DNA of 64,000 bases from Lytechinus pictus (lineage: Eukaryota). The notes beneath the pieces are model-generated. The model worked only from the letters and a program-made list of their open reading frames with translations, had not been told where the DNA came from and did not search any database. The DNA lies in assembly GCF_037042905.1 (NCBI RefSeq), contig NC_087252.1, positions 2,792,001 through 2,856,000 of the forward strand. The letters run 5' to 3'. The translations under genes were made by a program, and so were the position numbers. Shown piece by piece: positions 1 to 64,000 of the stretch; the first letter of the stretch is position 1, and every line of letters starts with the position of its first letter.

Positions 1-1057
1 ACATATTTTTCTTTTCAATCCATGATCCCATCTTGAAAAGTCACATATTGGGTACATTCCTTTCTATTCTTACATCATCTCTCTACATTATTTCTTTGTA
101 AGTATCGCACATACCCTTTCACCAATTTTGTGTGTGTAAAATAGTGGTTTTGTATTTTGTAATACATGAACTTGAGATTCAAGCTTATGTCGGACAAGTT
201 TTTGTGTGTGTTCTATTTATGATAAATTACATTCAGATGTGATATACATATTGTGTATGTAATAATCTTGACTTATATACTGTATTTAAATATTTAGGAT
301 GTGACCGCGCATGTATGGACCAATAGGAATACTTGAAGGTTTATGATCTTGTGTATAATTTGCCTAGACCTTTGTGAAAATTAAGAGTGGAAAAGTGTGG
401 GGGGGGGGGGACATGGGAAAATTACAGCTTAGCCGGGTAATAATAATAGCAGGGCCCGCTGGGTGAACAGTTTTCGAAAATTTTCGCTGTTACCGTTATT
501 AATGTTATTATTATTATTTTTAGTATTATTATTAGCGGTAGCAAATAACCGAAATGAACCCTTTGAAATCTTTGAAGTTTGGAGATGAAAATAATGCAGT
601 TACATAATTATTCTGTGATAAAAAAATGTCAGAAGGGGATAAAATAACTGCAAAGTGAAACAATATACCTATTTCAAAATGTCAACGGTATTTGAGGAAT
701 TTACAGCAAAATAGGAATGAGTCCAATGTGATATCTCTAGGATTTATGCTCGATAATCTTGGAGTCTTTATCACGTTCATGGTGGAATGATCGATTGTAT
801 AGTATCGTATTGTAGAATATTTCATTTAGAAGACAACTTATTGCTTCTATCCAGATTATGTTAAATGGAAATGTCATCCGATAATATGGTCCAGAATGCC
901 GATTATTTAAAATTGATATTTTTCCATGATTATTATCTCTTGAATAAATAATAGAACAAATCAGTTCTTAGAAAGTGACACTCGCTTTTAAAGTCCATTT
1001 TTAACTTCACGTTGTGTTTGGTTAGTTTTTATCATGTTTATTAAAGACTATTTCATT

Positions 1058-1294
1058 CACTGCAAAAACACCAGTATTGATTTGACACCAGCGTATTTAT
1101 ATCGGAAAACACCAGGGAAGTGTTGAAACACCAGTTAAGAATCAAACTGATACTGGTTTAACACTGAGTATTAGTGTTATTTAAATGTCTATCTGATGTT
1201 AGCCTAAAGCCGAAGTGGTGTTATTGAAACAACTCTCTGGTGTTTTCCTATACAGATCCCAAGTTAGTATCAAAATAACACCGTAAATTTTGCA
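1058..1294. mobile_element. CACTG-ended (CACTA/EnSpm-like) MITE with its right tip deleted; duplicated at 7435-7671
   Basis: Homologous to the intact copy at 24533-24772 but lacks GTGTTTAACA, which includes the terminal GTG and the TT TSD. Confidence 0.8.
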
Positions 1295-2452
1295 TGTTTC
1301 AAGAAGATATAAAAGTTAATTAACTTTTCATGAAGGATTTATCTCTTATAATAGGGAAAAAAATAATGTCATGTCTCCGCTTAGCCATTACCCTGATCAG
1401 ACGCGGTTTCTCGCCCCATTTATTCTGATTCTTCTACTTTTCCCCATCACGCATATGAACTGAGATGGGGAATACTTACGATATCCTCAATTGACAGCCA
1501 TTTATCAGAGTCCTGCTTGGCTACCTCATCAAGCAAAGTGAAGTAAAAATCATGGATAATTGTTTTGCTCATTGGCTAATATTCGCCGTCCGTGGCAGGC
1601 AAGTCTTCTCGAAAATTACGGTTCAGGTTTGGGTTTGGGACCGATCTTATTAGTATTTTTTTTTTCATTTTTAGGTCAGACTCGGTCATGTAAAAGATGA
1701 AGCAACAGATGATATCGACGTCATTAATATGCATTAGGTGGGCTGATGATGTCATATCCCCACTTGTTCTTTTGTATTTTACTATATGAAATTAGGTTTA
1801 TTCAAAAAATTTCTGCCAAGAACAAAAGCAGTTGGATTGACAACTGATTAAGTGCATAAGTTCTTTATTGCTGCAAATCATTTCATCATAATAGAAACAC
1901 ATCATTTAAAATTTATGAAAAAATGAAATAACATAAGAAAAAGGAAAGTGGGGCCCGATGCGACATCATTGCCTCATAAAGACATGCCTAGAACGGTTTC
2001 ATCTGAATGATGCAAATCTTTAAATTCAGTAACTTCATTATTTATTTTTACAAAGAACGATGTGCAAATTTCCTGTTGAACAATTATGACATTGATGGAC
2101 TTCCATATATTTGAGGTTGATCGGATCAACCGTAACTCCATGTAATACGTGGCCCTGGTATGGTCAACATCAGCTAGTTGGTAGAATAAAAATACATACC
2201 AAAAGAAAAAAACTAAAACAAGCGCAACACTGAAAGGTTCATAAAAAACTCACAAAGTACTAGTATTAAGTGTGTATAGGCATAGCAAGAAAATAGCAAT
2301 CTCATTAGTTTCTAATTCCCCGCAGGACACTTTTAATTGGTATTTGGAAGGTCTTCTTGGCAATCAAAGAACCTCGTCAATATTTTGAATGTTAGCAAAC
2401 AACATTTTTTTCCTTTCTTTGGCAAATAATCACTCGAAAATATCTCAAGGAG

Positions 2453-2573
2453 TAGTGTAGATCTGGACGTTAGTACTTATTAATTTAGTTCAGAAGACGG
2501 TGTGTGTATACTGTGTGGAATGGATATGTAAAGTTTTCCAAACAAATAACTACTAACGCCCAGCTCTAGAATA
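2453..2573. mobile_element. Degenerate TAG..CTA MITE (family of 37980-38182); duplicated at ~8830-8950
   Basis: Ends TAGTGTAGATCTGGACGTTAGTA and TACTAACGCCCAGCTCTAGAATA. Flanks CTCAAGGAG and CTGAAGTAG (7/9). Confidence 0.7.
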
Positions 2574-2882
2574 CTGAAGTAGCTCTGAAGTAAATTAATT
2601 ATCTTCAGACTTTACTGTAGATGGTGATGAAAATGATAACAATAATTACATACAATTGTTGAAGTAGAGATAATGATGTATGTTTCATTATAGTATGGCG
2701 ATCCTTAATCTCTGAAGATGATGAGGAGGGGGGGGGGGGGACCAAGAGCCTTATAAGTCATGCAACATTCTACAGGTTCGCCACTCTTCTCTAACAGTTT
2801 ACTCGGGACTGTCAGAGTTTCCTCAGTGTATATACTTGAATGAATCAACTCTTTCCATTTAGCTGTAAGTTTGCCAGAGTCC

Positions 2883-3248
2883 AATCTTTTGTGACCATCA
2901 AAATCCGTTCGACAACTTCGACCGAGGAGAAATTCGACTCCAACACATATACAAGTTTCGCATAATCCGGTCTACAAAACGTCGAATCTTTTGTGACCAC
3001 CGAAGTCCGTTGGACAACTTCGATCGAGGAGAAATTCGACTCCAACGCATATACGACAAGTTTCGCCTAATCCGGTCAACAAAACCTTGATTCTTTTGTT
3101 ACCACCGAAGTCCGTTTGACAACTTCGACCGAGGAGAAATTCGACTCCTACACATATGACAAATTTCGCATAATCCGGTCTACAAACGTCGAATCTTTTG
3201 TGACCACCGAAGTCCGTTCGACCATTCGACTTTCGAGAATTTCGACTC
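2883..3248. repeat. ~103-bp minisatellite, ~3.5 units, ending ~90 bp upstream of GPCR copy 1
   Basis: Units beginning AATCTTTTGTGACCACCGAAGTCCGTT start at 2883, 2985, 3090 and 3192. Confidence 0.92.
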
Positions 3249-3337
3249 ATATGACATACGCTGTGCATACTGGTAATCTGCATGAACTACGGTGATAATA
3301 TTCGACTTCTCGAAGTTTTACTAGCTTACCTGTAGCT

Positions 3338-4393
3338 ATGATTAATAACACGACTGCGATTGCCGAAACGGAAGTGCCAATACATCCATCATGGTATATT
3401 GTGATCGCGTCTTTATTCAGCTTGATCTCAGTCACTGGTCTTGTTGGAAACTGTTTGGTTCTTCTCGCCGTGGTACTCTCGGCTAGTCTACAAACCAAGA
3501 TCAATGCATTTGTTGTTAACCTAGCAGTCTGCGACATGATCACATGCTTGTGCATCCCGAGCCAAGCCGTGGCCATCTTGTTTACAAGCGAACTCCCGAT
3601 ACCAGATAGTCTTCCAAACATCGTAGGGATCATCGTAACGGTTTCGCTGGATGGCACGATGCTAACACTCGCGATGATCGCTTTCATGAGGTGTGTAAAG
3701 ATTACACAACCCGCGTCCGTATCCAATAAACTTCACACGAGGTCGAAAATTGCATCTATCATTATCTGTATCTGGGCCTTACCGGTTACGCTGAACATAA
3801 CATTCCATTATCTGGGTATATTGCACTTTGGTTATGACCCGGAAACAAAACTTTATCGACTTACTAGTGAAGTTTCTAGTAAAATTGGACCATTGATTGA
3901 TGCAACAATTGTAACCATATCTCTTTCCTTCATATCCATTTGTTATATCAAAATAATTCTTCAGCTCAGAGCGCACTCAAGAAGGATAATGGCGAACGTA
4001 GAGGGAGCTCCACAACGTCAGATGCAGGACATGGGGCATCAACATGATCTTCAAGGAAGCCGGCAAGCTCAGGAGAATCATGCACCGGCGATGAGGCAAG
4101 AACGACGTAACCGAATAAGGGACCACGAGCTTTCCACCACAAAGAACCTGGCACTGGTAACCTTGGTATTCCTCCTCTGTTTTCTACCCTTTCCCTTCTG
4201 CATCAACAGTTTGAACCCATATCTTTACACCGTTGGTCTGTGCTTGGTTTGGAGCAACTCTGCAATGAACCCGCTGATATACGCTTTCAAACACACCCAT
4301 TTTCGGACGGTGTTTCGATGCATTTTATCCGGGTCCTTCGATAAGATTCCATATCCATCCCGTCAATTGCGGTCAATGATGCGACGTCATTGA
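3338..4393 (+). CDS. Intronless rhodopsin-class (class A) GPCR, 351 aa, copy 1; orphan receptor of the type expanded in sea urchins
   Basis: Seven hydrophobic segments with class A motifs: TM1 GLVGN, TM2 NLAVCD, TM3 AFMRC (DRY position), TM4 W (CIWALP), TM5 Y (SICYIKI), TM6 FLLCFLP, TM7 NSAMNPLIY, helix 8 HFRTVFRC. N-terminal NNTT glycosylation sequons. Confidence 0.95.
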   Translation: MINNTTAIAETEVPIHPSWYIVIASLFSLISVTGLVGNCLVLLAVVLSASLQTKINAFVVNLAVCDMITCLCIPSQAVAILFTSELPIPDSLPNIVGIIVTVSLDGTMLTLAMIAFMRCVKITQPASVSNKLHTRSKIASIIICIWALPVTLNITFHYLGILHFGYDPETKLYRLTSEVSSKIGPLIDATIVTISLSFISICYIKIILQLRAHSRRIMANVEGAPQRQMQDMGHQHDLQGSRQAQENHAPAMRQERRNRIRDHELSTTKNLALVTLVFLLCFLPFPFCINSLNPYLYTVGLCLVWSNSAMNPLIYAFKHTHFRTVFRCILSGSFDKIPYPSRQLRSMMRRH

Positions 4394-5682
4394 AGAGACT
4401 GCCTGCAAACAAGTCGGACTTTTCGCTCAACGACGGAGACGGACCTCGGCGACGCTGTAGTTGATTTTGGAAGAGACTCGTGGCCCCGTCGTCCAGCATT
4501 GCAAGTTCTGTGATATTATATATTTTTTTACATTTTGCATCCACAACGGAAACATTCAATCTGCAGTTCGTGTGTAAAATTCTAGTTGCTACTATGGTAG
4601 CAAAATGTTAATCTTGACAAAAATAATACCAATTTGGGGAAACAATCAATTTCATTTTCTGGTCCTACTTGGAATCATCAGCCAAGTAATATTAGAAACA
4701 CCCCCAGTCGTAAGATATTTAGCAAATCGTTAAAAATAATGCTACTGGAAGATTATAATTAATTTGGTATGGTAACATACTGCCTCAAAACAAATAATTC
4801 TATATAAAGATTTGTGAATAAGTAAGATATTTTTTCTTGTAAATAGTGTAAATATGTTCACTGAAAATGATCGAAATTTTCTGCAACAGTAATAAGTAGA
4901 ATTAGTCCTGAATTTGATGTACAATATTGAGATTTAGTTAAATTTATTGTTTAAACTATGATGACATTATTTGGGGCTAACCTCGATTAGCATCTTGCTA
5001 TTACGTTTATAGCTCCAATTACCAAATGTTTTGTTTTTATGTGATGTACTATTCCTTGTAATTGTACCTGACAGTGATATTTTGTAATAAATTCAATTCA
5101 ATTCATTTCAATGGTAACAATGGCAACTCCGATTTGGGAGGATAGGCGGGAGCCACAAGTGTGCCGTCCTGACGCTCGAGCTAGCTGTGGAAGCAACAGC
5201 CAATCATCGCGCCTGTACCTTAAAAGCACTTGTGTTAAAATTTCGCCCTAGAACTAGAGATCTACAATCTAAATAAAACTGTACGTTAAAGAATGATTAA
5301 AGTAATGAATTTAACGGATGTCATAAATCTCCGCTTTAATTCATTGAGTTTTTTTTAGTCTTTATCAAAATACTAGCATTTGCTTGAAGTTAAGCACTTG
5401 CTCTTACTACCATGGCTAGTGGCAAAGCATTTCATGAGATCCATGTACGGCAAGACCCTGGCCGGCTGTAATGGTTAAACCTGAGCTGATTAGACAGATG
5501 GATGGTAGCCCTGGCAGAGGGTGTATGAGGCTTGCTTTTTTGGTAATAATTATGAAATATGATGAAAAATGAAAAATCTAAATTTTATTGTTAATTCGAA
5601 ATAGAAACGTGATATATTCCGAAAATTCATTTTGCCCAATCGATGGAGGAACTTGGATGGTTCCGTTCGATTACGACTCGAG

Positions 5683-5903
5683 CATGGGCGGATCCAGTTT
5701 ATTCCAAGGGGGCACATTTTTCCAAGGAAAATTTGATAAGGCCCCCCCCCAAAAAAAAAAAAGTTTTCATTTTTCTGCTGAGTTTGTCTCTCAAAGGGTA
5801 AAAAAGGGCACACTTGTGTATTAACGAATATTGACTGTGACTCTCAAGGGGGGGGGGGGGGGACACTGGCCGAAAATACCCTCCCCCCTCGGATCCGCCA
5901 CTG
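5683..5903. mobile_element. hAT-like MITE remnant (also ~12044-12268)
   Basis: Ends CATGGGCGGATCC and GGATCCGCCACTG. No TSD recognisable. Confidence 0.5.
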
Positions 5904-5959
5904 TGTGTGTGCAAAGCTACTCGTGCCATTTGCCATGTACATTACACTTCTCATGTGTC

Positions 5960-6145
5960 AGCAAAATGCGTGCAAAGCTACTACTACTATTCATGACGAC
6001 CGTTTCCACAAAATATTGCTAAACTTTATCTTCAATAACTTTAGTATTTGTTATCCGATTTTGATGAAATTTTCGGCATTTTGCTCAGTGAATTCTACTC
6101 TATGAATTAGGATATAAATATTTTCAGCCCGGACCATCCCTTTAA
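5960..6145 (-). mobile_element. Terminal fragment of the AGGGATGGTCCGGGCTGAAA (TTAA-targeting) family
   Basis: Reverse complement of 40481-40640. Ends TCAGCCCGGACCATCCCT followed by TTAA (6142-6145). Other fragments at ~1720-2040 and ~52190-52690. Confidence 0.75.
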
Positions 6146-9100
6146 TCCAAGTTTCGTTATTACCTTGAATATAGTATGTCCGATCGCGTCTTCATTCACT
6201 CTTACTAGATTTCGTTTTTTTTTTTCATTTCGGGTCCGTAACTTGCGGGACAATACTTAAATTGTTATAAAAAGTGAAGGTTTAAGAAAACTGGGATATC
6301 TTTCATCAAACAGTTTAATTTAAAAATATATATATATATATATATATACTTCACTGACTGCGAGGAAATGAATTGACATATTTTTCTTTTCAATCCATGA
6401 TCCCATCTTGAAAAGTCACATATTGGGTACATTCCTTTCTATTCTTACATCATCTCTCTACATTATTTCTTTGTAAGTATCGCACATACCCTTTCACCAA
6501 TTTTGTGTGTGTAAAATAGTGGTTTTGTATTTTGTAATACATGAACTTGAGATTCAAGCTTATGTCGGACAAGTTTTTGTGTGTGTTCTATTTATGATAA
6601 ATTACATTCAGATGTGATATACATATTGTGTATGTAATAATCTTGACTTATATACTGTATTTAAATATTTAGGATGTGACCGCGCATGTATGGACCAATA
6701 GGAATACTTGAAGGTTTATGATCTTGTGTATAATTTGCCTAGACCTTTGTGAAAATTAAGAGTGGAAAAGTGTGGGGGGGGGGGGGGACATGGGAAAATT
6801 ACAGCTTAGCCGGGTAATAATAATAGCAGGGCCCGCTGGGTGAACAGTTTTCGAAAATTTTCGCTGTTACCGTTATTAATGTTATTATTATTATTTTTAG
6901 TATTATTATTAGCGGTAGCAAATAACCGAAATGAACCCTTTGAAATCTTTGAAGTTTGGAGATGAAAATAATGCAGTTACATAATTATTCTGTGATAAAA
7001 AAATGTCAGAAGGGGATAAAATAACTGCAAAGTGAAACAATATACCTATTTCAAAATGTCAACGGTATTTGAGGAATTTACAGCAAAATAGGAATGAGTC
7101 CAATGTGATATCTCTAGGATTTATGCTCGATAATCTTGGAGTCTTTATCACGTTCATGGTGGAATGATCGATTGTATAGTATCGTATTGTAGAATATTTC
7201 ATTTAGAAGACAACTTATTGCTTCTATCCAGATTATGTTAAATGGAAATGTCATCCGATAATATGGTCCAGAATGCCGATTATTTAAAATTGATATTTTT
7301 CCATGATTATTATCTCTTGAATAAATAATAGAACAAATCAGTTCTTAGAAAGTGACACTCGCTTTTAAAGTCCATTTTTAACTTCACGTTGTGTTTGGTT
7401 AGTTTTTATCATGTTTATTAAAGACTATTTCATTCACTGCAAAAACACCAGTATTGATTTGACACCAGCGTATTTATATCGGAAAACACCAGGGAAGTGT
7501 TGAAACACCAGTTAAGAATCAAACTGATACTGGTTTAACACTGAGTATTAGTGTTATTTAAATGTCTATCTGATGTTAGCCTAAAGCCGAAGTGGTGTTA
7601 TTGAAACAACTCTCTGGTGTTTTCCTATACAGATCCCAAGTTAGTATCAAAATAACACCGTAAATTTTGCATGTTTCAAGAAGATATAAAAGTTAATTAA
7701 CTTTTCATGAAGGATTTATCTCTTATAATAGGGAAAAAAATAATGTCATGTCTCCGCTTAGCCATTACCCTGATCAGACGCGGTTTCTCGCCCCATTTAT
7801 TCTGATTCTTCTACTTTTCCCCATCACGCATATGAACTGAGATGGGGAATACTTACGATATCCTCAATTGACAGCCATTTATCAGAGTCCTGCTTGGCTA
7901 CCTCATCAAGCAAAGTGAAGTAAAAATCATGGATAATTGTTTTGCTCATTGGCTAATATTCGCCGTCCGTGGCAGGCAAGTCTTCTCGAAAATTACGGTT
8001 CAGGTTTGGGTTTGGGACCGATCTTATTAGTATTTTTTTTTTCATTTTTAGGTCAGACTCGGTCATGTAAAAGATGAAGCAACAGATGATATCGACGTCA
8101 TTAATATGCATTAGGTGGGCTGATGATGTCATATCCCCACTTGTTCTTTTGTATTTTACTATATGAAATTAGGTTTATTCAAAAAATTTCTGCCAAGAAC
8201 AAAAGCAGTTGGATTGACAACTGATTAAGTGCATAAGTTCTTTATTGCTGCAAATCATTTCATCATAATAGAAACACATCATTTAAAATTTATGAAAAAA
8301 TGAAATAACATAAGAAAAAGGAAAGTGGGGCCCGATGCGACATCATTGCCTCATAAAGACATGCCTAGAACGGTTTCATCTGAATGATGCAAATCTTTAA
8401 ATTCAGTAACTTCATTATTTATTTTTACAAAGAACGATGTGCAAATTTCCTGTTGAACAATTATGACATTGATGGACTTCCATATATTTGAGGTTGATCG
8501 GATCAACCGTAACTCCATGTAATACGTGGCCCTGGTATGGTCAACATCAGCTAGTTGGTAGAATAAAAATACATACCAAAAGAAAAAAACTAAAACAAGC
8601 GCAACACTGAAAGGTTCATAAAAAACTCACAAAGTACTAGTATTAAGTGTGTATAGGCATAGCAAGAAAATAGCAATCTCATTAGTTTCTAATTCCCCGC
8701 AGGACACTTTTAATTGGTATTTGGAAGGTCTTCTTGGCAATCAAAGAACCTCGTCAATATTTTGAATGTTAGCAAACAACATTTTTTTCCTTTCTTTGGC
8801 AAATAATCACTCGAAAATATCTCAAGGAGTAGTGTAGATCTGGACGTTAGTACTTATTAATTTAGTTCAGAAGACGGTGTGTGTATACTGTGTGGAATGG
8901 ATATGTAAAGTTTTCCAAACAAATAACTACTAACGCCCAGCTCTAGAATACTGAAGTAGCTCTGAAGTAAATTAATTATCTTCAGACTTTACTGTAGATG
9001 GTGATGAAAATGATAACAATAATTACATACAATTGTTGAAGTAGAGATAATGATGTATGTTTCATTATAGTATGGCGATCCTTAATCTCTGAAGATGATG

Positions 9101-9258
9101 AGGAGGGGGGGGGGGGACCAAGAGCCTTATAAGTCATGCAACATTCTACAGGTTCGCCACTCTTCTCTAACAGTTTACTCGGGACTGTCAGAGTTTCCTC
9201 AGTGTATATACTTGAATGAATCAACTCTTTCCATTTAGCTGTAAGTTTGCCAGAGTCC

Positions 9259-9624
9259 AATCTTTTGTGACCATCAAAATCCGTTCGACAACTTCGACCG
9301 AGGAGAAATTCGACTCCAACACATATACAAGTTTCGCATAATCCGGTCTACAAAACGTCGAATCTTTTGTGACCACCGAAGTCCGTTGGACAACTTCGAT
9401 CGAGGAGAAATTCGACTCCAACGCATATACGACAAGTTTCGCCTAATCCGGTCAACAAAACCTTGATTCTTTTGTTACCACCGAAGTCCGTTTGACAACT
9501 TCGACCGAGGAGAAATTCGACTCCTACACATATGACAAATTTCGCATAATCCGGTCTACAAACGTCGAATCTTTTGTGACCACCGAAGTCCGTTCGACCA
9601 TTCGACTTTCGAGAATTTCGACTC
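9259..9624. repeat. Same ~103-bp minisatellite upstream of GPCR copy 2
   Basis: Duplicate of 2883-3248 (offset 6376). Confidence 0.92.
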
Positions 9625-9713
9625 ATATGACATACGCTGTGCATACTGGTAATCTGCATGAACTACGGTGATAATATTCGACTTCTCGAAGTTTTACTAG
9701 CTTACCTGTAGCT

Positions 9714-10769
9714 ATGATTAATAACACGACTGCGATTGCCGAAACGGAAGTGCCAATACATCCATCATGGTATATTGTGATCGCGTCTTTATTCAGCTTG
9801 ATCTCAGTCACTGGTCTTGTTGGAAACTGTTTGGTTCTTCTCGCCGTGGTACTCTCGGCTAGTCTACAAACCAAGATCAATGCATTTGTTGTTAACCTAG
9901 CAGTCTGCGACATGATCACATGCTTGTGCATCCCGAGCCAAGCCGTGGCCATCTTGTTTACAAGCGAACTCCCGATACCAGATAGTCTTCCAAACATCGT
10001 AGGGATCATCGTAACGGTTTCGCTGGATGGCACGATGCTAACACTCGCGATGATCGCTTTCATGAGGTGTGTAAAGATTACACAACCCGCGTCCGTATCC
10101 AATAAACTTCACACGAGGTCGAAAATTGCATCTATCATTATCTGTATCTGGGCCTTACCGGTTACGCTGAACATAACATTCCATTATCTGGGTATATTGC
10201 ACTTTGGTTATGACCCGGAAACAAAACTTTATCGACTTACTAGTGAAGTTTCTAGTAAAATTGGACCATTGATTGATGCAACAATTGTAACCATATCTCT
10301 TTCCTTCATATCCATTTGTTATATCAAAATAATTCTTCAGCTCAGAGCGCACTCAAGAAGGATAATGGCGAACGTAGAGGGAGCTCCACAACGTCAGATG
10401 CAGGACATGGGGCATCAACATGATCTTCAAGGAAGCCGGCAAGCTCAGGAGAATCATGCACCGGCGATGAGGCAAGAACGACGTAACCGAATAAGGGACC
10501 ACGAGCTTTCCACCACAAAGAACCTGGCACTGGTAACCTTGGTATTCCTCCTATGTTTTCTACCCTTTCCCTTCTGCATCAACAGTTTGAACCCATATCT
10601 TTACACCGTTGGTCTGTGCTTGGTTTGGAGCAACTCTGCAATGAACCCGCTGATATACGCTTTCAAACACACCCATTTTCGGACGGTGTTTCGATGCATT
10701 TTATCCGGGTCCTTCGATAAGATTCCATATCCATCCCGTCAATTGCGGTCAATGATGCGACGTCATTGA
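9714..10769 (+). CDS. Intronless rhodopsin-class GPCR, 351 aa, copy 2 (protein identical to copy 1)
   Basis: Identical translation in the ORF track. One synonymous difference seen: CTC at 4175-4177 vs CTA at 10551-10553. Confidence 0.95.
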   Translation: MINNTTAIAETEVPIHPSWYIVIASLFSLISVTGLVGNCLVLLAVVLSASLQTKINAFVVNLAVCDMITCLCIPSQAVAILFTSELPIPDSLPNIVGIIVTVSLDGTMLTLAMIAFMRCVKITQPASVSNKLHTRSKIASIIICIWALPVTLNITFHYLGILHFGYDPETKLYRLTSEVSSKIGPLIDATIVTISLSFISICYIKIILQLRAHSRRIMANVEGAPQRQMQDMGHQHDLQGSRQAQENHAPAMRQERRNRIRDHELSTTKNLALVTLVFLLCFLPFPFCINSLNPYLYTVGLCLVWSNSAMNPLIYAFKHTHFRTVFRCILSGSFDKIPYPSRQLRSMMRRH

Positions 10770-13700
10770 AGAGACTGCCTGCAAACAAGTCGGACTTTTC
10801 GCTCAACGACGGAGACGGACCTCGGCGACGCTGTAGTTGATTTTGGAAGAGACTCGTGGCCCCGTCGTCCAGCATTGCAAGTTCTGTGATATTATATATT
10901 TTTTTACATTTTGTATCCACAACGGAAACATTCAATCTGCAGTTCGTGTGTAAAATTCTAGTTGCTACTATGGTAGCAAAATGTTAATCTTGACAAAAAT
11001 AATACCAATTTGCGAAAACAATCAATTTCATTTTCTGGTCCTACTTGGAATCATAAGTAATATTAGAAACACCCCCAGTCGTAAGATATTTAGCAAATCG
11101 TTAAAAGTAATGCTACTGGAAGATTATAATTAATTTGGTATGGTAACATACTGCCTCAAAACAAATAATTCTATATAAAGATTTGTGAATAAGTAAGATA
11201 TTTTTTCTTGTAAATAGTGTAAATATGTTCACTGAAAATGATCGAAATTTTCTGCAACAGTAATAAGTAGAATTAGTACTGAATTTGATGTACAATATTG
11301 AGATTTAGTTAAATTTATTGTTTAAACTATGATGACATTATTTGGGGCTAACCTCGATTAGCATCTTGCTATTACGTTTTATAGCTCCAATTACCAAATG
11401 TTTTGTTTTTATGTGATGTACTATTCCTTGTAATTGTACTGACAGTGATATTTTGTAATAAATTCAATTCAATTCAATTCAATGGTAACAATGGCAACTC
11501 CGATTTGGGAGGATAGGCGGGAGCCACAAGTGTGCCGTCCTGACGCTCGAGCTAGCTGTGGAAGCAACAGCCAATCATCGCGCCTGTACCTTAAAAGCAC
11601 TTGTGTTAAAATTTCGCTCTAGAACTAGAGATCTATAATCTAAATAAAACTGTACGTTAAAGAATGATTAAAGTAATGAATTTAACGGATGTCATAAATC
11701 TCCGCTTTAATTCATTGAGTTTTTTTTTTGTCTTTATCAAAATACTAGCATTTGCTTGAAGTTAAGCACTTGCTCTTACTACCATGGCTAGTGGCAAAGC
11801 ATTTCATGAGATCCATGTACGGCAAGACCCTGGCCGGCTGTAATGGTTAAACCTGAGCTGATTAGACAGATGGATGGTAGCCCTGGCAGAGGGTGTATGA
11901 GGCTTGCTTTTTGGTAATAATTATGAAATATGATGAAAAATGAAAAATCTAAATTTTATTGTTAATTCGAAATAGAAACGTGAAAATTCATTTTGCCCAA
12001 TCGATGGAGGAACTTGGATGGTTCCCTTCGATTACGACTCGAGCATGGGCGGATCCAGTTTATTCCAAGGGGGCACATTTTTCCGAGGAAAATTTGATAA
12101 GGCCCCCCCCCCCCAAAAAAAAAAAAAGTTTTCATCTTTCTGCTACTGAGTTTGTCTCTCAAAAGGTAAAAAATGGCACACTTGTGTATTAACGAATATT
12201 GACTGCGACTCTCAAGGGGGGGGGGGGGACACTGGCCGGAAATACCCTCCCCCTCGGATCCGCCACTGTGTGTGTGCAAAGCTACTCGTGCCATTTGCCA
12301 TTTACATTACACTTCTCACGTGTCAGCAAAATGCGTGCAAAGTTACTACTACTATTCATGACGACTGTTTTCACAAAATATTGCTAAACTTTATCTTCAA
12401 TGACTTTATTATTTGTTATCCGATTTTGATGAAATTTTCGGCATTTTGCTCAGTGAATTCTACTCTATGTATTAGGATATAAATATTTTCAGCCCGGACC
12501 ATCCCTTTAATCCAAGTTTCGTTATTACCTTGAATATAATATGTCCGATCGCGTCTTCATTCACTCTTACTTGATTTCGTTTTATTTTCATTTCGGGTCC
12601 GTAACTTGCGGGACAATACTTAAATTGTTATAAAAATGAAGGTTTAAGAAAACTGGGATATCTTTCATCAAACAGTTTAATTAAAAAAAAAAAAAAATAT
12701 ATATATATACTTCACTGACTGCGAGGAAATGAATTGACATATTTTTCTTTTCAATCCATGATCCCATCTTGAAAAGTCACATATTGGGTACATTCCTTTC
12801 TATTCTTACATCATCTCTCTACATTATTTCTTTGTAAGTATCGCACATACCCTTTCACAAATTTTGTGTGTGTAAAATAGTGGTTTTGTATTTTGTAATA
12901 CATGAACTTGAGATTCAAGCTTATGTCGGACAAGTTTTTTTGTGTGTTCTATTTATGATAAATTACATTCAGATGTGATATACATATTGTGTATGTAATA
13001 ATCTTGACTTATATACTGTATTTAAATATTTAGGATGTGACCGCGCATGTATGGACCAATAGGAATACTTGAAGGTTTATGATCTTGTGTATAATTTGCC
13101 TAGACCTTTGTGAAAATTAAGAGTGGAAAAGTGGGGGGGGGGGGGACATGGGAAAATTCCAGCTTAGCCGGGTAATAATAATAGCAGGGCCCGCTGGGAG
13201 AACAGTTTTCGAAAATTTTCGCTGTTACCGTTATTATTGTTATTATTATTATTGTTAGTATTATTATTAGCGGTAGCAAATAACCGAAATGAACCCTTTG
13301 AAATCTTTGAAGTTTGGATATGAAAATAATGCAGTTACATAATTATTCTGTGATAAAAAAATGTCAGAAGGGGATAAAATAACTGCAAAGTGAAACAATA
13401 TACCTATTTCAAAATGTCAACGGTATTTGAGGAATTTACAGCAAAATAGGAATGAGTCCAATGTGATATCTCTAGGATTTATGCTCGATAATCTTGGAGT
13501 CTTTATCACGTTCATGGTGGAATGATCGATTGTATAGTATCGTATTGTAGAATCTTTCATTTAGAAGACAACTTATTGCTTCTATCCAGATTATGTTAAA
13601 GGTAAATTGTGACATTGGTTTATTTCAAAACTTTCTTTTAGATTTCACTCTTCGCTTTTCAAAATACTCATAAACAAGTTCTGAGTCCATAAAATGTATT

Positions 13701-15947
13701 GCATTGGCCAAAAGAACTGTTTTTATTCTCAAAAAAATATATAAAGAAGAGAAATTTTGCCAAGTGAGCTTTCTTTTGATGCAGATTTTGAAATTGATAT
13801 AAAAAATGAAGAGCGCCACCTTGAGACCAAATGACATCAATACCTGCTCATGAATATTCATATCCATCGCCTCTGCGCTTGTCTCACGTGCCGATCTGTA
13901 TACCGGCTATACAGTACAGTATCGGATTGAACGGCGGAGTCTGTTTGCGACTTTTTCATTCATATCCTGTAGGAGCGTGTGCATTCGCGCAGTCCCTCGA
14001 CGGCAAATTAAATAACTTGGAAACAACCAAGGAACTTTTTTAAATGACCATCATAATAATTGTGATGTTATGCACGTTGTTTTTCAAATCGCGGAGAAAA
14101 GGTCCTACGTACATCTTGATATCTGGGCAGAGTACCAGGTACCGAGAGACGGCTTCCTTCCCTTTCCTTGCTTTTCATCTTTGCTTCGTTTCTCTAGCTG
14201 TATTTTTTTTCTTTACTTGTCCAGGGTATGAAGGGAGGGAGAATTATGGTTGCTTGTGAAAGGGCTATTCTTATTTTTTTTCCCGTTTTTTATTTCTATT
14301 TTATAATTATATTTACATACGCATTTTTGTTTCGATTCCGATTCACTGAATTGTTATCAATTTCTTCAGGTTCTGTATTTTGATTTGTTCATTATTATAA
14401 CGTGTTGTAACATTTTTTTTAAAGGAAAAGGAAATCATTTTGTATTGAACTAGCTTTGCCGCCATTCTTCATTATTTTGCTTTGTGCGTTATATAGGCCT
14501 ATAAGATGCTCTTTCTCTTCCAGTGATTATTTGTCAATATACTGCCTCAATGTATTTATCACTAAAAAATGACAAATACCGCGTGGCCTATGCCTTTTTT
14601 TTTAAACAATATATTCTGGGGCGGATCCAGCTTTCACTAATAACGGGGCCGGGGTGAACAATATTTTCATCCACATTTTTCCCGATCGATCGGCAGCTCA
14701 AAGCTAGTTTTGGTTGGAATCTATAGTCGTAACAGTACTAAACCCTATAAAAAATGCGAGCGTGAGGTATTATTTTCGGACTGTGTATTGTGTCCTGAAA
14801 ATTGATCTGAGCAATATGATCATTAAACAAGATGCACACTGACGGATAAGGTGCTCAAAAATTTGAATAAGTAAAGGCCTATTTAGTTCCCTTGTTCGTT
14901 TTACTATAAGCCCTTCAACAATGTTTCCGTGTTTTGTATTACATTGATCAGTTAATATTTCTTTATGTCTCATACTATTTCGATATGAATTATACCTTGT
15001 CATTGTACTTGTTACTATGATTTTATATACTAATAACTCTGAACTTGTGAACCTGTTTAACCATGACTGAATGAATAAATCAATAAATGAATTGGTATAG
15101 ATGAATAGATGTTCCATCGAACAGGCAATGCGAACACAAAGCGCGGGCTAAATTGTTTTTATACATGTGTAGTGACATGATTGGCTCCCACCCCTCCCCA
15201 AGTCTGAATTCCCCTCACCTTTTTTTATTCATTCTTCCTCTTATATTTTGCCCCCCCCCCCTCTGCTTTCGTTCATATTACTTTGCGCCGCCAATATCGG
15301 GGGGGGGGGGGCGTAACGTCGGCCTCCTGGATCCGCCTATGATACCGGTGCGTAGGTCTGTATGTTATAACCATGTAACATCGATCCCCCTCCAAGTTTC
15401 TCTTTGCATTTTTCTTTTCAACTTGTTATGGTAGTATACTGAACAAGAACAAGTATGACGTCTCCTAGGTGCCTCTCCCTCCACCCACTCTAGCTCCTCG
15501 GTCCGCTGCATGTGCTCGGATAATAAAATTACGTACTTATCATGGTGATATATATATAATAAAATTGCAAATTTTATTGCAAAAACTGCATTACTCGTGA
15601 ATTTGTGTTTCGCATTTCTGATGTCTTATTAAATATATATATATATATATTCGAGGACATACAGCTAGGCGGAACTATTTGGGGGAAGGGGTCTTCCATC
15701 TCTGTGTGATTCCGAAGTTCCGATGATGGTTCAGAGAATGTACTTCATGCAAAATCACGTTTTGGCATGACCTCTCAGCGCTGGGCATATCGACGGACAA
15801 AAAAATGCAAAAATGTGATGGATCGAAATGGTAAAAAATATATATTTTAAAGAAAACCATCGTTATAAAATGCAGTCATACCAACATATTTTTGTTAATA
15901 CCAGTTTGAACTTAGATAAAAATTATAACCCGAGGCTATATTAGCAG

Positions 15948-16937
15948 CAGGGGCGGCGGAACCGGGGGGCGGCAGGGGCACTTAACCCCCTACATAAAAA
16001 AATCCCAGTAGGAAAAAATGCCTTTTTTAAATGGAGAGTGCACTTATTTCAAAATGATGTACATGAATGTCCCTTTTCAAAATAAAATACCCTTTTTGAA
16101 GTCAAACGATACATTTTAGGTTGGAAATCACAAAATTTTTGGCTCGCGCTTCGCGCCCACATCATTTATTTTTTAGGAAGGCACTCACTTTGTTTTGGTT
16201 ACAACTTGTGCTTATAATGTTCAATTTTCAGGTTTAAATGTCACAAATCTTCAGCTCGCGCTTTCCGCTCGCATCAAAGGTACACATTATGTTCTTGGTT
16301 TCAAACTGCTTAGAATATCCAGTTTTCAGGTTGAAATATTACAAATTTTCGGCTCGCCGCGCTTCGCATCAATTATTATTTATTAAGACACACAATTAAG
16401 TTCTTGGGTTAAAAAAGTGCTTAGAATGTCCAGTTTTCTGGTTGGAATATCGCGCTCGCGTCCATTCTTCAATTAGATGCACATCTTTTTCATAACAAAA
16501 TTGCTCGGAATGTTCTGATTTTCATGTCTTATTAGTCATGTTAGTACAAGCAATGTCTAGAATTTATAGCTCGCGATTTGCGCTCTTAACACCTCGCAAG
16601 AATGCTCTTTTAACAATAATTTGCGCGATTTGACCAAAAAGCGGCGAGTTTCACAACTTCAGATTTGAAAATGTTCAAACTGCTTGCTTGCTACGCTCGC
16701 TCCCGGAAAAATAAAGCCTAAATAGATATTTTATCAATCAGAAAAGACTTTAAAAAGGTTTTGCTCAATTTAATTACTACAAAACGCACAACTACTTAAC
16801 ACAGATGATAATCTCATGGTGAAAATATAAGTTTGCATAAAAAATGCAATTTTTTGCATATAAGTGCCTTTTTTCGCTTTGTCCCCCCCCCCAAAAAAAA
16901 AAAAAAAAAAAATTGAAAATACGTTCCGTCGCCTATG
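15948..16937. mobile_element. hAT-like MITE with internal GCTCGCGCTTCGCGCTCGC satellite, nested in the 10.7-kb element
   Basis: Ends CAGGGGCGGCGGAAC and GTTCCGTCGCCTATG. TSD not preserved. Confidence 0.65.
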
Positions 16938-17264
16938 ATTCCGTCACCTATGGCACTCGCTGGTATTTGAATATATCATCATTTACACCCTCTCAAAGAA
17001 AGCAGACTTACTTTTGCCCTTTATTTTGCCCACAATGGAACTTACAGGAAAGCATATCAAACAGGATGCAAATGGAGGTCTATTCAGCCGGACGTTATTA
17101 TACGCTTTGGAGTTTGGATTCTTGTTTGCCTAGAAAACGTAAAGTATTTCAAGAGTTTTTATATTTTCATTACATCTTTGTCCTTATTTCTCTATATCCG
17201 TAGCTCTACCATGCGCGTATTCGGGGGCGCCAAAATAGGGAGAAAAGGGAAGGAAAGAAAAGGG

Positions 17265-17680
17265 GTTGACGAATTGCTGTTTGACATGGGGGGGGGGGGT
17301 GGATGCGCCGAATTGATGTTCAACCTAGAGTATGTATATAGCGGGTGACGAATTTATGTTTTGCTTAGGGGCGCCGAATTGATGTTCGACCTAGGATGTG
17401 CCAAATTGATCTTCATCCTAGGGGGGGGGGCGAATTAATGTTTTACCTCGGGGCGCCGTATAGATGTTCGACATAGGGGCACCGAAGGGCACCGAAATGA
17501 TGTTTAACCTTGGGGATGGGGCGCCGAATAATTTTTTTCTATATACGGTTGTCGAGTTGCTGTTTGACATATAGGGGTGCCGAATGGATATTCACCACAC
17601 GCCAATTTGATATTTGTCTCGGTGCATCAAATTCAGGTTCAATTTACCTAGGGAGGGGAGGGGGTGCCAAACTCATGTTT
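17265..17680. repeat. Degenerate ~32-bp minisatellite (GGGGCGCCGAATTGATGTTCGACCTAG)
   Basis: Roughly ten diverged units visible. Confidence 0.8.
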
Positions 17681-17709
17681 GCTCCCATCAATTACCAATC
17701 ATGTTCATG

Positions 17710-18465
17710 ATTACCAAAAGTGCCTAGAAAGTCCTAATTTTAGATCAGAATATAAAAACAAATTCATCCTACTCTTCGCATTAATTGTTTAGTAAGGTGG
17801 CGATCCTGTTCATGGTAAGATAAGTGCTTAGAATGTCTGACTTTGTATCAAAATATATAGATTTTTATTCAGCTCGCGCTTCGCGCTCGCATAAACTGTT
17901 TTGTTACTGATCATCCTTTTCATGATAACCGAAAATGCTTACTCAAATGTCCAAATTTTAGGTAAGAATATGAAAAAAAATTCATCTCGCTCTTTGCGGA
18001 CGCATCAATGTTTAGTTAGATGACAATCCTGTTCATGATTACCAAAAGTGCTTAGAATGTCCACATTTTAGGTCAAAATATCAATCACTTTTTAAGCTCG
18101 TGCTTCGCACTCGCACAAATTTACGAGGTCAGAATATCAAAAAATTTGAACTCGCGCTTAGCGCTCGCATTAATTATTTAGCTATATACTCATCCTGTTC
18201 ATGGTTATAAAAAGTGCTTATGATGTCCAGTGTTGGATTGGGAATTCAAAAATTGTCAGTTCGCACTTCGTGATCGCATAAAATGTTGATAGATACTCAT
18301 CCTGTTCTTGATTGCCAAAAGTGCTCATAGATTTTTTTCCCCTCAAATTTTAGGTCAGAATATAAAAAAAATTCAGCTCACGTTTCGCGCTCGTATCAAT
18401 AATAATTGTTTAAATAATTCATATACATATCATGTTCACGGTTGCAAAAAGCGTAGAATGTTTGA
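17710..18465. repeat. Degenerate ~80-bp tandem array built on GCTCGCGCTTCGCGCTCGC
   Basis: Recurring AAAAGTGCTTAGAATGTCC..TTTTAGGTCAGAATAT..GCTCGCGCTTCGCGCTCGC..ATCCTGTTCATGATT. Same family at 16120-16710 and 52000-53420. Confidence 0.85.
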
Positions 18466-20357
18466 TCGGAAAACAGATGAAAATATCCCCCTCCCCTATT
18501 GGCGAAAGCTGGATCTAGCCCCGGTTAAGAAATTACAGCTCCCGCACATAATTTTAGTATGGTCTACCACTCTGATGAAAAGTTGAACTAAATTGAAACC
18601 CCAAAACGCTTAAAAATTCTATGCTTTCTGGTCGCATTTATTCTTTTCAAGAAGTGGATACAACTTTGATCTTTTTTTACATGGACACACTATGGACACA
18701 ATAAAAAAAATGGTCTTCGATTGCCTTTTTCACGTGGTTGTGGAATAAGACAATTCAAAATGCATTTAGGCACTTTGATTGCCTGAGTGGTCGGGTCGGG
18801 GTGCAATTTTCCGAAAAGTTCACAGGGGCGCAAAAATAGTGACCCCCTCGTGGTGCAAAATCCTGGATATGCGCATGTCCGTCGGGCATCGTTTCCACTT
18901 TTGTACCTCTTTATCTATACCGGTGTGATACTATATAAGTCCATGGATCAGTTTACTTCCATTTCGTCTGATGCCAAATCGTCAAATTGCCAACTCGCCT
19001 ACTATCATTAAAGTCTACCATAATTATGTTCATCCACTATCGTCTAGTAACCAGTTGGTCCAATAGCCATTCAGTCCATATACCATTTGGTCTCATTGGA
19101 CAACGTGCTATTGTGCAAAATGAATGAAAATGAATTGGATACTGGACCAAATAGTTGTTCGACGAAATATTGATGGACGGAATGGATATGGACTAAATTA
19201 AATCAGACCATGTGGTGAGTGCAAGTTGGCACTTGGCAGTCGACGACTTGGCAATTTACCAATGGACCTACTAGGCCACTAAATTGAACTTGTCCGAGTG
19301 TGCCATAACACCTAAACTGCAGGCTTTCTCATATCCGATACCCCCCCCCCCCCATCCCCGCCGCCCCAAGAAAGGGAAGGGGGGCATGGAGGAGAGAGAA
19401 GAAATAAAGAAAGAAGTAGATTGTTGAAAGGGAATCAAAATAATATGAATCAAAGGGAATGTAAACGCAATATCATACTCTGTTTGAATCGCTTCTCTTT
19501 CATGGAATTTATACTTTGAATAGATCGTTTCATTTCAGTCTTTCTCATTATTTTACTTTCAACCCTGTATTTCATCAGCTTTACTATCAAAAGCCTGCGT
19601 AGCGAATTACAAAACGTCCCATCCTTGTTTCACCACCCATGACATTATGTAATTATCATTTTATTATTATCATGTAATGAAATTCATACTGTGTTTACAC
19701 GCTGCATCTGCTGTCAGTTTGACTACCTTGTAAATATTTATTTACAAGGTAAAGCTTATTTCCAAGGTAATATTTATTTACAAGGTAAAGCCTATTTCCC
19801 CACTGGAAAATAGCTTTAGAGCTTTCGTGGGTCATCCTGTGTAAGCCTGTTGTTTTTAATGCTACTGTATATATATTATGGTGACTTGCGAAATAAAATC
19901 AATCAATCAATATTTTTTGACGATATCCAGTTGAAATCAGTGGCGTTCAAAATAATGGGGAAGGATTGGGGCTATATGGATTCCCAAATTTGTCACGGCC
20001 AATACAAAAAGAAAGCGAGAAGGGGAACTAATATCTGAATATTATGTCAAAATCTATCACCGATAAAAAATGATTTGTGCCCGACACATATATCTGGCCC
20101 CTTAATTCTTATATTTTACGTTTATTATTTACGCCAATAGTTCAAGCAAGGTTCCTAACATCTTTCTGTATTTTTCGATGTTTACACAATTCCTAGCCTT
20201 GGGTTGGGGGTTGTGTGTATTCCTTATGTTCGCATTTTTTAATGTTATTTTTCTATTTATTTCAATATTATCCTCTCCAACTTTATTATGGTATGACTAT
20301 TCAAGGAATTATAATTACTCGTTTGCTTGCATGCTCCATGACCGCTTTGCCTTCACT

Positions 20358-20893
20358 CCGGGGGGGGGGGGGGCACTTACATTGACGAGTGGATACCATG
20401 CGCGACCCCAAAAACACGTAAAAAGGATGTCTTTTTGTCAAAAACACAAAAATATTTAAAAAAGGGTATCTATGTTGCTAGGAAAGCTACGTGTTTAGGG
20501 TAATATTTTCGGGGATGATGAAACAAAATTAAAATGTTTTATAAAGGATGTCCTTTTTGCCCCAACACTACGTGTTTAGAGTCCGACTTGCGCGAGTTGT
20601 GGAAGGTGCATGGGGCCGTACTAAACCAAAATAATGATGTGTAAAGGTAAAACCAACGACCGACGGACCCGACATAACAATAAAATATCGCTGTACTTGT
20701 TTAGGGGTTCATTTCGGGAATACTTGCCAAGAGTATCGTTTTGTTTCCAATACTTGTTAAGGGTCGGTTTGAGACGCCAATACTTGTTAAGGGGTGCAGT
20801 TTGAGAATATGGAAAATACGTGTTTGGGTGCTTTTCGAGACCCCATGGTCGCGCATGGTATCCACTCGTCAATGGAAGTGCCCCCCCCCCCGG
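20358..20893. mobile_element. MITE with CCG(G)n termini and 8-bp TSD (superfamily unassigned), nested in the 10.7-kb element
   Basis: TIR CCG(G)nCACTTACATTGACGAGTGGATACCATGCGCGACC, near perfect. CCTTCACT at 20350-20357 and 20894-20901 (9 bp GCCTTCACT if the boundary is shifted by one). Confidence 0.92.
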
Positions 20894-22319
20894 CCTTCAC
20901 TTCTCTCAGTGCGTATCAGAACTATTACTGTATTCTCATTGATCCCCCTGGAGTTGTAAAAAACCCATAAAGGCAAAATATTATATTTTCATCGGCAGCA
21001 CATGTGCATTAATTACATCATCATAAATTAAGTACATCAGGGTCCATGATCAGAAAAAGCGTATACCCATTAAACCTCGCCAGATGGGGCTTGTCCCAAA
21101 ATAACAATTTTATTTTTGTCTCGTTTCGAAATTTCATTTTTATTTTGGCTGCTATATGCTTCAAGCACATATTTGCTTACTGTATATAGTTTGCCTATGC
21201 ATTTTACTCATTATATATATATTTTTTTATATATTGTATTTCTCCAGTCACTACATATACGATTGTCACTTGTATTATGATCATGTCTCAAGCATTGTAA
21301 ATTTGTTTTGTATATTATTCCCATAAATGCAAAAAAATCCTGCAAAAAAAGCCACATCACCACATAGTTGAACCATTCCAACTATTTATACGATCAATAC
21401 GATCGCCTCGACTGATCTGATACGATTAATTATTCCGCGATTATAATTAAGGCCCTTGGAACCGGGGGTGCAAAGCACCCCCAAGATTTTACAATGGGGT
21501 GCGGCGTGCATTATTTTCCATGTAGGCAGCTCCCCCTGGAATTCTGGTATAGGTGTCGAATTGGATAAATGTAGGAAAATTACCAACATTTTGTATTGGA
21601 ACCTTTTTTAATGTTTTTCTTTTGCTTTGTCAAATTTTCCTCAGCACCGCCACCAAAAAAAAAAATCGTGACAGTGTGAACTTGGCACTTTTTTTTCAAT
21701 CATAAAAAATGATTATATTATTTTCCCGCATGAGTTTTGAAATATTGACACGTACGCCAGAATCTCTTTGGTCCTAATATGAAGCATAAATTTCCACGTC
21801 TATAAAACAACATTTATCATTCGTTTTTCCTATAGTTATAGCAGGGAAATGGGAGTTACAATTCCATTGATAAATAAGTCTAAAATGTTATGCCAATCAT
21901 TAAGATGCAAGTCCCGGATGCAAGTAATGTCTTTGTCCTGCTCATGTCGCAGTCATTCACATTTTTTCAACGGTTGAACTGCTCGTGCACACTCTGTATG
22001 CGTATAGGCCTTTCCCGGAGGCCTTTCTTCCTCTCATTTGTTGCTATAAAATTTCATCTTTTTATCAATTCTTTCTACTTGTTTACTGTCTATGAAGGGG
22101 TAGCAAGTTGATCTCCCATGGGGTGCCCCTATATATTGTTGCATCATTTGTATCCATTTCTTGGGAAAATACATCAATTGGATGATCCATTTATATATGC
22201 CTATCCATCCATTCTTTCAGTCATCCATCCACCGGTCGTGCTGATGGTTTGATTATAGCATGGACGTAATAGGTCCATGATTGCATAAAGTATAAAGCGC
22301 CCTACTATATCATTATAGA

Positions 22320-22514
22320 CTACCCCCACCCCCTCCCCATACTACATAAAAACTCGGCGACCCATGTACACATTTCAAAGCAGACGTAATGTACAAGCAC
22401 AATTCCCTTGTACATGTTGCACCTTGCTGCTTCTCCAGGTTTGCTTAGTCTTCTGTCACATACGTTGTTGCACTTTGCCCCACGGCGTGCCTTGTAAAGT
22501 TCTGTTGTAAGACT
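22320..22514 (-). pseudogene. Possible decayed PHD-finger coding fragment inside the 10.7-kb element
   Basis: Stop-free 64-codon frame containing KCNNVC-x12-CNMY-x6-HYVC-x11-CSMG; 6 of 8 C4HC3 ligands present. Confidence 0.45.
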
Positions 22515-22958
22515 CTACATGCTGGTCGGCCCTGGAAATCACAACTCTGAAGCACGTGCACCGCGCAATACTCAACTTCTCATTTTTCCATATCTCGATG
22601 CAAGCTTTCTTGTGTGGATGCAAAAATAAGAGTTTTCCCAGAAATCTTGTCCCTGACGTCATGTCTGCCCCCCCCCTCATTTTTTGACTCATGACGCCTT
22701 TACTCTGCTTGTTCGACCTTGAGCCGTTGGTCCCCTGGTTGCTTGCTCACAGGCATTCGTGCTTTCTTAGCAGTCAGGTAAAAACCTCGGCAACAGAAAT
22801 AACAGAAATTAGCAACTTGATGCGTACGTTGGTCACATTCATGCTATCACGATCTACACAATGTAGACTACACGTACGTACTTCGCATCAACAGGTTTCT
22901 CAGCTCACCTTTTGACCTCGCGAGTTCAATCTAAACAAACGAAGAGTAGTCAAGTGTT

Positions 22959-23153
22959 GCATTGGGATTGTATCTTCGTTATGTTTTACTATAGGCCTAT
23001 ATTTAACCCCGCATTGGGGTTGCATCTTCGTTATGTTTTACTATAGGCCTATATTTAACCCCGCATTGGGGTTGCATATTCGTTATGTTTTACTTTAGGC
23101 CTATATGATTGCATCTTCGTTATGTTTTACTATAGGCCTATATTTAACCCCGT
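22959..23153. repeat. 52-bp tandem repeat, ~3.7 units
   Basis: GCATTGGGGTTGCATCTTCGTTATGTTTTACTATAGGCCTATATTTAACCCC units at 22959, 23011 and 23063, plus a partial unit. Confidence 0.95.
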
Positions 23154-24532
23154 ATTAAACAAACCCTGTTTTATATCGTAGAACCTGCTCTGAAAGTAAT
23201 CGTTTTTCTCTTCGCCCTTTCCCTTCATGCTTGGCTGTAGACAGAATGGTGGTGGCCGTCTGTTTAGAGTTTTAAATATTTTTGGTCTAACTTTTTTTTT
23301 CCAATTTCTCCTCTGTACTTTGCGAGTGGATCTAAATAATCTGAAACTGACTGAAACATTCAGGAAAGATAAAAAACACACCAAAATATCAAATTAGGGT
23401 ATGTTGTATCCATATCCCTTTATGATGGCTCTCCTGATTCTCTTTCACCAATCCACTTCTTTCTTTCTTCTCTCTCCTCCCTCCCCCTTTCCTTTGGGGA
23501 GGGCCAAGGAGTCAGTATACAGAGTATAAATACAGTGAGCTGCGCTATAGCGCCTCGCTGTAGTTCCCGTATATGTATCACGCCAAGCTATACATGAAGG
23601 GAAAGGTGCATAAAAGAGCTACAATCCACATGAATAAAGATCAAACTCGGAACTCGGCCCTTGCCCATCTCTGGGATTCTCGTATCTCTTTTAGTCTTGG
23701 AGTACTTTCAGATTCATGACATAAGAGTCCGAAAGTAAGCCGTATTGGGCAATCCTTTGCTTCGTCATTCACGTCAGATAATCAACGTGTCTGAATCCTT
23801 TTTCACGCGTACGATACATTTATGGATATAGCTCAATATAGTATTCTTATCCTGTGTGTGCTATCGCAAATAGTGGATTATATCTGAAACTAATGCAGAG
23901 CGCAAGCATGTCGCTAGCCGCCTAGCATCGGCTCATTGAGCTTGCACGCACCGTTCGATGTTTGCTTTCTACTCAGCTACACACACAGAGTACTGCACTT
24001 TGTTGATACGGGGATTTCTTGATACTGCGCATGCGCCATGACGTATTTCATCAATATGCATGAGTCGTAATGAATATGCATGATTCGAACGGTGTTCTAA
24101 TATCAATTTATTTTTTAACCCGAGAGGGCGTCAATAAGAAAGTTCAACCTTATATCGATTAACCGATAATTGTTATAATATATGTTTCACCCCTCAATAT
24201 CATGAGAATATAAAAGTTATGCAAGTTTCTTTTCCGTGATAAAATAGAGCAATTATATAGGTATTTAATGAATGTAATAATTTCAAAATTGATTCATTGC
24301 CCTTGTCTGAGATCAACCAATCATACACTATACCTTTAAATGGAAATGTCATCCGATAATATGGTCCAGAATGCCGATTATTTAAAATTGATATTTTTCC
24401 ATGATTATTATCTCTTGAATAAATAATAGAACAAATCAGTTCTTAGAAAGTGACACTCGCTTTTAAAGTCCTTTTTTAACTTCACGTTGTGTTTGGTTAG
24501 TTTTTATCATGTTTATTAAAGACTATTTCATT

Positions 24533-24772
24533 CACTGCAAAAACACCAGTATTGATTTGACACCAGCGTATTTATATCGGAAAACACCAGGGAAGTGTTG
24601 AAACACCAGTTAAGAATCAAACTGATACTGGTTTAACACTGAGTATTAGTGTTATTTAAATGTCTATCTGATGTTAGCCTAAAGCCGAAGTGGTGTTATT
24701 GAAACAACTCTCTGGTGTTTTCCTATACAGATCCCAAGTTAGTATCAAAATAACACCGTAAATTTTGCAGTG
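24533..24772. mobile_element. 240-bp CACTA/EnSpm-like MITE, TT TSD
   Basis: TT|CACTGCAAAA...TTTTGCAGTG|TT. Confidence 0.85.
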
Positions 24773-25117
24773 TTTAACATGTTTCAAGAAGATATAAAAG
24801 TTAATTAACTTTTCATGAAGGATTTATCTCTTATAATAGGGAAAAAAATAATGTCATATCTTGAATCGTCGCAGCGTGCAGTGCCGGTACGGCCTTTCAC
24901 CAACGCTTTGGTGTGATGGCAAGAATGAACGTGAGCAATTAAAGATTTGGCAATTAAGAAATGGAGATCTCCCCCTGTGCCCACTAGACGTCATCTGAAT
25001 TCATCGAGAGATAAATTGTAGAGCATGGATACAATGAATGGGGTGCCACTTGCCAGATCATGGAAATCGTCCGACCGTAGACATGATAAGATGAACATGA
25101 CAATATGATCACCGGAT

Positions 25118-25168
25118 GAGTGATGATGATGATGATGATGATGATGATGGTGATGATGGTGATGATGG

Positions 25169-25200
<32 letters not shown>

Positions 25201-25398
25201 GTGATGATGATGGTGATGATGATGAAGGTGGTGATGATGATGGCAATGATGATGGTGATGATGATGAAGGTGGTGATGATGATGATGATGGTGATGATGA
25301 TGGTAATGATGATGATGATGATGATGATGATGAAAATGATGATGATGATAATGATGATAATGATGATGATGAGGATGGTGATGATGATGACGATGATG
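25118..25398. repeat. (GAT)n microsatellite, imperfect
   Basis: Direct reading. Confidence 0.99.
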
Positions 25399-28300
25399 TT
25401 TTGTGAAAGTAAGCGAACATAACTTTCTTATTTTACATCCGATTTTGATAAAATTTTCTGTATTATGCTTGGATTTTTCACTTTTTATTCAATCAACGTG
25501 TTTGTTGGGGTGGACTAGTTCTTTTACGAAAACCATGATTGCCCTTTCGGAACTGATCGCGAAAATTGTTTAACCATTCAAATTTTTTCTACGATCAATA
25601 CCATTGCCATGACTGATTTGATACGATCTGATAAGTTTACTACGATTACTCCACGATTAAGTACGCCGTTGGCCGTGGCGCACAAATTGTGACAGTGCGA
25701 ATTGCAATCCTGCATCGCCCGATGCACGACTTTCAAAACTTAAAAATGCAAAAGTTTCCTGATTTTTTTTTACATTCGATTTGATGAATATTTAAAATTA
25801 AGCTCAATCCATTTTTGTGGCGCGTTTTCATATTACAATAAGCTAAATAGAGTATGCGCGATTTAATAAATGTAAGATAAATCCAGGTTAGTGGTCGGTA
25901 GTAGTTTACAAGCTAAACATTGAATTTAGAATTGAACCTGACAAATTCAAATTTAAAGTCGAGAAATTTGATATCATGTGAAATTAACATTACGTTGGTA
26001 GTGTGAGCACCTATATCTTGCATAATTGTGGACTACGCATGATTACTAAATGTCTGCTTCATGCATGCATGTTTCCATGAATTCTCATTACAGATCATGA
26101 TTGCGCGAATGGCTCGAATGTCTTTCCAATTATTCACGATCCACGGGGGCGCACATATTCATAAATAAATGTTGCGTGACACAAGCATGAAAAAAAAGAA
26201 GATATGATCATCGACACTTCAATCATTCTCGGAAGACGTATGATTGGCATGAGCCAGGAGATCTTACCCCAGATACTACTCAAGATTAATAAGGAGATCA
26301 AAGGATATCATCTACTGGGAAAATTTTCATGTCAACTTGAATGACGTAGCTTCATTCCACATTGTATGAGATGATCAGACCCTCGGAAAAAAAAAATACA
26401 AGATGGAATTATAAAATATCACGAGAGCTAAAATTTCGATCTATTTGAAAATGAAAATTTAATTCGGTGACAAAGTTTGACATTCAAAAATATACTTTTC
26501 ACACAATTTGTCCCTTCCTTTTTTATTTTGAATTTATTTTTGTATATTTTGCTCGTTATGTTTTGATTGAATCCTCTTTTCATATGTATTTATCTTTATT
26601 TCATTTATTTTTTTTATCTTAATTTTAATTTTCTATTTTGTATTCATTTATTTATTCTATTAACTTTATTTATTTTATTATATTTTTAATATCATTATTA
26701 TTATGTTATTGTTTTTTATTTCATTTCATTTTTTTTTTTTTGGGGGGGGGGTCCAGTGATTAAGTGAAATGAAAGCAAACCAAACTCGAAATGACGCGGA
26801 CGCTCAAGTTGTCAACTCGTCGCACTCATTCGTATACCACGGAACAAATTGCAATTGGTTTGCACATGCATGACGTGGTATACTTTAATTTCTGAACGTA
26901 CATGTATGCACGCTCGAAATTCATTGTACCTTTCCCTTATCGTCATTTCTGATTCAATTTTGCTTGCATAGAATCATCATTTTCGTTTGAGATCATTTGC
27001 CTTACACTCTAAAAACACTTTAGTAAAATTTTACCCAATACTGGGCAGAAAGGGAACATGCACATTCGCTGGTTATTTCAACCAACATGCATGTTCCCAT
27101 TTTACCCAATATTGGGTAAACCTTTTTTTAGAGTGAATAAACACGGTCACGTCAATCATATTCAGTGAATCAGTGTAATTATTATTTTTATTTTTTTCCT
27201 TTGGGAGAGTGTTAATATCAAAAGCGTCGCAATATCAAATAATTAATAATACTAGGCATTTGCATATGGCAACCATTCTATTACTGGAACTTGCTTTATT
27301 TATATTAATATAGATAATAAACATTAAAAAGGAAAGGATAGTGACACGAGAAGAGCATAACTATGAGAGAAAAAAACTTTAAATTTTAGAGGATAGCGAA
27401 CTTTACAAAAACCATGCAGCATTATCAATATTACTGTAAACAACAGGCAACTTGAGTTTGGAAACCTGGAGAAAGAGAAATGAGGCAGTGAGGGCTTGTC
27501 CCTGTTATCAAAATGCCCCTCTCTATTATTTTTAAGTATAAAAGAACATTTCAGAAAATTCTTCCAAATTGAAATTGAACATAAATACGAGTTTTTACCA
27601 AATGGCCATGACTTAGGTGCAATTGAATTTAAATCAATGCACTTCTTAAAACACCCAGAATAAGGGGTCAATGACAGTGAATTGGCAAGATCGTTTTATC
27701 AATGATTTGTGCCCCCAAATCTATCCCAATATGTTGCCCATTGATAGCATGATACATTCCTTTCCCAATAAAACAAGAAAAATATCAAATGCGCCAGCAT
27801 GTTCGTAAAATATATATTGCTTATTGAATTATTGATTCATTGCATTCCCCATAAAATAAGATATGAAACTCGCCTGCATGCGTCGCCAAATTGGCTGCAT
27901 CGCATCGCCATTCGTTGATCTCCGTAAAACAAAAATGTATACCAGACCGTCCAGACGGCAGTTTCTATGTATGCATTTAATAATAATTAATACTACCGAT
28001 GTATAAAATTTCGTTCGCTCTCATTGTAAATGGACCTCAATTTGTTATGATAAAAAATCATTCTGCATGTATGCCCATATCGTTTCAAAACTCAGCGAGA
28101 TCGGTTCAGCAAAACAAAATATTCTTCGCTGAATGCAGTCATCTCCATTTCTATCCACTTATTTGATTCATTGCATTTCATCATTTTGTTCCCCTTATGA
28201 CATAAATGAATGAATTTATAGTCCTATATAAATGAATGACTGAACTCAATGCATAAGGAGATACTTATAATGAAATTTATTGACTTATTACAATCGGAAT

Positions 28301-28769
28301 ATGGATATTTAAAATTGTACTCAAACTTTCATTTACCAATACAATGAAACAATCGTATAATAGTACTGTAATAGTATAAATTCCACCGAGATTTTATCGA
28401 ATTTCCTGTACTTTTGTACCTTACATTAGAACATCTACCACTAAAACTGAGTAAATCGCATTTTGTTTATCATAAATTATACAAGAGGTTTTGGATGATA
28501 TAAATGTCATGGAGACAAATACCCGCCACCAACATGACCTATGGGCGGGCCGCGCAATAATATGATACCGCAGGATAGGCCTGCCTGCACGTCTTCAAGC
28601 AAGGAGGATGAAAAATGATCTCCCAGATTTATGTACTACCGATTCCTCAAATCCTTTTCGTCTGTCCCAAATCTTCTAAAAGGTAGTAAGTTTATTGTGA
28701 AGTCGATGACTGAGGGGTATACAGATTCATGCCAATCTCATCACGATCATACTAATAATTAATAAATAA

Positions 28770-29265
28770 TACCACCATCAGCATCACCGCACCATAAACA
28801 TCACCCCATTACATTGTCTTCGACGTCACTGTCCGCGTCGTCCACTCCTGTGTATCGCACCGAATGAACGACATCACAACCAATAACACATTTTACAATA
28901 GAATATCGTCAAGGCCTGCGTCATCTTCGTCATCAGCATTATCACCATCGCCGAAGACGTGGTCATCATCATTGTCTTCAGGTTCATCATGACTGTTATC
29001 ATTGTATCATCATTCGTCATCACCGCCATCACCATCATCACTACATCGGCATGAGCATTACTATCACATAACCATCATCGTCTTCATCATCACCATCTCA
29101 TCATAATCATAATCATATTCATCATCGTTACCACCACCACCATATCATCATCATTTACATCACCATCAGCATCATCATCATCGTCGTCCTCACCATCAGT
29201 GTCATCACCGTCGTCATCATCATTATCAACACCATCATCATCATCATCATCATCGTCATCGTCGT
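28770..29265. repeat. Degenerate (CAT)n microsatellite
   Basis: CAT/CAC/CGT triplet tract. Confidence 0.9.
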
Positions 29266-32200
29266 AACATAAACCTTCTGCGGATTGTAATCACCCACCA
29301 GACCACCACCACTATTACCACCACCACTGACCTCTCTCCATTTATAAGTGACCTATAGGGTTACAATTCGTAATTATGATCGAATTACCAGCTGAATCGT
29401 TGTCTATAATGCTGAATTCTGGACAAGTTACAGGCTCTCTTTACTTCCTACATGAAACAGCGACCAGACATTAAAAACTCTGAAGTCAGGCAAGATGGAT
29501 ATATATGGGTACGATAAATTGAATGCAGAGAAAAGTGCCCTGAATACGTGAAGTTTTTACAAATAATGCTATTTTTTCAGTCATTATATAGAACGATGAG
29601 TCATTCATGTTATTCTTTTTCATTTAATTTACTTATTTTGTTCCTGGTGAAATTTCCAATTTAATAGGCCACCACTGTAAAAATGTCTGTATGATTTACG
29701 AAAACATGTATGTATAATTGGTGCGAATCGTGCGACAATCCAAAATTGTACAATAGATATGAATTACAACTTACATGAAGGATCGAATTTCAATGCAAAT
29801 TTACATGTCATATTTCATCACCCATTTACTCTGTCCCCCCCCCCCCCCCTCTCCCTCTCTCTATATAATCTCACTCACTGGTTGTGTTTCAATCCAGTCC
29901 TTCCTCCCCCTTCTTTTCCTTCTCATTTTCCAACTATTTTGTGAACATTTGTCCACCTTCTATCCATGCTAATACCCTTTACCCTGCCCTTCCCCCTTAT
30001 GAGTGTTGTTCCAACCTTTTCTGCCAGTCTGTGTTATAATTATCTTTTCAAAATCACATTCATAACCCATTATATTCTGTCCTTATATACCCATGGACCT
30101 ACCCCACTCTCTGATCTCACAATCCATATTGCTTCCGATCTATGTATTAATTTGGTATGAACTTTGTTGAAGTAAACTACTAAGTGTTGACGTCAAATGC
30201 ATTTTATTTCTGCAAATCTTCAGGCAAGGAAAAGGAGAAAACAAGCTGGACATTTTTATAGGTAGCCGGATCTAGCACAAAAAATTATTTTACTTCTATT
30301 CTTCGGGCAATGGTTCAGTCTCGGTTCTCATTTCCTTCACCTTTTGTAGGCCTTGAGGCTTCCAAATATTTATGGATGTAGGACTATGAATAAGCGTTAG
30401 TACACATACATTTGGGATAAAAATGTTTTATTTCAATCAGAGTGCAATCTATTCAATCACTCATTTTAAACACTGCAAAGACCTTGGAGATTGAGGTTTC
30501 CACGCAAAAACGGTAATCTATGGCAAAAAATATGTAGGAACTAATTTCAGATTGGGTTAGGTGCAATCTCAATAATAGTTTCTCGTTATTGAATTGCATA
30601 TTTTAATTGAATTTGAATACTAAACCCAATAAAGAATCTGATAAATGAAAAAAAATGTCATCAGATAAAATTCAAATGAAATAAATGGAAAAAATAACCC
30701 ATGTCAGCCAATAAAACAGAAAAAGAGAATGGACAACATACATTTCGTTCGTGAATACATAGACCATTTATTTATTAAATGGAAGAAAACATATTTGTTA
30801 TCGTCATTATCCGTACCCTATAAATTTCACATACCTTTCTGTGTAACAATCCACAAGCTTTGGCGGGAAAATCCGAGAGATCTGGTTATCCGATGTTACT
30901 AATCGTCTGCGCGACCCTGCGTATCACCAAAATAGCCTGAGAGGAAATAAAATGCAGAAGAAAACAACCGAATTAGCCGATATATCGAATGCATCATGAA
31001 GAAATGTTTATCGGAAAGCAAGAGGACATAGGGGTATCAGACATGCAGATTGATATTCAATCTTGACAAGAGGGAACTAACTTTTTATTTTTACGATGCA
31101 TAGTTTTGAAAAAAGCAAATACATTTGTACGGACACTGAGTTATGCCATGGAGCTATACTAACGAAGGCAAACGCACCGAAAAGGCGAACGCACCGCGGA
31201 TCGAACTTTAACGTTTCCAATTCCAAACAAGTACCATATACCACTCAACCCCGGTAACTCAAGGGTCGTCATACACGATATACATGTAAATATATGGGGT
31301 CCATTTCATAAATATTGTTTAAAAAAGGTCAAGTTATAGGCTTTCAATTCATATTCAAGTACAGAGCAATGTTTTTTTTTCCGGCTTTTTGCCGGGACCC
31401 CAAAACCCTCCTTTACCATAGAAGGGTATTCAAGGCTTAATAAATTTTTTTTCTTCTAGAATTTCACACAAAATAAATTCCAGAAAAAGACGAGCGATTA
31501 CAGATAATAAAACGGGTTCACACGACGAGTAATCAATTAATTATAAGTGGAAAAAACTAGGATATGTATTTAAGAAATCGTTCAATCATAATCATGAAGA
31601 CACTGCTTGACAGACTAGGATATATAAAGGCCTAAAAAGGAAAAAATACGCAGTTTACTGCATATTACAGAGGAGCATTAAAAACCAATTCGTCATCACT
31701 CTGTTCGTTAATAAATTTATCTCTTCCTAGTATAAAATTACCACGAATTGTCTTATTATTGCCAAAATATTCCAAAATGAGATCAATATAAAATGCAAAC
31801 AAATCAAACTTTAAGCAATTATGTTTTAAATTGAATTCATATCATAAAATGGACTGCAAATGTTCGAGGTTATTTTCAAATTGTTGAAGCCTTTTCCCTT
31901 CATAGATCATTTAATCCATCGACAAAATATAATGTTACCCCTTTCTTTTTGTTCCTAAATAAATATACATTGATTATAGATTTTCATTTAATCATATACG
32001 CCGTCTCTCGTATGATTCAATTAATAATTCGAAAAATCGCCGTGCTGTATTCAAAACCTGCGTCATTTTCCGGTCATATTTCCAGACAGCCTCTGGCTAT
32101 TTACTCGGGTCCTTTTCATTTTTCTGAGCAAGATTTGAGCCCCGAAAATATGCTTGGAGTTGTGGCAGGATCAATACATTTGCATTATAAATGGGACGTT

Positions 32201-34239
32201 CCACCGAAGGCGTATTACGTGAACATAAACCTGGTCCTGATAGTGGGAGGAAAAAAGGAGATGAATTTCTCTTGTATGGGGTATTTTCATATTTGACTTG
32301 AAGAGATGAAAGATTATTAAATCACGCCACTTAATTAAGTCAAGGGGGCGTTTAAAGAAGGTTAATAACTGAGAGGGGATTGATTGTTTTTTTTTTCTTT
32401 TTTAATATTCATCGAAGCATCGCTTTTATTTCAGGTTGCTGTTGCGATGCTGACGTTGTCTGTCGTAGTATAGTAACACAACACCAAGTTTTTAACACCG
32501 AACTTGAAATGGTCCCATGCCATTTGCTCCGACGACAATTGCTCTGACAGAAAATATGCACGTTAAGCCGAGCATAAAATCTACCCTCCAAAGCTGAATA
32601 AATTCTCATCCTCACCTTTACATTAGCCTGAACCCCAAACTCTAACCCTACATGCCCCATGTGCCCTTTGAGATAAGACCAGAGCAAATGTCGCACCAGC
32701 AAAATGTCGTGTCACCCTTGATGTAACCCAAGTTACGCCTCTTCCCATCGTTCGTCATCATTGTCATGTTCATCTTGTGTAGTACAACAGGCAATGAAGT
32801 TTCGCACCAGCAAACAGTAGTCTTTGCATCGTCGACGACCTTGCTATGTTCTGAATATTTCAAAGCTATGCACTTTTATGATGTTCATAATTGCATCGTT
32901 CTATAACTTCTATTCACCCCATCCTCTAACAACGTTCGCGGCTATACTGAAAATATTTCAACAAGGTCTTTCCTTTGACGAGTGCCCATCGAGGGGCGTC
33001 TGGTAATGCCATTGGCCTCGGCCAGTGGTTTCTCTGCAGAGCAACGCTGATGAATAAAATAACACTTAATCATTATTTTCAGATTAACTAGCGATATATC
33101 ACCCTTGGTTGGGATGCGACAAGCCTGAACCATCCAGGCAATAAATCAAAAGATATTATTGAAGATATGAGACGAGATTTTGCCTGGTGTCACTATCGTT
33201 AAAGTTCATGAGTATTTATTTGCAGGGGCCAAGGAACGGGTTGGAAAGTAGTTGGGGGGGGGGGGCTAAGAAGAAGGGAAGGGTCATGCAAATACAATCA
33301 GACTGTCATTTTACGATTTTCTTACAAGTTCACATAAAAGTATAGCCATCCCCCCCCCCCCCGTCTAATTCACGGATGCATGGCGGGGATAATTATTTGG
33401 TTTTGCAACGAGTTCCGGGTTTTATCTTGTCTAAGATATATAGTGTCAGGGTTATGGTTGCAAAAGGGTTTTAAGTTAGGTTTAGGGTTAGGTTTATGAC
33501 TGGGTATGGAGTTAAATCCGGGGTTAAGTTGGTCATTCCATTGGTGTGTTGAGTTAAGAGCGGAGCAATTGTTGCGGGAGAAAATGTAATGGAATCTTAC
33601 AAATCATTTGCACCCCCTTCCCCACCACCCCCGTTAAATGGTCCAACGCCATCCAGTCCATAGCCAAACCTATTTTTATTGTCAAAGTATCCAAATATTT
33701 ACGACGTCAAAACCAACTATCTGTTCCCGTATGAAAATAAAAAACCCGAAAGTTTGCACAGAGAAGTCAAACACGTCATCAATTATAATTATTTCTTTGT
33801 TGTGTCGTTGCAATTCAATCACCAGTTTTAGCTCAAAGAACGTCAGATATAAATGGAATTCCCAATTCCCGATGCCGATGGCATTGCTAGATCTCTCTCC
33901 ATTTAATAGAAAAATGTAAATAGGCAATCAATTTTCTTTTGAATTAGAGCGGCGCTCATATCAATGCGATTACTGCATCGACCATTGGGAAATGATCTAT
34001 TTTTCTAGTTTATTCACCAGTCATGAGTCATCATGGCCATTTCGATGTCGTGGGTTCGAATCCCAATGCTATTATCATCATAGAGGGGGGAAAAGATATT
34101 AACGTGCATTTCACCACCTCTATCCTAACATATATCGGATTTGGAAATAAAATTCATTCTAGAATAGCATCGAATATTCATCGACTGCGGATATAAAGTT
34201 ATATTTTAAAGCTTTGATTGGATTTATTTTCGATTCGTC

Positions 34240-34868
34240 TAATGCCAATTCGTCCAATTACCAACTCGTCATTAGGTCTTCCATCAGTCATGTCAGTTCG
34301 TCCACTATCCACATGGACTAATTGTCATTTCGTCCATTTACCATTTTGTCTAATAACCAGTTGGTCCAATAGCCATTTAGTCCATACGCCATTTGATCTA
34401 AGTGGACAATGTGTGAATTGGTCTAATTAAATAAAAACAAAATGAATATTAGACCAACTGGTTATGAGACAAACTGGTGATTAGACGAAGTGACGATTGA
34501 ACCAAATGGTTAGTGGACCAAATGGTTGGTAGATGAAATGTTGAAGGACTGAATGACATTAGACTATATGAAAGTAGACCATGTGGTGAGTGGACGAGTT
34601 GGCAGTAGACGAATTGGCACACAGCAAAAAATGTGGTGTTAACCGGTGAACATAGAGGACCACACCAGTTATTTTACACCGGTGTTGAATTGGTGGTGTT
34701 AGTTTTACACCTGTAGGTGTCATTACAACACCTTTGGTTGTATACATCTACACGCTTTGGTGTTATTTTTAATCTCTAGGGTGTAATTTTAACACCTCGG
34801 GGTGTGGTCCTCTATAAACACCAACTGGTGTCAGTTTTAACACCGCAGTTTTTACAGTGCAGATTACC
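34240..34868. mobile_element. Dispersed repeat of the CCAA../..TTGG patchwork family (relative at ~18950-19260), interrupted at its tip by the CACAG MITE
   Basis: Shares AACCAGTTGGTCCAATAGCCATT and AGACCATGTGGTGAGTG with 19029-19220. Its end GAATTGGCA|GATTACC is restored when 34620-34861 is removed. Confidence 0.7.
34620..34859. mobile_element. 240-bp CACTA/EnSpm-like MITE, CA TSD
   Basis: CA|CACAGCAAAAAATGTGGTGTTAA...TTAACACCGCAGTTTTTACAGTG|CA. Confidence 0.88.
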
Positions 34869-34872
34869 TTTG

Positions 34873-35207
34873 TTTTAATTCCGGCTTTTGAATTATGTGC
34901 CTATAAACATTCTGCATTTCATATAATAATAGTTTATGATACCCCGAAAAAATATATATATTTATAAAAAAGTAGTGTGTGACGTCATCGACCCCTCGTT
35001 TACTTACCACCTGTAATAATAATAACAACAGTAAACGAGGGGTCGATGACGTCACACAATACTTTTTTTGGGGGGGGGTATCATTATATGAAATGCAGAA
35101 TGTTTGAATTTATTGTTTCCAGATTGAATAATAAGGGAGCCTCCAAATTTGTTCATGATAGACTCCAACATAATTATAGGCATATAATTCAAAAGCCGGA
35201 ATTAAAA
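34873..35207. repeat. Foldback (long inverted repeat) element
   Basis: Nested arms TTTTAATTCCGGCTTTTGAATTAT, ACATTCTGCATTTCATATAAT and GTGTGACGTCATCGACCCCTCGTTTACT all recur as reverse complements around a ~20-nt loop near 35010-35028. Confidence 0.9.
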
Positions 35208-36894
35208 ATATTTCTCACCCGGTAGGAAATACGAAAAATTCAAGATATTCCAAATTTTAAATATTAGAATACAAACCTATTACTGTTTGGTTACGTCATT
35301 GATTCCCTCATATCGACCGGGATGTACATACATTCTAATTGAAAAATTAAGCGAAACTCTTGTAAATGCCGTAGAATAGAAGGCCTACCTTTTTCATTTC
35401 TCATCCGATATTGATAAGATTTTCAATAATTACATGTACAGCTGCTACGAGTTCTTATAATTTCATTCAAAGCAACTCTTTGCTGCTAATTGTGTGGGTC
35501 TGACCCTTTAAAAATATAAGATAGGTTGCATAAAATCAGGCCATCTTTATTTGGTATCCATGCAGGCTGGACATATCCGATCATAAATACGACACCAAGT
35601 GATACTGCAGGCCAAATCACCTGCTTTACCCTGATATTGCGACTGCAATCCTCGCGAAATGATCCGATTCTAATCATGTGCTGTTAAAGCAGTACAATGG
35701 AAAGTGAAGAATCTGTGACGTCATCATCTTCCAAAGTGATATCACGTTTCATTCCATGAAAATGACCCCTACCTATATCTTAAAGAATCGTCAAAGCATG
35801 ATCAAAGGTAGTAAGTATAGTTCCATGATTTGAGTAATCATCCGACAACGAAGATATGACAGAAAATATCTCGAAGTCGATTGTGGATTGACCATAAACA
35901 GCGCCATCAACGGTCATTTTGCAGTTTTTTCTATCAATCACAGTTGGCCTTTCAACTCAATTAGAACAGATTTCCATATGTCGAAATTTCGGATCTTTCA
36001 CTTCTAAGCATCCCATTGACATACGTTTTAAAAGGTTTACCTTTAAACAGGCTAATAAAAAAGTTGTCGAAGCTCACAAATCAACCAGAAAATTATGACG
36101 TCACTAACAAAGCCAAGGATTTATATCAAAGATGTTATTTTTATTTCGATCAAAATTTTTGAATGAACGTCTCGCATATAGAATTGTCGATAATATTCAA
36201 AATGGCAATTAATGTCACAACACCAAGGGGTGCACTGTCTCATATTCTTAACATGAAGAAGAAAAAAATCGCAGACAAGTTTCGACAAACCTCCGAGTTC
36301 TAATCATACATTTACAATAAAAATATATTTGTATCCATGGTAACAAGATGATTAACGAGGAAAGGAACAGGGAAAATGAGTTGATATTTCAGTTCCAGGT
36401 ATAGGCCTACTGCTTCTCCACCATCGTCATGTCTTTCCTTCCTATACCCAATGCACAAACCATTAATCATCAACTAAATTGTGCCAATATCAAATCGATA
36501 ATTATCGATTTATCTAAAACTAAAAAATCAAGGCAATTTACCCACGTACTTATTGATCATGAAGCTAATCTCTATATCTTGATTGATCAATACAATAACT
36601 GTATACGAGGGAAATTACAATTTCAAACAAAATTATACTTCTCGAAAAGGCATGCCTTATCGGCGTTCTGAAAAGACGTTTGCCATGTTTGCAAACGCTG
36701 ATTCTGTCTTCGCAATGGAAAAATCAACACACCATTATGCAAAGCAAATAGATAAAAAGCTTTTTGACGGAGAAGGGTGACAGGGTCTACAAGGCACATA
36801 CCATAAACAAATGCATGGATATAATTTCATCGTTTTGATATTTGACAATTATTTTATCCCTCCTTATAAACGACCAGTGATATTTATGCCCGAT

Positions 36895-37300
36895 TTATTC
36901 ATTTTAGTTATTTATTTATTTTATTTTTTTTTTTTTAGTTATTCACTCATTCATTCACTCATTCATTTATTCACTCATTCACACACTCATTCATTCATTC
37001 GTTCGTTCGTTTCTTTACCTCTAAGAAATTCTATATCATTTATTAATTCATTTATATATTCAGGCCTATATTTCTTTATTCATTCATTTAGGTATTATTT
37101 TATTAATTCATTCATTAATGCATCTATTAATAAATAATTTATTCATTCATTTATTTCTTTGTTTATTTATTTATTTTTAAAATCTTTATTCATAACATTA
37201 CATATTCCTTGATTTTTATTTATTTCATTATTCAATCTATTTCATTTATCTATTCAAATGTATTCATACACTCATTCACTTATTCACCTATTTAATCGCT
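36895..37300. repeat. Low-complexity (TTCA)n/(TTTA)n tract
   Basis: Direct reading. Confidence 0.9.
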
Positions 37301-37800
37301 CAATTCCTTCTCCAAGATTGCGTCAGGGCAGCGGGTGGAGCGGTTTTGAAAGACCAGGGGGGGGGGGGGGGGCTCACCATGCAAACAAAAAATCCCAATC
37401 AGATGGTAATGTATTTGTGCACAGCTTTGAAAAAAAAAGGTGCACCTCGGGTTCCGTGGACCCAGTGTGTGACTATAGCGAGTCTCGCAATTCCAAAGGG
37501 GGCGGATTCTACAACGCAGTAAATCTATTGAAAATACCCGTCAATTCACAATGAACAGCTGAGAAGTCTTTGTCGAAAATTGGTGAACCGGGACAGCTGT
37601 CGTCGTAGGATTCTGAGCTGACGAAAAAATGCAAATGGTGTTTGTCCAGAGTCACGGACGACAATGCTGTTTTGATTCACCGATTTTCGACAAGGACTGT
37701 TTTATCATGAAGGACTTCTAGCAATAGAGTATATACGTTTCTGAAAGTGCCTGCTTAGTAGTTGCGAAAACTCTCGACTACTAGATCACGTCGCTTCTTG

Positions 37801-37969
37801 CACTGTAAAAAATGAAGTGCTAATTTAGCACTTACAGTGCTTGCCTATAGTGACTGCACTACGAGTGCTAATTTTTTAGTTCAAATTTAAACTAGAAAAT
37901 CAGCACTCGTAGTGCAGTCACTATACAAGCACTTTAAGTGCTAAATTAGCACGTCAATTTTTTACAGTG
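37801..37969. mobile_element. 169-bp fully palindromic CACTG..CAGTG MITE
   Basis: ~80-bp arms pair almost end to end. Flanks TG/TA (imperfect 2-bp TSD). Confidence 0.88.
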
Positions 37970-37979
37970 TACCATGGAC

Positions 37980-38182
37980 TAGTCTAGATCTGGACGTTAG
38001 TAGTTATTTCTTTGGAAAACCCTTCACCCAATCATTGGTTGGTATATACACCAATACACCAGTCCTTCTCTTTTCACCGTGTCTTGGGTGAATAGAGGAC
38101 TACATGTAGTGTATTGACCAATGTAATGAGTGAGTGTAGGGGTTTCCCAAAGAAATATCTACTAACGTCCGGATCTAGACTA
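37980..38182. mobile_element. MITE with TAG..CTA termini and 9-bp TSD (AcademH-like by termini/TSD)
   Basis: ~43-bp TIR TAGTCTAGATCTGGACGTTAGTAG.TATTTCTTTGG.AAACCC. Flanks ACCATGGAC (37971-37979) and ACCATGAAC (38183-38191). Confidence 0.85.
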
Positions 38183-38590
38183 ACCATGAACATACTCTCC
38201 ATGCTTATCAAAAGATAGAAGGAAATCCTGTCAACATGATACCATATATGTCACCCAATAGTATTTGAGCACCTGCTTATAAAGTATGTCAACGATCACC
38301 TCCAACCTGCTTGAAAACACGAACCAATACTGGCGCATGGTGGATAAACAACCCGCCCCAACGGTCATTATTCTCTCATGCACGAACTATCCAAGAAATT
38401 AAACTCTGAAATCCAGTTCTGCATGTAGAACATAGTATTTCAGCACACCTTCATAGCAGTGTTTAAACTATAGAAGAGGGGAAAACGAAGTGTTCCTGGG
38501 GGGAATATGGACAAAATGCCTTAAATATACGAGAAAATACGATTTATTTATTTCAAAACTCTTATATACGAATTCGAACTCCTTCTTTAA

Positions 38591-40044
38591 AGTTGAATTA
38601 AGAAGACGATTCCAAATATTGAGATATTTACATTAATAGCAACCTTACAACCCCCCAAACACTAATAGGTGATTCGACCCCCCATTTTCTTTTTTCAAAA
38701 TAGTGAATTTGAACGATTTATCCCTACCCATTTTCCCTGAGTTCGCTCCTGCAATGCCTACCGAGACGGGTGTTCTTTGAGTGTGACGTCACCGGGGGGT
38801 ATTCGGTCCCGGTGTAAGTAAACAAGGCAGTGCCGTTTTGTGTACTATGCACGTACTCCTTCAAATGGAATAACTGCAGTTGAAGTTGTATCTGCAAGCC
38901 ATAGAACTTGCAAAGAGGAAATGATTAAAATATTTGTGGCCGTACTATTATTCCAAATATGTGAATTCCCTCAGAATGATACCATAGACCCTAAAGGAAT
39001 AATTTCAAGGTGAATAATATGAAATTTGATCGAGATCTTCTCACCAGTCGATAACGTAGCAGACGTGTTATTATGACATATTTATCCGCGTGTGACGCGG
39101 CTCTTGCAAAAAAACACAGTTGGTTGCGGAATTGCTTTGTGCCGACCGGCCGCCCGCTCCGGCGCAGCTAGCTGTCGAGCTACCGTACCGTTCTTGTTGT
39201 CTTCAACCATAGAGATGTATACTAATTACTATATATCTTTCTGTCTTCAACTCACTTCCGAATTGCGTTTGTATGTGTGACGGTGACCCCTAGCGTAATT
39301 AAATATAGAAAACAACTCAGAAGGCCGAGAAAGAATACTATACGTTTGGTTCAAGATTGTTCTGTGAAATGAGCTATGAGTGGAAATGATCCAGAGGATA
39401 TAAAAGTGGAGTCAAAGACAAAAGAAAAGAAGAAAAAACGCCAGGGGATCGCTGCACGGCCATGAACTAAGTCGACATACCAGACCATAACAGTACACTC
39501 AATGCCTGGGTATTGTGTGTACTAGTATTATGCGTTCAGCGCGCGCTGAGCTAGCCGCCGGAATTACTTTCCAGCTACTCACTTGATTGAACATCGTGAT
39601 AAAATAAATGAGAAATAGTGAAAATATCATTCAATAACTCACTGTTTGCTATCTTACATCATGATTGAAGAGTTCATGGTGGTTATTCATACTGTTTTTT
39701 ATACAGGGAAAGTAAAGATTTGTACATATCAGTCCTATTTGTTTGATTTGAGTTGCTTTGAAAAAAAATTGTAAAATATCTTTCTCTCTCTGCATAGCAT
39801 TTCTGTATGACATTCAGGCACCTCTTATACTAAATTCCCCCCGGTGACGTCACACTCCGAGTGACTTTTCTGTACACTCGTCTCTCGGGCTCTGACAGGT
39901 GGCTAATTTCATAGACTTTCAAAGCAAAATATCGAGAAGGCAGAGGATTATTGTGACATGCTATGTGTTTGAACAACTTATATATACTATATATTGTATG
40001 TAGAACCTATATTTATGGAAACTCACCCCCTTCTTAATTCAACT
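38591..40044. mobile_element. 1454-bp Kolobok-like non-autonomous element
   Basis: TTAA|AGTTGAATTAAGAAG...CTTCTTAATTCAACT|TTAA (perfect 15-bp TIR). Internal perfect 21-bp inverted repeat at 38779-38799 and 39837-39857. Confidence 0.92.
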
Positions 40045-40480
40045 TTAAAGAAACTAATTATTTAGGTGCCCTTAATTTTCGATAAAATGTTGGTGCTCAA
40101 TCTTCAAATACTTTTAATGAGAGTGAAGAAGGGGCGTCCGCCCCCAACGGTTTTTTAAGTAGTGAAAACAAAGAAAAATGTCCTTTTATGTGTCGTGCAA
40201 TTCGTTCGAGATGAGGATGACGTAATAATATTGTTTAGTCTTCCTGTCATTGGTGGCGATCCCAGGGTAAGAACGGTCACGTGGGCGCCCCCCCCCCCCC
40301 CACCTAGGAGCTTATGGTAGAGGGTCGTCTCGTCCTTCCCCCGCCCCGATATGGACCAACAATCACCCTCTGCTCCTGCCCCTCTCTATCCTTGTACCGC
40401 GGCTGCCACCCCTACATGGGCCCTCCCCTAAGTCCACCACCAAACCTCACAAAATGCGTACCCTTAATGCAACTTATTAA

Positions 40481-40863
40481 AGGGATGGTCCGGGCTGAAA
40501 ATATTTATAGTTTAATACATAGAGTAGAATTCACTGAGCAAAATGCCGAAAATTTCATCAAAATCGGATAACAAATAATAAAGTTATTGAAGTTTTAAAG
40601 TTAAGCAATATTTTGTGAAAACAGTCGTCATGAATATTCATTAGGTGGGCTGATGATGTCACATCCCCACTTTCCGTTTTCTTATGTTATTACATAAAAT
40701 CATATTTTTTTCATTATTTCATACTTGTGTGAACAATATGTCTCCCTTATAATGGAATAAGTTGCAGCAATAAATATCTAATGCACTAAATCAGTTGTCA
40801 ATCCAATGTTTCTTGTTCTTGGAGGAAAAAATTGAATAAACATAATTTCATATAATAATCCCT
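40481..40863. mobile_element. Internally deleted Kolobok-like MITE
   Basis: TTAA|AGGGATGGTCCGGGCTGAAA...ATCCCT|TTAA. Confidence 0.8.
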
Positions 40864-42292
40864 TTAACACATACAAGTTGACGAAAAGGGCAGATAATAA
40901 GACATATAGAGCAAACATATTTACCCATCACTATAATTTGTTTTTATGTATTTATTTTGCCAGCAGACAGGTTAACATCAAAATAGATTATGACCATTCT
41001 ACATAAACTGAATAGAAGGTTCGATCGAGGTCTCCATAATGTAGGCTTACACTGTTGGATGAAACAGAGAATGCCTGCACTCTGCACACTGAATAGCGAG
41101 AACGAATGTGACAGCTATTCAGTCAGCCGATCTTATTCTTTCATTTCAGGGGGCCCTAAATAAGTAATACAAATGAACAAACGAGCCATTATGAAACAGA
41201 AATACAAATATTTAAAAAGCAATTCACAAACAGAATAGGCAGGGATGCGATGGGTGGAAAGGAGGGGGCAGAACACACTGCGTATAGCGAGCTTTCAAAG
41301 GAAAATGCACATATCAAGTGTCTGCTATCCCTTTATCATTGAGCTATTACCTAGCTATGATCACCCTGTTTATCTTTCGGTTGTAAAGCTACTTTGCAAA
41401 CCTATACACTTTCCCTGATCTGTTCACCGGTAAAATAATCGCGCATACAAGTAGGCCTATAAGCCCCACTCTGTGACAATGATATCCGACAAGAGACTAG
41501 ATAAATATTTACAATCGAAAAGAAAAAAACCGAGGCTGGCACCTTGCTATAGTGGTTTGAACACCATTGCAACGCACTCTGATATTGAAACCTGCACGTT
41601 ATAAGAATAAAATTTAAAACATATATTTACATTTTCCCACATGATTGATAATGCATAGTGTACAGTTAGCGACCATTTGCTATATCACGTCGGAAATCCC
41701 CGAGGATTATTCTTTAAAACCAATATCTTACTACAAATCGAAATAAAACGTTATAATAAAAAACCTCTGTGTAGAGGACCGTGCCCTTACCCCTCAGCAG
41801 ATAAAAAAAAATCAATGACCGAGAAAAAAAACACTTCTTTTGAGACCGTTTGCTGTTCAATGATAGGGGAAAGAAAAGAAAACAATAACATTGCGTAACG
41901 TTGAGAGTTGTTATAGCCGTTATGCAATTATTTCGCAAAATGATCAATAACGCTTACAAGGGATTAAGCCTTTTCTTCTATAAGCCTATTATAATTAACT
42001 ACATCATAGCCTCGAGTTGAGCAAAGTGACGGCCAAGGACTGTTGAGGGGGAGAGAAGGGGGCGGAGGAGAGGTAAGGTGCGGCATGGCGGATGGGTAAG
42101 GGATATGCGACATAGAAATTAGAAATAAGAAAGCTAATTTCGATGGCAAGACAAGGGAAGATATCAGATAGGGAAGTAGAACATGTAGTATTTTCTCTAT
42201 ACAAGAACAAGATATTATACGCAAAATTGCTAACTGTTTTTTAGCGGAGGGGGTAACAATTCCGGTCATCCAAGACAAAATCTATAGTATTG

Positions 42293-42545
42293 TAGAAGTG
42301 TTGTGGCTCAGCATGCTCAGTGGATAAGCCTCCGGACTTAGAACCATTGCCCACCGCAGCAAGGCGTTTATCTACATTTGCCACTCTTCACCCAGGTGTA
42401 GTAAATGGGTATCCGGTAGGAAGGAAATCCATGAATGCTCGAGCGCCCAATCAGGTTAGCCATGCTAAAGACAGTGTAATAGTATGCATCGCTTACAAAC
42501 ATTTGTATTAAGCGCTATATGCATGTTGCGTATTATTTTATTATT
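42293..42545 (+). mobile_element. Degraded tRNA-derived SINE
   Basis: Shares the GCAAGGCGT..ATTTGCCACTCT.CACCCAGGTG..TAAATGGGTA.CCGGTAG core and the TATT tail with 58791-59109. Confidence 0.8.
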
Positions 42546-43440
42546 GTCGCGATATGTCATAATTTGGCAGGAAATGGCAAACACAAGCTCTTTTTTCATT
42601 AGACATATTAAAAGCATAATCCATCCTCGGTCAAGTCACCATTGATGACATTCAATGTTATAATATAAACAAACTCCATGTTTACAAAAAAAAAAAACCC
42701 GAAATGTCCCATTCCCATCTCTCCTGATTTTCAAACCTATATTGCTCCGCCAAAAAGTCCGTATATTGTCCAAATATTTTCATTTTTTGTAAATAACATA
42801 CCCATAATCTGTGGCTGTGAAGTATTGTTAATACCCTCGCACATCACATATTGTATATAAGCTGTCAAAATCCCTCCACACCAAGAGGAGTCGGACGTGC
42901 TTACCTATTCTAGGAGTCAGAGATATCTTTATTCTTTCCGTTCTAACAATGTTCCGATTACGTAATAAATGAACACCCTGCATACGTCATTACACATTTA
43001 AATACACATCAATACAATGAATGAATTTATACAGTGATGGAGCTACCGTACAAAGGTGATAAACTGTCAACTCATCTGAGCTCTTTTCTGTTTCGGAAAG
43101 TTTGCACTTTGTTGAATCGCCCCGTTTGTAAGAGCCAGAGGCTATAGAAGAAAGGCGCAATAGTCATGTAGTCTGCATAAACAGACTCATATTTGACATT
43201 TTAAGCAATAACAGGTTTGGAGTAAAGACTAGACGCCAAAGGCCCTCTCTGAAGAGCCAGCCACAGTATTTTTTATAGTGAATCTAGACTCACTTCAGAC
43301 TCTGCATTGTAGGCCAACACTATCATGACTATGCGAATTGCGAAAACCAAAGGACTGAGCATGTAGAATAATACACACTATGCGCTACATGAGAGGGGAA
43401 AACCCCGATTTAAGTGAATCCATGGACAAACCGACGAAGT

Positions 43441-43472
<32 letters not shown>

Positions 43473-44474
43473 GTCAGAAATGAGAATGCCGATGTGAAAT
43501 CCTACAATAGACGTTATCATAACCAGGGATAAGTTATTAAGTTGATGAGCTGATAATTATATCCGCATACATTTTCTTGTAGGCCATATTTTATTACATG
43601 GAAATAAATGTCATCAAAGAATGGAAACGGAACAGAATTGAATACCGATCTGATGTTAAACAACAATTGTTCAACTAATTATGTTACTAGGGAAATACCA
43701 TACACATAATGTATATATTATACCGTATACCAATAATTTGGCCCAAAATACAGCACTCAATATATTCAAACATGACTCTAATTTACAACCTTTCAATACC
43801 CACTTCTGTTAGAGAACAAAAAGAACTGGTCCTCAAATCTGCCCTTTAATCCCCAAAACTTCTCATGGCTTCAATCCTGTTATTGCAAAACGATGCTTAG
43901 ATGTTAGAACTGGGACATTGTTGCATGCTCAGCTAAGCTCCGGCAATTTTTGCACTTTATCATCAACTATCATTAAACAAACTCAAATCACGATTACCAT
44001 TAAAATGATGAATTAATAAGACATGCCTTGCATTTGCACAGCTAGGTAATCAGCTACATTGAATAGTTAAAGCATGGACCTATATTACAATAGGTCCATG
44101 GTTAAAGCATGGACCTATTACAAGGTTAAATCATAAAGCTATTAGTAGCTCCATGGTTAAAGGGACTAATGCGATCAATACGTATACGGCACAGAGGATT
44201 TTCATAGTAGCGGCGGCATAACGGGTGGTAAAAGGGCGACTGCCCCTGTACTAACTTTAGCGGAGAGTAATTGGGAAATAAAAGGTGGAAAGTTTAGAGC
44301 AGACTTTCAAAAAGAGAGGTACGAATGATGTGCCTGACTGCCTGTAATAAGTCAAAAATATCAAATTCTTCAATTGTAAAAACTGACGTCACTTCAAATT
44401 TGCCTTGATCCAAATCCCCCCTCTTCCAACCGATCAATATACCCTTGCGTCACCCCAGCATTCTACGTTTCTAA

Positions 44475-45826
44475 GACCCCTGTTACATCTGATACCCCTT
44501 TCATATTGCGCCTTTCACCGGCGAACTTCACCGGCGAAGTTCGCCAGCGAAGGGGAAAGTGTCCAGTATGAAAGGTACACAGGAGAACTTCACCGGTGAA
44601 GTTCGCCGGTGAACTTCTCCACCTCTAGAGGTGGAGAACTTCGCCGGCGAAACTGTTTCACCGGTGAAGTTCGCCGGTGAAAAGGCCAGTATGAAAGCAA
44701 ACCGGAGAACTTCTCCTCTTTAATGACGTCAGAGGTCAATTTTTTTCTCTCCCAAAGTCCCCTGCACCGAGATTCCGCGCGCGATAGTTGCAAGCTCAGC
44801 TGAATGCTATGGCCAAGTAGATACCCTCGAACATTTTTTTTTTTTTTTACTAACAATATTTATTAAAAAGCACTTTTTACATGTATAAAATGCGCTAAGA
44901 TATAAAAACAAGGTGATATTGTTTGTTTTTATCGTAATACTTCCAAAATATGTTGTAATTAATTTGTTTGATACCTTTTTGTAATAGGTTAGAAGTAATG
45001 TTTACAATTTTCTTTCGTTTGTTCTGCAATCGCCGTTGACTTTCGCCGGGGAAGAAATGTCAGTGCGAAAGGGTACATTTTTTTCTTCGCCGGGGAAGTG
45101 AGGAATGCGAGGCGGAGAAGTTCGCCGGCGAAGTTCGCCGGTGAAAAATGAAGAAAGGGGTATGAGAGATTCCCTACCTCGGGCCGGCCCGGGGCCTACC
45201 TCGGGTCGGAAAGAAATCAGATGTAAACATCCCAAACCTACCTCGGGCCACCTTTTAGCGAACCTACCCGAGACCACATCAAGAGGTAGTCTCGGGTAGG
45301 TATCGGGCCGGCCCCGGTCCACCGATTCGTAGATGTAAACGCACACAAGCTTTCAAACCTATCTCGGTCCGTTCGCCAGCTGTCAAATTACGTCATAGCG
45401 CGCGCTATCCCCTCCCCAGCCCCGTCGTTCTTCGAATGTTTTGCGGCTTTTGACATGTGAATTGTGATTGATAAAGTCTTTGATTTTAGTGGAAAGAAGG
45501 AAGCACTTTAAACGTATTCTTTTCAAATCGATCATATCTTCAACGACTGCTGGGATCATCAGCATGCTTCCAGAATAACGAAATGTAAACAACTTCAATT
45601 AGCGCGCGCAAATTATTCAGAGCCTAGATCGAGAGTGCCCTTTGGTGTCAGCAATCGGATACCGCTCGAAACCGTACCGATAGGGGAGGGAATGAACGCT
45701 GTGATGTAAACAGACCACATTTCGGACTCGGTCCGTTCGCGAAGCTAATCCACCAATAATCCAGTCAAGGTTGCAAGTGGACTCGGTCGGGTCTCGGGTA
45801 GGAAACTTTCAGATGTAACAGGGGCC
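44475..45826. mobile_element. PIF/Harbinger-like MITE whose left TIR is split by a second MITE
   Basis: Left GACCCCTGTTACATCTGA+GAGATTCCCTACC; right revcomp GGCCCCTGTTACATCTGAAAGTTTCCTACC. Flanks TAA/CAA. Confidence 0.82.
44493..45162. mobile_element. 670-bp PIF/Harbinger-like MITE, TGA TSD
   Basis: TGA|TACCCCTTTC...GAAAGGGGTA|TGA. Many subterminal TTCRCCGGYGAA palindromes. Confidence 0.9.
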
Positions 45827-48116
45827 CAAGTCACGCTCCTCAGTCTGTGTTAACCTGTATTAATTTCTAGCTTTTTCTAATTGTGCTATCCTTGCGAGTG
45901 TTCTTATTGCCAATTAGCGCGGTTCTTTGTGCTGATTATACCTGTATTGTCACCATCTGTCTTTTCTTGGCGGTTTACTTCAAGAGGGTGCAAATTGGTT
46001 GGTTCTCCTTGACCTGAATATCATGTAGGCCTACCTGTATGTATGCTACTTATTATCGTTAACGCGGCACCTACTACAGAGGATTCGCTCGCGACTCATG
46101 CTAATATATAAAAAGTAACAACTAACGGTCGTTTCCGGTGATGAAGGTTTGATTTTTTTCTCCTAATTTCTAAGAAATCAAGCAAGGAACCATGGAACAG
46201 AAATTTCAACATCCTCTCCGATGGACGTGACTAATTAATACTGCATCACCAGAGACCCGACGTCCCCGTGCATAAAATGGAACAAATTTCATCAACCTGA
46301 CGCCATTTCATAGTTACCTAAAAGTTGACTCCGATAACTGATTTTGGAAGAACACATTTGATGGTATATGCACTCTCATAAGTTTTTAACCAACCCATAA
46401 GTTTGTTTGAATATGACCCGACCTAAAAAAAACAACATGCAAAATGGATTGGATCTATTTTAACCAATTACAGTTGGTCGGTCCATGTTTTAACCAACTT
46501 TTGGGTTGGTTAAGATACATGAGAATAAACGGGGTTTCCCTTTAAAATGCCTACTTGAATGATCACGGAAGCCATAACTGAGAATTATTAACATAACGAG
46601 TTTGTTGGCTGCACAGTGATTGTTAATTATAACCACATGGTTAATTTGCTCTATTAGACATTCAAGGGAGATTGGTGCCCTCAGAATGTCAATTAAAGTT
46701 ACGTAATCTGTGACAGCCGGCTTCTCTAAGCATTGAGTGTATGTTTTAAAGCAGGGATTAAGAAGTTTGATAAAACATATAGGCTTAGGAACATTTTCGC
46801 TCTTGTGCCACGATTCAAACGGCGGATTTTATCGTGGAGTAATCGTAGTTGGTCGTATCAGAATCAGATCGTAACATACCAGTTGTAGCAATCATAATGT
46901 ATTGATCGTATAAAATTTGTGAATGGTTCAAACATTTTCGCGATCAGTTACGAAAGTCCAATCGTGGCTTTCGTGTAAAAGTATCACACGACAGAGGGAA
47001 CGAGGATGGCAGGGCCTAATCCATATAGTCGAGAAAAAAAACTTTGTATCATTTTTAAGAAAAGGTCCATGTAAAAACAGTAGTTGTGATTCCTGGACCC
47101 GTTACAGAAAGACATGATACAGTCAAACATAACTTCAAAAATCAAACTCAAGTTGCTTTTCAACCAACCAATAGTGTGTGACTTGCACATGTGTTTGATT
47201 TTTGTTGAGTTAAGTTTAAACACAACTCTTTCTGCAAAAGACCATAGGAAGTTTCTGAGCCGACACCATGCATGAACCATTTCCTCTATTACATAATCTA
47301 TCTTTCAATAGATAGTGATTGGCCTTTGAATATAATGCAGAAATGCACACAGAATATAAATTATAATCTGAAATCAGTCCATCCCATTAAGAAGTAGTAA
47401 AAGTAGAGATGTCTGGATATTTCACCCACAATATCCTAGGATAGCATACGCAGTAACGAACGTAAGCTAGGCATGTAAAAGTGGAACTTACCAAAACTAA
47501 AGACTATAATAAAGAGAGGCTTAATTTCAAATCCAACATGACCATTTATCATTCATTGTCATCATGAATGTTGCGTTATTTTTTTTCAGCGTCATGCTAA
47601 TTTGATTGTGTTCCTATCTCTTTTTCTTGAGATTATATATTTGTTATGTTGAACTTCCCCACAAGGAAAGTCCAAGATAGAGAACATGTTAGTATCCATA
47701 CTCATGTCATTCTTTTTCAAAACGGAACTGTGGTAATAAAAAAGGAATGTGTTATGAAACGGGATTTCCCTCGAAAATTAAAATCGTTGATATGTAAAAT
47801 AAAGCAATAATTTCCTGTACAATTTTACCCTCATGATATTTCCTGGGACTTGAATGACCTACATAGTTTTTCCACCCGTCAAAATAACCCGCATATAAAT
47901 TAAAATCAAACAGAATTGAAACAATATCCGTTTAAACATTTCGAACGATGCTTTCCTCGTATCATCATATTTAACAAGGCATTGTGTCATGTTGTCTACA
48001 ATTTTATGCCTTTGTCCTTGCTCAGTCGGGGAAAATGAAAACAATTAATATGAAGAACTTATCCCCTTTCAATGTTGTGTCATCGAGTTTTACCATTCGC
48101 TATATTTTCATCACCA

Positions 48117-48389
48117 GGGCCCGTCTTACCAAGAGTTACGATTGATCCAATCAATCGTAACTCTATGGAAATCCATCAGTGTCATAATTTTTTGTGTACA
48201 GGAAATTTGCAAAATGTCCTTTGTAAACAAAGAACACACCAAATTGTCAATAAATCAATGAATTCATGGATATACATCATTCATATCCAGAGAATCGTTT
48301 GAACATACATGCATTTTGTATGTTGACTTTGCTAGCTTTCCATAGTTGCGATTGATCGGATCAATCGCAACTTTTTGTAAGACGGGCCC
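48117..48389. mobile_element. PIF/Harbinger-like MITE
   Basis: TIR GGGCCCGTCTTAC.A..AGTT.CGATTGATCC.ATCAATCG, with CAG at both flanks. Half-copy at ~2045-2158. Confidence 0.85.
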
Positions 48390-48402
48390 CAGGTTTACAT
48401 GT

Positions 48403-48508
48403 ATAGGCCTACATCTCTTTCTGCCATGTGGACGGAATCGTAACACTAGTGATAACTGAATAGGCCTACATCTCTTTCTGCCATGTGGACGGAATCGTAA
48501 CACTAGTG
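48403..48508. repeat. Two-copy ~57-bp tandem duplication
   Basis: ATAGGCCTACATCTCTTTCTGCCATGTGGACGGAATCGTAACACTAGTG occurs twice. Confidence 0.95.
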
Positions 48509-48839
48509 GAACCGGCGAAGGGACATACAGAACATATTTTTATCTCGTAAAATTACCTCACTAATATCTAATTTTAATAACATAATTTTCTAATTAAAAT
48601 GACATATAATATGTCGTTTTAATGACACATTATCTAAAAACAGAAATGACTGAATATCTCGTTTTGATGATATAGGCAAATATTATGTAACTTTAATGAG
48701 AATCACTCTGATTTCCGTATTATTGAAAGTCAATCTAGATTGTGGTCAGGTATACCAATCCCAGATTCAATCGATAAAGATTAAATATATGAGATTGAGA
48801 ACTTCAATCTAACTGTTGGATTGGTCCCTGATCGCAATC

Positions 48840-48985
48840 TATTTCAATCTTAGGAATTTACAAGTAGATGCTTTCATCATAGTTATATTTCAATCTTAAT
48901 ATAGAAATTTACAAGTAGATGCTTTCATCATAGTTATATTTCAATCTTATAGGAATTTACAAGATGCTTTCATCACATAGTTACA
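48840..48985. repeat. ~48-bp tandem repeat, 3 units
   Basis: TATTTCAATCTTA..GGAATTTACAAGTAGATGCTTTCATCATAGTTA x3. Confidence 0.92.
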
Positions 48986-51357
48986 TGTACATGTAGGCCT
49001 ATTTCATTCATTTCACGGTAGTCTTCAAAATCATTTTTTATCGTTAATAATTATGTAACGGATAGACTGTTAAATGTAGATCTATTAAAGTAAACAGTGA
49101 TTAAGTAACTACTTATATACTTTCTTGAACTAACCTGTTTTACATGGACTACGATCGGTAACCCCAAATTCGACGAACAACTCCAGATTTTAATGAATGA
49201 TGAATTGAACCCAATCTGAATTTTCGAAATAATATTATTGGTAACCAATTTTCTACAGTTTCGGTTCTAACATTCCACTAAAAACACACTAATTATGGGG
49301 AAAATGTTTAGTTGCTGACAAGTTACAGAATGATTGTGTTGAATATTAAAACACGATACACAAAGAACTAAAGAGCTATGAGTGCTTCATTATTCCTTCC
49401 TTTACTTCCTCTAAAGTCAATTGCATGCAATTTGGAAAGAAGATTACCATGTAATGATAATTTTTTGCGCAAGGCAAATGTACTTTACTAATATTACTCT
49501 CATAACTTTGTGATGTCAGTAGCTGATTAAGTTCATTTGAATACACAAAACCATATAATGATCACAGCCGTATATATAATGATAATAGTTAAGAAGATAC
49601 CGTAGTGGAAATTGGGTACAAAACACCTCTCGTAAAGTTGTCTGTACATTTCAGGTTGTATGCAGTAGTTGATTAATTCCATTTACATATCAAGCTCTGA
49701 TTTAGAAGACTGATTGAGTGTTTTTTTTTCCAACGTGATATCAACGACAGCTTTAACAAATTATTTTCCTGCATTTATGTTACTCTAAATAATTCTCTAT
49801 ATTGGTATATATACGTATTACTTGTCTTGTAATCCATGTACTGACCTGCCATTTGTTTGGAATGGAAATGATGGACCTGGTCTCTTTATGTATATATGGT
49901 ATATCAGTGTCTTTGAACTTGAATAAAGTCATGATGAAACAACATCAAACTGTTCATTATTCAAAAGGAAATAGAATGGCGAATCTATCAAATATCACAC
50001 AATGCGGAAAGCGAAGGTTTTAAAAGTCGAGATAACTTATATACGTAGTTTCTTGGCTGTATCACAAAATGATGTCGAAATGACAAGAGAGGAATAAAAT
50101 TCATAAAACCAACTACTTAAAAAATAAATGACCTAAATTAATATAGGCCTATCTATAAATGAATTCAATACGCAACTTCTAATAGTATTCTCATTCGTGC
50201 CCTGTGGCACATAAAGGCCCCACGCTTTCTTTCCAGTTTCGTCGGTCTCTAGCACAACCCCTGGCCTCAACTCTTCCATCCATTAGTGTTTCTCTCCTTA
50301 TCTACAACTTGCACCCCCCCCCCCCGAAAAAAAAAGCCTCCCTGCATTGGCAGAACACACGTCACCTCCACAGTAATTGTATATCCATTCTGTAATAGCT
50401 CTATGGTATATCCATGAATATATCGTAGGCCACCATATAGGCCTACTCTGCAACTCCTCCCTACCAAAAAAAAAATCGCTATAGTCTGCTGTGCAAACCC
50501 TTCACTCGAGTTAAGGGTCTGAATTGCAGCCTACTCATGCCTTGTGTACTTTTGTATGTGCTAGTCTTTGCGTGGAGACACACCTGTTGATCAAAGTTTC
50601 AATCAGGGTCTGTGCCTGCAGACTAGTATTGTTAGGAGTAAATACAACATTAAATTCTTTAGTGAACTGTACTTCCACCATGGATAGCAAACGTAAATAC
50701 AGTGCCTTATTATTGATGAAGCACGTGAACGCAGTAAATTCAATAAATCGAATTCCGTTAACCCAACCCGCAGAAGCCACAATGCCCGTACAATTGTGAT
50801 TTGAGATTTGGAAACTTACGACTTGATTGTGGCAAAATCCGCCTTTCATTTGAGTCACGGACTATTTTCGTCATGAGTTAAACTCCAATACAAGAGCCCC
50901 CCCCCCCCCCCTCCTCACCATTCCTGTAAATAAATCCGTAAGCCATGGAAAAGACCTTGACCAACATAAAACCATGTAATCCCGTACCAATCTCCCTTCC
51001 TCCTTTCTCTCTGACCCCACCCCCCCTTTCTTCTCCCTCTAGTCTCCCACCCCCTTCCCCTCCCTTCCTAGTCCCTCCGCTCCCCCTCCCCTCTCCAGTT
51101 CCTTTACAGGAAATGCTACAACTTTTCAGGTCGATCAGGCAATTTGACTGACGTATTACAAGGTATCACTGAACATGCTTGGTTGAGTCACTCATTTGAT
51201 TAAGTTGTGTGACAATCACATGAAGAAACCTGCTTTAGGCAGAAAATCTGTTACACGCCAGTATTAAACCAGACCTAACATTGCATCACACCAAAACTGA
51301 ATCATGATTTGTCAATTTTACAGTTGAACAATGCAGTACAAGACCCCCCCCCCCCCC

Positions 51358-53485
51358 CAGGGACCTGAGAAGCGGGGGTGCTGGGGGTGCTGAAGCACCC
51401 CCAGAAATTATCCTGGGGGTGCTGCGTGTATTATTTTCCATAGGCAGCACCCCCACGAAATTAGGTTCCCCCTGTATTTTTTTAGAATGTTATAATGTAC
51501 ATAATTATCACATCAGACAATAGCAAATCATTTATATAGTCTTTCACATATTCCAATAACATCCCTCCTATATAACGCGACTCAATCAAGCTCCAGCGGG
51601 GCAGCCACTCCGATACAGACGTAGTCGCGCGCAATACGTGATACACACTGGGGTGGTTGAAACTTCCAGGTTTTATGTCGAATCAAGTGAGCGCGCGCCC
51701 GACCGCCCGTGTATTGTATACAAAAATTACAAGTAATAGAAATCAAATTTCACAGTCTTTTTCGCCCTGCCCCATGGCCCTACGGGCTGGAAAGCGGGGG
51801 TGTTCGGGGTGAAGCAACCCCAAAATTTGGGGGTGCTGCGTGTGTTATTTTCCATATATATAGGCAGCGCACCTCCTGGAAATCTAGTGGTAGGTATGAT
51901 AAATGACAGAAATGTAATGAAAATGAACGACGTTTTGTAGAACCCCCCCCCCCCCACTTCAGAATTTTCTGACACATTACTTGAAATAGTGTTTTAATTC
52001 ACCCTCTTTCAGATCGGGATATCAAATGTTTTCTGCTCGCGCTTCGCGCTCGCATTATTGATTTTTATCATAAAAAATGTATTTAGAATGCCCAGATACT
52101 ATATAGGTCTAACTCTAAACACGCGCACGCATGTTTTATTCAGATACGCAGCTTCACCAGCTTGATTGGGGGGGGGGGGGGGGGTACTCCGGGCTGAAAA
52201 TATTTATATCAAATACATTTTATCAAAATAAATAAATTTTATCAAAATCTGATAACGATTAGTTAAGTTATTTAATTCTAAAGTTTAGCAATATTTTATG
52301 AAAAGTGGTGATATGCATGTCGTCATGAATATTTAATAGATGGGCTGATGCTGTCACATCCCCACTATCCTAGCTGTTCCTTGTGGAATCAAAATTGTTT
52401 CATTTTTTTCATACCAGAATGAATGATATGTCTCCCTTATAATGAAATAAGTTGCAGCAAAGAATATCTAATGGACTAAATCAGTTGTCAATTCAACTGT
52501 TTTGGTTCTTGAAAGGAAAATATTGAATAAACCTAATTTTATATAATAAAATACAAAAGAACAAGTGGGGAATAATGCTAATCTTTAAAATGCAATAACT
52601 GTGATTCCTTGTCTGATTTTGATCAAATCTTTATTCTTATGTTCGTCTGAGTTTTCTTTATCTGTTCAAACCATTTTACATTCAGTGTGGAGTTTCAGAT
52701 CAGAATTTCAAAAATTTTCTGCTCGCGCTTCGCGCTCACATTATTAATTTAAGAATATATCCAATTACCCATCATTTTCTTGATTTACAAAACATGAATG
52801 GAATGTCCCGTTTTCAGGTCTGAAATCTCAATTTTGTTTCCGCTCGCGCTTTGCGCTCGCATCAATTGTATAGTTATATACCTATCCTGTTCATGATTAG
52901 AAAAGTGCATAAGATGTCTCGTTTTTAGGTTTGAAATGTCATTTTTATTTCCGCTCGCGCTTCGCGCTTGCATCAATTGTATAGTTTTATACCTTTACTC
53001 ATCATGATTAGAAAAGTACTTAGAATCTCTCGTTTTTTTGGTCTGAAATCTCAATTTTGTTTCCGCTCGCGCTTCGCGCTCGCATCAATTGTAAATATAC
53101 CTATCCTGCTCATAATTAAAAAACGTGCTTAGAATGTCCAGTATTTAGGTCGGAATGTCAAATTTTTCAGCTCGCACTTCCCGCTCGCATTATTTGATTG
53201 TTGATATATGTATCGTCTTCATGGGTTACTGCAAAACAGTCCTTATAACACGTCCCTTTCGATCAGGCCAGAGCGTATATAAAAAAATATCTGCTCGCGC
53301 TCACAATTATTATTTGTTACATACGCATCTTGGACCACAAACATTGCTCAAAATGTTCAATTTTCAGGACAAAATACATGAAATTTCCACAAAAAATAGC
53401 TCGCGCTTCGCGCTCGAATTATCTAATTATATATTTATGTTCTTTTATAAGAAGAAAGCCAAGAAGTGACTGTCATATATATGTA

Positions 53486-53537
<52 letters not shown>

Positions 53538-53649
53538 GTATTTGTGTGTGTGTAATTATGTTAAACTCAATTGTGTCTGTCACCCCCCCCCCCCACCTCT
53601 GAGGAGAGATTTCAGCACCCCCACTGAAAAAATCGTTCCCAGGTCCCTG
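51358..53649. mobile_element. 2.3-kb hAT-like non-autonomous element inserted in a poly-C tract, with nested repeats
   Basis: CAGGGACCTGAGAA...TTCCCAGGTCCCTG with C-runs on both sides. Contains the GCTCGCGCTTCGCGCTCGC array and a ~500-bp copy of the 40481 family. Confidence 0.82.
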
Positions 53650-55580
53650 CCCCCCCCCCCCCCGCACCCACAAGTCGTAGGAGTCCAGTGTGAGACATGA
53701 TTCGCTGCACCTAACCAAAATGTACAGTTTTTGGTAACGTAGGCCTACAATGTTTTTTCTCAATACCATCATAATATTTTAGCCAGTTACAGCACTGATA
53801 AGGACACTATCTTTATAATTATTATTGCCCCATGAACGAAAAAAGTCACCTCCAATAACATAGGTCTCGCTTACTAAATTATATCCGAAAGTTGAAAGAT
53901 TATAATGGTTGTATCGGACAAAGACCTATCTAAATAACGTTGACCTTTTACGGGAAGGTGTATTTGGGTGATAAGCCTATGACACTCGATGAGAAAAGTC
54001 CATTGTGACGTATACAAAACACTGACAACCCCAGAAAGTCAAGTTCATGCTTGAGTGCACCAACTACGTGACTGGTAACGCACTGCTGTGATTGATTCTT
54101 ATCGCTAATACGATTATTGCAATACAATGCTGGCGGGGATAACCGTATCAAAGAGTGAAGTTGCAGGCTTTTGCGCTTATGCTTGGATATTTATCATCAA
54201 CTTTGCATGAACAGATAAATAAAGAATTGTAAACAACCTTCCCAAATGCGAGCTCTTATGGCACGGCGCTCACTTTTTGAGACAATTCATTCCAATCTGA
54301 AAGAGAGAATTATATCAAAGCTGCATTCCGACGATGTTCGGGGTTGACATTTTTTTTCCTCCAAATATAAAGCTGAAAAAAGAGAAAATGTATTAAATAA
54401 TAACATATACCAATGTAGATGAGTTGGCTTGCCGAATCTATACTCCATCGAATAAAAATCAGAGATCGAAAGTGTGTATGATAATTCGCTGGTTGTCAAA
54501 AAATTCAGGATTTCCAGGTCAATTGTCGCGCGAATTGATCAAATCCTTAGGGTGAGGTAATGACCCACACGTCCCAAACTATATACCAACTCCCTTCCCT
54601 AACCTTCGGCCCCGCAGACGGCAGAGTCGTTACCTGTCAGCGCATTACAAATGTATTATTCCATTTCCATGTTATTATTTATTTCTAGGGGGTGGGGTAG
54701 ACGGAAGACTATATAGCAGTTGAAGAGTGAGTTCAACCAGGGACTGGTTCAACTGTAAATGTGTGGGTCAAAGCAGAAACTAGTACCACGGTCAAAGACA
54801 GAAGAGGAACGCAACCACACATGGGTTCCCGCCCCTGAAACACAGATTACACTGTACTCCGTTAGGCCTATATTGCTGTTCAAAAGGAGAAAGAAACTGG
54901 AAAACAGCCTACACTCCTACATTTTCTGCATACGCTTAGAAAAGGGGTTTCTTAGAGGGTTCTATACTTGTCCCGCATTTAATTCAGGTTCCCTATGACA
55001 TATGCTAACAGTTGCTAAATTACCTTAAACAGGCACGAACAATTTGATGTTTTTTTTAAATAAAAACCTCTTTAAGGTCCCTGAGCACGGAGGGTTCCAA
55101 ATACGGAACAAAAGGAAACCAATTCGCACCAATTTTCTCCATAAAGAGTGCATATTTACTGTCATAGATAATGGACAAATAGTTTGTGGGGTGATACATT
55201 GTAGGCCTAGTTGCATCGTTGACTGTCTTGTGCGGCATAGGTTTTCACAATTTTGTCATTTGGCTTTGTGTAGGCCTACTCGTTTTCTTCACGGAAATAC
55301 GTCTGTAGATATTTTCCGATAACAAATCAAAATTTCGAGCTGAGCGGTTTTAATTAGGCAGTTTGACTGCCATGTCCGATTTTTCATGCATTGTCAAAGT
55401 GCTTTCCGATGAAAGATGATGACCTCCCGACTCCCAAGGCAAACGTACAATTTGATTACTAAATGGAACATAGTAGCCCAATTAGTATTAGGCGGGAGGG
55501 TAGATGTATTCTGCCGTGGGGTGGACTGATCAATAGCTCTATGGACTGATGATGTGGAAAATGCATGAAATAGAGCTGAC

Positions 55581-55924
55581 CACTAGCGCCCTAGTCTGCC
55601 CCCCCCCCCTGACGAGTCACAACTCATGATGCAGGGGACGTATCCCTGCCCCCCCCCCTCCCTGACGAGTCACAATTCATGCAGGGGACGTGGTTGAAGA
55701 CCTTCTCTTTTTTTCCCTGTAATGGGTGGGTTCTGGTAAGAAACCCTTGTTTTTTGGTTGAAGACCTTTTTTTTTTTTTTTTTTGGCTTGTCAGTTTTTT
55801 TTCTGGTACGAAATCCTTGATTTTTGGTTGAAGAACTTTTTTTTTTTTTTTTGTAACATTTTTTCGCGGACGAAATATCCTACAAACCCCCCCCCCCCTT
55901 TGGAAAATGCTAGGTACGCCAGTG
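55581..55924. mobile_element. 344-bp hAT-like MITE, perfect 8-bp TSD
   Basis: GAGCTGAC|CACTAGCG...CGCCAGTG|GAGCTGAC. Confidence 0.9.
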
Positions 55925-56442
55925 GAGCTGACCCATGACTGAACTGACTAAAATATTGACTACTGCATTAACAATCAATTATTCTATTGTTCACGAGGTG
56001 GGGATGGTCACTGTGCTTCAATCGGCATGGGCAGGACACAAGATTACACAGGAAATGTGCATCCTAATGGTCTGCGCGAAATGACTTTAAAAAGTCGGTA
56101 AATGGCATATACAAGTTGGTGTACTTTACACAGCTGCTGTGAAAACATCTCTCTTTCTGACATAGGAACATTGAGATGCAAATCTATAGGGCTTTATCTG
56201 ATGGAAATATTACCAATAACTATTTCAACAAAAAAATGAATTAAAAATACATACAATGTCTGGTAAAAGTTGAAATCTGCAATTAATCTGAGTCAGTTGT
56301 AAAAGCAACTAGTCTGAATCAGTTAAAATCGGGGCTTGAAAAATGTTGGCACAACCAGACTTCTGAAGTACAGACGTGACCTTACCAAAGATAAGAAAAT
56401 CAACGTGGGGGTACATTAGCATATTGCTTTTGACGTCTCAAC

Positions 56443-56942
56443 CGGGGGGGGGGGGGGGCAGTCAAATATATTGCTGTACATATGCATGACCAAAAAACGC
56501 GTTTAAAGGGTTTTTTCAGTTTTGGACGCGACTGGTCAAAGGTCAATCGCGGGGTCAAACGTATTTAGGGTATGCTTTTTTTTCAAAGTTTTTTTTTTAA
56601 AGACTATGTTTTATCCCAAAGCTGTTCCCCCGTGACTTTTTTAAAAGTGTTACCTGATGAATTTCGGATGACACTTATTTACAGTGTAACATTGTATTCC
56701 TTTGTGGTATTTTAACCCAAACTGCACTGGGGGCATGCAATACCCATGAATATGGTTTTGTCTAAAAGCTTATTGTTAGCAAGTAGGCAAAACTTGTTTA
56801 GGGGTCATATTCTGGCGACTTGTTAGGGTCAAAATGTGTAAATGAAGCCCGCGAAAAACTTGTTTAGGGGTGTTTCGAAATAATTTGGTCATGCATGTGT
56901 ACAGCAATACATTTGACTGCCCCCCCCCCCCCCCACCCCCTG
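56443..56942. mobile_element. MITE with C(G)n termini and 8-bp TSD (superfamily unassigned)
   Basis: TIR (G)nCAGTCAAAT.TATTGCTGTACA.ATGCATGACCAAA. GTCTCAAC at 56435-56442 and 56943-56950. Confidence 0.9.
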
Positions 56943-58073
56943 GTCTCAACATCAAGCTTGGACCATTCACACTATCTTCTGTACTTAAACCACATTTTAA
57001 CACCTCATTCAATTTTCTTTACACGGCAGACTGGCAGTGCAAATGACATTGAAGCCATTTTAAGTCCCCTTTTGACCTTTCAAAGCAAAGTAAATCCGAC
57101 CATATGGCTGGTTCATTGTCCATCCAGGCCCAGCCATCTCTCCTGATGCAGCGGACAAAAGAACATGGGACCGTTAGTAATAGTAGCTCCATGCTGGAAC
57201 ATAATCCCCTCACCACCCACCTAACCCCATCGAAACACTCGGGCACACACTACACCAGCGGTCTGGGCGTCCGACCTACTTGGGACCCCGATGTGAGTTG
57301 TACGCGAAATTCAATACGAACACGCAAATAATTTGGGGTTTCACCCAAGGTATTTCGTTCACAACACAACATTAACAAATTAATTAGGCCTATAAGCATG
57401 CGTGTGACGTAGTAAAAAGAATATTACAGAGAATCATGATGTAATACTTACTAGATACCTCGAAAGACTCGTGATAATTTGTAATATATCCGCAAGAAAT
57501 GAATCACATAAGACGATGTCCCAGAATCAAAAAGACCACTTATCGTACATGATAATGTAACAAAATCGTCTGCTGCCAAACGGTAGGCCTATATTGTTAG
57601 ATTATCTTTTCGAAGAATTGTTGTTATACAATAATGGAATCCAAAAGCTTTGACTGGACTTCGTTTAAAACAATAACATATGATTTGAGCTGCAGGTTTA
57701 TCCAGTTCCCTAATTAATCAATCCACTTCCGATTGGAACGTGCATACATGTAAATATTCACAGATTGTGCCACTCGTTCGGAAACCATTAGCAAGTGCAA
57801 CTGTTCGAATAGTTTGCACTCGTAAAACGTGGAGGTGGTAGATTATTGATAGTCTGCGATATCAGACGCTAATCAAACTCGAAATATGTAATAAGTTTAC
57901 ACAGGATTGGTTATTTTTTTTATGTGGATCTCTTGAGGAAGCAATCTATGAATCATTAATTTCAACTCTCTTTATTCAGCCATTTCAATGTTTCATGCGA
58001 ATTGTGATCTGCGTTCCGGGATGGAGAAATCTTTTTTTCCCCCTTTTTTTTAGATTATGGACCATCAGATTAA

Positions 58074-58489
58074 AGGCGACCGCACACCTTACGACTGGTC
58101 TGCGACCCGATTTTGGAACAAATCGCATTTTGCTAATTTTCTGAAGATGTGAATGGAACATATCATTTTATTTGAGGTTAAAATTAATTGAAATAATAAT
58201 ATCATAACCATTTTGAAAGATTGCAAGCCCTTATTTTGGAGTAAAGACCAAATTAGTTTCAAATCGTAGCCAATCGTACGACTGCTATGACGTCATTACG
58301 ACTAGATATTAAATTCGCTTTTATTCTAAGAAGGATGATAGCATAGTCACAAATTTGATCATAGGTATTCGTACGATGATTTAGAACATTACACAGTAAG
58401 ATATTCCAAGTCTCAATATTAGCATAAAATTTTACTACATATTATTCTGAAATCGGGTCGCAGACCAGTCGGAAGGTGTGCGGTCGCCA
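58074..58489. mobile_element. 416-bp PIF/Harbinger-like MITE, TAA TSD
   Basis: ~40-bp TIR GGCGACCGCACACCTT.CGACTGGTCTGCGACCCGATTT. TAA at 58071-58073 and 58490-58492. Confidence 0.9.
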
Positions 58490-58790
58490 TAATATGCCAT
58501 TATTGGGATGGAATCCAACCATCGACTGCACCTTCGGAAGGTGGCTGGTGCCTTTAGGCATTAGCGTACGACGTCAAGCTATTTCACACAACATGAGCCT
58601 CCGAGGATCGAGGAAGATATTTACCTGAGTTAGTGTCAATATTAAAATGAGAATGTTAAAAATTGTATAAAAGCGTCACATTAATTTAAATAGAACTGAA
58701 AAGAGCATAACCAAAATGCCTTTTTCTCTCTCCTCTTCGCCTTCGCCTTTAAAAAAAAACGACGACGTATGCCCACTGATCTGAAAGTGT

Positions 58791-59109
58791 GGAAGCGCCG
58801 TGGTGTAGCGGTTCTGACTCTCGCCTTGTAATCAGAGGGTCGTGTGTTCGAATCCCACCATGGCCTAGCGTCCTTTGGCAAGGCGTCAATCCACAATTTG
58901 CCACTCTCCACCCAGGTGTTAAATGGGTACCCGGTAGTATGCCTAGCAATTGAGTCTTGGAACTCTTGGAGAAGGTGCATACATTGTATGCGGGCATGCA
59001 AGGATCCGATGACCGGGGTAATAATATATATGTAAAGCGCTTAGAGACGTCGTTCCGATGTGTTAAGCGCTGCGCTATATAAATGCGGAATATTATCATT
59101 ATTATCATT
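58791..59109 (+). mobile_element. Full-length tRNA-derived SINE (resembles sea-urchin SURF1-type SINEs)
   Basis: Pol III A box TGGTGTAGCGG (58801-58811), B box GTTCGAATCCC (58846-58856), conserved core, (ATT/ATC)n tail. Confidence 0.9.
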
Positions 59110-61517
59110 CCTATATATGCCTGATCGATGAGACTGGGACATTCAGGCTATGTGAACCGCAGAGGGCGTTTTGGTAGACAAACTGCGGGCTCTCCTCAAA
59201 GATCAAAGAAATCAGAAGAAATATAAATTATTGCCTCGCGGGCTTTCGATAAAGCGGTTCAATCAAATTCATGAAGATTATGATCAAGAAATTGTGGAAA
59301 AAAAATCGTCTGGATTGTTAGCTCATAAAGGGGTAAAACTTTTCTGCTTGCCATTGGCTAAGGTTAATTCAAATTAAAGTCAAATATCTTTCTTTTTAAA
59401 TGATTTGAATTAATTTATATTTTGATGTGAATATCTATTTTTTTATTTAATATGAGAAGCGGTGAGATCAAATAATGTTCATACAATATGAGGGACTGAG
59501 CTACTTAGGGGACATGAGACCTCAAAATGAATCCGACAGGATGTTTAGTAATACTTGATAACCATTATGTCCAAGTTTAATGAACTAAATATTTCAGAAA
59601 TATTCAATTCAATGCATCATTTCGGTTTTGTTGTCCTTCTGATGAAAATGTCTTTCTAATAAAGCGATTTCTAACAGGTTTTTCTCAATCATGTCAGTTC
59701 GCAGAGAGTAAAGAGCGCCATCATTACGATCATGAATGTTCGATTATCGAAGACTTTTACTCCGAATTGGCATCCTCGCCCCATAAAAGGGAAACCGAGG
59801 GAACGTTTCATGAATGTCCTGTTTTGGACACATTTACCATAGTAACAGTGCTTCTCAACCAATCAAAATCAAGAGAAGTTGTCCGATCCGACAATTTGTA
59901 AGACAAACAATATTTATGAAACGCTCCGGATTCCTCGTTCTTCTTTCTTCATATGAAAATTATATATGATATGTTGTATATCACCATAAAATGTAGTTGT
60001 TCTTATTATCACTATCTAATGTGGGACGAAAACTTCACGCATTAATGAGCAAGACGAGTCTGAAATAACGATCAAGATTGGTTAACGATACGACGACCTT
60101 ACTTTTGCGACGACCGTTGACTTCTACCACTTTTTTCGCAGAAAGCTCTTCTCCAACTTACTGTACTTATTAGTTATTAATTAATTAGTTACTATACATG
60201 TTCACCTTTTTCAAATTTACATTGTAATCCAATCATTCTGTGTTTGTCATGTATGTAGTATTATGAATTATATAAATATAGTCATTCTTTGTTTAATCTG
60301 AATGTAATATTATGGATTGTAAATGAAAACCAAAATGGAAATAATAAATTCAAATCAAATTCAAATTCAAACCGTAGGCTTATTAGCATTTCGTTTTGTT
60401 TTTCTTTGTTACTTTTTTTCAGCCATCTCTAAATGAGAGAGGATTCAGATTCATACGAAGTTTCTGCTCAAATCCTTTTTGTTTTACATGCCTCAGTATT
60501 ATTGTTTGTAATCTGCCATGCGTGAATGATTAGCTAAGGTTTTGATCTACCCTGACCATATAAGTGTCAAATTTATAAAATTAAATAGATTATTGTGAAA
60601 TCAGTCTCTAAAAACTTCCTTTTGTGGGAGACGCCCTGTTTATACAGAAAATGATTGTCTTGGAGCGTGGAATGCATATCTAACAACTTATTTTATATAC
60701 TGAACATATATAGGTGTATAGATTTGACTCTCAGTCATGTAAGTATTTATGTTCCAAATCAAACGGAACTCGCATCATGTAGATGACCTTCGTGAGGTGT
60801 ATGGAGTATTTGAAATATCGAACACTTCACATTTTATGTTGTTCGAAATACATGGTCCAACGTGAAAACAAAATGAGAAGCAAATTGTTATTATTTTTTA
60901 ATAGTAATGCTATACATGTTAATAAAATAACTAATCGTTTTTGTTATGTTGCCATTTTTATTATCATCAATAGTGAATATTGATAATTAATGACTTCAGC
61001 TTATTGTTACAAAAATGATTTGTCGTTGCACGTATTTTTATTAGATGATGGTGCCTATGCATATTATATTCAATCATTATCCATTATTATTGAGTGCAAA
61101 TGAATATAGTTCTACTAAAAATCGTTAGATTTAAAACTCCATCTAGTCAATCAATCGTCTTGATTAATGAGAAACCATTATCCACGCATGTTTTCAGGAT
61201 TTCTTTTCTTATTTATATACGCATTATAGTAAAGAATTAAGGAAATGTCCAGGGCGGGATTATCATGCATGCGTAAGCTATACATGTATTACGGTATTTA
61301 AAGTGTACAGCCTGCATTTCTTTTTCTGGTAAACCACGATTCCCACTTGGTGCGCTCCCGCTAGTGCCCTTTGGTTCTTCGGAGAGGACCATAAGCCGTT
61401 TGTCCTTTGGTTGCTTGCAAGCATTCAGGCTTTCTTATAGCAATCATGTAAAAATCACTACGACTATCATTTACCAAACTTCAATTGTTAATGATAAAAA
61501 CATACCTGTTTAACAGT

Positions 61518-61631
61518 CAGTAGCGGACCGTGACCCGGAGGAGACAAAGCAGTGGAGGGGCACTGTATTGTTTGTGAACAATGTTGTGCCCCTCAAATGC
61601 TTTGTCTCCTCCGGGTCACGGTCCGCCACTG
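61518..61631. mobile_element. 114-bp hairpin MITE with CAGT..ACTG ends
   Basis: Arms CAGT.GCGGACCGTGACCCGGAGGAGACAAAGCA..GAGGGGCAC. Flanks TGTTTAACAGT and TGTTTAAGAGT. Confidence 0.9.
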
Positions 61632-64000
61632 TGTTTAAGAGTGCTTTTGATAGACATTGAATTATTGTTCAGACATAAATAGTTTTTTGTTGTTGTTCTG
61701 CTCTGAAGCACTTTGAGCATCTAATTAATATGGAAAGTGCACTATACAAAACTCATTTATTATTATTACTATTATTATTAAAGCAATTTTTCCAGCTGTT
61801 GTTAAACCCGACAGTCACACTGCAATTAAGCGTCCACAAACATGACAAAGCTGCAATGCGCCCTCTACAGTTCAATGCATGCCATACGGGTTTTGTGTCA
61901 AACGGTACTTTCTGTGGATGAAGCGAAAAATTAGGGCTTCGGAGTATGCAGTCTGTAATTAGCAAAATTCATCATTAGATATTCTGTGCCTGAGGGAGAC
62001 ACGCGAAGATTACAGACTTGGTTTCGGATTTGAAAATTCGAAAGAAAAATACATCCATTTTAGTTTAAAGAAGTAAGGGATTAAAACCACTTGACGAGGA
62101 GATTTAGGTGACGGGCGGATTAAGAAAATTGCCTCGAGTTAAATGGATATTGTTGTAAATCAAGTAACAAAAAATATTTCTTCAACTCCGGAATATATGC
62201 TAATCATAAACAGATGGACAATTTTTATGCTCTTCAATATTTTTACTTTCTTTGTATGTTTTGTTCTTCTTGTTATTTTTTGTTATTTTGTTATTTTTAT
62301 AAATCTTCCCTTTTCCCCTTTTTCGTTAAATATTAACTCATATAACTTCATCGTTGCCGAGAATCGTAATTTTTCTTAACCATTGATTGAAAAATAAAAT
62401 AAACTGGGTGGCTATAAAAGGAAATAAAGTCTTACACTAAATAGTAATTCTGTGATATTATATTCTTATAATTGGGCGTACGTGTTATTAATTGCCTACG
62501 ACAATTATAGGTCTATATGGAAACAAACAGACAAGTTCATATAAAAACAACAATTGACGCAAAATTGGTTTAGGGAAAAATAGAACCATCATCAAAACGA
62601 GGAGGTGGTAGAATATAAAAGAAGTTATAAATAACGTTTGAAATAATGTATTTATCTAGACAGTGAATGGCAAGTACAGATGCCCAGGTAATCTATATAA
62701 ATTAAATGGAATATTTGGCAATAAAAATCCAACATTTCGAAGATTGGAAAAAAAAGAATCTCTACTTAGCTATTCCAAACACCGATCTCAGTGTTAATGG
62801 GTATGAATATAGATTTAAGAGATAATACTGAAAGTGAGTTAGTATCAGGTATATGGGGACTAAAATGCTGATGTTTTTCCAGCAAATCTTACTGAGACAT
62901 AATCATAATATTTGTATCAATTTATCTAATCACAATCATAAGAAATGGAATAGAATTTGAAATGCAATGATTAAAAACACGACAAAAGAGGATTGATTGA
63001 GTAAATCATCAACAACAGCAAAACCCCCTCAGTTTTAAACAACAAACATGTCAATTAGCGAACATCTTTCGATTTCATTTCTTTGTTCTTCATGCCATCC
63101 CAATCTCTTTCCATCTCTCCCTTTCTTTGACATTTTCCGCCTGCTTTGACTCTGCATTCATCTCCCTCTTCCCCCCTTTCTCCTCCTCCATCTTTCAATC
63201 TCTCTCTCTCTCTCTTATCTCATTTTGTATCCTCCTTTCAATGCTTTCAGCCCTTCGTCCTTCCCTGTTATCAATTGAGATCTCAGGTGCACTCTCATTC
63301 AGATGTCGACCTTGCTGTAAAAATCCATTAATGATTCACTTCATGGACCCCCGAAAACAATTTCAAGAGAAAACAAGAAAATATAAGAATAACAAGAGAA
63401 AACGAAATTAGAGAATGAAAGTAATGAATTTTAAATGAAAAGAGGAAGAAACATTGAACATAAGAGAGAAAATGGGAAATATTCAAGGAAAGGGTGTAAC
63501 GAATATAGGAGGAAAATGAAATATAGAAAGCAATGAGAGAGAAGAGGTCAAGATTTAAGATAAAGAAAAATAAAGATACAAAAATAAAAGCAGTTGAAAA
63601 ACATAACAAAAGGGGGAACGGGATTCTGCAACTGACTCAAAGGGGAAGTTCACCCTGAAGAAAATTTTATAAAAATGTTTTGTTAAAATAGCAAAACAAA
63701 TAATATGAAATATTGGTGAACATGTGAAAAAAGCGTTTAAAGTTTAATAAATCTATTCGAATGTTAAGTGTTTGAATGTGTGACATCATATACGAGCAGC
63801 TGCCCCATATGTTACGTAATACAAAATGCATGAATTTCAATTTTTAATGGTTTATGATGACTATAAAATTTCTGCTTTCAGGAGCGTTTGTATAATAATT
63901 TGTCTCTTGATATACTAACGGTACAATAAAACCCATTTTCATTTCACATTTCATTAATATTTTTCTTAATTTATGAAACACATGAAGCTGGTCGCATATG

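Follow-up and report, generated by a model that had tools for sequence, protein, structure and literature searches.

A 10.7-kb Kolobok-type element with no detectable transposase beside a duplicated receptor gene in Lytechinus pictus, probably a recent insertion from a multi-copy family

A duplicated receptor gene and its insertion site

The window, the 64,000-nucleotide stretch of Lytechinus pictus DNA that we analysed, carries a tandem duplication around a gene for a rhodopsin-family GPCR. The first unit (6,377 bp, 1377..7753, plus strand) holds the receptor ORF at 3299-4393 and is of the empty type; the second (7754..24861, plus strand; unique DNA lies beyond 24861) is of the filled type and holds an ORF at 9675-10769 that encodes an identical protein. 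Among 16 ORFs scanned with Pfam, the GPCR was the sole credible match. Comparison of the filled with the empty site delimits an insert of 10,736 bp (13600..24335), bordered by a left and a right TTAA target-site copy (13596..13599 and 24336..24339), as the first-pass annotation had placed them; the empty TTAA lies at 861..864 and again at 7238..7241. Exact searches of the window find GATTATGTTAA at 854, 7231 and 13589, and TTAAATGGAAATG at 861, 7238 and 24336; three matches to TTAAATGGAAATG were reached in none of 100 shuffled controls. The site can also be parsed as a 5-bp TTAAA duplication; symmetric AGG...CCT ends are obtained only with TTAA.

The empty site had been reported as present twice. 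Both exact copies do exist, but they count as one observation because the duplicated blocks around them (1-4176 and 6376-10552) show no substitution over 4,175 bp and two indels, both in G runs. What doubled the empty site was either a single, recent duplication event or an artificial repeat in the assembly. The divergence of about 1% noted earlier between filled and empty flanks holds up at 1.06% (37 substitutions in 3,481 bp).

Ends and interior of the element

Both ends of the insert start with AGGTA, the left on the plus strand (13600..13627) and the right on the minus strand (24308..24335), and form imperfect terminal inverted repeats (TIRs). They match at 21/28 positions, with 11/16 over the first 16; the 16/21 match described at first is borne out, both alignments being ungapped. 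Across the window, 94,605 TTAA-to-TTAA pairs were compared and only 3 reach 21/28, the other two being short TIR elements. Past the TIRs the two ends have little in common except a 12-bp palindrome, which lies 250 bp inside the left end (13850..13861; 3 matches in the window against 0.59 expected) and recurs, changed at one position, 254 bp in from the right end (24070..24081). Since the palindrome thus lies near both ends, at 250 bp on the left and 254 bp on the right, both belong to one element. The palindrome is predicted to be a transposase-binding site or a family signature; its third occurrence in the window, the only one outside the element, is in a separate TTAA-AGG MITE at 40477-40867. 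No CpG-island contrast was found at the element ends. The Kolobok superfamily is defined by a TTAA target-site duplication (TSD) and 5'-RR...YY-3' termini (PMC9587614); the 4-bp TTAA duplication seen in empty versus filled sites, the AG...CT termini and the short TIRs support the earlier assignment of Kolobok-type ends.

No transposase was detected inside the insert by Pfam, homolog or motif searches, in agreement with the first-pass annotation: six-frame Pfam and homolog searches gave no THAP, H2CH or DDE transposase match, and the motif scan gave scattered matches only. KolX (P2X7 ballast-like) was likewise not detected in the insert, by a scan that may miss very short decayed exons. The "coding debris" reported in the interior did not materialize in six-frame Pfam scans, word searches, HMMER or the ESM Atlas. 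Pfam had no credible match in 24 frame chunks covering the insert or in 27 of its short frames, and Rfam had none at all. The stretch that probably corresponds to this debris (22235..22813) holds a high-copy repeat fragment, at about 145 times the receptor-gene depth in X2 and X7, two runs from a related species (organism B). At 22.3-22.8 kb, no protein relative was returned by word searches with two minus-strand frames or by a phmmer run in which the third frame was compared with 1.84 billion proteins, nor by ESM Atlas searches of the 22.2-22.9 kb stretch, the one part of the insert with which the large protein databases were queried. A resemblance to a piggyBac cysteine-rich tail at 22.3-22.5 kb, noticed by eye, gained no support in these searches and was dropped.

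The interior is instead filled with repeats. It had been described as full of old nested repeats, and old repeats are indeed there: similarity to repeats elsewhere in the window is about 66-84%, setting aside two 23-bp low-complexity matches. Eroded satellite-like units of about 111 bp occur on the plus strand within a nested element at 16114..16451 (66-72% against the array at 52801-53223) and in a second array at 17682..18458 (69-84% against the 52.8-53.2 kb array), eroded 26-bp tandem units at 17264..17581 (plus strand, tandem-repeat scan), and a fragment of a dispersed repeat at 19042..19253 (plus strand; 76% identical to another copy at 34348-34619, and in a high-depth bin in 4/4 runs). 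The description fails for a 536-bp MITE at 20358..20893, with 45-bp arms at 98% and an intact 8-bp TSD (20350-20357 and 20894-20901); a 52-bp tandem repeat at 22959..23151 (plus strand, 95% matches) is young. For the remaining candidate nested elements, inspection by eye revealed no matching TSDs, and we claim no boundaries for them.

Copies in public sequencing runs

In public run X1, the insert is covered from end to end: depth is at least 7.6 in 19/19 bins overlapping it, nested repeats included. The eight listed pieces cover 5,392 of the 10,736 bp, again with nested repeats among them, and differ from the insert at 17 of 5,405 letters (0.31%; 99.7% identical), an identity biased upward since these are the longest 8 of 524 pieces. 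The flanks behave differently, with a depth of 0 over 8918-10654 (the GPCR) and 0.21 over 24551-25100, with the caveats that the depth of contigs does not measure copy number and that a hole in a run is no proof of absence. Another run, X11, contains the same receptor-gene stretch, so the hole is unlikely to come from a sequence filter. In X1, flank-repeat bins have a median of 0.0047 of their X2 depth, which implies that single-copy DNA lies at about 0.2-0.35 in this run; the insert lies at 7-12. At the MITE end at 12510, listed loose ends that carry flanks number 380 contigs in X2, 445 in X7 and 96 in X11, and none in X1. These values fit a diluted sample from which multi-copy DNA alone could be assembled, and would imply, very roughly, tens of copies of the element.

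Other runs hold parts of it. Four samples (X11-X14, 78-159 Mb of contigs each) contain 0.68-0.74 of the insert's words. In X11, depth is 8-12 in the middle (listed pieces within 16923-20112) versus 59-92 in the listed outer pieces: not every copy or transcript has the whole interior, and a pair of convergent transcripts, or copies with internal deletions, could produce the pattern. Organism B carries backbone pieces about 92% identical to the element, at 2.8-7.3 times the GPCR depth in X2 and 4.4-6.6 times in X7. Among the collinear joints listed for this species, 20358-20915 is skipped, beginning exactly at the edge of the nested MITE (joint 20357>20916 in both runs), so that a form without this MITE is found there. 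Seven further organism-B runs contain 0.05-0.08 of the insert's words, and runs X15 and X16 0.00; our preferred reading does not draw on these shares.

Taken together, depth and absent flanks in X1, X11, X2 and X7 lend indirect support to a multi-copy family; the contig ends and joints displayed, which stopped short of 6,479 further loose ends and 1,409 further joints, included no second full-length copy with TTAA flanks of its own. We conclude with good confidence that the 10,736-bp element is likely a recently inserted member of a non-autonomous family with many copies, predicted to have been moved whole by a transposase made elsewhere. The cargo is old; the move was likely recent. This is the first of the two alternatives offered by the first-pass annotation, a large non-autonomous element recently moved with its cargo, and it is the coverage of X1 without flanks that supports it. 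The "age paradox" of an eroded interior between young flanks dissolves, because X1 contains the same cargo, near-identical, along the insert but shows no depth on the receptor-gene flank. A parent copy would have gathered MITEs and satellites over a long time, and later amplification would have copied the entire package, because cut-and-paste requires only the ends. One daughter may then have inserted at a TTAA 2.8 kb downstream of the GPCR gene in one haplotype, the empty sites representing the pre-insertion state and having come onto the same chromosome either through unequal crossing-over within the tandem receptor genes or because the assembly merged two haplotypes.

The other alternative, in its strong form, held that the element is old here, decayed in place and was lost from the empty type by precise excision; it finds no support, given the same cargo, near-identical, in X1 without these flanks. 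A milder form, in which insertion shortly preceded the split of filled and empty haplotypes and the empty type arose by a precise, piggyBac-like excision, appears improbable. It would account for the exact empty site. X1 pieces do diverge from the insert (0.31%) less than filled from empty flanks (1.06%), which favours the main reading, but as a sign that the element postdates the split of the flanks the difference is only weakly significant (P = 0.027 when set against 0.5% per lineage). The milder form takes two events where one suffices, it meets the same cargo in X1, and excision, in the KolobokP account of PMC9587614, usually takes 1-5 flanking bases with it. Precise excision is not needed to explain the empty site.

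Slightly less probable still is that X1 comes from another, more distantly related species, sequenced to an ordinary depth, with one or two near-identical copies acquired by recent horizontal transfer or introgression; copy number in the window's species would then be lower than estimated. X1 does bear another organism label, resembles the whole-genome run X2 in size (1,031 Mb of contigs, 18.7 million records), lacks the GPCR at 85% likeness, and two other runs of its sample contain 0.00 of the words. Against this, five of the seven flank-repeat bins scale alike (0.003-0.006 of X2), and X1 lists no contigs with flanks at the end of a MITE that is very high in copy number; both observations fit dilution. 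The 10.7 kb would remain a mobile unit even so: with the same slight probability, an enzyme-less Kolobok vehicle, mobile in two sea-urchin lineages where it gathered and re-dispersed lineage-specific MITEs and satellites, lately reached a third species, more distant than these two and represented by X1, with its sequence intact at 99.7% identity. Least probable of all is that one insertion is mimicked by a mosaic in the assembly or by a pair of TTAA elements that are unrelated to each other: the TIRs are short and imperfect, the ends are otherwise alike only in the palindrome, and the surrounding duplication, with its 0 substitutions, may be an assembly duplicate, but boundaries set independently by the empty site yield the 21/28 complementarity (3 of 94,605 pairs), the palindrome is symmetric, X1 covers 19/19 bins with listed pieces at depth 7-12, the organism-B backbone is collinear, and published Kolobok TIRs are equally imperfect (PMC6004289).

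Relation to known elements and significance

As what is likely a recent insertion from a mobile family, the element is of a fairly ordinary non-autonomous Kolobok type. The label "giant" overstates its size, typical for Kolobok: full-length Xenopus copies span 6,763-13,907 bp (PMC6004289 Table 5). It shares with Kol0 and Xenopus XKol the TTAA TSD, RR...YY termini and short imperfect AG/AGG TIRs (PMC9587614; PMC6004289), its 11/16 TIR match resembles several Table 5 pairs and its length falls within the published 6.8-13.9 kb range (PMC6004289); it differs in having no detected transposase (THAP, H2CH, DDE) or KolX and a non-coding, repeat-filled interior. The candidate helper is likely a Kol0-type Kolobok transposase, and it is for the helper only that a Kol0 affinity seems likely. 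With KolobokP, known from echinoderms, it shares TTAA and RR ends; we found none of the long terminal direct repeats, 450 or 660 bp or so, of that group, whose oyster non-autonomous families measure 1.7-3.3 kb (PMC9587614). The Xenopus T2-MITEs (Xmix/T2-A1) are non-autonomous Kolobok elements with an amplified internal segment, the Xstir repeat (PMC6004289). They resemble our element in their TTAA target, AGG ends, internal tandem repeats and long life across related species (PMC6004289). Our element departs from them in being far longer (10,736 bp, not miniature), in ending AGGTA rather than AGGRR, and in its cargo, which consists of several nested elements unrelated to one another and not of an internal repeat of its own.

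Two further comparisons can be set aside. Pack-MULE and Pack-TYPE elements are large non-autonomous TIR elements moved in trans and defined by captured host-gene fragments. Our element is likewise large, non-autonomous and laden with foreign DNA, but its cargo consists of other repeats; protein-level searches, with the large databases queried for the 22.2-22.9 kb stretch, and Rfam detected no host-gene fragment between the TIRs, leaving the "Pack-type" label unsupported. The ends of piggyBac elements are CC-type. That superfamily combines a TTAA TSD with non-RR termini, in contrast to Kolobok (PMC9587614) and to the AG...CT termini seen here.

Our literature search returned no report of a sea-urchin Kolobok that is large, non-autonomous and loaded with nested elements, bearing in mind that Repbase may hold the family, and nothing evidently related on how Kolobok elements excise; the paired filled and empty sites offer a ready substrate for probing that process. 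More generally, an old interior between young flanks is no paradox for cut-and-paste elements. Nested repeats hitchhike with an amplifying carrier, so a locus cannot be dated by how old the repeats nested in it are. Carriers of this kind would multiply and spread old copies of MITEs and satellites, muddling repeat-age profiles.

Ends and classification of the insert

The insert spans 13600-24335 (10,736 bp): its left junction reads GATTATG-TTAA-AGGTA, its right junction TACCT-TTAA-ATGGAAATG, and the empty site, GATTATG-TTAA-ATGGAAATG, lies at two further places in the window (854-873 and 7231-7250). Its ends are complementary at 16/21 and 21/28 positions, ungapped. The element that the first-pass annotation had placed here is real and its coordinates are correct. 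The two ends belong together, because complementarity of at least 21/28 is rare (3 of the 94,605 TTAA-to-TTAA pairs of the window, the insert included) and because a 12-bp palindrome lies near both, 250 bp inside the left end and 254 bp inside the right. At up to one mismatch this palindrome occurs three times in the window (0.59 expected; maximum of 4 in 100 shuffles), the third copy being in a separate MITE.

That MITE (40477-40867) is a TTAA-AGGGA Kolobok/T2-type element of very high depth in all four mapped runs, and ends related to it stop at 6145 and 12510. The remaining two pairs at 21/28 or better are short TIR elements: 34875-35205 (331 bp, TTAA-flanked, a 27/28 inverted repeat starting TTCC, with ends neither RR nor CC), and 46386-46513 (128 bp, TTAA-flanked, ends starting CC, 21/28), presumably piggyBac-like by the CC-end rule. 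Elsewhere, long GAT and CAT microsatellites stand in opposite orientation at 25115-25398 and 29006-29260, ~3.6 kb apart, and a GC-richer region (44514-45145) has clusters of tandem 13-bp units, possibly subterminal repeats of another transposon.

The insert has both the TTAA target-site duplication and the RR...YY termini by which Kolobok is defined in PMC9587614. Although announced as giant, it is of normal size for the superfamily, because the ten full-length Xenopus copies in PMC6004289, with AG-ended imperfect TIRs, span 6,763-13,907 bp. No transposase, KolX or host-gene fragment was detected by Pfam across the insert or by large protein databases queried with the 22.2-22.9 kb stretch, and structured RNA was not detected in the insert either. 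On these searches the insert is neither an autonomous Kol0 (no transposase or KolX detected) nor a Pack-TYPE element (no host-gene fragment detected), so the suggested Pack-type vehicle is unsupported; T2-MITE, KolobokP and piggyBac were likewise ruled out. By its ends the insert is a non-autonomous Kolobok-type element, within a known superfamily.

The receptor array and its empty sites

The insertion site lies within a tandem array of 6,377-bp units (junctions at 1376/1377 and 7753/7754, last unit ending at 24861), each with a single-ORF rhodopsin-family GPCR (PF00001, E 1e-29). The best matches to this receptor in the databases come from sea urchins (Lytechinus, 44-48% identity), which marks the host as a sea urchin. 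Both reported empty sites were found. Comparison of 1-4176 with 6376-10552 shows two indels in G runs and, over 4,175 bp, 0 substitutions, so the two sites amount to one duplication, either very recent or created by the assembly. For the duplicated unit across 1-10552 the choice is likewise between an unequal crossover in the very recent past and an assembly artefact. The two 364-aa GPCR ORFs encode identical proteins. From 4177/10553 on, 37 substitutions in 3,481 bp (1.06%) separate the empty type from the filled one, a level inside the allelic range of sea-urchin polymorphism. The change from identity to ~1% divergence is abrupt and falls inside the GPCR ORF, suggesting that an empty-type array and a filled haplotype recombined by unequal crossing-over.

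Cargo and probable near-identical copies

The interior carries a nested MITE (20358-20893; 536 bp, arms 98%, 8-bp TSD intact), eroded tandem units of 111 and 26 bp, a young 52-bp repeat and dispersed-repeat fragments at ~66-84% to matches elsewhere in the window. A fragment of the interior (22235-22813) reaches ~145x receptor-gene depth in organism B, a related species, and 22715-22784 matches 61387-61454 at 78%.

Sixteen public runs were scored by the share of insert words (14450-24440) found: 0.68-0.74 in five (X1, X11-X14), 0.05-0.08 in nine organism B runs and 0.00 in two; contigs of four of the 16 were mapped onto 7760-25100. In X1, a run under another organism label, depth is at least 7.6 in 19/19 bins overlapping the insert, 0 across 8918-10654 and 0.21 across 24551-25100. 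Its eight longest pieces (of 524) pass through the nested repeats at depth 7-12 and differ at 17 of 5,405 letters (0.31%). Flank repeats have a median 0.0047 of their depth in X2 (an organism B run), implying a single-copy depth near 0.2-0.35; at one MITE end no flank-bearing contig is among those listed for X1, and 96-445 are listed for other runs. We take X1 to be a dilute sample from which multi-copy DNA alone could be assembled; it might instead be a distant species. On the dilute reading, the whole insert would exist in very roughly 20-70 near-identical copies, an order-of-magnitude figure given that contig depth is not copy number and that these pieces are the longest of 524. At 15742, 15772, 19626, 19718 and 23333, X1 also holds a second, more diverged form (depth ~6-10) with letters common with organism B, which suggests an older subfamily within the same sample.

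The paradox raised earlier, of an old, eroded interior between flanks only ~1% from the empty copies, is explained by hitchhiking cargo: the interior is near-identical in X1, which lacks these flanks. Nested repeats would have built up in a parent copy before its amplification; a Kolobok transposase recognising the ends would then have moved the whole 10.7 kb in trans, with a recent insertion at the present site. Against this reading, the test for this copy postdating the split of the flanks was weak (P = 0.027), and no second flanked copy, empty-site joint or TIR loose end was among the joints and loose ends listed, with a further 1,409 joints and 6,479 loose ends beyond the listing. Precise excision, in a weak form, is an improbable source of the empty type; KolobokP excision is reported in PMC9587614 to remove 1-5 flanking bases.

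Insert sequence in X11 and organism B

In X11 the GPCR is nearly exact (2 differences in 1,444 bp, depth 5.8), and among the insert pieces listed depth is 59-92 in the outer parts versus 8-12 in the middle; 14369-16827 and 21805-22744 are 5-10x deeper than 16923-20112. This would reflect convergent transcripts, one from each end, or else an abundance of copies with internal deletions.

In organism B (X2, X7) the GPCR is at ~93-96% and insert pieces at ~92%, with backbone bins at 2.8-7.3x (X2) and 4.4-6.6x (X7) the GPCR depth. Collinear joints leave out 13630-13801, 15488-15687, 20358-20915 (beginning at the edge of the nested MITE) and 22981-23229; the short side of the 13629>13802 joint is 34 letters in both runs, equal to TTAA plus the terminus if the left side is the short one. 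Because of these diverged pieces, the backbone depth and the collinear joints, the element family likely predates the split from organism B, with multiple copies in each lineage and cargo acquired after the split.
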